Positions 1 to 45,396 of a stretch of DNA of 45,396 bases are shown one piece after another. Source of the DNA: a virus; the IMG/VR virus record IMGVR_UViG_3300045988_083430. The stretch is one strand, 5' to 3'. Below the pieces are notes generated by a model that saw nothing but the letters and a program-made list of their open reading frames with translations, was not told the DNA's origin and made no database searches. Within the stretch, counting starts at the first letter, position 1. Every line of letters starts with the position of its first letter. A program made the translations under genes and the position numbers.

Positions 1-55
1 ACGAAGCAGCGAATTTCTGAAGTATTATCCAATCGCTGATGTATTATACAATGGA
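1..55. repeat. 55-bp exact terminal direct repeat (copy 1), the circular-closure overlap of the contig
   Basis: nt 1-55 are identical, read base by base, to nt 45342-45396. The ORF entering from 45136 continues in frame past nt 55. Confidence 0.95.
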
Positions 56-175
56 GTTGTGAATATATGTCCTAAACGAGTTGATAAAAGTTATAACTTA
101 AGTTCTGGGTGCAATGATACAAATTGTTACGGTTGTAAAACAGAATACTGGACGCAAGAGGTAGAAGGAGAATAA
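2..175 (+). CDS. C-terminal part of a junction-spanning Cys-rich protein (126 aa in total, starts at 45136); paralog of ORF 1772-2128
   Basis: Frame is continuous with 45136-45396 through the 55-bp overlap, with TAA at 173-175. Shares KTR..FL..YP, GV(V/I)xICP and E(Y/F)WxQE(V/I)E motifs with ORF 1772-2128. Confidence 0.7.
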   Translation, partial: RSSEFLKYYPIADVLYNGVVNICPKRVDKSYNLSSGCNDTNCYGCKTEYWTQEVEGE

Positions 176-177
176 AT

Positions 178-342
178 ATGTATTGTAGTAAAATAAATTG
201 TGGTATGAGAAACAATAAAATCACAGATGCATATAATTGTGATAATATATATTGTAATTCAAGGCAATGTAAATCATATCATGATGTAGAAGCATATATT
301 AAAAATCAAGATGAGGAAGCTATTAAAAATCCAGCAAAATAA
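178..342 (+). CDS. 54-aa Cys-rich small protein (MYCSKINCGMRNNKITDAYNCDNIYCNSRQCKSYHD...)
   Basis: ATG 7 nt after GGAG, 6 Cys in the first 31 aa, fills the gap before terL. Below the 60-aa cutoff of the ORF track. Confidence 0.45.
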   Translation: MYCSKINCGMRNNKITDAYNCDNIYCNSRQCKSYHDVEAYIKNQDEEAIKNPAK

Positions 343-362
343 TAAAGGAATCTAAGATATTT

Positions 363-1667
363 ATGGATAAATACTGTGAATTCTCAAATAAACAGCTAAA
401 GCTATTAACATGGTGGTTACCCAATTCTCCTTATAAAAATCATAACGGCATCATTTGTGATGGATCTATCAGGTCTGGGAAGACGCTAGTAATGTCTCTA
501 TCTTTTTTATTCTGGGCAATGACTACATTCAACAGACACAACTTTGTAATAGCTGGCAAAAGTGTTGGAGCGGTACGAAGGAATGTAATAACTGATTTGA
601 AGGAAAGGCTTAAATATAGAGGATATACAGTATCAGATAATAGAAGCGATAATTTACTAATCGTACGTAAAGGAAGTATAGAGAATTACTTTTATGTATT
701 CGGTGGCAGAGATGAAAGAAGTCAGGACTATGTACAAGGTATGACATTGGCAGGAATATTCCTTGATGAAGTAGCACTAATGCCAAGAAGCTTTGTAGAA
801 CAATGTATGGGTCGATGTTCAGTAACAGGTTCTAAATACTGGTTTAACTGCAACCCTGAAAGCCCAATGCACTGGTTTAAGATAGAAGAACTTGATAAAG
901 CAGATGAAAAGAAGCTGTTGCATTTGCACTTTACACTACACGATAATCCATCGCTAAGTAGTGAAATCATAGAACGATATGAAAGCATATATTCAGGTGT
1001 ATATTACTTAAGATTCATTCTTGGTAATTGGGTAAATGTTGATGGCGTTATTTATGATTGCTTTGATAAAGAAAAGAACACATTTACAGTATTGCCTAAA
1101 TATCTTGAGGAAGATGGATATGCATATTATGGATGTGACTATGGTACAGCAAATCCACATGTATACCTCGAAGGTTTTATCGATAGAGAAATAAGCAATA
1201 TACCTACAGTCTATATCACAAAAGAATATTATTACTCAGGAAGAAATGAATATAATGCAAAATCTGATCAGCAATATGTGGCTGATTTTTTCGATTTTAA
1301 CGAAGGTCAACGATATAAATCAATTGCTATCGACCCCAGCGCTAAATCATTCATAACGGCTGCAAGGCAATCAGGTATAAAGGTCTCACAAGCAGATAAT
1401 GATGTACAAACAGGAATCAAACTAGTATATACAATGTTCCATAATGGTTTGATTAAAATAAATGACGATAAATGTCCTAATCTGATGAAGGAACTTGGAA
1501 CATATATGTGGGACGCAAAGAAGGCAGATACATTGGGAAAAGAACAGCCCATCAAACAAAACGACCATGCATGTGATGCTCTCAGATATTTGGTAAAAAC
1601 ATTTATACGAGAAAGAGAGATATATCCATGGCTAAAATCACAAAATAAATTGCAAATTTACGAATAA
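363..1667 (+). CDS. terL: Terminase large subunit
   Basis: 434 aa. Walker A GSIRSGKT, Walker B-like IFLDE, C-terminal nuclease-type acidic motifs (IAIDPS, DHACDALRY). Typical TerL size. Confidence 0.9.
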   Translation: MDKYCEFSNKQLKLLTWWLPNSPYKNHNGIICDGSIRSGKTLVMSLSFLFWAMTTFNRHNFVIAGKSVGAVRRNVITDLKERLKYRGYTVSDNRSDNLLIVRKGSIENYFYVFGGRDERSQDYVQGMTLAGIFLDEVALMPRSFVEQCMGRCSVTGSKYWFNCNPESPMHWFKIEELDKADEKKLLHLHFTLHDNPSLSSEIIERYESIYSGVYYLRFILGNWVNVDGVIYDCFDKEKNTFTVLPKYLEEDGYAYYGCDYGTANPHVYLEGFIDREISNIPTVYITKEYYYSGRNEYNAKSDQQYVADFFDFNEGQRYKSIAIDPSAKSFITAARQSGIKVSQADNDVQTGIKLVYTMFHNGLIKINDDKCPNLMKELGTYMWDAKKADTLGKEQPIKQNDHACDALRYLVKTFIREREIYPWLKSQNKLQIYE

Positions 1668-1682
1668 AATTAAAAAAACCTA

Positions 1683-1711
1683 TTTACAAATACAAAACTA
1701 TATGATATAAT
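1683..1711 (+). promoter_or_regulatory. Sigma-70/sigma-A type promoter P1 (TTTACA-N17-TATAAT) with an A-tract upstream
   Basis: -35 TTTACA at 1683-1688, 17-nt spacer, -10 TATAAT at 1706-1711. Upstream aaaaaaacctaTTTACA is shared with the other five promoters. Confidence 0.7.
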
Positions 1712-1771
1712 ACAATCACAGAAGGTGATAAACACCTAACAAACAGAGCCGAAAGGCAGGAGGAAAATACA

Positions 1772-2128
1772 ATGGATGCTATTAAGTTTATTGAGGAACG
1801 AAACAGAATGTGCGAGAGTTTTGGCACTAAATGTAAAGGGTGTCCTGCTTTTAATGAGTCGCGCTGTGTGGTTAGTAGTGCGTCAACGCTGGACGCCAAA
1901 GAGCAAGTTGTTATGGTCGAGGACTGGTCTGCTGCACATCTGCGAAAGACACGGCAAGATGTGTTTTTGGAGCAATATCCGGAGACAGTCCTTGATGAGT
2001 ACGGTGTAATAACGATTTGTCCTATGGATATTTCTACTACTCATAGAAATAGTGACGGACTATGTAGGTATACAGAAAGTCTGTGTATGGACTGTCGGCG
2101 TGAGTTTTGGATGCAGGAGATTGAATAA
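1772..2128 (+). CDS. 118-aa Cys-rich protein, paralog of the junction-spanning ORF (45136..175)
   Basis: GGAGG RBS. Colinear motifs MDAxxFI, xMC, CxGCPA, KTR, FLxxYP, GVxxICP, EFWMQEIE. Confidence 0.7.
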   Translation: MDAIKFIEERNRMCESFGTKCKGCPAFNESRCVVSSASTLDAKEQVVMVEDWSAAHLRKTRQDVFLEQYPETVLDEYGVITICPMDISTTHRNSDGLCRYTESLCMDCRREFWMQEIE

Positions 2129-2171
2129 TAAGTAAAAAACAGATTTATAAATAGGAAGGAAGTATAAACAG

Positions 2172-2762
2172 ATGCAACGAATAGGAAGTAAGTTAATATT
2201 GGCAGTAATCATTATGTTGATTGCATTCTGTATGATAGCTCACGCGCATGAAGTTAGACAAGGTATTCAGGAACTTCCCCAGGAAAGCAAGGATGAACCC
2301 TGGATAACTTCAGATCAATTTTCATATAGTTTAATAGGTAATTTGAAAAATGTCTCAGACGCAATCCTGGTTTATTCTGGCGTAAATGAAATTGACCCAA
2401 TATTGGTAGCATCCATAGCAGCGTTAGAATCAGGTTGGAATACAAGCTATGCGGCCAATGAATATAACAATCTATTTGGCTGGACTAACAATGATGGTAC
2501 ATATAAGAGATTCGAAAGCAAAGACGAATGTGTTAAATATGTATGTGAACAACTAAAAGAACATTATCTCACTCCTGATGGTAAATATTTCGAGGGATAC
2601 GAAATAGCTGATATATGTGTTCACTATAATGGACGAGAAGAATGGACTCAAGCTATTGAAGAGTTATATGAACAAATTCAAAATAAAGTTGATGAATATA
2701 ATTATTACAAAATTGTAAACATTTCAATAAGTAGTTTACAAATGTTTCAATATATGATATAA
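2172..2762 (+). CDS. Secreted or membrane-anchored glucosaminidase-domain (LytD/FlgJ-type) peptidoglycan hydrolase
   Basis: N-terminal hydrophobic segment LILAVIIMLIAFCMIAHA. IAALESGWNTSYAANEYNNLFGW resembles the endo-beta-N-acetylglucosaminidase core motif. Confidence 0.6.
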   Translation: MQRIGSKLILAVIIMLIAFCMIAHAHEVRQGIQELPQESKDEPWITSDQFSYSLIGNLKNVSDAILVYSGVNEIDPILVASIAALESGWNTSYAANEYNNLFGWTNNDGTYKRFESKDECVKYVCEQLKEHYLTPDGKYFEGYEIADICVHYNGREEWTQAIEELYEQIQNKVDEYNYYKIVNISISSLQMFQYMI

Positions 2763-2886
2763 TCATATTGTGGTTTAATGGTTGGGCATTGACCATACAG
2801 ACTTCCCACTCCTTGTTTCTTCCTATATATGATGGCTCACACCGAGTACCGAACAAAGGTTGCCTGAAAAGAGCTCGGTTCCAAAT

Positions 2887-2974
2887 GGAAGGTTGGCTGA
2901 GTGGCCTATAGCGTCAGTCTTGAAAACTGAAGAAGGTGAAACTTCCGTGGGTTCGAATCCCACACCTTCCTCCA
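2887..2974 (+). tRNA. tRNA-Ser: tRNA-Ser, anticodon UGA (reads UCA), encoded CCA
   Basis: Hand-folded cloverleaf: acceptor ggaaggt/accttcc, anticodon stem tcagt/actga with loop ctTGAaa, long variable arm (gaag..cttc), T arm gtggg-ttcgaat-cccac. Confidence 0.85.
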
Positions 2975-3104
2975 ACACCATCTAATACAGAGTTCATGGT
3001 GTATTCTCCTTTCATCTCCTTTTTGTGAATATTCGTGGTGAGTACCGCAAGCTGATGTGGGCGCCATTTAGCTGAGGTCACGATGAAATAAAACTCACAT
3101 AAAT

Positions 3105-3180
3105 GCTGGTGTAGCTCAGTTGGTAGAGTAGTTGTTTTGTAAGCATCAGGTCGGGGGTTCGAATCCGTCCACCAGCTCCA
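3105..3180 (+). tRNA. tRNA-Thr: tRNA-Thr, anticodon UGU (reads ACA), encoded CCA
   Basis: Acceptor gctggtg/caccagc, D arm gctc-agttggta-gagt, anticodon loop ttTGTaa, T loop ttcgaat. One T:T mismatch in the anticodon stem and one G:G mismatch in the T stem. Confidence 0.75.
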
Positions 3181-3186
3181 ATAACT

Positions 3187-3215
3187 AGAGTGGTGAAATT
3201 CCACTCTTTATTTTT
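3187..3215 (+). terminator. Rho-independent terminator after the tRNA pair
   Basis: Stem agagtgg/ccactct (7 bp), 7-nt loop, then ttattttt. Confidence 0.65.
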
Positions 3216-3233
3216 AGCAGAGGTGTTAAACGG

Positions 3234-3572
3234 ATGAATCAAAGGAAGCGCTATTTCACCCTTATAAATAGAAAAGGTCAGATTAAATTCACAGGAACAG
3301 CTGATGATGCTGTAGAAAAAGGAATATCAGTTAGTCAGTCAGCTTTCAGAATGGTAGTACAAACATTCGTTGATGGTAAACTTCTTAAAACTCCGTATCC
3401 ATATGGTGAAGACTATCAGAAGAACTTAGAAGCTACGCAATGTTTCCTGTGTGCTGGTTGTAAAAGATATTATCCAGGTTCAGAAACGCCATGCTGTTTT
3501 GAATGTGCATTTAGAGATGGATGCTATGAGCATTGTAAAAATAGACCAGAGAAATGTGGGTGCCATTTATAA
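3234..3572 (+). CDS. 112-aa Cys-rich protein, tandem paralog 1
   Basis: Shares FxGTAxxAVxxGxS...AFR and PCCxxCx5Cx3CxNxPxxCG with the next ORF. Confidence 0.65.
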   Translation: MNQRKRYFTLINRKGQIKFTGTADDAVEKGISVSQSAFRMVVQTFVDGKLLKTPYPYGEDYQKNLEATQCFLCAGCKRYYPGSETPCCFECAFRDGCYEHCKNRPEKCGCHL

Positions 3573-4060
3573 TGAAGAATCGTAAATCATCATATAAAAA
3601 TGGTAAGGTTAAGGTTTACACAATAAAAGATAAGGATGGGGAAGTTTTATTTTCAGGCACAGCAAAAGAAGCTGTACAGAATGGAATGTCTAGTGGCGAA
3701 AAGGCATTTCGATCGAGGATTTATAAAATCAAAGAGGGAATATATTCGTCACAAGGTTTAACTGTTGAAATAACAGAAAAAGATTCAGAAACAATAAAAA
3801 TAACAGACGTTGATACAGAATATAATACACCTATTTGTTTGTTATATAATGGATGTCCAAATTTCTCAAGTAAAATAAAATTCCCTCCATGCTGTAAATA
3901 TTGTAAATATAATGAAACATGCGAAGATGTATGCTTAAATAATCCAGATATTTGTGGACTATACTGTAAAGAAGGTTCAGCTAAGTATATTGAAGCTTAT
4001 AATGAGGTGATAGGAAATGTTTATCAATCTAGCTTACAAATTGATATGTGCAGCAAATGA
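3572..4060 (+). CDS. 162-aa Cys-rich protein, tandem paralog 2
   Basis: TAATG overlap with the upstream stop (ATG at 3572, M7 of the track ORF). Same N-terminal and C-terminal Cys motif as 3234-3572. Confidence 0.6.
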   Translation: MKNRKSSYKNGKVKVYTIKDKDGEVLFSGTAKEAVQNGMSSGEKAFRSRIYKIKEGIYSSQGLTVEITEKDSETIKITDVDTEYNTPICLLYNGCPNFSSKIKFPPCCKYCKYNETCEDVCLNNPDICGLYCKEGSAKYIEAYNEVIGNVYQSSLQIDMCSK

Positions 4061-4433
4061 TTTGAAGCATATTCATACACATGCATCTGGTCCATTTTTC
4101 TTTACAATTCACGAAGTTGTTGGTGAATATTATGATGAATGTTCTAATCAAGCAGACTACGTAACAGAACTTGCTTTGGAGTTTGGCGAAATAATGGAAA
4201 ATCCAAACCTTGCAGCTGACTTGGTTAATTGGCAAGAAACAAATATGGCTGAATATGATTTGAAAGCAGCAATATATTCAGTAAAAGATATTATGTCAGA
4301 TATATATGATGCTATGGTTGAAGTAGATAATGAAGAATCTATTACGTCAGATGCTAAAAATAAAATCGAGGAATTCATGAGATATTGGTCAAAGGAAAAT
4401 AATTACAAACTGGAGAGGTTAATCAATGGCTGA
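4017..4433 (+). CDS. Dps-like (DNA-binding ferritin-fold) protein
   Basis: LKHIHTHASGPFFFTIHEVVGEYYDECSNQADYVTELALEFGE. H20, H32, D47 and E51 have 12/15/4 spacing, matching the Dps ferroxidase ligands. 138 aa. GAGGTG RBS. Confidence 0.6.
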   Translation: MFINLAYKLICAANDLKHIHTHASGPFFFTIHEVVGEYYDECSNQADYVTELALEFGEIMENPNLAADLVNWQETNMAEYDLKAAIYSVKDIMSDIYDAMVEVDNEESITSDAKNKIEEFMRYWSKENNYKLERLING

Positions 4434-5889
4434 TGAAAAGAACGTAGTAAAAACATCAGATAATAAAGCTAAAGATACATTTTCAAATATGATGGCCAAT
4501 TTAGGGCTGGGTTCTACTAATCTCTCTCAAAAGGGTAGTTATCATCTTACTCGTATGACATGGGATTATGGAACCCTTAACGCACTTTATAGAAACAATT
4601 GGATTGCTACAGGAATTGTAGATAAACCTGCTCAGGAAATGCTGAAGAATGGTTTTGAAATCCAATCACAGATTGAGCCGGAACAGATTGATAAAATCAT
4701 GACCGTATATACAAGAACAAGAACACGACTTAAAATCTTGGATGCTCTTAAATGGTCTCGTCTATATGGTGGATGTGTCCTTATTCCGTTGATTTCTGGT
4801 CAGAACAATTTGGAAGAAGAATTGGATTATGAAACAGTTATGCCTGACAGTTATAAGGGCTGTATGGTAATTGATAGATGGTCAGGCATTAGTCCATCAC
4901 TTGAGTTGGTAACTGATATTGATGACGTAGATTTCGGTGAACCCCTCTATTATGATATTGCAGACCAGATAACACAAAAATCATATAGAGTACATCATTC
5001 AAGAGTAATCCGTTTTACAGGACGCGACCTTCCCTATTACGAAAAGCTAGCTGAAACATATTGGGGAGCTTCAGAGATTGAACACGTATTTACAGAATTG
5101 ATGAAGCGCGATAATACTTCAGCTAATATCGCTTATCTGATTTTCCTTGCTTGTATTCGAGTATATAAGATTCAAGACCTCGGTCAGGCAATTACTCTTG
5201 GCGATCAAGACGCTATGGCAGAAGTATATCGTACAATGCAGGCACAAAATCAGCTGATGTGTAATACCGGTTCATTGGTAATGAGTCAAGAAGATGACTT
5301 TAAGATGGAAGGCTACACATTTACAGGTATCAATGATATTTATGAGTCATTTATGCTTGATATAGCTGGTGCAGCAGAAATCCCTGTTACAAAGCTTTTC
5401 GGTAGAGCTCCTGCTGGTATGAATTCAACTGGTGAAGCCGACCTTCAGAATTATTATGATATGATTCAGGAGAAGCAGGAATCACATTTGAGGCAGCCAC
5501 TTGAAAAGATCATGAAAATCATTACAATGTCTGCTATTGGTTCTATCCCTGATGATTGGGAATTGGTATTCAGTCCCATTCGTAGAAATACAGATGAAGA
5601 ACAAGCAGACCTTGCTCAGAAGTCCTTCCAGCCTATTATGGAAGCTTTCCAGTCTGGTTTGATTGATAAAGCTACAGCTCTTAAGGAACTCAGACAACAG
5701 CAGAAACGTGTTTCAATGTGGAGTAATATCACAGATGAGATGATAGATGAAGCTGTTGAGGAAGATAAAAAGAAAAAGGCTGAAGAAGAGGAAATGGCTA
5801 AAAATCTTCAGGAATCAGAGAATGAAGTAGATGATGAAGAAGAGGATAAACCCAAGAAAGGTTTAGCTAAACTATTTGGTAAACGATAA
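4426..5889 (+). CDS. Portal protein
   Basis: 487 aa, sits between terL and the head-morphogenesis gene, acidic C-terminal tail. Resembles DUF1073-type portals (YGGCVLIPLI region). Confidence 0.8.
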   Translation: MADEKNVVKTSDNKAKDTFSNMMANLGLGSTNLSQKGSYHLTRMTWDYGTLNALYRNNWIATGIVDKPAQEMLKNGFEIQSQIEPEQIDKIMTVYTRTRTRLKILDALKWSRLYGGCVLIPLISGQNNLEEELDYETVMPDSYKGCMVIDRWSGISPSLELVTDIDDVDFGEPLYYDIADQITQKSYRVHHSRVIRFTGRDLPYYEKLAETYWGASEIEHVFTELMKRDNTSANIAYLIFLACIRVYKIQDLGQAITLGDQDAMAEVYRTMQAQNQLMCNTGSLVMSQEDDFKMEGYTFTGINDIYESFMLDIAGAAEIPVTKLFGRAPAGMNSTGEADLQNYYDMIQEKQESHLRQPLEKIMKIITMSAIGSIPDDWELVFSPIRRNTDEEQADLAQKSFQPIMEAFQSGLIDKATALKELRQQQKRVSMWSNITDEMIDEAVEEDKKKKAEEEEMAKNLQESENEVDDEEEDKPKKGLAKLFGKR

Positions 5890-6728
5890 TGAAATATACA
5901 TTTTGGGATAGGTCAAAAGGAATAGAAGCCAATTATCGTTCAATACTTTATCAGTTGGTTCGTTCATTGATAAAGCTATCGAAAAAGGCAAAAGGAGACA
6001 TTGATAAGTTTAATCAATATGCTTCAGACTATTCCTCAACTAAATCATTCAAAAGGTATTGTTATCTAGCTTCGAAAAGAATGGTGACTCCTGTAGCTAA
6101 TATAAATGCTCAAACATGGAGGCAAGCTGCTAGAAGGTCTACAAAATCTCGTTTGATATATAAAGCATTAGTTCAAAATATCAATTCAGGTTTGGACCAA
6201 TCAATAGCAGAACAAATAGAAAGAAATGCACAAATAATAAGCACATTACCGTTAGATGTTTCTCGTAAGGTAACAAGAAAAATATATGAAGGAACTATTT
6301 CAGGTAAAAGAGCTTCAACATTAACAAAAGAGATAACTCAGTTTACAAGGGAATATTCAAGAGCTTCTGCTAAGCTAATTGCTAGAACTGAGGTATCAAA
6401 AACACAAACAGCAATTACAAGGTCTCGGTCAGCTAATTTGAGAATTAACTGGTATGTATGGAGAACAGAGGAAGACCAAAGAGTTCGTGATAGTCATAGA
6501 ACAATGGATGATGTTATCGTACCATGGAATTCTCCTCCAAGTCCTGAGCTGTTAACTAACCTACCTCCTGCCAAAGGTAATGCTTACTATCATGCAGGCG
6601 AAATATATAACTGCAGATGTTATCCCGAACCCCTACTTGAAGTCACAGATGTTAGATGGCCACATAAGGTATATTACTTAGGTAAAATACAAACAATGAC
6701 CAGACAACAATTTGAAAAAATTTATTAA
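5889..6728 (+). CDS. Head morphogenesis protein, Mu F / SPP1 gp7 family
   Basis: WRTEEDQRVRDSHRTMDDVIVPW ... GEIYNCRCYPEP is the family signature. ATGA-coupled to the portal gene. Confidence 0.8.
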   Translation: MKYTFWDRSKGIEANYRSILYQLVRSLIKLSKKAKGDIDKFNQYASDYSSTKSFKRYCYLASKRMVTPVANINAQTWRQAARRSTKSRLIYKALVQNINSGLDQSIAEQIERNAQIISTLPLDVSRKVTRKIYEGTISGKRASTLTKEITQFTREYSRASAKLIARTEVSKTQTAITRSRSANLRINWYVWRTEEDQRVRDSHRTMDDVIVPWNSPPSPELLTNLPPAKGNAYYHAGEIYNCRCYPEPLLEVTDVRWPHKVYYLGKIQTMTRQQFEKIY

Positions 6729-6734
6729 AAGTTA

Positions 6735-6763
6735 TTTACATTTTCAAACCAGTGGTATATAAT
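6735..6763 (+). promoter_or_regulatory. Promoter P2 (TTTACA-N17-TATAAT)
   Basis: -35 at 6735-6740, -10 at 6758-6763, in the 60-nt gap before ORF 6789. Confidence 0.65.
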
Positions 6764-6788
6764 AACTTTAGGGGAAAGGAGGTAAGCT

Positions 6789-7343
6789 ATGGAGTATAAA
6801 GGTTACAAAATAGAGTCCATTAAGAACGATGGTCACCTCCAAAGGAACGCATTTGGTATTTACAAGAATGGTAAATTGATTTCGACAGCTGAAACTTCAA
6901 AAGAGGCGCAACATGAAATTGACAATATCATGTATCGTCCAGTAACGATTGAATACATCATTGTTAACAAGAAGAATGATTCTAAGTCAAGGGAAACTAT
7001 AAAGACTACAGAATCAGATGTCGATAAAAAGATAAAAGAACTTGAAAGAAAATATTCAAATGATACGTCATATTATTTAAGAGATATAAGAAAGGTGTAT
7101 GATATGAAAACCATTGATAAACTCGATAAGGCAATTCATACAATTGATGCGAGTATTAAACTCGTTAAAACAGTTGAAAAGAAAAACGGTTATGCTATTC
7201 ACATTGTAGAAGGTGGCTATGGAGAAAGAATTGTTTTGACATTCCCTGGAGAATCATATTCTAATCCTCATATGTGGCTTGGTGAAAATAACGCTTCTAA
7301 TATGAATAGTGCTAAAAAGCTTCTGAATGATTTTGCTAAATAA
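6789..7343 (+). CDS. Hypothetical protein (184 aa)
   Basis: AAGGAGG RBS and a long ORF. No motif recognised. Confidence 0.6.
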   Translation: MEYKGYKIESIKNDGHLQRNAFGIYKNGKLISTAETSKEAQHEIDNIMYRPVTIEYIIVNKKNDSKSRETIKTTESDVDKKIKELERKYSNDTSYYLRDIRKVYDMKTIDKLDKAIHTIDASIKLVKTVEKKNGYAIHIVEGGYGERIVLTFPGESYSNPHMWLGENNASNMNSAKKLLNDFAK

Positions 7344-7361
7344 TTTTTAAGGAGGTATATA

Positions 7362-7724
7362 ATGGCTAATCTTATTAAAGCAGATTGTGGTTTTGACCCG
7401 AATGCTCAGAAGATGGTATATGAAGTAGACCCTGAAGATATGAAGGTTGAAGAAGGTTATGACCTTAAAGGTGTCACCAATATGCATGTAAACCTCGCTG
7501 CTGAAACAGCTGACCTTGAAATTAAAGATTTCAATAATATGGTTAGTGGTAAGATGTATACAATCGTAGCAGCTAATGCAGCTCAGAAGCAGCTTGAGGT
7601 TAAACTTCCTGCTAACACCACGTTGTACAATGGAACCATTACAAAGGCTAACGGTATGACTCTGGTTTACAGATTCTTCACTGACGGTATTTCTATTTAT
7701 TGCCATCGTGGCGTTTATGCCTAA
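7362..7724 (+). CDS. Hypothetical protein (120 aa)
   Basis: AGGAGG RBS. The antisense ORF 7347-7751 is judged spurious. Confidence 0.55.
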   Translation: MANLIKADCGFDPNAQKMVYEVDPEDMKVEEGYDLKGVTNMHVNLAAETADLEIKDFNNMVSGKMYTIVAANAAQKQLEVKLPANTTLYNGTITKANGMTLVYRFFTDGISIYCHRGVYA

Positions 7725-7738
7725 AAGGTGGTGAATGC

Positions 7739-8326
7739 ATGGCAAAGGCATATTACGGTTCTAAAATTTCCGATAATATGACCAAAACGCCTGAAGGATT
7801 TCTTATATGTCACAATGTTCCAATTGGTCGAACAGGTGAATATAAATATCTATCATGCGAAATAGGTCAAGACGGAAATAATATCGTTTCAGTATATAGA
7901 ACCGATGATGAACTATTCGATCAGAGAACCATCGCTTCATTTGAAGGGAAGGCGTTCACAGATAATCACCCAAATGAAGATGTGACTTCAGATAATTGGA
8001 GCATGTACTCAAAAGGTGAGATTTCAAATGTTAGAAGAGGCAAAGGAGATTTTAGCGATTGTCTCGTAGCTGACATTTTGGTTAGAGACCCGGTTACAAT
8101 CAATGAAATTGAATCCGGTGTAAAAAGAGAAGTTTCAAGTGGTTATGATTGTGAATATGTTACTAAGGATGGAAAAACATTCCAACGTAACATTATTGGT
8201 AATCATGTATCACTTGTAAACGCAGGCAGAGCAGGACACAAAGTTGCGATTCGTGATTCTGAGATGCCTGCTTTTTCTGTTAGTAAAAGGAATAAGCTTA
8301 ATAAAGCTATTCTGAATTTGCTATAA
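7739..8326 (+). CDS. Head-module protein (DUF2213-like; possible prohead protease or scaffold partner)
   Basis: Start MAKAYYG after an AAGGTGGTG RBS. Sits upstream of the scaffold and capsid genes. Family assignment is from memory only. Confidence 0.4.
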   Translation: MAKAYYGSKISDNMTKTPEGFLICHNVPIGRTGEYKYLSCEIGQDGNNIVSVYRTDDELFDQRTIASFEGKAFTDNHPNEDVTSDNWSMYSKGEISNVRRGKGDFSDCLVADILVRDPVTINEIESGVKREVSSGYDCEYVTKDGKTFQRNIIGNHVSLVNAGRAGHKVAIRDSEMPAFSVSKRNKLNKAILNLL

Positions 8327-8342
8327 ATTAAGGAGGAATAAA

Positions 8343-8999
8343 ATGACAACCAAAGATGCAATTAAGAATTTCCTTCTGAAGCTTAAGTCAATGGATGAAT
8401 CCACCGTTTCTGAAGAGGTTGTTGACGCTGCTTGCGAAATGGCGGAGGAAGTTGCTAAAGCTGAGGACGAGGAAATTAAAGAGACTGAGGTTGAAGAGAC
8501 CGAGACCAAAGATGAGTGTAAGGACGATGACCTCGAAGAGAAGATTGAGAAAAAGGTTTCCGATGCTCTGAACCGTGCACTCGCTGCTTACGGCATTAAG
8601 GACACTTCAACAAAAGCTCTGGATGAACTGGAAGCTGAACTCGAGAAGGAAGAGGAAAAGGACGAAGACCCCAGCTCTGAAGAATCTGTTACTATCGATC
8701 CCGAGAAGATTGAAGCTAAGGATTCTGCTGAAGAGGTTAAAAAGGCTATTCGCGATATGAAGCCTGTCCTCGCTGCTATCGAAGACCCCATTGCTCGTAA
8801 GAAGGCGACTGATGCATTTGTGAAGATGGCTCGCATGAATATGTCGACCACTTCTACTTATGCCGATATTCAGTCTGCTATTGGTAACAATGGTAAGAAG
8901 GCTAATGACTCTAAGCCTATTGTTACAGACGCTGACTATGACCACGGTATGGATATTGCTAAGCGTTTTAATCCGCACTATATGAAGGAGGGTAAATAA
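8343..8999 (+). CDS. Scaffolding protein (acidic, helical)
   Basis: 218 aa, highly E/D/K-rich with coiled-coil-like composition, located upstream of the major capsid gene. Confidence 0.55.
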   Translation: MTTKDAIKNFLLKLKSMDESTVSEEVVDAACEMAEEVAKAEDEEIKETEVEETETKDECKDDDLEEKIEKKVSDALNRALAAYGIKDTSTKALDELEAELEKEEEKDEDPSSEESVTIDPEKIEAKDSAEEVKKAIRDMKPVLAAIEDPIARKKATDAFVKMARMNMSTTSTYADIQSAIGNNGKKANDSKPIVTDADYDHGMDIAKRFNPHYMKEGK

Positions 9000-9000
9000 T

Positions 9001-9528
9001 ATGCCGGGTAAAGTAATTGGTATTAAGATGAATACTGGCTATGTTGGTACCGTTTCAGCTTCTGCTGATGCTATCATTCAGGGCCGTATTGCTAAGAAGC
9101 TCATTAAGTTCGGTGAGCCTGTTGTTCTGGTGGCAGCTGAGAATAAGTATCTCGGTGTTGCTGATTCAATCACTGGTGGCACTGATTTCACCGCTCCCCA
9201 GTTCGCCGGTATCGCTGTTCGCGAGGTTGTACAGGCTAATGTGTATGACCCTCAGGAAACTCCTGGTTATGCTGCTAACTCTGTTGTTGATGTTCTGACT
9301 CGTGGTCAGTGCACAGTACTTTGCCAGAGAGGTACACCTACTGCTGGTGGTACAGTTTATGTTCGTACTGCTACAAGTGATACTTATCCCACTGCTGTGG
9401 TTGGTGGCTTCGAGGCTTCCGAAGAGGCTGATAAGACCGTTGCTCTGACCAATGTTCAGTGGACTACTGGCAACATGAATGCAGATAAGGTTGCTGAGGT
9501 AACCATTCTGACCCGTAATAAGGCGTAA
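9001..9528 (+). CDS. Putative capsid decoration or cement protein
   Basis: 175 aa between the scaffold and the major capsid gene. G/V/A/T-rich beta-type sequence. Shares the capsid-like codon bias. Confidence 0.35.
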   Translation: MPGKVIGIKMNTGYVGTVSASADAIIQGRIAKKLIKFGEPVVLVAAENKYLGVADSITGGTDFTAPQFAGIAVREVVQANVYDPQETPGYAANSVVDVLTRGQCTVLCQRGTPTAGGTVYVRTATSDTYPTAVVGGFEASEEADKTVALTNVQWTTGNMNADKVAEVTILTRNKA

Positions 9529-9540
9529 GGAGGTATATAG

Positions 9541-10602
9541 ATGATTACTAGAGATTTTTCTTCTACCGGTATCGCCTTTGGCGGTGCAGATAAGATGTCA
9601 GTTCTGAGTGATAGCTCTCTCGGCAATGGCATGGGTGCTGCTATGGCTACTCGTGATGCTGCAGGCATTGCTCAGGGTATGGCTTTCCTGGAGGGTGAAC
9701 TTGAGAAACGTGACCCCAAGATTCGCGAGCCGCTTACTTCAGTAACTTGGCAGCGCGATATTGTTGCTAAGACTGGTGGCGGCTGGGTTGATTTCACTTC
9801 TACTTACAACGTAGATTATGCCACAACCGGTGCTAATAAGTCTGGTCTGATTGCTGGTCAGACAGACAACATTCCTCTGATGCAGGCTAACGTCAATAAG
9901 GACATCTTTAAGGTGTTCAGCTGGGCGCAGGCCATGAAGATTCCCTTTGTTGATAACCAGAAGCTGCAGACCATTGGTCGTTCTCTGGACACTCTGCTGG
10001 ATAAAGGTATTCGCCTGAACTACAATAAGTCCATTGATGAGTTGGTTTACAAGGGCATCGACACCGTTGGCGTTACAGGTATCGTTAACGACCCCAACCT
10101 GGTTACATCTTATGTTGACAACAACGAGGCTGGTACCTCTCGTAAGTGGAAGGATAAGTCCGTTGATGAAATTCTGTGGGACGTCAACAAGGCAATCACT
10201 GAGGCTTGGGAGGCTTCCGAGTATGATGAGAATGCTATTCCCAACCACATCCTGATTGCTCCCGAGGATTATGCTTACATCGTATCAACTCGTATCGGTA
10301 CTTCCGGTGATGAGAACATCCTGAACTACCTGCTGAAGAACAACCTGGCGGTTAACCAGGGTAGAGACCTCTCTATTTATCCCTCACGTTGGTGCAAGGG
10401 TGCTGGCGTTGATGGTTCCAACCGTATGGTTGTTTACGTCAACAATGACGATTTCCTGTATTTCGATCTGCCCGTTCCTCTGACTCGTGTGATGACCCAG
10501 CCCGTTGCTCTGCAGTTTGCTTATATCACTATTTACGCTGCTCAGATGGGTCAGGCGAAGTTCCTGTATTGGCAGCCCGCTCGTTATTACGACGGTATCT
10601 AA
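9541..10602 (+). CDS. Major capsid protein (HK97-fold, DUF2184-like)
   Basis: 353 aa, AGGAGG RBS, position in the head module, and the strongest CTG/GGT/GCT codon bias in the genome. Confidence 0.7.
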   Translation: MITRDFSSTGIAFGGADKMSVLSDSSLGNGMGAAMATRDAAGIAQGMAFLEGELEKRDPKIREPLTSVTWQRDIVAKTGGGWVDFTSTYNVDYATTGANKSGLIAGQTDNIPLMQANVNKDIFKVFSWAQAMKIPFVDNQKLQTIGRSLDTLLDKGIRLNYNKSIDELVYKGIDTVGVTGIVNDPNLVTSYVDNNEAGTSRKWKDKSVDEILWDVNKAITEAWEASEYDENAIPNHILIAPEDYAYIVSTRIGTSGDENILNYLLKNNLAVNQGRDLSIYPSRWCKGAGVDGSNRMVVYVNNDDFLYFDLPVPLTRVMTQPVALQFAYITIYAAQMGQAKFLYWQPARYYDGI

Positions 10603-10632
10603 ACAAACTTATAAACAGAAAGGTTGATAAAT

Positions 10633-11037
10633 ATGTCTGAAGTCGCTATTATCGCAACCCGTAGATTTCAGTTTGGTGCTGGCCTGATGAGAGATGGTTC
10701 TTTCGATCGATTCGTAACCACACCCAATGTAACCATGATGATGCCTGAGCGGTTTATGAATGACCCTCTATTCATCAAGGCACATGAACTTGGTCTTCTG
10801 ATGGTCGTCAGTAACGTAAGGTCAGCTCCTGTTACATCCGTGGCTGCTGCCAAGGTAGTTAATACCCCTAAGACCGAAGATGTCTCTGAGGATAATCCTG
10901 ACGGTTCTGGTGAAGCGGATGAGCTTGCTAACATGTCAGTAGAAGAGCTACTCGAGAAGGCCGAAGAACTTGGTATTGATGTTCCGGATGGAATTGGCAA
11001 GAAGAAGCTTAAGAAGCTGATTCGAGAAGCTATGTAA
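10633..11037 (+). CDS. Hypothetical head protein with a C-terminal Rho-N/HeH-like motif
   Basis: C-terminus SVEELLEKAEELGIDVPDGIGKKKLKKLIREA. The ATG at 10633 is preferred over the TTG at 10624. Confidence 0.5.
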   Translation: MSEVAIIATRRFQFGAGLMRDGSFDRFVTTPNVTMMMPERFMNDPLFIKAHELGLLMVVSNVRSAPVTSVAAAKVVNTPKTEDVSEDNPDGSGEADELANMSVEELLEKAEELGIDVPDGIGKKKLKKLIREAM

Positions 11038-11063
11038 TTTGTGAATATAAAGGAGGCCCCACA

Positions 11064-11579
11064 ATGGATTTTATTTCGATGCTTGGTTATAATAACTCAG
11101 CATATATTCAGGAGGCATTTACCACTGCTGGGGCCTCCAATGTATTTACAGAGGATAATCCTCAGTTCACAGCTGCAGATTTCTACAAAACATTTCCCAA
11201 GTTTCATGATTGTGATAACGGAGTAGAAATCCCTGACTATATTATCTCAATGTTTATTAGCATTGCTGACCATTCAATTAAGGAACGCAGATTCAAGACA
11301 ATGTGGAAATATTGTATGTGCCTTTATGTAGCGCATTTGGCCACACTTTACCTTCAGGTACAAAATGAAGTTCCTGGTTCAGCTGCTTTGATTTCATCAG
11401 CAATGCCGAGAGGAATAGCTGCTAGTAAATCAGTTGATGCTCTTAGTATTTCGTATGACTATCAAGGCGTATCAGAAGACCTTAAAGGTTATGGAACATT
11501 CAAATACACAGTTTATGGTCAGCAGCTTGCAACATACGCAAGAATGTACAGAGGTGTAGGGATGTGGGTTAATGGATGA
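11064..11579 (+). CDS. Head-tail connector/adaptor (DUF4054-like)
   Basis: 171 aa, first gene after the capsid block, AGGAGG RBS. Family call is from memory. Confidence 0.4.
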   Translation: MDFISMLGYNNSAYIQEAFTTAGASNVFTEDNPQFTAADFYKTFPKFHDCDNGVEIPDYIISMFISIADHSIKERRFKTMWKYCMCLYVAHLATLYLQVQNEVPGSAALISSAMPRGIAASKSVDALSISYDYQGVSEDLKGYGTFKYTVYGQQLATYARMYRGVGMWVNG

Positions 11580-12063
11580 CATGGTGAAGTTTACTCAGAA
11601 AATGAGTAAAGTTTACATAGCAAAAAAGGCATATGAATTTCTCGTGTCACATGATGTTCTGGTTGGTATTCCTCAGGAAACATCTACAAGGGAAGGCGAA
11701 GATGTGACAAATGCTGAATTGCTATTTATTCATACTAATGGTTCTCCCATTAGGAACATTCCTCCCAGGCCAGTTATTAAGCCGGCATTAAAGAATTCTG
11801 ATAACGAGATAAAACGTTATCGATTAAAGGTATTAAAAACTGCTGTACAAGGTGATTTTCAAGGTTCACTTGAAGATATGGAACGTTTAGGTATGAAAGC
11901 TCAAAACGTTTGTAGAAAATGGTTCGTAAATCCTGAAAATGGATGGGCTCCAAACTCGCCGGCAACAATCGCTCGTAAAGGTAGCGATAGACCTTTGATT
12001 GATACTGGTGAACTTAGAAAATCAATAACTTATGTAGTAAGAAAGAGAGGAGCAGGAAGATGA
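11572..12063 (+). CDS. Neck / head-closure protein (HK97 gp10-like)
   Basis: PLIDTGELRKSITYVV resembles the gp10-family motif. Overlaps its neighbours. Confidence 0.4.
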   Translation: MDDMVKFTQKMSKVYIAKKAYEFLVSHDVLVGIPQETSTREGEDVTNAELLFIHTNGSPIRNIPPRPVIKPALKNSDNEIKRYRLKVLKTAVQGDFQGSLEDMERLGMKAQNVCRKWFVNPENGWAPNSPATIARKGSDRPLIDTGELRKSITYVVRKRGAGR

Positions 12064-12422
12064 TTTATATCGGTGAACTTATTACCGACCCTGATTTTTC
12101 TCAGGTAATCACAGTTAAACGCAGAGTTGCCAATGTAGTAAATCATCGTTTTGTAGATACTCCTTCTGAATTTAAGTGTGCAGCAGTTATCACGATAAAT
12201 AATCCCAAAACTCTAACAAACGACCCTCAATTCGAGAGAGATGAAGAAAGCATTAACGTATTCACTAATAAAGAGCTTTACACAACTGGTGAGTATAATA
12301 TGTATAAAAACATTTCAGACATCGTATATTTCGAGGGGCATGAATACAAAATAGTTTCGGTTAAAAACTATGGCAAGAACGGCTTTTATCATTCTATTTG
12401 CGAAAGGATGAAATCAACATGA
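12060..12422 (+). CDS. Neck/tail-joining protein (hypothetical)
   Basis: ATGA-coupled 120-aa ORF in the neck block. Confidence 0.4.
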   Translation: MIYIGELITDPDFSQVITVKRRVANVVNHRFVDTPSEFKCAAVITINNPKTLTNDPQFERDEESINVFTNKELYTTGEYNMYKNISDIVYFEGHEYKIVSVKNYGKNGFYHSICERMKST

Positions 12423-12961
12423 AAGAAATAATCCTTCCAATAGAAGATATTGAAACATTGTGTGCTCAAATTGCTACAACAATTTCTGGTTATAATGAAG
12501 AACAAGTAATCATAGCTTATGAGCAACAAGGTAATCCGGCAAACGGAATAAATGATAATTTTATTTATTGCTATGTATTGCCGGTTGACGATACAATATC
12601 AAAATATGTAAATAGGTATCAAGAACAAATAAGGGACGGCGAAGAAGTTAGTTATCAACGGGCAATCCAGAATACTGACACCTTTGCAGTCCATTTTATC
12701 ATTTATGGACCAGATGCTGGAGAAACGGCAAGAAGAATGCAGCTTCGATGGTATGCTACAGATATTAAAACAACTCTGGCAAATAAAAACCTTTATACAA
12801 TTCCCGGTGCTGGTTCCGGTATTACACGAGTTCCCGAACATTACAACGGCCAGTGGTGGAATAGGTATGACTTGGAATATCAGATTTATTCGACTACTCA
12901 GGTCGTTTATGATATAGATACATTTAAGAAACTCAATCTTACAATGGAGGAGGATATTTAA
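12419..12961 (+). CDS. Tail terminator/completion candidate (hypothetical)
   Basis: ATGA overlap (start MKEIILP), lies immediately upstream of the sheath gene. Confidence 0.35.
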   Translation: MKEIILPIEDIETLCAQIATTISGYNEEQVIIAYEQQGNPANGINDNFIYCYVLPVDDTISKYVNRYQEQIRDGEEVSYQRAIQNTDTFAVHFIIYGPDAGETARRMQLRWYATDIKTTLANKNLYTIPGAGSGITRVPEHYNGQWWNRYDLEYQIYSTTQVVYDIDTFKKLNLTMEEDI

Positions 12962-12962
12962 T

Positions 12963-14099
12963 ATGGCTATTTCCATTAAGGATATTGTTAATGTTACGGT
13001 CCAGGTAGACCAGGGCATTGCGACAGTATCTGATTTTAATGTTGGCCTGATTCTTGGTAGCTCAGCTGTTCTGAATGCTAATACTCGTACAGCTACATAC
13101 GCAAGTCTGGCTGCAATGTCATCTGCAGGTTTTGGAACAGATTCACCTGAGTACAAAGCTGCTTCACTTTACTTTGCTCAGTCTCCTAGCCCTGCTAAGG
13201 TAGTTATTGGTTTCCAGAATAAGACAGGTTCTGAGACACTTGTTCAGGCGATCACTGCTTGCCGTAAATCCGATAACACATGGTTCGGTGCTATGTCAAC
13301 TGGTGCATATACTACTCAGGAACTTCAGAACTTGGCAATTTATCTTGAAAGCGTAGAGGTTCCTGCTTACTTTGTTTTCCAGGATAAAGACGCAAACGAC
13401 CTCGTAACTGATGGTAGTGCTGTTAGTAACATTTTCAAGACACTGAAAACTGCTGGCTACAAAAACATGTTGGGCTTCTATTATACGGAGGCGAATGATG
13501 CGAATGGTTACGAAGTTTCTGCGGCTGTTCTGGGTCGGATTTGTGGTCTTGCTTCCGGTGATGCTAACTCTGCTTTTGATCTGGCCTATAAGTCTCTGGT
13601 TGGCGTAAAATCTGAGAACATCACTTCAGTTCAGCTTCAGAATCTTAAAGGCTATTGTGGCAATGCTTATGCTAACTATGGTAATAAGTATGATTTCATC
13701 ACATCGTCTCTGATGTCAAGCGGTTATCATTTTGATGAGTATTACGCTATTCAGCTCATTCGTAGTTATATCGAACAGAATGTAGTAAATGCTCTAATCA
13801 ACAATCGAGTAATTCCCATGACTGATGATGGCGTAGCTGTTATCACAAATCAGATTGCTTACTCATTTGAGCAGATTAAGAACATGGGCTATATCGCTTC
13901 TGGCATTTGGAATGCTGCTCCTGTTAGAACTCTTGCTACAGGTGATGCACTTCCCAATGGTTACATCATCTTCACTGATTCTGTCGATACGCTTTCAGCT
14001 TCAGAAAGAGCTCAGAGAATTACACCTCCCATCGTTTGTTGTGTTAAACTGGCTGGTGCAATCGAATACATTAGTATTTCAGTATTTGTAAATCGATAA
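12963..14099 (+). CDS. Tail sheath protein (DUF3383-like)
   Basis: 378 aa, directly upstream of the tube, chaperone and tape measure genes. Baseplate genes downstream indicate a contractile tail. Confidence 0.65.
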   Translation: MAISIKDIVNVTVQVDQGIATVSDFNVGLILGSSAVLNANTRTATYASLAAMSSAGFGTDSPEYKAASLYFAQSPSPAKVVIGFQNKTGSETLVQAITACRKSDNTWFGAMSTGAYTTQELQNLAIYLESVEVPAYFVFQDKDANDLVTDGSAVSNIFKTLKTAGYKNMLGFYYTEANDANGYEVSAAVLGRICGLASGDANSAFDLAYKSLVGVKSENITSVQLQNLKGYCGNAYANYGNKYDFITSSLMSSGYHFDEYYAIQLIRSYIEQNVVNALINNRVIPMTDDGVAVITNQIAYSFEQIKNMGYIASGIWNAAPVRTLATGDALPNGYIIFTDSVDTLSASERAQRITPPIVCCVKLAGAIEYISISVFVNR

Positions 14100-14112
14100 G
14101 GAGGTGTAATAA

Positions 14113-14541
14113 ATGGTTAGAACTTATAGCTTCGAGAATACTATCGTTACTATCTCCCATCCTGATGTAGGGCAATATACAATGTATGGAGCCGGTCTTG
14201 GTGATATTACGATTTCTCGTTCAAATGATGAAACTTCTCATGAGATTTCTGCTGACCTTTCAGTCCTGATTAGTAAATCAGTAAAGAAGAATGGTACAGT
14301 TACAATCAATGTACTGCAAGCTTCTGATGCAAATGATTTCATGATTCGTCTCGTTAAATATGTTGAGACTGCTGTTCCTGCCGTATTTGCTCAGACCCAG
14401 ATTTCCATTGAAAGCAATTCAACTGGTGAGAAATGGGTGTGCACAGGAGTTTCACCTCAGAAGATGGCCGACGTAACATACGGCGCTCAGGGAACTACAA
14501 AGGCCTGGAATATGATGGCCGCAAGCATTGAACTTCAGTAA
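14113..14541 (+). CDS. Tail tube protein
   Basis: 142 aa between the sheath and chaperone genes. AGGAGG RBS. Confidence 0.6.
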   Translation: MVRTYSFENTIVTISHPDVGQYTMYGAGLGDITISRSNDETSHEISADLSVLISKSVKKNGTVTINVLQASDANDFMIRLVKYVETAVPAVFAQTQISIESNSTGEKWVCTGVSPQKMADVTYGAQGTTKAWNMMAASIELQ

Positions 14542-14556
14542 TTGGAGGATAAATAG

Positions 14557-14982
14557 ATGAATGCAAATATAAATACAAAAAGAGAAACTGAAAAGCTCAT
14601 TGAAATTGATGGCAGGCAATTTATTATTAAGAAGTACGACCCACTTCTTGGTAACTATATCGTAGCTCAACTGTTTATGTACACAATGCCCTCAGGATTC
14701 ACTCAGATAAGCCAGGATGTTCCAGGAGGGACTCAACCTAATAAGCCCATAATGAATAAGGGCGAATTTATTGAGCTCCAGAAGGATATTCTAAGCTGTT
14801 GTGGTGAAGTCCTTCCGGCTGGTACAGCTCAAGTAATCAATAGCAATGGAACATATGGTATCACAGGTTTTGATAGCCAACTTGCTCTTAAGCTTTTGAT
14901 TGCAGCAGTAGCTTTTAATTTCAGAGATTTTTTCGACGCAAGCTCCCTTGGCTCACTGATGGAACCCAAAGCGGAGCAGTAA
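14557..14982 (+). CDS. Tail assembly chaperone (zero-frame product)
   Basis: 141 aa upstream of the tape measure. Contains an in-frame T_TTT_TTC slippery site near the 3' end. Confidence 0.7.
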   Translation: MNANINTKRETEKLIEIDGRQFIIKKYDPLLGNYIVAQLFMYTMPSGFTQISQDVPGGTQPNKPIMNKGEFIELQKDILSCCGEVLPAGTAQVINSNGTYGITGFDSQLALKLLIAAVAFNFRDFFDASSLGSLMEPKAEQ

Positions 14983-15173
14983 AAGGAAAATGCATTACCT
15001 CCAGTAATGTTGACCAACTATTGTTTCTACCAGTCACAAAAGGGTTATGGCAGCAACACGAACTATGGGACGGTACATACACCTTTGATGACTGGTGGAA
15101 CATAGTTGAATTGATATTGTTGGAAGCAAAGAATGAAGAGATAATGATGCAAGAGGTAAACGATAGGAGGTGA
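14557..15173 (+). CDS. Tail assembly chaperone, -1 frameshift-extended product (about 205 aa)
   Basis: The -1 frame is open from 14919 to TGA at 15171-15173 and reads ...KGLWQQHELWDGTYTFDDWWNIVELILLEAKNEE.... It ends 5 nt before the tape-measure start. Confidence 0.6.
14928..14977 (+). promoter_or_regulatory. -1 programmed frameshift signal: slippery heptamer plus downstream stem-loop
   Basis: T TTT TTC at 14928-14934 in X_XXY_YYZ phase. After a 7-nt spacer there is an imperfect 10-bp stem, 14942-14951 paired with 14966-14977. Confidence 0.6.
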
Positions 15174-15178
15174 TTGAT

Positions 15179-16423
15179 GTGAATCCTCAGAGCTTGGAAG
15201 AGTACTTAGTATCGATAGGTTGGCAAGTTGATAAAGCTTCATTTAATGAAGCACTTGGTTCTCTTTCACAATTCAAGGATACGTCAAAAATCCTCAGTAT
15301 GAATGCAGGTCAGCTTTTGCTTAAGGCTGCATCGTCATTTATAAAAATAGGTTGGCAGGTAACGAAAACAATTTTCGATATGTCAACTGCAATGGCTCAA
15401 ACAGATATAACCGTAGAACGGTTCGCTAGAGCTACTGCTTCATCAGAAAGAACTGCTAGAGCTTACATGAGGACAATGAAAGCATTGGGGCAAGATGCTA
15501 CAAGCTTTGAAGATTTGTTCCTCATGACAAATGAGGAGTATGCCAGATTTAAGGATATATTTAGATTATCTAAGAGTTTGGAAGCTCCTCAAGGATTACA
15601 AGATACTTTAGTTAGTATTAGAGATATACAACACGAAATAAATAAATTCAAGATTATTCTGCAATATGCAGGTGATTGGTTTGTTTATTTTTTAGGCGAA
15701 CAGCTTGGTGTTGAAATTGATGACCTGAAACAAGGTCTCAAAGGAATAAATGATTATCTCGTAGAGAACATTCAACCTAACACTAAAAAGCTCGCAGAAT
15801 TCGTCGCTCCATTCTTAAGAATAATTATTGAGATTCTTACTTGGCTTACTAAAGTAGGAAAAAAGATAATGGAGGTTGGTTCAGAATCAGAAGTATTTGA
15901 AACTGTAGGTGGTTTGTTAGATTCAATAGGAAATGCACTATCTACAATATTTGAACTACTAAATCTGATTCTTGGACTTGACGGTGACTTAAATTCTCTA
16001 GCTACAACATTCGAGATAATTGGTGCAGTTCTTGATGCAATATCAACTATTATAAATGGAATTGCTGATACAATTAAGTTTATTATAGCTTTGATTAAAG
16101 GTGAGAATTTTGTTGATGCTCTCGAAAAAAGCTATTCAAATACCGCTGAATCGTTCAATAGAGGACGAGGTCATATCGATAGACTTCTTGGCTTACAAGA
16201 TACTCGCGCTACTATGGAGCGAACAGCTGTACAAACGAAAGTAGCAAATGATTTGGCCACTGGAATGAATCGGTACGAAACAAATAATCGTACAAACAAC
16301 AATAATACTACAGTTAATAATACATTCAATATCAACGGTGCCAAAGAACCTGCTGCTGTTGGTAATGAGGTTTATAAAGCTGCTATCCGCTCAGCCGATA
16401 ATAATGCATTGGTAGGTGATTAA
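15179..16423 (+). CDS. Tape measure protein
   Basis: GTG start 8 nt after AGGAGG. About 414 aa, helical with hydrophobic stretches. Follows the chaperone frameshift pair. Confidence 0.65.
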   Translation: MNPQSLEEYLVSIGWQVDKASFNEALGSLSQFKDTSKILSMNAGQLLLKAASSFIKIGWQVTKTIFDMSTAMAQTDITVERFARATASSERTARAYMRTMKALGQDATSFEDLFLMTNEEYARFKDIFRLSKSLEAPQGLQDTLVSIRDIQHEINKFKIILQYAGDWFVYFLGEQLGVEIDDLKQGLKGINDYLVENIQPNTKKLAEFVAPFLRIIIEILTWLTKVGKKIMEVGSESEVFETVGGLLDSIGNALSTIFELLNLILGLDGDLNSLATTFEIIGAVLDAISTIINGIADTIKFIIALIKGENFVDALEKSYSNTAESFNRGRGHIDRLLGLQDTRATMERTAVQTKVANDLATGMNRYETNNRTNNNNTTVNNTFNINGAKEPAAVGNEVYKAAIRSADNNALVGD

Positions 16424-16424
16424 C

Positions 16425-17009
16425 ATGGCAAATAATAACGCTGTTATTTATACAAAAACAAATATTGGTGGATTATTCTTTGATTGCTATGTTTCATTCA
16501 GTCACAATAGTGAATTGGAAATCACCTCACATCAGGTAGAGACAGGAGCAAACATCTCAGACCACTCATATGTTAAACCCAAAACATTGGTTGTCGAAGT
16601 TATGATGTCTGATGTGCTTACAGCTACTTCGTCAGATTCGTTTAACAATGCCGAAAGCCGTTCAATTGGAGCTTATGAAGCTTTGATAGCTTTACAGAAT
16701 GCTAGAACTCCTGTTACTGTTCTTACTCGATTGGCTCAGTATGATAATATGCTTATTAAAAGTATTGATGCTCATGATGATGCAGACACAGTTCATGGAC
16801 TATCAGCTACAGTTACATTGGTTGAGATTCCTGTCGCAAGGCTTAAAACAGTTAAAATCAGTGCTTACCCGCAAGCTACTTCTTCTACTCCTGTTGGTAT
16901 TCTAAATCCTACTCCTGCACCAAAGAAAACACAGAAGGCATTGACAAGGCAAATTTCTGGCGGTAAGAACGATTTTGTTAGAAGGGTAACTTCTATGTTC
17001 ATAAATTAA
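16425..17009 (+). CDS. Tail/baseplate assembly protein (hypothetical)
   Basis: 194 aa directly after the tape measure (start MANNNAV). Confidence 0.4.
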   Translation: MANNNAVIYTKTNIGGLFFDCYVSFSHNSELEITSHQVETGANISDHSYVKPKTLVVEVMMSDVLTATSSDSFNNAESRSIGAYEALIALQNARTPVTVLTRLAQYDNMLIKSIDAHDDADTVHGLSATVTLVEIPVARLKTVKISAYPQATSSTPVGILNPTPAPKKTQKALTRQISGGKNDFVRRVTSMFIN

Positions 17010-17021
17010 GGAGGTGTTTAG

Positions 17022-17363
17022 ATGCTTTATAAAATTCCCGTTACAACACTTCCCAATAACACATTTAATATAAATGTTCCAGTTGGAGATGAAAACCTTT
17101 ATTTCAAGCTACAGTTTACATATAATTCAATAGGTAAATACTGGATGCTTTCAATATACGATGCTGATACTTTGGATTGTATTATCAGCAATTTGAATAT
17201 GATAGAAACATATGGTGAATATGCTGATTTGGTAAAACTATTTTCATATAAGCATATCGGTGCACTATATGTGGTCAACGTTGGTTCAGTCAATTCCTCA
17301 ATGCCTGATGACACGAATTTTGGCACAGATTTTGAATTAGTTTGGAGTGATACAGCCTCATGA
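17022..17363 (+). CDS. Baseplate-associated hypothetical protein
   Basis: 113 aa, AGGAGG RBS, coupled to the hub gene. Confidence 0.4.
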   Translation: MLYKIPVTTLPNNTFNINVPVGDENLYFKLQFTYNSIGKYWMLSIYDADTLDCIISNLNMIETYGEYADLVKLFSYKHIGALYVVNVGSVNSSMPDDTNFGTDFELVWSDTAS

Positions 17364-18883
17364 TGACATTTCCCTTTACAGGTAAATTCAAAGTAACGGC
17401 TATTTTTGGTGCTTCAGACCAAGAGCTGTGGGCAAATAACGGGCATGAAGGAATTGACTTCGCTTCTCAAGGAGATAAAACAATCATATCAGTCACTGAA
17501 GGAACTGTTGGTTGGGTAAAACGTTCCAATAAAGGTTTTGGAAATCATGTATGGGTAAAGAATGACGACGGTTATGGTTGCATTTATGCTCACATGAGTT
17601 CAATCCTCGTTAAAGCTGGTGATAAGGTTGGTGCTGGAACAGCTCTTGGTATTCAAGGTGCTACAGGAAATGTAACTGGTCCACACCTTCACTTTGAGGT
17701 TCATGCTTCGCATACATTCTACTATCATAGGGATTTGATAAATCCAGCCAATTACTTAGGCATAAACACGTATGGCCTTCTCGGTAAGGTATTCACAGGT
17801 GGCGGAGCTATAACATATCCTGAACATAATAGTTATGTAGATAATGGCTCTTATGATTCAGATATAGGTGGAGGTAACGACGGAACAACAGGTTCACTCG
17901 ATCAAAGCTTTATTGAAGCCATCGTTAATTCTCCGTTGTATAAAGTAATTGGTGACCCAGTTTACGGTGATATACTTTACGGTAGAAAATACAGGGTGCT
18001 GATTGCTGATTCAAACAATAATTCAATTGATGTTTCAAATCTTAGGTGCACATTTGAGATTAAGAAAACTGCTTATGCAGAAGTAAATTATAGTATTGTT
18101 ACTATTTATAATTTGTCAGCGCAAACAGAATCGCAGATGATGACCACAGCAAAACGAGTTGTTGTTGAAGCAGGATATGTAACAGGCCAATATGGAACGA
18201 TATTCGATGGTTTCGTATTTCAGGCGATACGTGGTAAGGAGAACGGCACTGATTATTATCTTAAGTTTATTTGTCTGGATAGTTCGAGATATTTGGACGA
18301 AGCTGTTGTTAATTTGTCTCTTACAAATTATGCTACTATGCGTCAGGTTGTTTATAACTGCACTAAAGCTTCGACAGAGACGATAAATCTTGGACAAATT
18401 CAAGTTCCTAATGTTTCATACCCGAGAGGAAAAGTTCTATTCGGTATGGCAAAGGAATATATGAATCAAATAGCTCGTTCAGGTAATGCTACATTTTACT
18501 GCGATGATGGCAAAGCTAACATTGTGGCTGCAGCTTCTGTTCCATCAACTGAGGTAATTGAGCTTGGTCCTGATTCTGGTTTGATTGGAGTCCCTGAACA
18601 GTTTCAATATGGTGTAAGATGTAAATGCTTGCTTAATCCAAATATTCGGTTGGCTTCACTTTACAGATTGGATAATTCCAAAATAATTGCAGCTCAAAGA
18701 ACTCTTAAAGAAAATCTATCTGAAACATTCTATAAATTAGATACAGAAGGTTTATATAGAGTATTTGCTATAACCTATATAGGTGACACCAGAGGTCAGG
18801 ACTGGTATATGGAAATTGATAGTGTTGCTCAAGCTGGCGAACTTCCTGGCTTTATGCAGAGCTATATTGATTATGGGGTGTAA
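17360..18883 (+). CDS. Baseplate hub protein (gpD/XkdQ-like) with an N-terminal M23 peptidase domain
   Basis: HEGIDFA (HxxxD) and GPHLHFEV (HxH) in the first ~130 aa. The remaining ~370 aa has hub-like features (VTIYNLS, VVVEAGY..GTIFDG). Confidence 0.7.
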   Translation: MMTFPFTGKFKVTAIFGASDQELWANNGHEGIDFASQGDKTIISVTEGTVGWVKRSNKGFGNHVWVKNDDGYGCIYAHMSSILVKAGDKVGAGTALGIQGATGNVTGPHLHFEVHASHTFYYHRDLINPANYLGINTYGLLGKVFTGGGAITYPEHNSYVDNGSYDSDIGGGNDGTTGSLDQSFIEAIVNSPLYKVIGDPVYGDILYGRKYRVLIADSNNNSIDVSNLRCTFEIKKTAYAEVNYSIVTIYNLSAQTESQMMTTAKRVVVEAGYVTGQYGTIFDGFVFQAIRGKENGTDYYLKFICLDSSRYLDEAVVNLSLTNYATMRQVVYNCTKASTETINLGQIQVPNVSYPRGKVLFGMAKEYMNQIARSGNATFYCDDGKANIVAAASVPSTEVIELGPDSGLIGVPEQFQYGVRCKCLLNPNIRLASLYRLDNSKIIAAQRTLKENLSETFYKLDTEGLYRVFAITYIGDTRGQDWYMEIDSVAQAGELPGFMQSYIDYGV

Positions 18884-18885
18884 AT

Positions 18886-19572
18886 ATGGCTGTTAGAATT
18901 ACAGACTTGGTTCCAACTGAAGAGGAGACCCAAGCTAAAAAGGAACGATCAATAATGTTTAAGTTGAAAGTTTCTTTCCCTGCTAAGGTTACTTCAGTCA
19001 ACAAAAATGGCACAGTTAATATTCAGCCAGTAATCAGAGAAAAACTGCTATCAAGTTCAAATAGGGTAAGCTATGTAAATCTCCCTATTATTCCCAACGT
19101 TCCTATTTGCTGGCCATCTGCAGGAGGTTATTCAATAACATTCCCAATCAATATTGGTGATGAATGCTTGGCTGTTATTTCTGACCAATCATTTGATAAC
19201 TGGTGGCTGTATGGTGGAGTTCAAAATCCTATTGAGTATCGTAGGCATGACCTAACAGATGCTATTGCTATATTTGGTCCTAAGTCAATTCCTAATACTT
19301 TACCAGGACCGCAAGGATTAACTCTAAGAGGTCCCAAAGGCAAGGGTATAGAAATACTCAAAGATGGCTCAATAAACATTCTGAGTGGTACTGGTGCTTC
19401 TCTGGTGATAAAAGGGAACAACATCACGGCGAAGGTTGGAAGTTCATCATTACAGGTTACTTCGGAAGGTGTAGTAATCAAAGGTAAGCTTACAGTTGAT
19501 GATATTGAATTTAAGGAACATAAGCATACAGCTCCTGCAGGCGGAGGAGAGACAAGTGGGGTGATTACATGA
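18886..19572 (+). CDS. Central spike / baseplate assembly protein V-like (gp138-N-like)
   Basis: FPAKVTSVNKNGTVNIQPVI OB-type N-terminus. C-terminal beta-repeats and an HKHTAP apex motif. Confidence 0.6.
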   Translation: MAVRITDLVPTEEETQAKKERSIMFKLKVSFPAKVTSVNKNGTVNIQPVIREKLLSSSNRVSYVNLPIIPNVPICWPSAGGYSITFPINIGDECLAVISDQSFDNWWLYGGVQNPIEYRRHDLTDAIAIFGPKSIPNTLPGPQGLTLRGPKGKGIEILKDGSINILSGTGASLVIKGNNITAKVGSSSLQVTSEGVVIKGKLTVDDIEFKEHKHTAPAGGGETSGVIT

Positions 19573-19928
19573 AATATCGAAAGCTTGATAGTAAAGGTGA
19601 TTATTCCTTTGGCTCTGGCTTTTCAGATTTTATTTATGATAAAAACGTCATTGCTCAAGCTATTAAAACAAAAATTTTGCTGTTTTATGGTGAATGGTGG
19701 GAGCAGATAGATGACGGTATTCCAATGTTTCAATCAATACTTGGTGCCTATGATACTGAAACAGTTAAGCTAGCTTCAAATAGGCTGATGATTGATCGTA
19801 TTCGCCAGGTCGATGGAGTTACAGATGTTTCTGAAGCTAAAACAAATGTTATTGGTCGAAAGCTGTATTTAAGCTACAGAGTAGATACAATTTATGGACA
19901 AATAGAAGGAGGTGTTGAGGTTGGCTGA
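19569..19928 (+). CDS. Baseplate wedge protein (gp25/W position)
   Basis: 119 aa between the spike and the J-like gene. Assignment is by position only. Confidence 0.4.
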   Translation: MKYRKLDSKGDYSFGSGFSDFIYDKNVIAQAIKTKILLFYGEWWEQIDDGIPMFQSILGAYDTETVKLASNRLMIDRIRQVDGVTDVSEAKTNVIGRKLYLSYRVDTIYGQIEGGVEVG

Positions 19929-21105
19929 TACATATACTGCTCCATATATTGACGATGCAGGACTTCATATTCCTACATATGCTTCAATATTGGAACAGCT
20001 TGTAGATGATATGAAAACCATTTTTGGTTCAGATATTTATCTTGAAAATGATTCAATGGACTATCAGCAGCTTTCAATCCATGCAAGATTCATTTATGAT
20101 ACATATCTGGCACTTCAGATGGCATACTCAAGCAGGTCTCCTGCTTATGCAGTCGGTGTTGCTTTGGATTCGCTTTCTCCTTTGTTTGGTGTATATCGAA
20201 TTCCGGCAACTAAATCAAATGTAGAACTTACAATCACAGGTGAAAGTGGAACAATTCTTAATCACTGTGTTGCTTCTGATAGCTCGGCTAATAAATGGAT
20301 TATTCCTGACGGTACAACTATTCCTGATACTGGTGCTATTACGATTCAGTGTGAATCTGAGGAATACGGAAGAATCCTTTCAGCTGCTAATACAATTACA
20401 AATATTGATACTCCTGTTTATGGTTGGCTTTCTGTAACTAATAATTCACCTTCTACTCCCGGTGTTGATACAGAAACAGATGCTTCGCTTAGAGCTAGAA
20501 TGTTTAATGCTTCGTTTGCTCCTGCTTATTCAATTCTTGAAGGCATGATTTCAACGTTGAATAATATAACAGGCGTAACAAGAGTTGTTGGCTACGAAAA
20601 CGACCAGGACACGGCTGATGCGAATGGTATTCCTCCTCATTCAATTTGTATTGTTGTGGATGGAGGAAAAGACGAGGATATTGCTACTCAGATTTACATG
20701 AAGAAAACGCCTGGTGTTGGCACATATGGTACTACATCAGTTGATGTTACTTCAATTTACGGCAATCAGAACACAATTAAGTTTTATCGTCCCACAGCTA
20801 CTCCGGTATATTTCAAGATTGGAATTAAGCAGTTGCCTGGATATAATCCTGAAGTTCTTAATACAATCAAGGAAAAGCTGAATGAATATCTGGACACACT
20901 TCAGATTGGTGATGCTATTTATAATTCTTCTGTCTGGGGCGTAATACTTTCAGCACAATCTGCTCTGAATAATCCTACATTTGCTATTACTTCAGTTCAG
21001 ATGTCTACTGATGGTACAACATATTCAACAAACGATATTACATGTGCTTTTAATGAGTATCATAAAACAGATAATGATAAAATCACTATTACAGTGACGC
21101 AGTGA
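19921..21105 (+). CDS. Baseplate J-like protein
   Basis: About 394 aa at the expected position. TTG at 19921 lies 8 nt after AGGAGG; the track ORF opens at GTG 19912. Confidence 0.55.
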   Translation: MADTYTAPYIDDAGLHIPTYASILEQLVDDMKTIFGSDIYLENDSMDYQQLSIHARFIYDTYLALQMAYSSRSPAYAVGVALDSLSPLFGVYRIPATKSNVELTITGESGTILNHCVASDSSANKWIIPDGTTIPDTGAITIQCESEEYGRILSAANTITNIDTPVYGWLSVTNNSPSTPGVDTETDASLRARMFNASFAPAYSILEGMISTLNNITGVTRVVGYENDQDTADANGIPPHSICIVVDGGKDEDIATQIYMKKTPGVGTYGTTSVDVTSIYGNQNTIKFYRPTATPVYFKIGIKQLPGYNPEVLNTIKEKLNEYLDTLQIGDAIYNSSVWGVILSAQSALNNPTFAITSVQMSTDGTTYSTNDITCAFNEYHKTDNDKITITVTQ

Positions 21106-21114
21106 GGTGATTAA

Positions 21115-21684
21115 ATGGCTATTGAAGTTCAGAATTATATAGACCTAATCACTTCAGAGTATTACAATAATCCTAAGTTTACTACAATGACTCGTAAGAT
21201 ATTGGAAAAGGATTATGCTTCAACTTCAATACTTGAGCATTTGTGGGACTATTTCAAACTTGATACAGCAACAGGTTCGCAGCTTGATGTAATAGGTCAA
21301 TATCTCAATATAACAAGGGAACTTCCTATTGACAGCTCTGTTTTACCTGATGTGCTTACAGATGACCTTTACAGGCTAGTTCTTAAAGCTAGAGTACTTC
21401 AATATCATTGGGATGGAACAATAGAGGGTATTTACAAAATAACTCGAGAGCTCCTTCCTAATACACTAATTTGGTTGGTAGACAATCAAGATGGCTCATA
21501 TCAGATGTTGCTAATGTCACCTAATTTTGATGATAAAATATCTGAGCTGTTTATTCTTGGTTATATTACTCCAAAACCTGCTGGCATTAAAGTTACTTAT
21601 ACATTGTTCGAAAAGCCGTTCTTCGCTTGGGATAAAGATGACCAATATTATAAAGGCTGGGATAATTCCGTATGGCTTAGATAA
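21115..21684 (+). CDS. Baseplate wedge / fibre adaptor (gpI position)
   Basis: 189 aa following the J-like gene. Confidence 0.35.
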   Translation: MAIEVQNYIDLITSEYYNNPKFTTMTRKILEKDYASTSILEHLWDYFKLDTATGSQLDVIGQYLNITRELPIDSSVLPDVLTDDLYRLVLKARVLQYHWDGTIEGIYKITRELLPNTLIWLVDNQDGSYQMLLMSPNFDDKISELFILGYITPKPAGIKVTYTLFEKPFFAWDKDDQYYKGWDNSVWLR

Positions 21685-21696
21685 GGAGGTGTTCAT

Positions 21697-22545
21697 ATGG
21701 GTCAAAATAAACTGTTACCATTTAATCCAAATAATCAGAATATCCTCACTGATGCTGCTTATCAAGCTAGCTCGGAGCGATTGAATGGTAATACGAAAGG
21801 TTCAACAGCAAACTCTGAGTTGGTAAATAAAGCTCTAAAACAGGCTGGAGCAGTGGCTAATGCAATCGGACAAATTGTTACAATCAACAATGGACCTGAT
21901 GCTGATGATAGTAAACCTTCAGATATTGCTCTCGGTATGTTCCAGAACCTGAAGTCAACATATCATGCAAGCTTCGCGGTAGCCGACACAGGTGTTTGGA
22001 ACCTGACGATTGCAGATTCACTTACAACATCACAAACAGCTCCGACTCTAATGTATGGCATATTTGTTGCAATTACAGCTTCACCTTCTGACAATCAAAC
22101 AGTTAGTATCAATGGAGCTGCTGCTATTCCCGTTAAAATAAATGCAACAGATAATTTGAAAGCAGGAGATTTTACAGCTTCAACAACTAATCCTTTGCCT
22201 ATGTTGTTCCTGATTTCAAATAATGTAGCGTACCTTCAGATTTGGGTAAAGCATACTGACCAGATATTCCCTACTTATGGTACAACAACAGTTACAGGAG
22301 ATAGCTGGACTACAGTAGTTGAAGGCGAAACATTCAGTAAAGTTCTTAATATTGCTGGCGTATATGCTGATTCACTTGTAAATGTTCAGATTCCATATCA
22401 AACAATTAAGTTGTTTCTTGATAACTCAGTTTATGGTATGTATGCTTCAAATACAAATGGAACTGTAACGCTGTTTGTTCAAGCAGATGAAGCTCCAAAC
22501 TTTGAATTTAATATTCAATACACTATTGAAAAGTTCACATCATAA
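21697..22545 (+). CDS. Tail fibre protein
   Basis: 282 aa. N-terminus NSELVNKALKQAGAVANAIGQIV is typical of fibre shafts. Position after the baseplate genes. Confidence 0.5.
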   Translation: MGQNKLLPFNPNNQNILTDAAYQASSERLNGNTKGSTANSELVNKALKQAGAVANAIGQIVTINNGPDADDSKPSDIALGMFQNLKSTYHASFAVADTGVWNLTIADSLTTSQTAPTLMYGIFVAITASPSDNQTVSINGAAAIPVKINATDNLKAGDFTASTTNPLPMLFLISNNVAYLQIWVKHTDQIFPTYGTTTVTGDSWTTVVEGETFSKVLNIAGVYADSLVNVQIPYQTIKLFLDNSVYGMYASNTNGTVTLFVQADEAPNFEFNIQYTIEKFTS

Positions 22546-22558
22546 GGAGGTGTAGTTA

Positions 22559-22870
22559 ATGGGTATTCGTAGAGGTACTACACCGAAACTTACGTATCAG
22601 CTTGACATTCCTGTTTCAAACATTCAAGCTTTTAGAATTGCTTTTTCGCAATCATCTAATATATTGTTTGTATTGGACCAGGATTCACAAGAAGTGACAA
22701 CAGAAGATAACAAAATTATTGTTCATTTTACATCTGAACAAACTATGATGTTTACTGTTGGTATTGATGTTGATACACAAATCAGAGCAAAGGTAGCTGG
22801 TGAAACATATGCAACAGATATTTTCTCAGTTGACCCACTCTGCATTTTGGAGGACGGTGAATTGAATTGA
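22559..22870 (+). CDS. Hypothetical tail-fibre-region protein (103 aa)
   Basis: AGGAGG RBS and a long ORF. Confidence 0.5.
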   Translation: MGIRRGTTPKLTYQLDIPVSNIQAFRIAFSQSSNILFVLDQDSQEVTTEDNKIIVHFTSEQTMMFTVGIDVDTQIRAKVAGETYATDIFSVDPLCILEDGELN

Positions 22871-23136
22871 CATTAAATTGTAAATTGATTCCCGAACCCA
22901 AAACATTGTACATGAAATTTATTGAGGAACCGAGAATATTGTCGGCTAAACTTAATATTGAGAACTTAGTAGACCTCGAATATTATGACGGTCCATATAT
23001 CTCGATTCCCAATAAATTTGCTCAAACGTATTCAACAGCAAATAAGGTCATGAGAGAAGATTTTGTTGTTGACGAAATCCAATATGCTCAAGTAACAAAT
23101 CTCGCTGGTGGACTAACTACAACTATAGGAGGATAA
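22867..23136 (+). CDS. Hypothetical tail-fibre-region protein (89 aa)
   Basis: TTGA-overlapping TTG start. Alternative ATG at 22912, so the start is uncertain. Confidence 0.4.
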   Translation: MTLNCKLIPEPKTLYMKFIEEPRILSAKLNIENLVDLEYYDGPYISIPNKFAQTYSTANKVMREDFVVDEIQYAQVTNLAGGLTTTIGG

Positions 23137-23140
23137 TTAA

Positions 23141-23725
23141 ATGCCTGAAACTAAGTATACTTCAAAAGTAGTCTATTTTGGTGAAACGCTCATTGACTTG
23201 ACAAACGACACAGTTGAACCCAGCAAGCTCCTTAAGGGATTTACAGCTCACGATAAGTCTGGTGCTCCTATCGTAGGTACAAGCACATTTGACGCTGATA
23301 CTCAGGATGCTACAGCTGCAGCTGCTGAGATTCTTTCTGGTAAAACAGCTTATGTAAAAGGCTCAAAGGTAACTGGTTCAATGCCCAATAAAGGTGCAGT
23401 TGAAGGTTATATTTCTGATAAAACTCAGCCTTATATGATTCCCGCTGGTTATCATGATGGCGCTGGTTCAGTTGGTATCGCTTCTGCAGAAGCTGCTAAG
23501 CTGATTGCTTCTAATATTAAAGATGGCGTATCAATCCTCGGTGTTACTGGTACTTATGCTGGTGAACTTACAAAAGGCCAGACTAAGACGGTTACTCCTA
23601 CAAAGGATGGTTTTACTGTTACTCAAGATGAAGGTTATGATTATCTTGCTTCTGTAGTTGTTAATCCCATTCCTTATGCAGTTACAGATAATACTGCTGG
23701 TGGTCAGACAGTTACAATTGGTTAA
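23141..23725 (+). CDS. Tail fibre-like protein with three internal LxGxTAxxxxGxxIxGT-type repeats
   Basis: LLKGFTAHDKSGAPIVGT, ILSGKTAYVKGSKVTGS, NIKDGVSILGVTGT. N-terminus is paralogous to the next ORF. Confidence 0.5.
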   Translation: MPETKYTSKVVYFGETLIDLTNDTVEPSKLLKGFTAHDKSGAPIVGTSTFDADTQDATAAAAEILSGKTAYVKGSKVTGSMPNKGAVEGYISDKTQPYMIPAGYHDGAGSVGIASAEAAKLIASNIKDGVSILGVTGTYAGELTKGQTKTVTPTKDGFTVTQDEGYDYLASVVVNPIPYAVTDNTAGGQTVTIG

Positions 23726-23746
23726 CCTCATAATGGAGGTGATTAG

Positions 23747-24154
23747 ATGGCAGTAAATAAAGTAGTATATTCCGGTGATACACTTATGGATATAACAGAT
23801 ACTACAGCTACAGAAGATTCTGTTGTAAAAGGAAAAACATTTTATAAAGCAGACGGAACAAGGGCAATAGGTACAGCGGAATATGAACCATTGATAGTTA
23901 AATTCAATCGTACTTTAGCTCCAGCATCGTGGACTGCATACGGTAATTATTTTAGGCAAACTGTAATGGGTTCACAAGAAACAAACGCTAAATTCGATTT
24001 GCAGTTTGATATAGCACAATTAGAACAGCTTGCTAACGATGGTGTAACAGCTATTGTAGCAATAAATGAAGATGGAACTGTATATGTATATTGCACGGGA
24101 GCTAAACCATCTGCATCAATGCCTGTGCAAATTACAAAGACTCTCTTATATTAA
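23747..24154 (+). CDS. Small fibre-like protein sharing the N-terminal module of 23141-23725
   Basis: KVVYSGDTLMDITDTTATEDSVVKGKTFYKADGTRAIGT compared with KVVYFGETLIDLTNDTVEPSKLLKGFTAHDKSGAPIVGT. Confidence 0.5.
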   Translation: MAVNKVVYSGDTLMDITDTTATEDSVVKGKTFYKADGTRAIGTAEYEPLIVKFNRTLAPASWTAYGNYFRQTVMGSQETNAKFDLQFDIAQLEQLANDGVTAIVAINEDGTVYVYCTGAKPSASMPVQITKTLLY

Positions 24155-24167
24155 GGAGGTTAAATAG

Positions 24168-25459
24168 ATGAGTACAATTATTGGCAACGCTGTCACCATC
24201 GGAGGGGGGGCGCTAAGCTAAACATAGATTACGGTTCTACCCCTCCAACTGACACAACAAAACTATGGGTGCCTTTGGCGAAGAAACCGGATGCTGTTGA
24301 GTGTAGTCCTGTTTTGAATTATGGAAATGAATACACTGAGACAAAGAACTGGACAGTTGGTTTTTCTCAGCTTAGAAGTGACAATCCGCAAATGTGTTCG
24401 TACGGTAATTATATTTATTCTGTTTGCCCATTTATAGGTAGTCAGCAAAATGATATATATAGATATGATGTAACAACAGGAGAAAGAACGACTTTTTATT
24501 CAGACCTGGTTTACCAATATAGTGTACTCGCATTTACTGTTGGCAAATACATGTATACTTTTAACCATACTGTTGGAGCAGAATCTGAGTATGTAGATAA
24601 GTTTGATTTGGAAACAGGAGAAAAAACTATACTAAGAAATGTTTCTTATCCCTTTACAGGCACAGATACATACTATTTTTCAAGTGGTTGTGTTAGTGGA
24701 AATAAAATATTTCTTGTTGGTTCATATGTTGGAAGTATAAACTCTGCTACTGTATCAGTTTTCGATGTAACAACAGAAAAATTTACTTATCATGGAAATA
24801 TGCCAGTACAAGCTCAAGGAACCTATAAAGCAGCTTGTGTTGCAGTAGGAAGCAAAGTTTATGTATTTGGAGGCACAACAAGGGTATCATTTGACCCACG
24901 GAAGTCTATACAGACATTTGATGTTGATACGCAAGAATATACTCAGAATAACAATGTACTACCTTATATAGTGAACTATGTAAATAGGTGCTGTAGATTT
25001 GGTAACTATGCATATATCTTTGGAAATATAGATACTACTCTGTATCGAAAAAAGATAATTCGTGTAAATTTAGATACCTTGGTCGTTGATGTGCTTGAGC
25101 TTGAATTACACGCAGATAGAATATCAGCTTGCTGCGGATTTGTTGGTGATAAATTTTATCTTCTTGGGGGTTCTAATGCTTCTTCAGTAGAAACATTTAC
25201 GCAATCGACTGTTTTGCAACAAAATCATTTATTTCTACAAGCAGACTTTGGATTTAACAATCCATTCCCACTGATAAACGATAAAGGCGTAAAGATAACA
25301 GCATACTTGAGAAATGCCTACCTTGGTGACAGTAACAATATCGCACAATTAACAAACGCATATCTCTACGACAGCAAAGACCTCAAATGGAAATCCCTTT
25401 CCGGTGAAAGCTATGTAGCGGATATGCAGAACGCACTAAATATATTAGGGGTGAACTAA
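24168..25459 (+). CDS. Kelch-like beta-propeller receptor-binding candidate, copy 1. The reading frame is broken at a G7 tract (phase-variable, slippage-dependent, or a pseudogene/assembly error).
   Basis: AGGAGG-N8-ATG at 24168 gives MSTIIGNAVTIGGGALS*. The -1 frame continues AKLNIDYGSTPPTDTTKLWVPLAKKP... to 25459. Six GxxxYxFGG...D..T blades. Colinear with copy 2. Confidence 0.6.
24204..24210 (+). repeat. G7 homopolymer at the frame break of the receptor-binding gene
   Basis: ggaGGGGGGGcg. G8, or a -1 slip, restores TIGGGGAKLNIDYG. Confidence 0.9.
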
Positions 25460-25481
25460 ATACTCACCCCGGAAAGGGTGA
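25448..25481 (+). promoter_or_regulatory. Two mutually exclusive hairpins at the junction between receptor-binding copies 1 and 2
   Basis: ggggtga (25448-25454) can pair with tcacccc (25464-25470). Alternatively tcaccc (25464-25469) can pair with gggtga (25476-25481), just upstream of ATG 25484. Confidence 0.4.
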
Positions 25482-25483
25482 AT

Positions 25484-26842
25484 ATGAGTATTTTAGGAAA
25501 TCCTATTACGCTGGGTGGCGGTGGAGCTGATTTGAACATTGACTTTGGTTCCACACCTCCCACAGATACAAGTAAACTGTGGGTTCCGCTAGCGAAGAAA
25601 CCAAGCAATATTTCATTGCAGACCGGAGTTGATGTTGGTGATTTTGCTCTTAGGACTATTTCTGTTACAGATACTTCGGGTTCGGCATTTACAATTCCAG
25701 GTTTTTCGAGTGTAGCAGATGATGGTGAAAATGGGTGGCTATTTTTTGGTCATCAAGGTGGAGGAACATGGCAATATCCACAAGGAACAAAAAATGTATG
25801 GCATTTAAGTAATTCTGGCGTTTGTGAGTATCTTGGAGAGCTTTTAAGCTATCCGACTGTAGATGCGAAGTGTATTAGATATGGTAAATATATTTATATT
25901 TTTGGAGGCTATGATGTTTCATACTTATCAGCGTCCAAAAATTATCGTGGTTTGCCAATGATTCAGAAATACAATATAAAAGATAAAACATGTACTGTTA
26001 TTTGGCGTGTTGATAAAGAGACATACGAAAATTCTTGGACAGCTTCTTTAGGCGGCCCGTGGGTAAATACAAAAATTTGTATAATTAGCGGCAAAATTTA
26101 TTTAGTTGGTGGTAATGGCGATACAACTGAAACAATCAATGGCGTCAATGCCAGGTCTAATGTAGAAATTAGGGTGCTTAATCCTCTAAATGACGGATTT
26201 TCTTCCTCAACTGCTATTAGTGACTTACGTTCAATCTATATTCAAATTTCAGCAATAAGCGATAAAAAGATTGCAGCATCAGATAGTGGAGAAACATTTG
26301 GATGGCTTTATGATATTAAAAAAGCTACTGGAACTAAAACTATTCCTTATTATGCTGGACATGCTAGTCCCATTGCAAGCAATCAATCTATACCAATGTA
26401 TTATCAAGAGAATTCATTTACGCTGTCTACTGACGGCAAAGTATATAAATACTTGCCTGATGTAAACCAATTTGAAACAAATCCAACTGCAACAATAACT
26501 GCAACTATGCCGTCTTATAACTCTCCTCGAGGGTTTAATGATGGTAACGCTTTTTGGGGTGTCGGTACAAACTTCTACAACCTCGAGATGAAATCACCAC
26601 TTACCAACAACAATATGATTATTACTTTGGATATTCAAGGCACGGTATGGAAAGCATTGAACACTAAGGACACGCAAGCGAGTGTATATCCTATCAAGGT
26701 TTTGGTTGGCGATACCGATGGGTGGGCAGTACAAAAAGATGCTTACTTGTACGATACCACAACAAGCAAATGGACAAAGCTTGATGGTTCTTCTACCTAT
26801 CAAGATATGGTAAACGCACTTAATATTTTGGGGGTGAACTAA
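25484..26842 (+). CDS. Kelch-like beta-propeller receptor-binding candidate, copy 2
   Basis: MSILGNPITLGGGGADLNIDFGSTPPTDTSKLWVPLAKKP. GKYIYIFGGY and GKIYLVGGNG blades. C-terminus YLYDTTTSKWTKLDGSSTYQDMVNALNILGVN matches copy 1. Confidence 0.7.
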   Translation: MSILGNPITLGGGGADLNIDFGSTPPTDTSKLWVPLAKKPSNISLQTGVDVGDFALRTISVTDTSGSAFTIPGFSSVADDGENGWLFFGHQGGGTWQYPQGTKNVWHLSNSGVCEYLGELLSYPTVDAKCIRYGKYIYIFGGYDVSYLSASKNYRGLPMIQKYNIKDKTCTVIWRVDKETYENSWTASLGGPWVNTKICIISGKIYLVGGNGDTTETINGVNARSNVEIRVLNPLNDGFSSSTAISDLRSIYIQISAISDKKIAASDSGETFGWLYDIKKATGTKTIPYYAGHASPIASNQSIPMYYQENSFTLSTDGKVYKYLPDVNQFETNPTATITATMPSYNSPRGFNDGNAFWGVGTNFYNLEMKSPLTNNNMIITLDIQGTVWKALNTKDTQASVYPIKVLVGDTDGWAVQKDAYLYDTTTSKWTKLDGSSTYQDMVNALNILGVN

Positions 26843-26971
26843 ATGGGTTATTACACAGAAAAAGCCAAAGAAGTAAAGGCAAAACAGGAAGCAGAGCTTG
26901 CACAGTTGAAAGCAGCTTTGCAGACCATTGGCGTAGAAACAGAAGAAAAGGAGGTGACAGAAGATGCGTGA
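26843..26971 (+). CDS. 42-aa coiled-coil small protein (MGYYTEKAKEVKAKQEAELAQLKAALQTIG...)
   Basis: TAAATG-coupled to the upstream gene and overlaps the next ATG by 8 nt. Below the track cutoff. Confidence 0.45.
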   Translation: MGYYTEKAKEVKAKQEAELAQLKAALQTIGVETEEKEVTEDA

Positions 26972-27398
26972 TGACATTCAGAAACAGGCAGAACAGATTA
27001 GGACTAGCATGGATAATGTTTGTGGCAACCTCGCTGATGATGAAGCTATAAAGAACCTTATGCTGTTCCTGCCTTGGGAAGCTGATGTTGCCTATGTTGT
27101 TGGCGACAGACGCAGAGAAGCTGACAAGCTATATAAATGCATTCAGGCACACACTTCACAGGTTGGTTGGGAGCCGAGTAAAGTTCCTGCCCTGTGGACA
27201 GCAATTAACACGGGGCACGCTGGTTCAATTGATGACCCCATTCCTGCAAGCCGTGGCATGGAATATGAATACGGCAAGTACTACCTTGACCCGGAGGACG
27301 GCAAAACATACCTCTGCAAGCGTGGAAGTGAAACAGGCACCATTATCCTGCAGTACCTCCCGCATGAGCTTATCGGACACTACTTTGAAGTAGTTTAA
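26964..27398 (+). CDS. CBM5/12 (chitin-binding-type) carbohydrate-binding domain protein
   Basis: WEADVAYVVGDRRREADKLYKCIQAHTSQVGWEPSKVPALW closely matches the CBM5/12 consensus (..YKCxQxHTSxxGWEPSxVPALW). Confidence 0.7.
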   Translation: MRDDIQKQAEQIRTSMDNVCGNLADDEAIKNLMLFLPWEADVAYVVGDRRREADKLYKCIQAHTSQVGWEPSKVPALWTAINTGHAGSIDDPIPASRGMEYEYGKYYLDPEDGKTYLCKRGSETGTIILQYLPHELIGHYFEVV

Positions 27399-27446
27399 TA
27401 TATATCCTTTCAAGGCACTAAAATGCAAGAAAGGAGGACGATAAAC

Positions 27447-27716
27447 ATGCAGCCAGAATTATGGACGCTGATTGGTACAATATTTGTTGGTATTTGTTCT
27501 GTTCTTGGTGTGATAATTACAAACAATAAAGCCAATCGCGATTTTGATTCTAAGCTTGATAAAGCTCAAGCAATTACTGATTACAAAATAGAAGAACTAA
27601 CAAGAGAAGTAAGGCTACACAATGATTTTGCTAAACGCATTCCTGTTATAGAAGAACAAATGAAAGTAGCAAATCATCGTATAGAAGATATTGAAAAACA
27701 ACATGGAGGTAATTAA
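27447..27716 (+). CDS. BhlA/XhlA-like lysis-associated membrane protein
   Basis: One N-terminal TM segment (LWTLIGTIFVGICSVLGVIIT) followed by a coiled coil. AAGGAGG-N9-ATG. Precedes the holin and amidase genes. Confidence 0.5.
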   Translation: MQPELWTLIGTIFVGICSVLGVIITNNKANRDFDSKLDKAQAITDYKIEELTREVRLHNDFAKRIPVIEEQMKVANHRIEDIEKQHGGN

Positions 27717-27717
27717 A

Positions 27718-28029
27718 ATGGAAGAATTTGTTACTTGGGGTTCACTTGGTACTTATGCCGGTTGCGCAATGATGGTTACACTGATTACTCAGTTCTTGAA
27801 GCAGTTTAGCTTTATGAAGAACATTAACAGTCAGATTATTTCCTATTTTGTAGCTGTTCTTATTCTGATTGGTTCCCTTTGCTTCAGTCAGTCAGGTGAA
27901 CCTGTTAATCCCGAAACTGTTATCCTTTGTTTTGTAAATGCTGTTATCGTAGCTCTTGGTTCTAACGGTATTTATGACGGTGTAACAACTGGTATGGAAG
28001 CTATTCAGACTTATAAACATGAGGAGTGA
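27718..28029 (+). CDS. Holin (three predicted TM segments)
   Basis: 103 aa. Hydrophobic segments YAGCAMMVTLITQFL, IISYFVAVLILIGSLCF and VILCFVNAVIVALGS, charged C-terminus. Lies immediately upstream of the endolysin. Confidence 0.6.
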   Translation: MEEFVTWGSLGTYAGCAMMVTLITQFLKQFSFMKNINSQIISYFVAVLILIGSLCFSQSGEPVNPETVILCFVNAVIVALGSNGIYDGVTTGMEAIQTYKHEE

Positions 28030-28034
28030 TTTAG

Positions 28035-28730
28035 TTGGCAATTAGAGTTTATTTGTCACCTGAACGCAGACCAAAACCACATTCACCCTATTATGGTTAT
28101 CCTGGTATATACGAACATGATGTTTGCTGTGAAATAGCTGAATATACTAAAAACGCTTTGGTTCGTTGTGGTTTTGAAGTTAAAATAGCTTCACCAAACG
28201 ACAACATGAAAGTTAGAGTTGCTGAAGGTATTTCATGGAAAGCTAACTATTACATGCCAATTCATACAAATGCTGCTACAGCCACACTAAACGAAGGAAC
28301 AGCTCGTGGTCCTTGTGTGCTTAGATATGGCAAAGAAGGTGGTATTTCAGATAGGGCATGCAAAATAGTTTATAAACAGCTCATGGCGATTTATCCCAAT
28401 AAATCAAACAGAAGCAATCCTGTTTATGAACGCTCAGATTTCTATGAGATTGGTCAAACTCCCATGCTTTCTGTTTATCCTGAGCTTGCTTTCCATGATA
28501 ATCACGAAGATGCTGATTGGTTGGTTAACAATAAAAAAGAAATAGCTGAAGCTTTGTGTAAAGGTGTTTGTGAATGGTATTCAGTAAATTATGTAAATCC
28601 AGCATCTGAACCTACTAACACAGTTCCTAAAGCTAAATACGACGAAATAGTAAAAGAAAGAGACGCTTATAAGCAAAAATACGATTCATTGGTTATTTCA
28701 CTTACAAACCTTTATGAGTCACTTAAATAA
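28035..28730 (+). CDS. Endolysin, N-acetylmuramoyl-L-alanine amidase
   Basis: TTG start after GAGGAG. IHTNA and ELAFHDNHEDADW motifs typical of MurNAc-LAA amidases. Last gene of the late operon. Confidence 0.7.
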   Translation: MAIRVYLSPERRPKPHSPYYGYPGIYEHDVCCEIAEYTKNALVRCGFEVKIASPNDNMKVRVAEGISWKANYYMPIHTNAATATLNEGTARGPCVLRYGKEGGISDRACKIVYKQLMAIYPNKSNRSNPVYERSDFYEIGQTPMLSVYPELAFHDNHEDADWLVNNKKEIAEALCKGVCEWYSVNYVNPASEPTNTVPKAKYDEIVKERDAYKQKYDSLVISLTNLYESLK

Positions 28731-28748
28731 TATCCAGAGAAGCTACGT

Positions 28749-28832
28749 TGACTTCTGAGACATTTTTAGGTAATAAAGGTTAAATTATATACCCTTAGCC
28801 TAAGATGTTCTCAGAAGTCATTTTTGCTTTTC
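28749..28832 (+). terminator. Large structured terminator at the end of the late/lysis operon
   Basis: 12-bp stem tgacttctgaga/tctcagaagtca encloses a foldable 48-nt insert and is followed by tttttgcttttc. Confidence 0.6.
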
Positions 28833-28874
28833 TGGTGAAGTCCAAAATTATTTAAGTAAATTTCTCAAAAAGGG

Positions 28875-28903
28875 TTTACAAATCAAATAAAAAGTATTAT
28901 AAT
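28875..28903 (+). promoter_or_regulatory. Promoter P3 (TTTACA-N17-TATAAT) for the replication-module operon
   Basis: -35 at 28875-28880, -10 at 28898-28903. An 8-bp stem-loop (28909-28931) lies at the predicted 5' end of the transcript. Confidence 0.7.
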
Positions 28904-28952
28904 TGGGATGTAGCTCAGAAAAAGAGCTGCAAAACCCAGAAAGGAGTTAAAA

Positions 28953-29228
28953 ATGGCAACAAAACTGGAATTCCTTAAAAACATGGCGGTCGGAGACATC
29001 GTAGCATTTCGTTGTAAAGGTAAAATGCTATCAGCAAAGGTCGTCAAAATCGAAAGTGAGGTGCAGCTTAGCCCGAAAAACGAAGAGTACGATGTAGTAC
29101 TCGAAACACGGAACGGCTCTTGCTACTGTGTAATGCGAGAAGATATTGCATGGGTTCGCAAGGGAAACAGATGGCCTGATAGTATTTATCTGGCACTTAA
29201 AATGAAAAAGGAGCAAACAAATGGCTAA
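28953..29228 (+). CDS. Hypothetical protein (91 aa), first gene of the P3 operon
   Basis: AAGGAG RBS. No motif recognised. Confidence 0.55.
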   Translation: MATKLEFLKNMAVGDIVAFRCKGKMLSAKVVKIESEVQLSPKNEEYDVVLETRNGSCYCVMREDIAWVRKGNRWPDSIYLALKMKKEQTNG

Positions 29229-29715
29229 ACAGAAAACAGTAACGATTGACGATTTGCTTCAGGATTGTGTTAGCCTAAACAATCAAATCGCTGGACTTCA
29301 ATTGTTACTTAAGCAGAAAAAGGACAAAATCACAGAGTTTATGAAAGCTTCTGGTGAAACTAAGCTTAAATCTGATGGTGTTACATGCTATGTTCAAGAA
29401 AGAACTAAAGTTAACTATAATACCAAAAAGATGAGAGATGAGCTTCCGAAAGAAATGCTTAAGCAGTTTATTAAACGAGATGCTAAAATCTATGATACTA
29501 AACTGTTTCTTAAGCAATTGGCAGCTTCCGGTATTCCTTCAAGTACTTTTAAGGACAGCGTAGATTTTAATTATGTTGTCGACGAAAATGCTTTGAGTAA
29601 AGCATACGAAAAAGGCACAATTACTTTGGAGGACTTAGAGGGGTACTATGATGCAGAAACAACAAAAACAGTTGCATTCAGATTTACTGCAGAGCAACCC
29701 AGCTTCAAGACGTAA
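29221..29715 (+). CDS. Hypothetical protein with an N-terminal coiled coil (Gam/gp157-like architecture, unverified)
   Basis: 164 aa, AAGGAG RBS. No diagnostic motif. Confidence 0.45.
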   Translation: MAKQKTVTIDDLLQDCVSLNNQIAGLQLLLKQKKDKITEFMKASGETKLKSDGVTCYVQERTKVNYNTKKMRDELPKEMLKQFIKRDAKIYDTKLFLKQLAASGIPSSTFKDSVDFNYVVDENALSKAYEKGTITLEDLEGYYDAETTKTVAFRFTAEQPSFKT

Positions 29716-30661
29716 AGCTGAATTTATAGCTACCCTTAAGCATTATAATTTGTTAGAAATTTCAGAAACTAAATACAAGACAATTTGCCCATTTCACCAT
29801 GATAAGAATGCTTCGCTGATGATAGATATTGAAGAATCGAGATTTTACTGCTTCGGCTGCGGTGCTCATGGGAGCACACTTGAACTTATTAGTTTTTACG
29901 AGCCAGAGTTATCTACTATCAAGAAAATGATATTAGCTCATAGATATTTAAGAGATTCAGGTAAGCAAGAAAAATTAAGGGTATATATATATAATAATAT
30001 ATATAATAATAATATATATACTGAAGATAAAACCAATAATATATTAAACAGCAGAGATTATTATTTTGGTTTACCTATTACTAATTGGTATTTAGTTACT
30101 GATAATACAGATATGCAATATAAGCTATATTTACATGATAGAGGTTTTAAGTATAAAACTCTAAATGAAGTTGGTTGTAAATTAACTTATGATTCTAATT
30201 ATCCTATTATTTTTCCTATAAAAGATAACGGTATATTTAGAGGTTATGTATGTCGTACTACTAACAAAGAAATAGAAGCTAAACGTAAATATTTATATAA
30301 CAAAGGATTTAAGCGAAGAGATACTTTAGCAGGAGATTATTTTGGTAAAACAGTAATAATGGTTGAAGGCTTTATGGATATGCTTAAAGCTAAGCAATGT
30401 GGTTTTCAATCTGTTGTTGCTATTCTTGGTTGGAAATTAGCTGTTCCACAAATGGAGAAGCTAAAGAAAAAAGGAATAAAAAAGATAATCTGTGCTTTAG
30501 ATAACGATGACGCTGGAAATCGTGGATATGAATATTTACAGACTTTAGATTTTAAGGTCAAACGGCTTCAGTACCCTAATGGATGTAAAGATTTTGGAGA
30601 TATTACAGCAAAAACATTGCCCACAATCAGAAAACAAATAGATAATTTTGGAGGTTATTAA
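29648..30661 (+). CDS. dnaG: DNA primase, DnaG-type (CHC2 zinc finger plus Toprim), no helicase domain
   Basis: CPFHHDKNASLMIDIEESRFYCFGCGAHG zinc finger. Toprim motifs MVEGFMD and ALDNDDAG. Confidence 0.8.
   Translation: MMQKQQKQLHSDLLQSNPASRRKAEFIATLKHYNLLEISETKYKTICPFHHDKNASLMIDIEESRFYCFGCGAHGSTLELISFYEPELSTIKKMILAHRYLRDSGKQEKLRVYIYNNIYNNNIYTEDKTNNILNSRDYYFGLPITNWYLVTDNTDMQYKLYLHDRGFKYKTLNEVGCKLTYDSNYPIIFPIKDNGIFRGYVCRTTNKEIEAKRKYLYNKGFKRRDTLAGDYFGKTVIMVEGFMDMLKAKQCGFQSVVAILGWKLAVPQMEKLKKKGIKKIICALDNDDAGNRGYEYLQTLDFKVKRLQYPNGCKDFGDITAKTLPTIRKQIDNFGGY
29982..30020 (+). repeat. 39-nt A/T-only (TA/ATA) microsatellite-like tract inside the primase linker
   Basis: tatatatatataataatatatataataataatatatata encodes YIYNNIYNNNIY. 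aataatatat recurs three times between 29990 and 30055. Confidence 0.9.
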
Positions 30662-30662
30662 C

Positions 30663-31517
30663 ATGTCTGTTCTCGACACTATGAAAAATAAAATCAAGGA
30701 ATCTGGTTCTAACAAAAAGGAAATCGTTTATTTTGGTAAAGACAGCAAGCAGAAGTTTAGATTCCTTCAGGAGCTTGATACAGCTTATGAGTATGATGTA
30801 CATAGCTCTTGGAACGAAGGCTTTACTTCTATTTGTAAAGCTAGCCTGGGAGATGAATGTCCTTTGTGTGAAGATAATTCCATTGAGGATTTGAAGCTTC
30901 AGACTTATTTCGCCCTTTCTGTTTGGGACTATGAATCTCAGTCGGTTAGAATCATGTTCATGAAAGCTAACGGTATTTCTCCCATTCCTTCGCTGATTGA
31001 GTACTATGAAGAGTACGGTACTATTATGGACCGTGATTATACTATCAAGAAGCAAGGTTCTGGTATGGGTAGTTCTATGACAGTTCTTCCCGGTGAGAAG
31101 ATGAAGTTCTCTCAGAAAAATGTTAAACCTCTGAATCAGAAGCAGATTGAAAAGATTCTTCTTAAAGCATTCCCGATGCCTGGTGAAACAGCTAAGAACA
31201 ATGATGATGACGATGATGAAGATGAAGCTCCTAAGAAATCTAAATCTAAGTCTAAGAAGGAAGCACCCAAGAAAGCTAAGAAGGAGAAGAAAGACGATAA
31301 GAAGTGGCAGAAGGACCTTGAAGCTTGTGATGAAGATGAGCTGAAAGAAATTGCTATTGAGCTTGGCATGACGAAGAAGGAGCTCAAAGGCATTGAAGAT
31401 GAAGATGAGCTGTTTATGACTATCATCACTGACTATGAAAAAGATGATATTGTAGAAGCTTATAATTCTGTCATGAATGACGATGACGATGATGAAGATG
31501 AGGACGATGAAGACTAA
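30663..31517 (+). CDS. gp32-like zinc-containing ssDNA-binding protein with a Lys-rich/poly-Asp tail
   Basis: KFRFL..H..C...CPLC..YFALSVWDYES..VRIM parallels T4 gp32 (RFL, His + 3 Cys, YWANILVV). C-terminus DDDDDEDEDDED. Confidence 0.5.
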   Translation: MSVLDTMKNKIKESGSNKKEIVYFGKDSKQKFRFLQELDTAYEYDVHSSWNEGFTSICKASLGDECPLCEDNSIEDLKLQTYFALSVWDYESQSVRIMFMKANGISPIPSLIEYYEEYGTIMDRDYTIKKQGSGMGSSMTVLPGEKMKFSQKNVKPLNQKQIEKILLKAFPMPGETAKNNDDDDDEDEAPKKSKSKSKKEAPKKAKKEKKDDKKWQKDLEACDEDELKEIAIELGMTKKELKGIEDEDELFMTIITDYEKDDIVEAYNSVMNDDDDDEDEDDED

Positions 31518-31588
31518 GTAAAACAGAAAACTCCTGGATGTGGTAGAAATATCATGTCCAGGAGCTTCTATAAACAAAGGAGGATTTT

Positions 31589-31927
31589 ATGGTTACTCTA
31601 AATGATTTGTTTGATTATCAGGTCAAACTTCAAAAGATTTTGAATAATGTAAATTTACCTGACTGCAATGATGAAATGCTTGCTGAGTATGCTCTCGGTA
31701 TTTATACAGAACTTGGTGAAGCTTTAGCAATCAATAAGAACTGGAAGAAGTGGAGAGAAAAATCTGAATACGATACTTCTGAGTTCTTGGAAGAAATTGC
31801 AGACGTATGGATTTTTCTTATTAACTTCACTTTGGCTGCTGGTATGGACGCTGATGATATTATTTATGAAATCAACAGGAAGCAGCAGATTCTCAGTGAA
31901 AGGCTTAAAAACAAAGAAATTAGATAA
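31589..31927 (+). CDS. All-alpha NTP pyrophosphohydrolase (MazG / dimeric dUTPase-like)
   Basis: YTELGEA...WKKW...EEIADVWIFL: ExxE and EExxD metal motifs of the all-alpha NTP-PPase superfamily. Confidence 0.55.
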   Translation: MVTLNDLFDYQVKLQKILNNVNLPDCNDEMLAEYALGIYTELGEALAINKNWKKWREKSEYDTSEFLEEIADVWIFLINFTLAAGMDADDIIYEINRKQQILSERLKNKEIR

Positions 31928-31942
31928 ATTTACAAAAAGCTA

Positions 31943-31971
31943 TTTACTTTTGTTTTCATATGTGGTATAAT
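31943..31971 (+). promoter_or_regulatory. Promoter P4 (TTTACT-N17-TATAAT with TGn extended -10)
   Basis: -35 at 31943-31948, TG at 31963-31964, -10 at 31966-31971. Upstream aaaaagctaTTTAC. Confidence 0.65.
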
Positions 31972-32020
31972 GCAAAATGTAGTAAGTTAATCAGATTTGT
32001 AAACAGAAAGGAACACAGTT

Positions 32021-32242
32021 ATGTATTACGTTGAAACTAATTATTACTCGAGAAATAATGGTCATTCTTATAGGAGCTTTAGCTGCAAAGAAGATGCAAT
32101 AAAAGAAGCAGCTGCTATCTATTATGCAACCAAAGAAGAAGTAATAATTGGTGACAGCAATACAGGCTGTGTTCTTATTTGTTTTAACAAACTATCACAA
32201 CACGCAGATTTAATTAAAAAATACTTAGGGAGGCGGCTATGA
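32021..32242 (+). CDS. Hypothetical protein (73 aa)
   Basis: AAAGGAA RBS. ATGA-coupled to the next gene. Confidence 0.5.
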   Translation: MYYVETNYYSRNNGHSYRSFSCKEDAIKEAAAIYYATKEEVIIGDSNTGCVLICFNKLSQHADLIKKYLGRRL

Positions 32243-33189
32243 AAGGACTAATCGTTGTAGTAGAAGGACTCGAAAGGACTGGTAAAACTACTCTTTGTAA
32301 AGAATTTGAAAAACGTGGATTCGTTTATTTCAAGGATTTCAATCGAATCAATAAACACAATCGTATAGGAATGGAATCAAGGCTCGATACAACTCTTACG
32401 TTTCTTCAGAATCTTTCTGAAAATGGTGTAAATGTTGTAGTAGATAGACTTCATCTCTCAGAATATTCGTATGGAAATATTTTTAGAAATCTACAGGGAA
32501 CTGCATGTAATATTGATTATATCGATAATGCAATCAGTAAACTCAATTCAGTTCTTATTTACTGTAAAGGCAATGACTTTGAAGAATATAAAAAGAGAAT
32601 GCTTCTAAAATATACTCCTGAACAGGTAAAAAAGCTTTCTAATGAGTTCGAATATTATTTCGATAAATCTGAGATTAAGAATAAATTTGAATATGAATTT
32701 TCTCAGTATAATGCATCGGAATATGTTAATCTTATTTTTAAGTGTGTCGATTACTATGAATATGATTTCTATCTCGCTTCACCTTTCTTTAAAGATAGCC
32801 AAATTCAAAGGGAAGAATCAGTAAAAAACGCTCTTAGAAACGAAATGTATACGGTTTACTCTCCCAGAGAGAACGGAATTCTTACACCTGACGCAACAGA
32901 CGAAGTAAGAACAAAGATATTCAAAGAGAATTGTGAAGCTATTCAGAAATCTCATAGAATCTTGGCAATCACAGATGAAAAAGACATTGGAACAATCTGG
33001 GAAGCAGGTTACGCTTACGGTATCGGAAAAGAAGTTGTTTACTATGCCGAAACACTTGGAGACAATCCGTTTAATGTAATGCTTGGTAAATCTGGAATTG
33101 GTATTTTTACAAAATATAGTGATTTGATAGACGCAGCAAAAACAGGATCGTTCAACAATAAAAATGAGAAAGGATTGAATGTGCAATGA
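32239..33189 (+). CDS. Fusion of a P-loop dNMP/deoxynucleoside kinase-like domain and a nucleoside 2-deoxyribosyltransferase-like domain
   Basis: N-terminus VVVEGLERTGKTTL ... DRLHLSEYSY (Tmk/dNK-like). C-terminus FYLASPFF ... DIGTIWEAGYAYGIGKEVV (NDT/DNPH1-family motifs). Confidence 0.6.
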   Translation: MKGLIVVVEGLERTGKTTLCKEFEKRGFVYFKDFNRINKHNRIGMESRLDTTLTFLQNLSENGVNVVVDRLHLSEYSYGNIFRNLQGTACNIDYIDNAISKLNSVLIYCKGNDFEEYKKRMLLKYTPEQVKKLSNEFEYYFDKSEIKNKFEYEFSQYNASEYVNLIFKCVDYYEYDFYLASPFFKDSQIQREESVKNALRNEMYTVYSPRENGILTPDATDEVRTKIFKENCEAIQKSHRILAITDEKDIGTIWEAGYAYGIGKEVVYYAETLGDNPFNVMLGKSGIGIFTKYSDLIDAAKTGSFNNKNEKGLNVQ

Positions 33190-33746
33190 GAGGAGAATAC
33201 TTGGTTAAAAAAGATAGAGACATTCTTCAAAGAATGAGCTTTATGAAGCGATTTAACAACGAAATGCACTTTCATGATGAAAACGTAGCTGAACATTCTT
33301 TTTATGTTTCTGTATTTGCTATGATGCTTTGTGATGAACTTGCAGTATCAGCTAACATGAGAAGAGTTATTATCGAGAAAGCTATCATTCATGATATACA
33401 CGAGGTTGTGATCTCGGACGTTCCACATAACGTCAAAATGATCGAACCATCAATCTTGAAATTCTATACCAATTATGAGTCGAAGTACAACGCCTATCAT
33501 TTTGCTTCCCTGGTGCAGCTTTACGACAGCCTTGTTTTACATGACCGTCAGGTATGTGATGAGGTAGTTACACTGGCAGACATCATTTCAGTTATTCAAT
33601 ATGCACAGCTTGAGGTTTCCCTCGGTAATAAGAAGTTTGAAAAGATACTTGAAGGCGCTTGGGAAAGAGTTGATGATTGTTTCAGAAAGCTTACAGAGCT
33701 TGAAGTATATGGAATTGAACGAGTAATAGATTTTCTTAGAGATTAA
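33186..33746 (+). CDS. HD-domain 5'-deoxynucleotidase (YfbR-like)
   Basis: NVAEHSFYVSVFAMML ... AIIHDIHEVVISDVPHNVK matches YfbR-type HD motifs. Confidence 0.65.
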   Translation: MRGEYLVKKDRDILQRMSFMKRFNNEMHFHDENVAEHSFYVSVFAMMLCDELAVSANMRRVIIEKAIIHDIHEVVISDVPHNVKMIEPSILKFYTNYESKYNAYHFASLVQLYDSLVLHDRQVCDEVVTLADIISVIQYAQLEVSLGNKKFEKILEGAWERVDDCFRKLTELEVYGIERVIDFLRD

Positions 33747-33760
33747 AGGAGGAATAAACA

Positions 33761-34678
33761 ATGCCGGTAAATAATAATCTTAAACAATGCGGTTTCCCTA
33801 TGAATGTTAGGTTTGATGAAAAGCCTACTACAGTATTTAAGAACAATTTGGATTCTATCAAGGTAACGCTACTTGACCATCCTGATCAGGAAAATGCGAT
33901 TAACTATATGAGCATGTTCCTTGATGCTACATGGGTTGATACTCCTGCTGAATCAGCTAATATGAGTAAAGATAAGAAAATTCAGTATCTTAAAGACTGC
34001 ATTGCTGGTAAAGCTCTTCCTACAGCTTTGGAAACTATGCAGTTTACATTCCTTATTGAGGGCATTTCACTTCAGGAAGTAACTCATATTCTTAGAACTC
34101 GTACAGCTTCGTTCTCTGCTGACTGTTCTGCTGATAAGTGGTGGACTCATAAAGCTGCTTTGGTCCCTAATGCTATTCAGAATTCTCCTGAACTGTATGA
34201 ACGATATAAGAAACTTGTTGAAGAAACAAAACAGCTTTATTGCGACATTATTGATAGCAGACAGATTTCTATCATGGATGCTCGTTATATCCTCCCTCGT
34301 TGTTTGGAAACCTTCTATTATATGAGCATTGACTTTAAGAATCTTGTATCGTTCTTGCATCAGAGATTTGATAGACAGATTCAGCCAGAAACAGACAATG
34401 TTCTTGCTTATAAGATGTATGATGAACTTATTACAGCAATGCCCATTTTCAAAGGCTTGATTGATATTGATGAAGTTCCTCGTCATTGGGTTGCTACTTC
34501 TCGTACTGGTAAGTGCACTAACCTTTATAAGCCTGAAGAAAATGCAGATGTAATTGAATATAACGAAAATGATTTTATTTATAATGTAAAACGTTCAGAA
34601 CTTAATGGTACAAATCCTGGTGCTACTAATAAGTTCACTCAGTATTATAATCATTATAAAAAGAAATTCAGCGAATAA
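33761..34678 (+). CDS. thyX: ThyX-fold (flavin-dependent thymidylate synthase-like) protein with a divergent signature
   Basis: FTFLIEGISLQEVTHILRTRTASFSADCSAD aligns to the ThyX core FTFxIxGxSR....RHRxxSxxxxSxRY, but His, the Arg of SxR and other conserved residues are replaced. Confidence 0.55.
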   Translation: MPVNNNLKQCGFPMNVRFDEKPTTVFKNNLDSIKVTLLDHPDQENAINYMSMFLDATWVDTPAESANMSKDKKIQYLKDCIAGKALPTALETMQFTFLIEGISLQEVTHILRTRTASFSADCSADKWWTHKAALVPNAIQNSPELYERYKKLVEETKQLYCDIIDSRQISIMDARYILPRCLETFYYMSIDFKNLVSFLHQRFDRQIQPETDNVLAYKMYDELITAMPIFKGLIDIDEVPRHWVATSRTGKCTNLYKPEENADVIEYNENDFIYNVKRSELNGTNPGATNKFTQYYNHYKKKFSE

Positions 34679-34688
34679 GGAGAAATAA

Positions 34689-37355
34689 ATGAGCTTTTAC
34701 GATATACATCATCACTCTGAATTTTCATTGTTTGATGGTATGGCAAAAGTAAAAGATGCTGCAAAGTATGCTAAAGAATTAGGTTACCCTGCGCTTGGTA
34801 ATACTGACCATGGAAATATTTCAGCTTTGATTAAACATTTTAATGCATGCTCAGAGCAAGATATAATTCCTATTCTTGGATGCGAATTTTACTTTCAGCC
34901 TAAAATCAATCATGACAAACCCAGTTACCATTTGTGCTTGTTTGCTAATAGCTTTGAGGGTTGGAAAAATCTTAATAGGCTCACTTCTATTGCTAACGAT
35001 GATGAGCACTATTATTATAAGCCAAAACTTACTTTCGCTGACCTCAAGGAACATTCTGAAGGAATTGTATGCTCTTCAGCTTGTATTGGTGGTTATATAC
35101 CACAACTTTTGGTGAAACAAAATGAAGAAAAAGCAGATAAAGCTATTAAGAAATTCATTAGTATTTTTGGTAAAAACTTCTTTATTGAAATTCAGCCTAT
35201 TGAACTTCAAGGTGAAAATGAAGTTGAAGGACTTGAGAATTCTCAAATAATCATCAATAATGAACTCATCAGAAAGGCTAAAGAATTTAATATTCCTGTT
35301 ATTGCTACTTCAGATTCACATTTCATTAAAAAGGAAGATTTCCCAACTTACCTTAAGATGCATGCAATCAAAGGTTCTACACTTGGTGATGGTTATTCAG
35401 AACGATTTATGCCTTCTGAGAAATGCATGTATAAGAGAATTAAGAAATATCATAAAGATGATTTTGACTTCATCACAAAAGGATATGATACTTTCTTAAA
35501 ACGTGTTGGTGATTCAAGGGAATGGTTTGAATTTGAAACTGAAATGCCAGAATTTACAAATGACCCTGAAGAAACATTTAGATTGATGAAAAAGAAATGT
35601 TTGAAGACGCTCAAAGAGGAAGGCAAAACTTCTGATGAATATATGAAACGTCTTAAGCATGAATTTTCAGTAATCAAACATCATGGCTTTCAGGATTATT
35701 TCATGATTGTTCAGGAATATGTAAACTGGGCTCGTTCTCATGATATCGCTGTAGGACCTGGACGTGGTTCTGCTGGCAACTCTTTGGTAAACTACGCTCT
35801 TGGTATTACTAAAGTCGACCCAATATACTTTGGAAATAACTTTGATAGATTCTTGAGAAAAGACAAAAAGAAATTCCCTGATATTGATATGGACTTTTCC
35901 CAAAAGAATAGAGATAAAGTTATTCAGCACATCATTGAACAATATCCTGGTTCTGGTGCTCAAACAATAACATATGGTTGCTACAATATAAAGAATCTAA
36001 TATTGGATTTGGCTAAAGTTTGTGGAGCTGATTATAAAGATAAAGCTGAAATGGGAGCAATCAAGAAGTTCCTTGAAAAATATTGTGATGATAATGAATC
36101 AACGGTAGATGACGCTATTTATAATGACAAGAGATTTGATGAATACAATTCACTATATGATGATATTATCATTCACTTTATAAAGCTTTATGGTAAAGTT
36201 CGCTTCTTTGGAACACATGCTTCTTCTGTTATTCTTTGTGATGGTGACATCGTTTCTAAAGCTGGACTTTGTAGAATAGGAGGAAATTACAGAACATCAT
36301 TTGACCTTCATGATATGGAGATGATTAAGCTTCTTAAGCTTGATGTTCTTGGCCTTTCTACTACAGATAAAGTAAAAGAGCTCGAAGATATGTGCGGGGT
36401 ACATTTCAGCTATGATATTTTCAAAGATAAAGCTATGCTAAAAGGCTTTGAAAAAGGTAATGCTAGTGTATTTCAGTTTGAATCTCCTACGGCAAATGAT
36501 ATTGCTAAAGAAATTGGAATCGATAGCTTTGAAGATATTGTAGTTGCCACTTCAGTAAATAGACCTGGTCCTTTGTCCCTTAAGATGCACGAGAAATATA
36601 GAGACGCAAAGATTTCTCCTGACACTTCTTCTCCCTGGTATAAGTACACTAAACAGACTTATGGTACACTTATCTATCAGGAACAAGGCATGCCAATATG
36701 TAAAGAAATTGGTCAGCTGGACCCTGATACTACAGATAAGATTGTTAAAGCAGACTATCTGCATATTCCTCAGGAAAACCTTAAAGAATGGCAAGAGAAA
36801 TTCTATAAAGGTGCTAAAGAATATGGATTGAGCAAATCAGAAATGGAAACATTGTTCAATTCACTTATTCAGTATTCTTTTAACAGAGGACATGGTGTGG
36901 CTTATGCAATGCTTTCTGCAGAACTAATGTATTTCAAGGTTCATTACCCTTTGGAATTCTGGTATTCAACTCTTAAATGGGAGAACAACGCAGAAAAAAC
37001 TATCAAACAGGAAATCGGTGCCGTTCAAGATGGATGTATTATTCTTCTTCCTCATGTAAATGGTCCAATTGAATATGGTCTCGTAGAATATGATGGAGAT
37101 TTAGTCATTCAAAAAGGACTTTCTACTATTAAAGGTATCGGTGAAAAAGCTGCTGCTAAAATCGTAGAAGAACGTGAGAAGAATGGTAAGTTTAAGAATT
37201 ACAAAGATTTCTGCGATAGATGTGAAGTCACAAAGATAGCTAATATAAAGACAGTAGCTGCTTTGGAAAAAGAAGGTGCTTTGGATTTCAATCAGAAACG
37301 TTGGCTTTCTAGAGTAGAGAAATATAATGTTTCATTGTATGGAAGGAGCTTATAA
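34689..37355 (+). CDS. dnaE: DNA polymerase III alpha subunit-like replicative polymerase (PHP + Pol IIIa core + HhH)
   Basis: HHHSEFSLFDG and GNTDHGN (PHP domain), GRGSAGNSLVNYALGITKVDP, FPDIDMDF, GLSTIKGIGEKAAAKI. 888 aa. Confidence 0.85.
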   Translation: MSFYDIHHHSEFSLFDGMAKVKDAAKYAKELGYPALGNTDHGNISALIKHFNACSEQDIIPILGCEFYFQPKINHDKPSYHLCLFANSFEGWKNLNRLTSIANDDEHYYYKPKLTFADLKEHSEGIVCSSACIGGYIPQLLVKQNEEKADKAIKKFISIFGKNFFIEIQPIELQGENEVEGLENSQIIINNELIRKAKEFNIPVIATSDSHFIKKEDFPTYLKMHAIKGSTLGDGYSERFMPSEKCMYKRIKKYHKDDFDFITKGYDTFLKRVGDSREWFEFETEMPEFTNDPEETFRLMKKKCLKTLKEEGKTSDEYMKRLKHEFSVIKHHGFQDYFMIVQEYVNWARSHDIAVGPGRGSAGNSLVNYALGITKVDPIYFGNNFDRFLRKDKKKFPDIDMDFSQKNRDKVIQHIIEQYPGSGAQTITYGCYNIKNLILDLAKVCGADYKDKAEMGAIKKFLEKYCDDNESTVDDAIYNDKRFDEYNSLYDDIIIHFIKLYGKVRFFGTHASSVILCDGDIVSKAGLCRIGGNYRTSFDLHDMEMIKLLKLDVLGLSTTDKVKELEDMCGVHFSYDIFKDKAMLKGFEKGNASVFQFESPTANDIAKEIGIDSFEDIVVATSVNRPGPLSLKMHEKYRDAKISPDTSSPWYKYTKQTYGTLIYQEQGMPICKEIGQLDPDTTDKIVKADYLHIPQENLKEWQEKFYKGAKEYGLSKSEMETLFNSLIQYSFNRGHGVAYAMLSAELMYFKVHYPLEFWYSTLKWENNAEKTIKQEIGAVQDGCIILLPHVNGPIEYGLVEYDGDLVIQKGLSTIKGIGEKAAAKIVEEREKNGKFKNYKDFCDRCEVTKIANIKTVAALEKEGALDFNQKRWLSRVEKYNVSLYGRSL

Positions 37356-38269
37356 TGGACCTTAAAGCTATTAATGAATTATGCGCAGACCTTGAGAAAA
37401 AAGAAGGCAAAGGTTCTGTTTACAAACTCGGTTCTAAGAACTCTGCAAGAATAATACCTCGTTGGAGCACAGGAATTGAAGACCTTGATAATGCTATTGG
37501 CGGTGGAATTCCTCAAGGTAGAATTATAGAAATCTTTGGTGCTGAATCTGCTGGTAAAACTACACTTGCTTTGTGGTTGGCTCACCTCGTAGAAAAAGCT
37601 CTTTATATTCCTACAGAAGGTACATTTGATACTGAACGTGCTTTACAAATGGGGAACACTAAAGAGAACTTCTTAGTATATCAACCTGATTATGGTGAAC
37701 AGGCATTGAATCAGATTCTTAAGTTTGCTAAAGCAGGTATACCACTTATTATTCTTGATTCTGTTCCTGCTACTCAGCCAAGAGAGGATATTGAAAAGCT
37801 TGAGAAAGATGCACAAAATCAATTACGTCTTGGTGGTGTAGCTGCATTATTTGCTAAAATGCTTCCTACTATCGTTAGAACATGTGAAATGACAGGAACA
37901 ACACTTATTCTTATCAATCAAGTACGAGATAACATTGGAGCTGTTATGGCTTTCGGTGATAAAGATACGACACCAGGAGGTAGAGCTATTAGATTCTATT
38001 CTTCTATTAGAATTAAAGTAGCAAGACGTGCTTGGGTAGAAGTTCCTAATAAGAATCCTGCTAATTCTGCTGCTAATGAAAAGATAGGAATGATAATGAA
38101 ATGCAGAGTTGTAAAGAGTAAAGTATCTAATCCCTACCTTGAATGTGAGATACCTCTTTTGTTCGATAGAGGCTTCACTTCATTTGGTGACCTTCAAACT
38201 GCTCGTCAAGAAATTATGAAGGCAAATAGGTCTCGTAAAGGCAAAGTTCAAGATGATGACCAGGATTAA
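37355..38269 (+). CDS. recA: RecA recombinase
   Basis: GGIPQGRIIEIFGAESAGKTTLAL, LIILDSV, LILINQVR, TTPGGRAIRFYSSIRI. Colinear with bacterial RecA. Confidence 0.85.
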   Translation: MDLKAINELCADLEKKEGKGSVYKLGSKNSARIIPRWSTGIEDLDNAIGGGIPQGRIIEIFGAESAGKTTLALWLAHLVEKALYIPTEGTFDTERALQMGNTKENFLVYQPDYGEQALNQILKFAKAGIPLIILDSVPATQPREDIEKLEKDAQNQLRLGGVAALFAKMLPTIVRTCEMTGTTLILINQVRDNIGAVMAFGDKDTTPGGRAIRFYSSIRIKVARRAWVEVPNKNPANSAANEKIGMIMKCRVVKSKVSNPYLECEIPLLFDRGFTSFGDLQTARQEIMKANRSRKGKVQDDDQD

Positions 38270-38365
38270 ATCAGAACAGCAAGGATATATCTCAGAGACA
38301 TTTTATATATCATCTAATATAATTTAACATTTTAATATTAAAATGCTTTCTGGATATATCCTTGC
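38270..38365 (+). repeat. Structured element A: atcagaacagc box, long imperfect hairpin, AT-rich apex with an 18-nt palindrome
   Basis: 13-bp stem gcaaggatatatc (38279-38291) / gatatatccttgc (38353-38365), extendable by 4 bp. Palindrome cattttaatattaaaatg at 38328-38345. Homologous to element B. Confidence 0.7.
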
Positions 38366-39152
38366 TTCTCTAAAGAAAGGTTGTGAAAATGTGACAAACT
38401 TTAAGAAGACTTTAGGGCAAAACTTTGGTAAAAGTATACAAGGCGAAATGCTCAGACAGAAAATTGATAATTTATACATGGAGGCTGAAGGCCAAAGGGA
38501 AGAAAGATACGGACTTCATGCTTCAGCTATCATTGCCAGTGATGAGCAATTTTGCTTGAGACAGCAGGTTCTATCTCTGTTTTTTAAGATGAATCAGGGG
38601 GAAGAACTTCCTGTTAAAACACGTAAAATTTTTCATCATGGAAACACAATCCACGAAGAGGTTTATGATGTATTTCGCAAAACTGGAGTTATGATAGATT
38701 CAGAAGTAACGAGATATGTTGATAAATACGATCTGAGTTACACAATTGATGCAAATGTTCATTTGTTGAATAAAGATTGGATTTGTGATGTTAAATCAAT
38801 GAATTCTTTTGCTTGGGAAAAAGCTACAGGACATCCGTCTGGTGAAAAACAAGTTATGTTTTATATGTGGCTTCAGAAAAATCCAAATGGTTTTGTTCTC
38901 GCATATAACAAAAACACATCAGAAATTAAATGTTTCCCTGTAAAGTTTGACAAAGAAAAAGTTAGACCATTTGTTGACAGACTTAAAGAAATTCAGGTTT
39001 GTAAAAAAGAATTCCTCGATGACGGTACGCTTCCTGATAGAAAATGTAAAAACTGTGACACGAAAAAAGCTATCGAGTGCAGCATGAGAGATGCATGCTT
39101 TGAAATTGGTATGGGAAGGGTGAAGCTGAAAAGTGGCAAAGCGGGGAGCTGA
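38343..39152 (+). CDS. PD-(D/E)XK exonuclease, Cas4/RecB-like, with a Cys cluster
   Basis: YGLHASAI..FCLRQ, ICDVKS (ExK-type), C-terminal CKNCDTKKAIEC. Start uncertain: ATG 38343 lies inside hairpin A, with alternatives GTG 38391 and ATG 38448. Confidence 0.6.
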   Translation: MLSGYILASLKKGCENVTNFKKTLGQNFGKSIQGEMLRQKIDNLYMEAEGQREERYGLHASAIIASDEQFCLRQQVLSLFFKMNQGEELPVKTRKIFHHGNTIHEEVYDVFRKTGVMIDSEVTRYVDKYDLSYTIDANVHLLNKDWICDVKSMNSFAWEKATGHPSGEKQVMFYMWLQKNPNGFVLAYNKNTSEIKCFPVKFDKEKVRPFVDRLKEIQVCKKEFLDDGTLPDRKCKNCDTKKAIECSMRDACFEIGMGRVKLKSGKAGS

Positions 39153-39768
39153 TAAAAGAAATATCTGGAAAAAAGAATGGCGTACACCACTCTGCGTTAT
39201 AGGAATCGATCAATCTTACACTCGAACAGGTATTACAGTTTCACAAAGAGGAAAGATAAAATTTATCACTTCAGTTGATTTCAAAGGACTAAAATCTAAG
39301 ACAGAAAAACGAAAAGCTGTATGTGATAAATTGGATTTCTGTTTAGACAAATGTTTGAAACAGTATCAACCGCAAAAGATTATTGTTATAGTTGAACGAA
39401 TTCGAATGTTTACTCAAACAGTTGTTCTTTCTCAGAATTATATGACAACTACTGCAGGTTTAGTTTCTGCTATTGTAGATACAGCTTATTGGAAAGGCGT
39501 AAAAACATATTCTGTTGACACAAGAGCCTGGAAATCAGCTGTATTAGGAAGTAGTAAACCGAGTTGCGAACCTCTTGATGGGTGTGATAATCCACAAAAG
39601 ATAGCTTCTGTAAGACATGTAATAGATTTAGGTTTTGAAGAACAAATAAGAATAACAGGATATAATAATAGGTTTATCGGTTATAACGATGATGCTGCAG
39701 ATAGTGCTAATATATCTTTATATGGCTTTTTACCTGTAGAAAAGATATATTTACATAGAGAAGAATAA
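39133..39768 (+). CDS. RuvC-like Holliday junction resolvase
   Basis: CVIGIDQSYTRTGITV (GID motif), VERIRMF, DDAADSANISLYG. Confidence 0.6.
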   Translation: MAKRGADKRNIWKKEWRTPLCVIGIDQSYTRTGITVSQRGKIKFITSVDFKGLKSKTEKRKAVCDKLDFCLDKCLKQYQPQKIIVIVERIRMFTQTVVLSQNYMTTTAGLVSAIVDTAYWKGVKTYSVDTRAWKSAVLGSSKPSCEPLDGCDNPQKIASVRHVIDLGFEEQIRITGYNNRFIGYNDDAADSANISLYGFLPVEKIYLHREE

Positions 39769-40000
39769 CAATAATGTTATCTGTATATTTATTCTGTATA
39801 TACAAATGATATAAACTTAATAAATATAGTGTATCGGTTACTCTACTCTATATTCTGTTATATCTACTCTGTATTACACTAATATATAGCTTATGTATAT
39901 ATAGTGTATATTATAAGCTTCCCTACTCTACTCTCTCTATCCCCCTATACCCCCCTTCCTCTCCCTCCTCTTCCCTTCAGGATGACCTCAAAAATATTTT
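39769..40000. other. Non-coding iteron / AT-rich / polypyrimidine region; candidate replication origin or regulatory hub
   Basis: No ORF. Short direct repeats tctgtata (x3-4), tactctactct (x2), tatagtgtat (x2), followed by a 62-nt G-free pyrimidine-rich run at 39918-39979. Confidence 0.45.
39941..39975 (-). other. G-quadruplex-forming motif on the - strand (C-rich i-motif on the + strand)
   Basis: C-runs of 5, 6, 3 and 3 at 39941-45, 39950-55, 39963-65 and 39973-75, with 4-, 7- and 7-nt loops. This fits G3+N1-7 repeated four times. Confidence 0.5.
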
Positions 40001-40022
40001 CAAAAAACTTTTCAAAAAGCTA

Positions 40023-40051
40023 TTTACAAATCCAAATGTTTGTGATATAAT
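40023..40051 (+). promoter_or_regulatory. Promoter P5 (TTTACA-N17-TATAAT, TGn extended -10)
   Basis: -35 at 40023-40028, TG at 40043-40044, -10 at 40046-40051. A-tract UP-like region upstream. Confidence 0.7.
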
Positions 40052-40096
40052 GTTCACGTAGGGAAGACCAGAGATACAAACAGAGGAGGAAGTAAA

Positions 40097-40327
40097 ATGT
40101 TTGAATGTGACGAGAGAAGCAACACCATGGTTCTGGTTGATTTTGTAGATGAAGAACTAAGACATATGGACTTGGTCTCAAAACCCACTCAGGCGCAAAT
40201 CATGCTTTCCTGTTGCAGAGTTGAGAACTTCATTCGGATGTCCCATGAGCAATTTGTTGAACTGATTCGTCAAGCCATGGCGAAATATGGTTATGACGGT
40301 AACGAGGTCAATCATGAGGACTGGTAA
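40097..40327 (+). CDS. Hypothetical protein (76 aa)
   Basis: GAGGAGG RBS. First ORF after P5. Confidence 0.55.
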   Translation: MFECDERSNTMVLVDFVDEELRHMDLVSKPTQAQIMLSCCRVENFIRMSHEQFVELIRQAMAKYGYDGNEVNHEDW

Positions 40328-40766
40328 GTTCTACTTCAAAAACGAAAAGGAACTTCTCAAGTCGCTTGGTTTCAAACCCGTCTCAGGTTCAGGTTCTTCG
40401 TGGATTGCGAAGGAGGATGGAACTTCGGAAAACTTTATGTGTCAGCTGAAAAGTACAGATGCTAACTCTTATCGGCTTGATAGACTTGATATTGACAAAC
40501 TTGAGTATCATGCTTCGGTTGAACATAAGGTTCCTATTTTCATTACTCAGTTTCTTGAAGACGGCAAAATCTATTTTACGCTTAATGCTGAAGATATACA
40601 GAACTTTGTAAATATTCTCACAAATCAAAAAGAGCTTTGTGTATTCAGCGACTTTCATGAAAAAGTCAAGCCAAAGAAAATCAAAACAAAACAAACAAAA
40701 ATTCAATCAGATGTAAACTCAAGAGAAGAGTTTTACAAAGAAAGGAGTAAACAGTGGCAAAAGTAA
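40314..40766 (+). CDS. Putative PD-(D/E)XK-fold nuclease (resolvase-like)
   Basis: SGSGSSWIAKEDG...CQLKST resembles a D...(E/Q)xK core. ATG 40314 follows GAGGT. Confidence 0.3.
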   Translation: MRTGKFYFKNEKELLKSLGFKPVSGSGSSWIAKEDGTSENFMCQLKSTDANSYRLDRLDIDKLEYHASVEHKVPIFITQFLEDGKIYFTLNAEDIQNFVNILTNQKELCVFSDFHEKVKPKKIKTKQTKIQSDVNSREEFYKERSKQWQK

Positions 40767-41104
40767 AGGTTTCAGCAACAGGATTTTATGCTGGACATTC
40801 AATCAAAGCAAACGGTACTCTTGATTTGAAGATGACGTTTTCCTCAAATGAAATGAGTAACACTGTAAAATTTCTCGCAATGATCGGTAAACCTCTTAAG
40901 CTTGGTATTTTTGCTGATGGAGAAAAACCCACAAATCTTGGTGAATTTACAATTGATAAAATTGAGTTTACCAAAAATGCAGAAACGAAGATGAAGTTCG
41001 CTTCAACTAAGGATTATGCAGTCATTCAAAACATGGTTTCCCTTCTTGCTGAAGAAACAGCTTTCAATGTAGTAGCTATTCAGCAGCAAGATGAAAACGA
41101 ATAA
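40754..41104 (+). CDS. Hypothetical protein (116 aa)
   Basis: GTG start 6 nt after AAGGAG. Confidence 0.5.
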   Translation: MAKVKVSATGFYAGHSIKANGTLDLKMTFSSNEMSNTVKFLAMIGKPLKLGIFADGEKPTNLGEFTIDKIEFTKNAETKMKFASTKDYAVIQNMVSLLAEETAFNVVAIQQQDENE

Positions 41105-41146
41105 AATTCAAACAAATTATTAAACAAACAAAGGAGAACAAACAAA

Positions 41147-41533
41147 ATGGCTAAGAATTGGACCGCTGCAGAGGCAGCAAAGGTAATCGTTGAGGGTACT
41201 GACATTGAGGCAATTGCTGATATTGGTCGTCGCTTCCCTGTTATTTCTAACAAGCTTGCTCGTTGTAATTCTGCTGTAGTTGAGGTTATGGCTACACTTC
41301 CTGAGTACATTACAATTCGTAAGCTGGAAGCTGCTTTCAAGAATTCTTCTGATGACGAGGAAGAGGTCGAGGTAGAGACTGAGGCTCCGAAGAAGAAGGA
41401 GAAGAAGGCTAAGAAGGAAGAGAAGCATGCTAAGAAGACTCCCAAGAAGGAAGAGAAGAAGAAGAAGCCCGTAGTCGTTGACGATGATGATGACGATGAT
41501 GATTTCGATCTGGATGATGACGACGAGGATTGA
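41147..41533 (+). CDS. Small protein with a Lys/Glu-rich tract and a poly-Asp C-terminus
   Basis: A 65-aa globular N-terminus, then KKKEKKAKKEEKHAKKTPKKEEKKKKP and DDDDDDDDFDLDDDDED. Confidence 0.6.
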   Translation: MAKNWTAAEAAKVIVEGTDIEAIADIGRRFPVISNKLARCNSAVVEVMATLPEYITIRKLEAAFKNSSDDEEEVEVETEAPKKKEKKAKKEEKHAKKTPKKEEKKKKPVVVDDDDDDDDFDLDDDDED

Positions 41534-41562
41534 TTCTAACAATTAAATTCATTGTTTCAGTA

Positions 41563-41594
41563 TTGCTCATCAGTTCTTCGGAGCTGGTGGGCAA
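41563..41594 (+). other. 14-bp RNA hairpin with a UUCG tetraloop; + strand specific because of three G:U pairs
   Basis: ttgctcatcagttc-ttcg-gagctggtgggcaa. The three T:G positions would be C:A mismatches in the antisense RNA. No U-tract follows. Confidence 0.5.
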
Positions 41595-41675
41595 AACTGG
41601 CATAATGAATCAGATACAAAATATAGGTTATTTAACCCACAAACAGCAATAAAATAAATTATGAGGTGCAAAGAA

Positions 41676-42332
41676 ATGGCTGGTTACAAACCTAAGTGGG
41701 TTACATATACCGAAGAAGAGCTTCTTAAGATGAAAAGAAAAGAAGCTGTTGGTAGACTTAATGAAAAACAGCAGAGATTTTGTGAGTATTATCTCACAAA
41801 TCAAAATGCTAAAATTGCAGCAATAAAAGCTGGATATAATGTTGACAGTACAGCTTCTGGTTATATGGGTTTGAAAAATAATGAGCAATGCAGAATTTAT
41901 ATTGCATGGCTTAAGGTTAGAATCATTAACCGTCAGATGATTGCTGCAGGAGATATTATTGATGAATGGGCAAGAATTGCTTTTTCTGACATTACAGATT
42001 TCGTCAATATTTATCCTCATTCAATTTCTCTTAAACCAGCAAACGAAATGGACGGTCAGCTCGTTAAAAGCATTAAATCTGGTCGCGATGGTATTTCAAT
42101 CGAACTTCACGATAAGATGAAGGCTTTGGACAATCTCATTAAATATGTCGATTATATGCCCAAAGACTGGAAACAACGAGTTGAAGAGCAGAAACTTAAG
42201 CTTATGAAGGAAGAACTTGAGATGAAGAAAAAAGCTCAGGGATTTAAGCAGGAAGATGACAAAGACGATGGTTTCATTGCTGCACTTTCTTCTAAAGCTA
42301 AAGAAATCTGGGTAGAAGAAGAAAATTCTTAA
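41676..42332 (+). CDS. terS: Terminase small subunit
   Basis: LNEKQQRFCEYYLTNQNAKIAAIKAGY is the Terminase_2-type HTH signature. GAGGTG-N7-ATG at 41676. Confidence 0.75.
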   Translation: MAGYKPKWVTYTEEELLKMKRKEAVGRLNEKQQRFCEYYLTNQNAKIAAIKAGYNVDSTASGYMGLKNNEQCRIYIAWLKVRIINRQMIAAGDIIDEWARIAFSDITDFVNIYPHSISLKPANEMDGQLVKSIKSGRDGISIELHDKMKALDNLIKYVDYMPKDWKQRVEEQKLKLMKEELEMKKKAQGFKQEDDKDDGFIAALSSKAKEIWVEEENS

Positions 42333-42362
42333 AAAAAATATCAAAAACTTGCAAAAAACCTA

Positions 42363-42391
42363 TTTACAAACGCATTAGAATATGGTAGAAT
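42363..42391 (+). promoter_or_regulatory. Promoter P6 (TTTACA-N17-TAGAAT, TGn extended -10)
   Basis: -35 at 42363-42368, TG at 42383-42384, -10 at 42386-42391. Upstream aaaaaacctaTTTACA. Confidence 0.65.
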
Positions 42392-42448
42392 AAGATTGTG
42401 GAAAGAAGATAACCACAAACCAGATTTACAAACAGAAGGAGAACTAAT

Positions 42449-42622
42449 ATGTGGAATGCAGTTGCTGAATATGCGGACGGAACGAGAATTGAAAAGAACT
42501 TCCCTTACTACGAAGACGGGAACTATCAAGCAGAGTGTGAACGTCAGTATGAGCTTGAAGCGTGGCTGATTGAACAGCACGAAGGATGCACTTTTTATAG
42601 CGTAATCTACGTTGATGACTAA
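42449..42622 (+). CDS. 57-aa hypothetical protein (MWNAVAEYADGTRIEKNFPYYEDGNYQAECERQYELEAWLIEQHEGCTFYSVIYVDD)
   Basis: AAGGAG-N8-ATG directly after P6. Below the track cutoff. The antisense track ORFs here are judged spurious. Confidence 0.5.
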   Translation: MWNAVAEYADGTRIEKNFPYYEDGNYQAECERQYELEAWLIEQHEGCTFYSVIYVDD

Positions 42623-42736
42623 AGCTGATGGGCGGTAGTAAAACCGCCCGGTGTAATGCAGCCATAGCCGGTTCCAAGCCCGGAAGATGCAGAGGACACC
42701 AATTTAGAAAGAGTAATAGAAATGAGGTAACCAGAT

Positions 42737-43021
42737 ATGAAAAAATACGTTCTTTACAGATGGCATTCTGATGATGAATGTGGCGTTAGTGTTTGTTACG
42801 CCAAAGATTTTATATCTGACTTGAAATTCTATCATTCTAATTGTCAAGAAGATTTCTTAACTGAATTCGATACTACTGATGAAGCGGTAGATTTTTGCTG
42901 TTCTTATTATAAACTTCCTGTAGAGGAAAAGGAAAACATTAGAGAAGATATTAAGTATCGTCTTTATTGGTTCCATTATGATAGAGGTGAATATGAGGAG
43001 GCTCAAAAGTTCCAATGTTAA
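42737..43021 (+). CDS. Hypothetical Cys-containing protein (94 aa)
   Basis: GAGGTAA RBS and a long ORF. Confidence 0.5.
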   Translation: MKKYVLYRWHSDDECGVSVCYAKDFISDLKFYHSNCQEDFLTEFDTTDEAVDFCCSYYKLPVEEKENIREDIKYRLYWFHYDRGEYEEAQKFQC

Positions 43022-43206
43022 AGATGATTGAATGCCCAATATGTGGTAAATACTTTTATCCGAGAACAGGTTGGAAATACACAGTAGATATAGAAGGAAA
43101 AAGAAATAGAAAGGTTTGTTCATATGGATGCTCAAATCTTAAACAGAAAATCCGAGAGGATAAAGAGAGGAGAAAGGACATTGAAAAAGACTACATCTAC
43201 AAATGA
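43015..43206 (+). CDS. Zinc-ribbon small protein (63 aa)
   Basis: CPICGKYF...CSYGC. Confidence 0.5.
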   Translation: MLKMIECPICGKYFYPRTGWKYTVDIEGKRNRKVCSYGCSNLKQKIREDKERRKDIEKDYIYK

Positions 43207-43297
43207 TAAAATCGAATTTATAAAAGAACTCTTTACTGTTCTTTTGGCATTCATAGTTATGGGCATATTTATATTCGGAGTATTGCTCCTGAAATAA
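43181..43297 (+). CDS. Possible 38-aa single-TM peptide (TTG start)
   Basis: LKKTTSTNDKIEFIKELFTVLLAFIVMGIFIFGVLLLK. AGGAG lies about 10 nt upstream. A non-ATG start makes this tentative. Confidence 0.25.
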   Translation: MKKTTSTNDKIEFIKELFTVLLAFIVMGIFIFGVLLLK

Positions 43298-43298
43298 C

Positions 43299-43390
43299 AT
43301 CAGAACAGCTAGGATAAACCAGGTTGAATTAGAATATATAACTAATATAAATTATCAAGGTATATATTAAAATTCAACCTGTTTAATCCT
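43299..43390 (+). repeat. Structured element B: atcagaacagc box plus a roughly 28-bp imperfect hairpin with a ctaatataaatt apex
   Basis: aggataaaccaggttgaatt (43311-43330) pairs with aattcaacctgtttaatcct (43371-43390). Inner stem aatatata/tatatatt. Homologous to element A. Confidence 0.7.
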
Positions 43391-43416
43391 GGCGGTCGTA
43401 GTAAAGTGGAGGAATT

Positions 43417-43608
43417 ATGGAAGCTAAATGGATTTCACCAAGTTATAGAGGAAAACAAGAAGTATATCTTCCTCATTGTTCAAACTGTAAAGCTATCTCA
43501 GACATGAAGTGGAATTTTTGTCCGTCATGCGGTTTTGAAATGAAGAATCCTATTCCATATCGATACAAATATTCCGACGAGGTAAAGAAAGATGAAGATA
43601 TTTCTTAA
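43417..43608 (+). CDS. Zinc-ribbon small protein (63 aa)
   Basis: CSNCKA...CPSCG. GGAGGAA RBS. Confidence 0.55.
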   Translation: MEAKWISPSYRGKQEVYLPHCSNCKAISDMKWNFCPSCGFEMKNPIPYRYKYSDEVKKDEDIS

Positions 43609-43897
43609 GATTCTTGCATTCGTCTTTAAGAATGGAATATATTTATCTATATATGGAACAAAGCAAAATGAAAAGATTGTTGTAATGGCGTCAAAAAACT
43701 TCTCTCGATGCAGTTTTGAAATTCCGTATGAGAAGCTTAATTTACAGCATGCAGATGAAATAAAAGAAAAACTTCTGGTATTGCTTAAAGCCGCAAGAGA
43801 TGAAGATACACCTACGTGGATGGAAAACAAAAAGAAATCAGCAGAACACGATATAGCTGTAATAGAAAAATACAATAAATATGGAAATCATCATTAA
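43592..43897 (+). CDS. Hypothetical protein (101 aa)
   Basis: Overlapping ORF in the small-gene arm. Confidence 0.45.
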   Translation: MKIFLKILAFVFKNGIYLSIYGTKQNEKIVVMASKNFSRCSFEIPYEKLNLQHADEIKEKLLVLLKAARDEDTPTWMENKKKSAEHDIAVIEKYNKYGNHH

Positions 43898-44120
43898 AAT
43901 ACTCAAAATCATATATAAGAAAAATTTATGTTGTATGTTTTACAGATGGAAAGAAAATAATATTTTCAGCTGTCAAGCATCAACAGGAAGTCAAAGAGTT
44001 ATCATAAAAACTCTTGATGAAGAATCAATAAAAAAAGATGTCATTAAAACAATGATGAATACAGCAAATGGAGTTGGATTTAGATGGGAGCAATCTGCTG
44101 TAAAAGATGCAGAAACTTAA
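43881..44120 (+). CDS. Hypothetical protein (79 aa)
   Basis: Overlapping ORF in the small-gene arm. Confidence 0.4.
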   Translation: MEIIIKILKIIYKKNLCCMFYRWKENNIFSCQASTGSQRVIIKTLDEESIKKDVIKTMMNTANGVGFRWEQSAVKDAET

Positions 44121-44254
44121 TAAAAGATGAATTCTCAACTAAATACAAACATCATTGTCCTATCAAATGGTATGCTATGACCGATAAGGGAATAGAAATA
44201 GAAAGGAAATGCACAGAATTTAAACCTAAACAGAAAAGGAGCAAACAGAAATGA
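44084..44254 (+). CDS. 56-aa Cys-rich protein (MGAICCKRCRNLIKDEFSTKYKHHCP...)
   Basis: GGAG 9 nt upstream. ATGA-coupled to ORF 44251. Below the track cutoff. Confidence 0.4.
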   Translation: MGAICCKRCRNLIKDEFSTKYKHHCPIKWYAMTDKGIEIERKCTEFKPKQKRSKQK

Positions 44255-44724
44255 AAAACAGAATATTGAAAGTTTTTGGAATCGCAGTAATAATCGTTCT
44301 TATTTTGATGATTGCTAGTTCGATAACAAAAGAACATGATGATGCAAATAATCCTAATGTTGGAGCTATCAATCAAATAGAAGATAAACAAAATGAAGTT
44401 GAACAAGTAGAAACAAACATTGAACCAGATGTTGAAACAGTAAAAGAAATCAACGATTTAATGTGGGAAAATCTTGGAACAAATCTTCTCGAATGTGGGT
44501 ATGATGAAGAATCTGGTTGTTATATGGTTTTTCTATATGTTAATGCAATAGATAATAAATATCAAGCTAATGATTATAAAATAGATAAAAGCCTCGATAA
44601 TCTTACAAAATGCGTAAAAGAATCATATGGAGTCGATTGTGCAGCATTTTTAATGGATAGCTTTACCGTTTCTAATATAATCTATTCAACGTTAAATGGT
44701 AAAGAAATAAATATTTCATATTGA
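44251..44724 (+). CDS. Membrane-anchored or secreted hypothetical protein (157 aa)
   Basis: N-terminal TM/signal segment VFGIAVIIVLILMIASS. AAGGAG RBS. Confidence 0.55.
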   Translation: MKNRILKVFGIAVIIVLILMIASSITKEHDDANNPNVGAINQIEDKQNEVEQVETNIEPDVETVKEINDLMWENLGTNLLECGYDEESGCYMVFLYVNAIDNKYQANDYKIDKSLDNLTKCVKESYGVDCAAFLMDSFTVSNIIYSTLNGKEINISY

Positions 44725-44736
44725 GAGGTAAACAGA

Positions 44737-44976
44737 ATGGAAATCAATAAATGCCCAATTTATGGAACACAATTAACGATGCGGTCTCATTTTTGTAATT
44801 ACTTCGAATATGAAGTAGATGAAACTGGTAATCTCTCAGATATATTCACATTGCCAGCAGATAGAGTAGAAATTATGTATCAACTTCATTGCAAGAAATG
44901 CAATAAATCATGGCAATGTGATTTAGACAAAAATCGTAAAAAAGTAGTTTATACTACATTTATGAGGAAGGAATAA
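44737..44976 (+). CDS. Zinc-ribbon small protein (79 aa)
   Basis: CPIYG...CKKCNKSWQC. GAGAGG RBS. Confidence 0.5.
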   Translation: MEINKCPIYGTQLTMRSHFCNYFEYEVDETGNLSDIFTLPADRVEIMYQLHCKKCNKSWQCDLDKNRKKVVYTTFMRKE

Positions 44977-44981
44977 ACAGA

Positions 44982-45134
44982 ATGGATGCAATTATTGTTT
45001 TACTTTTTATAATACTCATACTTTTAGTATTTATAGCATTTTGTATTTGTTGTTCATTATCGTATATTTCAAGTGTCTTATATAATTTGGAAAAAATAAC
45101 AACTGATATTCTTAAAAGAATGGAGAATAAATAG
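44982..45134 (+). CDS. 50-aa hydrophobic single-TM peptide
   Basis: MDAIIVLLFIILILLVFIAFCICCSLSYISSVLYNLEK.... GGAAGGA RBS. Below the track cutoff. Confidence 0.45.
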   Translation: MDAIIVLLFIILILLVFIAFCICCSLSYISSVLYNLEKITTDILKRMENK

Positions 45135-45135
45135 A

Positions 45136-45396
45136 ATGGATGCTTTGGAATTTATTAAATATCTCAAAAAAATGTGTGCGCAATATGGAGTAGAAAATCA
45201 AAAACATGCTTTTTGTCAAGGATGTCCAGCTTTAACAGAAGAAGACGAAATATGTATTGCCAATTTTCAATTTGAATCATGTGTTCCAAATAAAGCTGTA
45301 GAAGCAGTAGAGAAATATGCAAAAGAAAATCCGATAAAAACACGAAGCAGCGAATTTCTGAAGTATTATCCAATCGCTGATGTATTATACAATGGA
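45136..45396 (+). CDS. N-terminal part of the junction-spanning Cys-rich protein (continues at nt 56-175)
   Basis: ATG at 45136, still open at the window end. The antisense ORF 45164-45373 is judged spurious. Confidence 0.7.
   Translation, partial: MDALEFIKYLKKMCAQYGVENQKHAFCQGCPALTEEDEICIANFQFESCVPNKAVEAVEKYAKENPIKTRSSEFLKYYPIADVLYNG
45342..45396. repeat. 55-bp exact terminal direct repeat (copy 2)
   Basis: Identical to nt 1-55. Confidence 0.95.

Follow-up and report, generated by a model that had tools for sequence, protein, structure and literature searches.

What does a run of seven Gs do in the first of two tandem Kelch genes of a gut phage, where it coincides with a break in the reading frame? 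The window (the whole stretch of 45,396 nt that we analysed) is a complete, circularly assembled 45.3-kb phage of the contractile-tail type from a human gut metagenome. The initial annotation had proposed that the run is an ON/OFF contingency locus or a slippage site, and it had listed an assembly error and a decaying pseudogene as alternatives. Comparative data decide how the frame break should be interpreted, and they lead us to conclude that the run is quite probably a hypermutable poly-G contingency locus that switches gene 1 ON and OFF, and that the window holds the OFF state.

To our knowledge, experimental study of phase-variable receptor-binding protein (RBP) genes in phages has so far been confined essentially to a single genus, which infects Campylobacter. 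Widespread uncultured phages of the human gut appear to follow this strategy too: we found about 100 alleles, on tails of three or more architectures, and the gene is OFF in two thirds of the assembled genomes. If this is correct, then gene callers and host-range predictors systematically misread such genes as truncated or absent, and a tail gene that looks "frameshifted" in a virome should not be written off as an error. It would also mean that gut phage populations contain a standing and rapidly regenerated heterogeneity in adsorption specificity, which would bear on the coexistence of phages with their hosts, on broad or shifting host ranges, and on the persistence of phages beside hosts with phase-variable surfaces.

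The reading frame breaks at a G7 run

The 5' part of gene 1 and its body contain these features:

24154..24159, + strand: Shine-Dalgarno sequence AGGAGG of Kelch gene 1, read from the sequence; an 8-nt spacer and then ATG at 24168-24170 follow
24168..24221, + strand: OFF-frame 5' fragment of Kelch gene 1, by translation 17 codons (MSTIIGNAVTIGGGALS) and TAA at 24219-24221
24204..24210, + strand: poly-G tract G7, a putative hypermutable switch, flanked by A24203 and C24211 and lying in codons 13-15
24209..25459, + strand: body of Kelch gene 1 in the -1 frame, from GAKLNIDYG... to ...NALNILGVN, with the stop codon at 25457-25459

The initial annotation was right about the anatomy of the locus, down to the positions of the AGGAGG, of the ATG at 24168, and of the end of the short ORF (24219-24221). 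The gene does continue in the -1 frame to 25459. This frame is open from 24164 and has 416 remaining codons, ending in TAA at 25457-25459, and it lacks a ribosome binding site or ATG of its own: the window has no ATG, GTG, or TTG in this frame from 24164 up to the internal GTG at 24269. As had been predicted, the two frames meet at the G7 run and an extra G restores the protein: inserting one G in silico gives ...TIGGGGAKLNIDYG... and a product of 430 amino acids. The repaired protein is colinear with relatives of 429-430 amino acids (88-94% identity), and the layout of Shine-Dalgarno sequence and ATG is also present in relatives (L028, L029, L031, and L035). The in-frame length for the window's allele class is G8, and the window, with G7, is OFF.

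G7 is the sole run of six or more Gs across the window. In the 0 frame, the codons at the tract are GGA GGG GGG GCG. GGG is rare among the glycine codons of the window (32 of 838, or 3.8%), and there is no second GGG-GGG pair elsewhere in its ORFs. We considered and rejected the argument that a G7 run is improbable by base composition: the expected number in 45 kb is 0.56 if bases are drawn independently and identically, and 155 of 300 first-order Markov simulations (52%) contained such a run. The significance of the tract derives from its location at the only frame break of an intact conserved gene, together with codon usage and the comparative data.

Two Kelch proteins and their genomic context

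Gene 1 and its paralog lie between baseplate and lysis genes:

19912-21105, + strand: Baseplate_J protein (Pfam/PHROG)
21115-21684, + strand: DUF2612 wedge protein (Pfam/PHROG)
21697-22545, + strand: tail-fibre-like protein (Pfam/PHROG)
25484..26842, + strand: Kelch gene 2, the paralog, sharing the N- and C-terminal modules of gene 1 but not its propeller; its Gly4 is GGT GGC GGT GGA at 25514-25525
26843..28730, + strand: downstream conserved cassette partners (gene order and Pfam in relatives)
28035-28730, + strand: endolysin (PHROG phrog_435, phrog_2742, and phrog_12727; the positional counterparts in relatives carry Amidase_3)
34689..37355, + strand: DNA polymerase III alpha (PHP + Pol3 alpha; Pfam)

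Homology breakpoints divide gene 1 into three parts: a six-bladed Kelch propeller, which is exchangeable, lies between conserved modules at the N terminus (to about 24330) and the C terminus (from about 25313). Both Pfam thresholds and the predicted propeller fold identify the protein as a Kelch-repeat beta-propeller. It matches Kelch_6 (49.6 bits, cut-off 25.3), Kelch_1 (33.3 bits, cut-off 20.1), and Kelch_2 (27.8 bits, cut-off 21.3), and in an AF2 model, the strands of residues 55-345 are arranged in blades (pLDDT mostly 80-96). Its best Foldseek matches in the PDB were the Kelch domains of LZTR1, KLHDC, and KLHL proteins (E ~1e-12), with no solved phage RBP resembling it in that search. Matches in BFVD were Kelch propellers, and structural neighbours are annotated as virion structural proteins in PhiPA3-like phages. 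The product of gene 1 is presumably a receptor-binding protein, given its position (between baseplate and lysis genes), its architecture (conserved end modules around an exchangeable core), and its cassette-like variability. In the paralog, Gly4 is encoded by interrupted codons at 25514-25525, just as the initial annotation had noted.

Besides the endolysin, the block at 26843..28730 includes a 42-aa ORF, a 144-aa protein (relatives have genes that match CBM_5_12 at this position), and small ORFs at 27423-27716 and 27691-28029. The cassette occurs on at least three backbones: a baseplate-J type, a TMP + Dit type, and a third type. One of the relatives (L146) is 100% identical to the window. 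Among cultured phages, a DNA search with the 3.2-kb region returned only a 93-nt match, and a tblastn search of 50,697 phage records with the repaired protein returned only weak Kelch matches in Paenibacillus and PhiPA3 phages. Protein searches found no cultured relative, and the cassette is known only from metagenomes. The nearest terminase is that of an Agathobaculum phage (55% identity); the hosts are uncultured gut bacteria that, judging from the terminase and the endolysin, probably belong to the Bacillota. In the part of the genome whose ORFs were scanned, we noticed no invertase or reverse transcriptase.

A scan of genome contigs gave a contig from an "H. pylori" isolate (GC 47.5%) whose tract region is identical to that of a gut UViG, which is probably contamination. 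The scan also matched a contig of an Absicoccus MAG, which breaks off in the tract, and, weakly, a Ruminococcus MAG.

Tract length varies between near-identical genomes

Gut viromes and metagenomes yielded 107 distinct alleles. The large scans demanded G7 or longer, so only a set of 26 gene-1-type N-terminal modules, which were retrieved without reference to the tract, is unbiased. Lengths were compared between samples, and ON/OFF calls were anchored on the Shine-Dalgarno sequence, including MSVIYGNPIVTS variants. Across the 107 alleles, which are not independent phylogenetically and possibly include re-depositions of one assembly, the tract was G7 in 12, G8 in 20, G9 in 42, G10 in 18, G11 in 11, G13 in 3, and G20 in 1, with a mode of G9. 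We called 35 alleles ON and 67 OFF (42 OFF(-1) and 25 OFF(+1)). About one third ON against two thirds OFF is a frame-neutral length distribution. This is the comparison across relatives that the initial annotation had asked for, and it yielded lengths of G7-G13 and one G20 at the same site, without regard to frame. In the window's own allele class, seven alleles are G8 and ON (L028, L029, L035, L063, L077, L099, and L107) and five are G7 and OFF (the window, L031, L082, L102, and L106). Among contigs whose ENA names give a coverage of at least 10x, nine are OFF and five are ON, and the OFF contigs include ones with 309-1203x coverage.

The tract is polymorphic among close relatives, above the background of indels. 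In ten pairs of alleles that are less than 1% diverged (with records that had identical flanks and the same length collapsed as duplicates), tract length differs in every pair, by 1-4 G, and there are no further indels in 19,959 aligned nt. Pairs with no mismatches in 2 kb flanks are L016/L017 (G8/G9), L024/L112 (G9/G8), and L040/L139 (G10/G11), and L033 (G9) differs from L034 (G8) by one mismatch in 3 kb. Three related contigs end exactly in the tract, which hints at switching within populations.

The tract itself is kept. A run of G7 or longer is found at the same codon position in all 26 of the unbiased gene 1 modules, and it is retained across backbones of 37-50% GC. In contrast, among 73 distinct gene-2-type alleles, none has a homopolymer of six or more in the Gly4 codons, for which there are 15 interrupted encodings (within these codons, G runs reach at most 2 in 69 alleles, 3 in 2, and 5 in 2). 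The initial annotation's contrast between a slippery copy and a safely encoded paralog extends, then, from the window to its relatives. No other G or C run of eight or more occurs in 1.13 Mb of related, mostly partial loci. Taken with the rarity of the GGG codon, these patterns suggest that the run is maintained in gene 1 by selection for the tract, which is upheld against codon and composition bias.

The body of the gene is also kept. OFF alleles have bodies of 402-439 codons, nearly all full-length and ending in ...NALNILGVN, and pairwise dN/dS was 0.12-0.35 (about 0.2), OFF-OFF pairs included. Five alleles have short downstream ORFs. Of these, L070, L088, and L128 are near the sequence end. 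A second frameshift is present in L123, an allele with low coverage, and the C-terminus of L051 is aberrant. Directly 3' of the tract, 87 alleles share the same 10 nt, TAAAACTCAA, without variation even at three wobble positions, whereas wobble positions further on vary.

As a side note on these counts, a one-third share of ON alleles would also be expected of a dispensable gene, for which the counter-evidence consists of the intact bodies and the dN/dS values. Also, the excess of G9, with TAA right after the run, and the invariant 10 nt could point instead to slippage at the level of expression.

Alternative explanations for the frame break

The frame break could be a sequencing or assembly error, in which case the true sequence is G8 and the gene is intact. 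The window was assembled from short reads by a de Bruijn method, and its ends overlap by 55 nt; homopolymers are error-prone, and assemblers struggle at this tract, given the three contigs that end in it. For run ERR1018249, the Logan and MEGAHIT (ENA) assemblies both give G7 and are 100% identical to the window, but as they share reads, they do not amount to independent sequencing. However, the G7 OFF state is seen again in other samples, in four further alleles of this class (L031, L082, L102, and L106), OFF lengths are found in the contigs with 309-1203x coverage, and the lengths range from 7 to 13, with +1 OFF states that could not result from under-calling an ON length by one base. The near-identical pairs have no other indels in about 20 kb of flanks that do contain A/T runs, and records with identical flanks from different databases had the same length in all 8 cases noted. 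A homopolymer of 7-8 bases is also well within the consensus accuracy of Illumina sequencing. We consider an error very unlikely. The initial annotation's other alternative, that gene 1 is redundant with its paralog and decaying, with the frameshift as its first lesion, fares no better. Two thirds of the consensus alleles are out of frame, the paralog is present downstream, and there are the second frameshift of L123 (at low coverage) and the aberrant C-terminus of L051. Yet, bar a few short or aberrant ones, the complete OFF alleles keep full-length bodies and the conserved C-terminus; two OFF alleles compared with each other still give a dN/dS of about 0.2; and the lesion is always at the same tract, which is conserved across the backbones of 37-50% GC. 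Decay is highly improbable. It is also conceivable that the start codon is misplaced, so that the real gene runs from GTG 24269, preceded by a non-coding leader or a small uORF that holds the earlier ATG and the G run. In several assemblies, gene callers do give products of 396 aa (or 394, 381, or 355 aa; P0016-P0018, P0021, and P0023). But there is no Shine-Dalgarno sequence ahead of this GTG, full-length relatives begin at the upstream ATG, and the stretch from the tract to the GTG encodes KLNIDYGSTPPTDTTKLWVPL, which is among the most conserved parts of the family. (L18-L37 is invariant in a 24-sequence alignment, with wobble positions that vary synonymously.) The likelihood that the gene starts at this GTG is negligible.

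A different kind of explanation is that OFF lengths are rescued in expression, by stuttering of RNA polymerase or by a slip of the P-site tRNA-Gly, so that the tract acts as a dose rheostat. Such slippage could also operate on top of phase variation in the DNA. Long homopolymers are known as sites of transcriptional slippage. The commonest allele, G9, reads GGG GGG GGG TAA, which puts a stop codon in the A site. This context is favourable to slippage in the P site, and the product of a -1 slip on G9 is exactly that of G10. Furthermore, OFF(-1) is more frequent than OFF(+1) (42 vs. 25), and the sequence after the tract is invariant in 87 alleles, the three wobble positions included. On the other hand, the OFF alleles go in both directions, 25 of them requiring the opposite correction, and this leaves no one programmed shift that is conserved. 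At the window's G7, no stop codon adjoins the run and there is no canonical X XXY YYZ heptamer, and we found no structure that could stimulate -1 frameshifting in the 90 nt downstream of the tract (fold vs. shuffles, z = +0.85). The -1 ribosomal slip that had been suggested at first does not resemble a programmed site, but it may still occur as leakage. Efficient transcriptional slippage in bacteria is documented mainly for A/T runs of nine or more. Finally, poly-G tracts of C. jejuni also have their mode at nine, as a mutational equilibrium that does not depend on frame (PMC3401435). Overall, rescue in expression seems unlikely.

A model for the switching of gene 1

We return to the contingency locus, as the initial annotation had envisaged it. 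The homopolymer is inside the ORF that it would regulate (the G7 is in codons 13-15), its length toggles the frame of an intact gene whose body is under purifying selection, it is kept while its length varies between near-identical genomes, and it is interrupted in the paralog. We propose that single Gs are gained or lost by slipped-strand mispairing at replication, and that the phage's DNA polymerase III alpha is the replicase that slips on the tract. In the window's allele class, G8 would give the 430-aa protein (ON). With G7, translation would stop after 17 codons (OFF), so no protein with the conserved N-terminal module would be made. The paralog, with its non-slippery Gly4 and the same end modules, would always be ON. 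The phage population would be a mix of progeny that carry both Kelch proteins and progeny that carry the second only. Such a mix would be a form of bet-hedging of adsorption specificity and would presumably have a selective benefit. The two Kelch proteins may compete with or complement each other on the baseplate.

The state of gene 1 may also be linked to translation of gene 2, by pairings at the junction of the two genes:

25448..25496, + strand: gene 1/gene 2 junction with mutually exclusive pairings (fold prediction); nearly invariant

At the junction, TCACCCC has two possible partners, GGGGTGA at the end of gene 1 and GGGTGA in the Shine-Dalgarno sequence of gene 2. A further pairing is possible between CTAAATACTCA and the first codons of gene 2. 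The predicted hairpins H1 and H2 have energies of -12.1 and -9.4 kcal/mol, the z-score of the fold is -1.37, and three competing structures have similar energies. As the region is nearly invariant, it shows no covariation.

A more elaborate reading, to which we would give a small chance, is that of a portable phase-variable receptor cassette that is exchanged among unrelated gut-phage backbones and is controlled at two levels. DNA slippage would set the genotype, and the invariant G(n)-TAAAAC would let the G9 "OFF" state leak in-frame protein (by a -1 slip at the stop codon or by polymerase stutter). The junction hairpins would retune translation of the paralog according to the arrival of ribosomes at the end of gene 1. 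The baseplate would then carry the two receptor-binding proteins in a graded ratio and not in an all-or-none manner.

Comparison with known systems

In Fletchervirus, tracts of 7-11 G in RBP genes lead to phase-variable expression, according to what is reported of that work elsewhere (Sorensen 2021, Cell Rep 35:109214, via bioRxiv 10.1101/2025.10.21.683753, PMC8766974). The gut phage likewise has an intragenic poly-G in a tail/RBP gene of a contractile-tailed phage, with a length that toggles the frame and that is in the same range (G7-G13). (The tail context comes from Baseplate_J, DUF2612, and the lysis genes, and the RBP role is putative.) A phenotypically mixed phage population is a further likeness, which for the gut phage is proposed. 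However, there was no sign of homology to the Fletchervirus RBPs, as tblastn matched no Campylobacter phage among the 50,697 records. The gut-phage tract is analogous in mechanism, but the gene is not a member of the Fletchervirus RBP family. Also, the gut protein is a Kelch propeller with conserved end modules, and its tract is in an N-terminal module that moves by cassette across backbones. Fletchervirus has several tracts, whereas there is one per gut locus or genome (in the window and in the 1.13 Mb of mostly partial loci). Finally, the gut hosts are uncultured and are not Campylobacter, and the gut system is known from sequence alone.

The gut tract also resembles the poly-G/C contingency loci of bacteria (Campylobacter jejuni, Neisseria, and Haemophilus), with slippage in a coding homopolymer of modal length nine, ON and OFF states that are scattered among close relatives, and an intact gene. 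In C. jejuni, the lengths of poly-G tracts peak at nine, and there is a bias towards insertion at G8 and towards deletion at G11 (Bayliss et al. 2012, PMC3401435). The gut-phage mode of G9 matches this mode. In contrast to the bacterial loci, the gut tract is on a virus that has its own Pol III alpha replicase. As virions are built from the parental genome, phenotype would lag genotype by one infection cycle, unlike at bacterial loci.

T-even and other cultured phages have short homopolymers with reversible frameshifts, which have been interpreted as bet-hedging (Gomez, Barrick & Waters 2025, bioRxiv 10.1101/2025.10.21.683753). Their contingency repeats are mostly runs of six or more in genes such as agt and rIIA, and such repeats are under-represented in tail fibre genes (bioRxiv 10.1101/2025.10.21.683753). 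The gut phage, in contrast, keeps a long G run in a tail gene, where it appears to be positively maintained.

Programmed -1 frameshifting (the tail assembly chaperone G/GT) and transcriptional stuttering (G insertion in the paramyxovirus P gene) are other known uses of slippage. They share with the gut gene a homopolymer at the frame junction and the restoration of the protein by an extra G in the message. In contrast to those systems, the gut gene has no second useful product, and its OFF state gives a peptide of 15-20 aa.

Other host-range switches are the invertible G/C segments of Mu and P1 (Gin/Cin) and diversity-generating retroelements (BPP-1 Mtd and gut phages). In these systems, as proposed for the gut phage, one genome gives rise to virions with alternative receptor specificities. 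The means are different: inversion in Mu and P1, mutagenic retrohoming in the retroelements, and, as we propose, replication slippage in the gut phage.

A homopolymer interrupts the first Kelch gene

The initial annotation placed a frame break at a G7 homopolymer in the first of two tandem receptor-binding genes (here Kelch genes 1 and 2), and its coordinates for the break and the tract were all exact on recheck. The relevant features of the window, on the given strand, are:

24154-24159, SD of Kelch gene 1 (AGGAGG), followed by an 8-nt spacer
24168-24221, ORF from ATG 24168, encoding MSTIIGNAVTIGGGALS, with TAA at 24219-24221
24204-24210, G7 tract of Kelch gene 1
24164-25459, -1 frame of Kelch gene 1, open from 24164 to TAA at 25457-25459
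24269, GTG in the -1 frame
25484-26842, Kelch gene 2 (ATG 25484, stop 26842), containing ...TLGGGGADLNIDFG...
25514-25525, Gly4 codons of Kelch gene 2 (GGT GGC GGT GGA)

As had been claimed, the -1 frame lacks a start of its own (no start codon until GTG 24269, which has no SD), one extra G restores a 430-aa product (...TIGGGGAKLNIDYG...), and the Gly4 of the paralog is encoded by interrupted codons.

The tract is the only run of at least six Gs in the window. Base composition alone makes a single such run in 45 kb unsurprising (expectation 0.56; 155 of 300 Markov-1 simulations have one). The unusual feature is the choice of codon, with GGG accounting for 32 of the 838 Gly codons in the window's ORFs and no GGG-GGG pair elsewhere in them.

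Tract length varies among relatives

Close relatives found by protein search (88-94% identity) are mostly 429-430 aa long, and several gene calls are shortened to 355-396 aa with internal start codons. Across 25 IMG/VR loci, the first tandem gene always carries a poly-G of 7, 8, 9, 10 or 11 at the same position, and the Gly4 of the second gene is always interrupted. Among Logan/ENA contigs with the window's N-terminal variant, three (L028, L029 and L035) have G8 (ON, or in frame) and L031, a 46.4-kb contig with the same backbone from a different sample, has G7 (OFF). Pattern scans of viral and metagenome collections, which required at least G7, yielded 107 distinct alleles.

Tract length and frame state of Kelch gene 1 alleles (brackets give the direction of correction)
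G7: 12 alleles
G8: 20 alleles
G9: 42 alleles
G10: 18 alleles
G11: 11 alleles
G13: 3 alleles
G20: 1 allele
ON: 35 alleles
OFF(-1): 42 alleles
OFF(+1): 25 alleles
Start not within contig: 5 alleles

The comparison with relatives that the initial annotation called for thus gave a tract at the same position and of variable length in 107 alleles. Within the window's allele class, G8 was ON (n = 7) and G7 was OFF (n = 5). As a control for the bias of the scans, all 26 distinct gene-1-type modules in a set retrieved independently of the tract had at least G7. The gene-2-type modules use 15 synonymous Gly4 encodings in 73 alleles, with a longest G run in these codons of 2 in 69 of the 73 and never of 6. 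Across both strands of 1.13 Mb of related loci, no other G or C run reached a length of 8.

The tract differs between nearly identical genomes. L033 (G9) and L034 (G8) show 1 mismatch in 3 kb, and L016/L017 (G8/G9), L024/L112 (G9/G8) and L040/L139 (G10/G11) have no mismatches in 2 kb. All ten allele pairs that are less than 1% diverged differ in tract length (records with the same flanks and the same tract length had been merged as duplicates beforehand), and these pairs have no other indels over 19,959 aligned nt. The bodies of OFF alleles remain full-length, down to a terminal ...NALNILGVN, and pairwise dN/dS is 0.12-0.35 (OFF-OFF pairs included). Further damage is limited to a second frameshift in L123 and an aberrant end in L051. 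Thus, selection maintains gene 1, with OFF as a transient state, and a pseudogene is rejected on the intact bodies and dN/dS. With frame-toggling lengths in near-identical genomes, intact bodies, and an interrupted encoding in the paralog, the proposal of an ON/OFF contingency locus is supported.

Three independent contigs (L005/L050, L009/L098 and L037) end exactly in the tract, at position 1 each, as would be expected if heterogeneity within the sample breaks the assembly graph. For the G20 tract (L068, 340-359, OFF(+1)), the choice is between an extreme expansion and an artefact of poly-G sequencing.

Alternative explanations

If the G7 were misassembled, then the gene would be intact. This is unlikely because the same OFF length is seen again in independent samples, OFF alleles are present in contigs at 309-1203x coverage, tract lengths range from 7 to 13, the flanks have no other indels, and the length agrees between duplicate records. 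A mis-placed start at GTG 24269 was rejected, as few coding parts of the family are as conserved as the segment from the tract to this GTG.

Slippage during translation had also been suggested. Canonical -1 frameshifting (PRF) is not supported: the site lacks a heptamer, the RNA downstream shows no structure (z = +0.85), and relatives need shifts in both directions. Some leaky expression of OFF alleles through slippage would be consistent with the TAA that comes straight after GGG GGG GGG in G9, with the excess of OFF(-1) over OFF(+1) alleles, and with the 10 nt 3' of the tract, TAAAACTCAA, which are 100% invariant in 87 class-A alleles (e.g., L002 4047-4056). This stretch spans three wobble positions, and later wobble positions are 50-80% conserved, which suggests a nucleotide-level constraint beside the tract. 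Nevertheless, we consider leaky expression improbable.

The best explanation is slippage during replication. Slipping on the homopolymer, presumably by the Pol III alpha that the phage encodes, would change the tract length and so switch translation of Kelch protein 1 on or off, while the paralog, with the same docking modules, would stay constitutive. In the allele set, the modal length of 9 and the ON:OFF ratio of about 1:2 match a frame-neutral mutational equilibrium. Nine is also the modal length of poly-G in C. jejuni, with an insertion bias at G8 and a deletion bias at G11 (PMC3401435). The closest known system, by analogy, is that of the Campylobacter Fletchervirus phages, in which, according to accounts of that work, RBP genes with 7-11-G tracts show phase-variable expression and subpopulations can infect receptor-OFF hosts (Sorensen 2021, via bioRxiv 10.1101/2025.10.21.683753, PMC8766974). 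Our literature search found no description of a poly-G Kelch gene system, and tblastn against 50,697 phage records found no cultured phage with the cassette. Mechanisms of this kind are known, and what is new is the family, the fold of the protein, the spread over backbones and the gut setting.

An exchangeable Kelch propeller

The repaired gene 1 product matches Kelch_6, Kelch_1 and Kelch_2 above Pfam thresholds. An AlphaFold model (from a 24-sequence alignment) has a confident propeller at residues 55-345 and low confidence at the N-terminal 1-53 and C-terminal 348-430. In Foldseek searches, the PDB matches are Kelch domains from eukaryotes and the BFVD matches are virion structural proteins from PhiPA3-like phages. 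Across the aligned family, ~50 residues at the start and ~80 at the end are almost invariant and the propeller diverges down to 25-40% identity; DNA homology to relatives (e.g., L102, L063 and L107) is lost at ~24312-24332 and returns at 25313. Together, these imply that the propeller is a specificity cassette that can be exchanged while the docking modules on both sides stay conserved, with cores swapped as cassettes, and we infer from this arrangement that Kelch protein 1 is a putative receptor-binding protein. Homology is likewise lost and regained around gene 2, and in many other phages the gene-2 core shares ~84% identity with the gene-1 core of the window.

Genome and neighbourhood

Window positions 1-55 and 45342-45396 are an exact direct terminal overlap, which looks like the k-mer overlap of a de Bruijn assembler, so the window is a complete genome of ~45.3 kb that assembled as a circle. 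Contigs from run ERR1018249 (human gut, PRJEB10878) are 100% identical to it across 7.2 kb, and separate assemblies of this run (Logan and MEGAHIT at ENA) both have G7. The structural genes encode a portal, major capsid, DUF3383 sheath-like protein, M23/hub protein, Baseplate_J and DUF2612 wedge. After the wedge come small fibre-like ORFs and the pair of Kelch genes. These are followed by an ORF of 42 aa, a protein of 144 aa (the proteins at this position in relatives match CBM_5_12) and an endolysin (with a PHROG match; counterparts match Amidase_3). A replication module (DnaG, Pol III alpha and RecA) lies beyond the lysis genes. No integrase was found among the ORFs scanned in the window, and among cultured phages the closest terminase is that of an Agathobaculum phage (55% identity).

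Genes for a nucleoside 2-deoxyribosyltransferase-domain protein (32239-33189) and a thymidylate-synthase-like protein (33761-34678) adjoin the Pol III alpha gene and may serve in nucleotide salvage or DNA base modification. The small upstream ORFs 22867-23136 and 23141-23725 end in ...GGLTTTIGG* and ...GGQTVTIG*, similar to the motif with which the Kelch genes begin at the N-terminal end (AVTIGGGG, PITLGGGG). The latter ORF matches phrog_13589 (1042 aa) at positions 735-937 only, and the fibre region may be built from modules found as fusions in other phages.

A unit of the poly-G Kelch gene, its paralog, a 43-aa ORF, the CBM_5_12 protein and the lysis genes is shared by loci of 37-50% GC and lies downstream of at least three different tail/baseplate architectures.

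Architectures upstream of the shared unit
L026, L030: TMP and Dit_N
L032-L034: 635-aa and 731/785-aa proteins
Window, L029, L031, L035: DUF2612 wedge

The same unit behind different architectures implies horizontal exchange of a whole host-recognition/lysis unit. One locus, L036, is a 23.6-kb contig in an isolate assembly (NZ_JAHXLB010000019.1, 'Helicobacter pylori strain SHZY19 contig_19'). Its tract region is identical to that of a human-gut IMG/VR phage contig (L001), and a 9.3-kb stretch is at 47.5% GC; it is probably a contaminant of the H. pylori assembly rather than an H. pylori phage.

The junction between the two Kelch genes (25448-25496) is nearly invariant, with 20 sequence variants in 108 copies. 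Its TCACCCC can pair with GGGGTGA at the end of the gene 1 coding sequence (-12.1 kcal/mol) or with the gene 2 SD, GGGTGA (-9.4 kcal/mol), and the initial codons of gene 2 are complementary to CTAAATACTCA. The fold has a z-score of only -1.37, and the region is too invariant for covariation. These potential pairings may serve in translational coupling, or may shield gene 2 against the ON/OFF state of gene 1.

Follow-up and report, generated by a model that had tools for sequence, protein, structure and literature searches.

Organization of the locus

A cluster of nucleotide-metabolism genes lies immediately upstream of a DNA polymerase gene in IMGVR_UViG_3300045988_083430, and we asked whether it supplies ordinary thymidylate or remodels the nucleotide pool towards a modified base. 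The window, i.e., the whole stretch of 45,396 nucleotides that was analyzed, belongs to a human-gut phage. All ORFs of positions 31589–34678 were present at their annotated coordinates on the + strand. The features, including the nucleoside 2-deoxyribosyltransferase (NDT) domain, are as follows:

31589..31927, + strand: MazG/dimeric-dUTPase-like all-alpha NTP pyrophosphatase (112 aa; Pfam dUTPase_2, PHROG 173)
31943..31971, + strand: sigma-70-like promoter candidate (TTTACT-17-TGnTATAAT, extended -10; consensus match only)
32021..32242, + strand: 73-aa ORF with a 4-bp overlap with the start of the fusion gene
32239..32733, + strand: Tmk-like P-loop kinase domain (N-terminal part of the fusion, residues 1 to ~165)
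32764..33189, + strand: NDT domain of the Tyr/Asn/Glu triad type (residues ~176–316 of the fusion; PF05014, 6evs)
33186..33746, + strand: YfbR-type HD-domain 5'-deoxynucleotidase (186 aa; PF12917, YfbR-like)
33761..34678, + strand: phage-restricted non-canonical ThyX paralogue (305 aa; N- and C-terminal extensions; Pfam Thy1)
34689..37355, + strand: DnaE-type DNA polymerase III alpha (PF07733 2.5e-60, PHP 1.7e-41), immediately downstream of the ThyX-like gene

The first-pass annotation had described five consecutive enzyme genes. Its four domain assignments were all borne out by Pfam, PHROG and structure models, and the four enzyme genes stand as listed, but the fifth ORF is the 73-aa frame without assignment. 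This ORF had no match in Pfam, PHROG or NCBIfam, was kept solely in the close relatives L002 and L003, and is outside the conserved module. The promoter candidate lies within the 93-bp gap between the MazG-like gene and the 73-aa ORF; promoter-like matches were not enriched in the wider region (35 found vs. 42.8 expected from shuffles).

Conservation of the module

The comparison covered 34 dereplicated IMG/VR loci in which the NDT gene is flanked on each side by 3 kb or more. Within this NDT clade, on which the co-occurrence figures are conditional as the loci were picked via the NDT gene, a nucleotidase (HD or NT5C) was present in 33/34 loci, the ThyX-like gene in 32 and a small Tmk-like kinase in 29, and all three occurred together in 28. 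The HD gene adjoined the NDT gene in 32 of the 34, and the MazG-like gene was found ≤6 kb from it in 21. A non-homologous enzyme, an NT5C-family deoxy-pyrimidine nucleotidase (PF06941), stands in for the HD enzyme in L055, L059, L063, L064, L066 and L069–71, and some modules include a dCMP deaminase. The arrangement is far from chance, given that dozens of distantly related phage contigs share this gene set. As had been proposed, the cluster is a functional unit and not a chance neighbourhood. In other phages the module adjoins family-A polymerases; therefore, it has no tie to DnaE. The suggestion that these enzymes rebalance dNTPs for an AT-rich genome was not upheld, as it leaves the constant tie to thymidylate-branch enzymes unexplained.

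Pyrophosphatase, nucleotidase and kinase–NDT fusion

The MazG-like protein matched Pfam dUTPase_2 (1.4e-10; 42 bits vs. a cut-off of 22.9) and PHROG 173 'NTP pyrophosphohydrolase' (9.6e-14), and its acidic metal motif (E41/E44/E68/E69/D72) was kept across 24 relatives. The HD protein matched Pfam YfbR-like PF12917 (6e-23), with OxsA (1.7e-7) and YfbR (0.004) as its best PDB matches. Its residues R22, H37, H69, D70, E73, D78 and D132 correspond to R18, H33, H68, D69, E72, D77 and D137 of YfbR, and all of these catalytic equivalents were kept in 61 homologues.

The N-terminal ~165 residues of the fusion protein (32239–33189, 316 aa) form a P-loop kinase. In Foldseek searches, the AF2 model of the fusion (pLDDT 86, pTM 0.82) matched NDTs (TMt 0.78–0.85), thymidylate kinases and YorR, and the kinase domain matched vaccinia, Plasmodium and human Tmk together with SPbeta YorR. 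Kinase residues E9, G10, G15, K16, D69 and R70 were invariant among 27–58 family members, similarity to type-I Tmk extends to the P-loop EG[IL][DE]R[VT]GKTT and to the VVDR motif, and PF02223 was precomputed for many family members. Judged by its type-I Tmk P-loop and DR motif, the fused kinase is Tmk-like, i.e., a predicted dNMP kinase unlike a nucleoside kinase.

The NDT domain matched PF05014 (2.8e-15) and PDB 6evs (7e-13). Residues Y178, N231, E255, D249, N279 and P209 were kept in fused and standalone module NDTs, and Asn replaced the general acid Asp of NDTs in all of them. Features of the D249, N279 and P209 type are reported to distinguish transferases from dNMP hydrolases (PMC12884076). 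Since these three residues are invariant, giving a nucleoside-type 5'-OH pocket, the module NDT is predicted to act on nucleosides.

Nucleotidase, NDT and kinase had been suggested to form a closed loop. The nucleotidase-to-NDT step is supported by the nucleoside-type pocket and by the swap of the HD gene for NT5C in some lineages. However, rephosphorylation by the fused kinase was not supported, because a Tmk-like enzyme that does not resemble a nucleoside kinase would not alone close the loop from nucleoside to dNMP; a thymidine kinase is still required, either that of the host or a phage-encoded one, as in phage GR1. Therefore, substrate channelling by the fusion is not indicated. The fusion is also lineage-specific: in most other lineages the kinase has a gene of its own (~145–175 aa), and in L017, L018, L027 and L057 this gene stands next to a standalone NDT gene.

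The ThyX-like protein

The ThyX-like protein (305 aa) matched Pfam Thy1 (1.9e-23) and scored 52 bits against the NCBI thyX equivalog TIGR02170, below the cut-off of 87.9; all other module ThyX-like proteins scored 17–50 bits against the same cut-off. Its AF2 model (pLDDT 82) has the ThyX fold at merely 13–21% identity. Throughout the clade, His53, Gln75, Arg90 and Tyr91 are swapped for other invariant residues, with an extra Cys122. In the signature, L-P replaces H53-E54, H109 replaces Q75, RTR is present, and C122-S-A-D125-K126-W replaces L-S-G-R90-Y91-S; D125, at the Arg90 position, is nearly invariant. Residues R112, R114, R175 and R202, equivalent to Tm R78, R80, R147 and R174, are kept, and the extensions comprise 60–80 residues. 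In the literature, ThyX Ser88 and Tyr91 are described as strictly conserved, Tyr91 being a lid that shields uracil C5 and flavin N5 from solvent. Control viral ThyX proteins retained S-x-R-Y or S-x-R-F.

The clade is almost phage-only, with 3 MAG contigs among 185,579 species genomes. In L066, L069 and L070, a gene for a canonical ThyX (171–181 bits, RHR-x7-SRRY) stands ~3 kb away from the ThyX-like one; L076 has a canonical ThyX too, and in L079 a ThyA homologue lies beside the ThyX-like gene. These five loci all come from small phage genomes. The altered active site, low score, phage restriction and canonical ThyX or ThyA alongside suggest that the ThyX-like protein is probably not a standard thymidylate synthase. 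Mycobacteria, corynebacteria and some other cells have both ThyA and ThyX; therefore, co-occurrence of paralogues is no proof of a different function. With the phosphate-binding arginines and Arg174 retained, the protein may still be capable of binding dUMP and making dTMP, and the roles of Tyr91 and Arg90 might have passed to Tyr256 and Arg278, which are invariant in the C-terminal extension.

A proposed pathway to a modified pyrimidine

Our leading, albeit tentative, reading treats the region as a single instance of a conserved phage module acting on the thymidylate branch of the dNTP pool. Before replication, the module would reshape this branch to yield a pyrimidine dNTP modified at C5, with 5-hydroxymethyl-dU as the probable product, while the canonical nucleotide is drained and its deoxyribose recycled. 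This building block would probably be made instead of, or alongside, ordinary thymidylate. The scheme is built on the folds, motifs and catalytic residues of the four enzymes, the conservation of the gene set, and the alteration and co-occurrences of the ThyX-like protein; from these we infer all substrates and products, the modified base, and full versus partial replacement.

For synthesis, the ThyX-like protein would act on a pyrimidine dNMP (dUMP being the likeliest) and place at C5 some group that is not a reduced methyl. Our best guess is hydroxymethyl, giving 5-hm-dUMP, and the Tmk-like kinase domain would convert the product to the diphosphate. For the drain, the MazG-like and YfbR-type enzymes would take competing canonical dTTP or dUTP to dNMP and on to the deoxynucleoside. 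The Asn-type NDT would recover the deoxyribose by base exchange, e.g., thymidine + uracil to deoxyuridine + thymine, and the thymidine kinase would return the recycled nucleoside to dUMP. In lineages that also have a canonical ThyX, a dTMP drain would be counterproductive; therefore, the scheme may differ among lineages.

Links to modified DNA

The idea that the cluster follows the logic of T4 and SPO1 on a ThyX scaffold gained comparative support from the lost catalytic residues, the sub-cut-off score, the canonical ThyX or ThyA alongside and the T4 a-gt homologue of GR1. Within the module, GR1-like phages encode an alpha-glucosyltransferase of PHROG 2888 (E 1.4e-48), whose only homologues in cultured phages were T4-like a-gt genes. 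It resembles T4 a-gt only remotely (22% identity) and had no PDB sequence match. Geobacillus phage GR1 encodes a thymidine kinase and has no other annotated C5-transferase. A nucleotide-sugar epimerase adjoins NT5C-type modules, and in Vibrio phage 150E35-1 a cytidylyltransferase-like gene and a gene for a glycosyltransferase come after consecutive HD, ThyX-like, NDT and MazG genes. The ThyX-like gene of Streptococcus phage GXN1 follows NDT-HD, and its product shares 40.5% identity with gp130 of Bacillus phage SP-15, in which an Asn-type NDT lies two genes upstream of gp130. In SP-15, a C5-modified uracil formed at nucleotide level, before DNA synthesis, stands in place of >50% of thymine (PMC5977210).

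The window phage itself tells against a bulky modification. Its genome strongly avoids restriction-type palindromes, T-containing ones included: 23 GATC sites were observed vs. 154 expected, 2 TTTAAA vs. 26, 1 ATTAAT vs. 18 and 1 GATATC vs. 16. Such avoidance would be unexpected in DNA shielded by a bulky modification and argues against one in this phage; plain hmdU, which protects DNA poorly, is compatible. No glycosyltransferase or other recognizable DNA-modification gene was found in the window.

Alternative explanations

The chief competing reading, an ordinary dTTP supply with salvage for canonical DNA, is quite possible, if on the doubtful side. The ThyX-like protein would be a genuine, very divergent thymidylate synthase fed with dUMP by the MazG-like protein as a dUTPase, with the Tmk-like kinase making dTDP; HD and NDT would salvage the deoxyribose of surplus host-DNA dNMPs onto uracil or thymine, and thymidine kinase would return dU or dT. 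The dUTPase_2, Thy1 and Tmk-type matches form the classic dTTP trio, the equivalents of Arg78, Arg80, Arg147 and Arg174 are kept, and the dCMP deaminase of some modules suits dUMP supply. The window holds no other thymidylate synthase, so dTMP would otherwise be host-dependent; it lacks recognizable modification genes, and palindrome avoidance of this kind is what unmodified phage DNA typically shows. Phage T5, whose DNA is canonical, has an HD-type dNMP 5'-nucleotidase as well, and PHROG 318 gave a weak match. However, the ThyX-like protein lacks His53, Arg90 and Tyr91 and scores far under the equivalog cut-off; control viral ThyX proteins retain the S-x-R-Y or S-x-R-F motif; a canonical ThyX or ThyA homologue accompanies it in the five small-genome loci. 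The a-gt homologue inside the GR1-type module and the related module in SP-15, whose thymine is proven to be hypermodified, also speak against ordinary supply, which gives no reason for the strict tie of deoxyribose salvage to a phage-only ThyX type.

The pathway could instead be directed at cytosine, as in T4 or XP12, which we consider unlikely. The ThyX-like protein would hydroxymethylate or methylate dCMP, the MazG-like protein would be a dCTPase, the kinase would act on modified dCMP, and dTMP would come from the host or a separate canonical ThyX or ThyA, whose co-occurrence makes sense if the phage still requires T. The change of Arg90 to Asp (D125) is a donor-to-acceptor switch of the type expected for recognition of the cytosine 4-amino group, in parallel with ThyA Asn177 vs. 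Asp179 in T4 dCMP hydroxymethylase, and the glucosyltransferase homologue is nearest to T4 a-gt, an hmC-acting enzyme. However, the module is otherwise U/T-centred (Tmk-like kinase, NT5C-type deoxy-pyrimidine nucleotidases), Arg174 is retained, the dCMP deaminase of some loci would destroy the substrate, nucleotidase and NDT have no obvious role, and the window strongly avoids C-containing sites such as GATC.

A role in general pool sanitation or counter-defence, with no new base, is very improbable. Here the enzymes would break down or rebalance nucleotides of the host or those generated by defence, as DatZ/MazZ do in Z-genome phages or in response to dNTP-depleting defences. The HD protein does match PHROG 7076, annotated 'dATP triphosphohydrolase' (2.7e-20), and MazG-like, YfbR-like and NDT-family enzymes cooperate in 2-aminoadenine phages (PMC12884076), but the window has no PurZ/adenylosuccinate-synthetase homologue, and PDB sequence searches yielded neither DatZ nor MazZ. 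In addition, the NDT is of the nucleoside type, which sets it apart from DmtZ, and the obligatory ThyX-like and Tmk-like partners are left unexplained.

Comparison with known systems

The ThyX-like protein shares its fold, phosphate-binding arginines, Arg174 and Pfam Thy1 with canonical ThyX (T. maritima, M. tuberculosis, PBCV-1), but differs in the replaced His53, Gln75, Arg90 and Tyr91, Cys122, extensions, sub-cut-off score and phage restriction. PolB, a ThyX-derived UMP methylase, shows that a substrate change is possible among ThyX paralogues. Similarly, the NDT shares its fold, Tyr and Glu nucleophile, 5'-OH ligands and water-excluding Pro with bacterial type II NDTs (L. leichmannii, B. 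psychrosaccharolyticus 6evs), but differs in Asn for the general acid Asp, the kinase fusion and the phage nucleotide-metabolism context.

In Z-genome phages, DatZ, MazZ and DmtZ (YfbR-like HD, MazG-like and NDT-family with Asn in the triad) jointly reshape the dNTP pool (PMC12884076). The same three enzyme families occur in the window module, whereas PurZ does not and the partner is ThyX-like, not purine-directed. DmtZ acts on dAMP without the 5'-OH-binding Asp and Asn, both of which the module NDT retains.

SP-15 genes 127–130 (NDT, SDR and the divergent Thy1 gp130) likewise place an Asn-type NDT near a divergent long ThyX-family protein. However, gp130 (413 aa; function hypothesized) belongs to a different ThyX-like subgroup, with no BLAST match to the window protein and a Foldseek E of 3e-4, and the SP-15 NDT is a tandem NDT, whereas that of the window is fused to a kinase. 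With T4 gp56/gp42/gp1, which act alongside alpha- and beta-glucosyltransferases, our proposed scheme shares canonical dNTP removal, dNMP C5 modification and a dedicated kinase, and GR1-like modules add the remote homologue of T4 a-gt. T4, unlike the module, uses a ThyA scaffold, is cytosine-directed and has no nucleotidase or NDT, and the window phage has no glucosyltransferase.

The hmdU pathway of the Bacillus phages SPO1, SP8, phi-e and SP5C comprises dUMP hydroxymethylase, hmdUMP kinase, dTTPase/dUTPase, dTMP 5'-nucleotidase and dCMP deaminase; to our knowledge, NDT has not been described as a component. There the hydroxymethylase is of the ThyA family, whereas here the homologue is of the ThyX family and its product is a prediction; no demonstrated ThyX-family hydroxymethylase is known, SP-15 gp130 being a hypothesized one. 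In predicted activities, the module resembles the SPO1-type pathway in its NTP pyrophosphatase, dNMP 5'-nucleotidase, thymidylate-synthase homologue, dNMP kinase and, in some loci, dCMP deaminase, which would likewise act before replication.

Gene content of the module and its genome

All the genes that the first-pass annotation had named in the cluster were present on the + strand, and dnaE followed directly:

31589–31927, +: MazG/dimeric-dUTPase-like all-alpha NTP pyrophosphatase (Pfam dUTPase_2, 1.4e-10, above cut-off; PHROG 173)
31943–31971, +: extended -10 promoter match, 5' of the 73-aa ORF
32021–32242, +: 73-aa ORF of unknown function, between the MazG-like and fusion genes
32239–33189, +: fusion of a Tmk-like kinase and a nucleoside 2-deoxyribosyltransferase (NDT), 316 aa
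33186–33746, +: YfbR-like HD phosphohydrolase (PF12917, 6e-23; 81.9 bits against a cut-off of 25.9)
33761–34678, +: Thy1-domain ThyX-like protein (PF02511, 1.9e-23; 83.7 bits against a cut-off of 24.8)
34689–37355, +: dnaE, directly after the ThyX-like gene

The window is a nearly complete myovirus genome of ~45 kb with a GC content of ~36%, in which genes for the large and small terminase, portal, major head protein, tail sheath and baseplate were recognised. Genes recognised in the replication module (29648–39768) are those for a primase that lacks a helicase domain, DnaE, an SSB, a RuvC-like resolvase, a RecA/UvsX-like protein and an exonuclease of the Cas4 type; the ORFs scanned in the window did not include a replicative helicase. 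An identical ThyX-like protein was found on a 45,468-bp ENA contig from a human gut metagenome. Hundreds of relatives at 84–92% identity lie on metagenome contigs of 43–47 kb, and megablast of the window against GenBank phages gave no match at the DNA level. The following features lie outside the module:

2887–2974: tRNA-Ser(TGA), between the terminase and portal regions
3105–3180: tRNA-Thr(TGT), between the terminase and portal regions
24269–25459 and 25478–26842: adjacent genes for Kelch-repeat proteins of 396 and 454 aa, tail region
26964–27398: CBM5/12 protein, after the Kelch-repeat pair
28035–28730: Amidase_3 lysin, after the Kelch-repeat pair and the CBM5/12 protein
30648–31517: SSB-like protein whose C-terminal half is long, of low complexity and rich in Lys, Asp and Glu

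The two Kelch-repeat proteins are probably receptor-binding proteins, and a 316-aa antisense ORF over the SSB-like gene (30627–31577) is almost certainly spurious. Between the SSB-like and MazG-like genes, a perfect 8-bp hairpin (CTCCTGGA ... TCCAGGAG, loop of 18 nt) occupies 31531–31564; as it lacks a T-run, it does not qualify as a classic intrinsic terminator.

The fusion protein joins a nucleoside-type NDT to a thymidylate kinase-like domain

The C-terminal domain of the fusion is a bona fide NDT, as had been proposed from the sequence. It matched PDB 6evs at 7e-13, and the AF2 model of the whole protein (pLDDT 86, pTM 0.82) superposed on solved NDTs in Foldseek, with TMt values of 0.78 for 6evs and 0.80–0.85 for 7o62. 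Residue conservation was assessed in two alignments, with 27 and 58 members of the family; the nucleophile Glu255, the orienting Tyr178 and the residues Asp249, Asn279 and Pro209 were invariant. The position of the general acid (D72 in LlNDT) is Asn231, and Asn occupies it in 18/18 fused and 53/60 standalone module NDTs, whereas characterised bacterial NDTs have Asp. An Asn at this position also occurs in TbPDT and DmtZ (PMC12884076). Poubanne et al. (2026) described three marks of nucleoside transferases, an Asp and an Asn that bind the 5'-OH and a Pro that excludes water; in DNPH1 and DmtZ, which act on dNMPs, the Asp and Asn are replaced by small uncharged residues that leave room for the 5'-phosphate (PMC12884076). 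The NDT domain keeps D249, N279 and P209, and its substrates should therefore be deoxynucleosides rather than dNMPs. The same three residues rule out a DNPH1-like dNMP hydrolase or an enzyme of the DmtZ type.

The first ~165 residues have an NMP-kinase fold. They retain a P-loop (E9, G10, G15, K16), with G10-x4-G15-K16-T invariant, and an equally invariant D69-R70 motif. The P-loop EG[IL][DE]R[VT]GKTT and the VVDR motif resemble those of type-I thymidylate kinases. Many members carry a precomputed PF02223 match, and the structural neighbours of the model in Foldseek included thymidylate kinases (vaccinia, Plasmodium and human) and YorR, a short kinase of SPbeta. TIGR00041 reached 25 bits on this domain against a cut-off of 83, covering the P-loop only, and no conserved LID region was found in its ~165 aa. 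Neither dNK nor dCK appeared among the top 50 Foldseek matches. The domain thus looks like a dNMP kinase rather than a nucleoside kinase. The first-pass annotation had envisaged a closed loop in which the kinase directly re-phosphorylates the product of the NDT; this proposal is weakened by the Tmk-type motifs and neighbours, and a loop-closing deoxynucleoside kinase is unsupported.

The pyrophosphatase and the HD protein retain catalytic residues

The MazG-like protein keeps the acidic metal motif E-x2-E ... E-E-x2-D (E41, E44, E68, E69 and D72). The closest solved relatives of the HD protein are OxsA and YfbR, and its residues R22, H37, H69, D70, E73, D78 and D132 are kept at ≥85% in 61 homologues. 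They correspond to the catalytic residues R18, H33, H68, D69, E72, D77 and D137 of YfbR (E. coli numbering). E. coli ThyA and YfbR and L. leichmannii NDT served as guide sequences in the respective comparisons. The HD protein scored 46.5 against an NCBIfam equivalog cut-off of 122. In lineages of the module that lack the HD gene, an NT5C-family deoxy-pyrimidine 5'-nucleotidase (PF06941) stands in its place. Because of this replacement and the conserved YfbR residues, the HD protein is predicted to convert dNMPs to deoxynucleosides. Its PHROG match (7076) bears the name of a triphosphohydrolase of the DatZ kind; despite that name, the replacement and the conserved residues together argue against a DatZ-like role.

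The ThyX-like protein has an altered active site

Judged by its sequence, the 305-aa ThyX-like protein is not a standard ThyX. As a single sequence it matched solved ThyX structures marginally (E 0.008), and a profile of 30 clade members reached 2e-6. The AF2 model (pLDDT 82, pTM 0.83) has the ThyX fold at 13–21% identity and matched the ThyX proteins of Mtb, T. maritima (Tm) and PBCV-1 with TMt values of 0.6–0.7; its neighbours also include PolB, a substrate-switched paralogue, and an atypical ThyX. The TIGR02170 thyX cut-off of 87.9 bits was not reached by the window protein (52 bits) or by the ThyX-like proteins of other modules (17–50 bits).

The ThyX motif RHR-x7-S-x-R-Y (Tm R78, H79, R80, S88, R90, Y91) is replaced in the window by RTR-x8-S-A-D-K, so that Tm Arg90 corresponds to Asp125 and Tyr91 to Lys126. 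Across the clade, the Tm segment L87-S88-G89-R90-Y91-S92 reads C-[ST]-[GA]-D-[KR]-W, Tm His53-Glu54 of the H-E-T-P-F-E-H segment is an invariant L86-P87, and Tm Gln75 is an invariant His. In ThyX, Ser88 and Tyr91 are strictly conserved and critical, Arg90 is conserved, and Tyr91 acts as a lid that keeps solvent away from uracil C5 and flavin N5 (PMC11940539, PMC6514825). The ligands of the dUMP phosphate and base (Arg78, Arg80, Arg147 and Arg174) are retained as R112, R114, R175 and R202, without exception among 30 members of the clade. The motif is intact in two viral ThyX proteins used as controls (SQRY in DZ1 and SHRF in ARV1).

A second subgroup of ThyX-like proteins has the motif RHR-x7-S-Q-M-P. 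This subgroup (IMG/VR locus L036, 8965–9876) carries a Cys-rich C-terminal extension, CDCF...CFTCDD...FCDG...ENC, whose pattern suggests a metal or Fe-S site; canonical ThyX and the window clade lack it. The protein annotated as thymidylate synthase in Xanthomonas phage XcP1 (Carpasinavirus; L086, MH191395 41395–42153) has RTR and a non-canonical T-S-R-A, and lies near a 3-oxoacyl-ACP-reductase-like gene, which recalls the SDR gene beside gp130 of phage SP-15.

The module is conserved across phages

At E ≤ 1e-10 the ThyX-like clade numbers 716 proteins or more, and its occurrence in cellular genomes was confined to three phage-sized MAG contigs among 185,579 species. An exhaustive search yielded ~30 clusters (50% identity) with the full-length fusion, and 80 IMG/VR loci were fetched with NDT patterns. 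The gene order MazG-like, kinase, NDT, HD, ThyX-like recurs well outside the fusion lineage. In most loci the kinase is a separate gene of ~145–175 aa, detected with an HMM of the N-terminal domain, and is located directly after the ThyX-like gene, between the HD and ThyX-like genes, or just 5' of the NDT gene. Co-occurrence was counted in 34 dereplicated loci (NDT <80% identical, ≥3 kb on either side); these loci were picked through their NDT gene, and the counts are conditional on the NDT clade.

Partners within 6 kb of the NDT gene in 34 dereplicated loci
ThyX-like: 32/34
HD: 32/34
HD or NT5C nucleotidase: 33/34
Tmk-like kinase: 29/34
MazG-like: 21/34
Nucleotidase, ThyX-like and kinase jointly: 28/34

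The cluster in the window is a conserved module, with examples among phages of the human gut and among Bacillus, Geobacillus, Streptococcus and Vibrio phages. Some loci additionally encode a dCMP deaminase, and the neighbouring polymerases are of both the DnaE type and family A. A literature search found no description of a ThyX-family hydroxymethylase or of an NDT-HD-ThyX module.

Most relatives of the fusion lineage (L004–L018, e.g. L013:10852–11454) have a ~200-aa ORF between the ThyX-like gene and dnaE, which is absent from the window; it gave a weak match to PHROG 160 'thymidylate synthase' (6.5e-4) and no Pfam match.

Genomic context of the ThyX-like protein beyond the window

Three loci (L066, L069 and L070) encode a canonical ThyX (232–236 aa, 171–181 bits with TIGR02170, RHRTWSYNEISRRY) ~3 kb from a module-type ThyX-like protein of 325 aa and 45.6 bits; in L069 the canonical gene lies at 3096–3794 and the ThyX-like gene at 6989–7966. 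L076 also pairs a canonical ThyX with a ThyX-like protein, and L079 has a ThyA homologue. Some bacteria have ThyA and ThyX together, and this paralogy is therefore suggestive of a function other than dTMP synthesis but not conclusive. In L069 and L070 (both at 8450–9250), whose NT5C-type modules contain both ThyX forms, a homologue of Fpg/Nei-family DNA glycosylases directly follows the NDT gene (170 bits with TIGR00577, whose cut-off is 203); its substrates in DNA could be unmodified or oxidised pyrimidines.

Geobacillus phage GR1, whose host is G. stearothermophilus ATCC 10149, has a ThyX-like protein (UDY80709.1) 48% identical to that of the window. Between its HD and kinase genes lies a gene matching PHROG 2888 'alpha-glucosyltransferase' at 1.4e-48, whose only homologues among 50,697 phage records by tblastn were T4-like DNA alpha-glucosyltransferases at ~22% identity. 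A PDB sequence search with the protein gave no match, and its assignment as a glycosyltransferase follows from the PHROG and remote tblastn matches. No other annotated C5-transferase was found in GR1. The phage (loci L090, OK896991 40057–42169, and L091, 8491–8973) also encodes a second NDT, a thymidine kinase, an amidoligase and a gamma-glutamylcyclotransferase (GGCT); comparative genomics has tied genes of the last two kinds to base hypermodification. A literature search on GR1 itself found nothing. A nucleotide-sugar epimerase gene adjoins NT5C-type modules, and in Vibrio phage 150E35-1 the HD, ThyX-like, NDT and MazG genes are consecutive, and next come genes for a cytidylyltransferase-like protein and a glycosyltransferase.

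A further connection leads to Bacillus phage SP-15. Streptococcus phage GXN1 (vB_SagM-GXN1) encodes, after NDT-HD, a 411-aa ThyX-like protein 40.5% identical to SP-15 gp130, and in SP-15 (L093, KT624200 113729–116910) an Asn-type NDT lies two genes 5' of gp130. This NDT, SP15_127, is a tandem protein with an active Asn-type N-terminal half and a degenerate C-terminal half; after it come SP15_129, a short-chain dehydrogenase, and gp130, a divergent protein with a Thy1 domain. SP15_127 also has 316 aa, a coincidence of length; its tandem NDT structure rules out the same kinase-NDT fusion. In SP-15, a C5-modified uracil made before DNA synthesis stands in place of more than half of the thymine, and Kropinski et al. 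proposed gp130 as the hmdUMP synthase, as a hypothesis without a test (PMC5977210). Old labelling work, as relayed in PMC5977210, has a ribose carbon entering the dihydroxypentyl side chain of DHPU. NDT-type sugar transfer might accordingly help to build that side chain. More distant homologues occur in YerA41, whose DNA is reportedly heavily modified.

Interpretation of the module

The first-pass annotation had read the cluster as possible base-exchange salvage or a possible base-modification pathway. The gene identities held and the modified-base logic gained partial support; the direct kinase-NDT loop was weakened. We favour, tentatively and with slightly less than even confidence, a pre-replicative pathway that combines a repurposed ThyX, a kinase, a drain and deoxyribose recycling. 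The ThyX-like protein would yield a C5-modified pyrimidine dNMP, most likely 5-hm-dUMP, and the Tmk-like kinase would phosphorylate it. The MazG-like and HD proteins would remove the canonical competitor by breaking this nucleotide down to the nucleoside, and the NDT would recycle the deoxyribose through base exchange.

A canonical dTTP supply and salvage line, in which the ThyX-like protein is a very divergent yet genuine thymidylate synthase, is the main contender, although we lean towards doubting it. In its favour, no second thymidylate synthase and no glycosyltransferase or other recognisable modification gene were found in the window. Restriction-type palindromes are also very strongly avoided there: GATC occurs 23 times against 154 expected (z -12.9), CTAG 29 against 78, TTTAAA 2 against 26, ATTAAT 1 against 18 and GATATC 1 against 16. 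The pattern points to hosts whose restriction systems are GATC-, DraI-, AseI- and EcoRV-like, and to window DNA that lacks broad protection. The avoidance fits restriction-exposed DNA and argues against a bulky protective modification in this phage; plain 5-hmdU, which protects DNA poorly, would be compatible with it. The retained phosphate ligands and Arg174 speak for a thymidylate synthase, but they make dUMP binding plausible under either reading. Two invariant residues in the C-terminal extension, Tyr256 and Arg278, might conceivably take over the roles of Tyr91 and Arg90. On the other side stand the altered motif and the loci with both ThyX forms.

A cytosine-directed version of the modification pathway is improbable, and pool sanitation or counter-defence alone is more improbable still; both are less likely than the modified-base and canonical dTTP readings. 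A Z-genome (DatZ, MazZ and DmtZ with PurZ) was rejected: the NDT is of the nucleoside type, PDB sequence searches gave no match to DatZ or MazZ, and the scanned ORFs of the window included no adenylosuccinate-synthetase homologue (PurZ or PurZ0), the large leftover ORFs of that scan being the Kelch-repeat tail proteins.

Implications and comparison with known systems

To our knowledge, all phage DNA-rewriting pyrimidine C5-hydroxymethylases and methylases characterised so far are ThyA homologues. It is quite possible, though we would not count on it, that the ThyX-like clade represents the first flavin-dependent, ThyX-scaffold pyrimidine deoxynucleotide hydroxymethylase, in a widespread and previously unrecognised pathway. 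If so, the enzyme would bring new flavin chemistry, in which loss of the Tyr lid lets water, not hydride, quench the exocyclic methylene intermediate, and hundreds of phage genomes would carry these genes under a wrong label, 'FAD-dependent thymidylate synthase'. Thymine would then be replaced, wholly or partly, by 5-hydroxymethyluracil or its derivatives in abundant phages of gut, marine and soil habitats, with glycosylation in GR1-like and Vibrio phages. Gut viromes may hold far more modified DNA than has been supposed, which would bear on phage therapy, on sequencing bias and on the evasion of restriction and CRISPR. NDTs and HD nucleotidases, often listed vaguely as 'auxiliary metabolic genes', would gain a concrete role in a pathway, the NDT as a new step that recycles deoxyribose. 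Cultured phages carry the module or a related one (Geobacillus GR1, Streptococcus GXN1 and SP-15), and the question is thus directly testable. The proposed pathway shares the logic of SPO1 and T4, but it would be built on a ThyX scaffold and would add a nucleotidase-NDT recycling arm.
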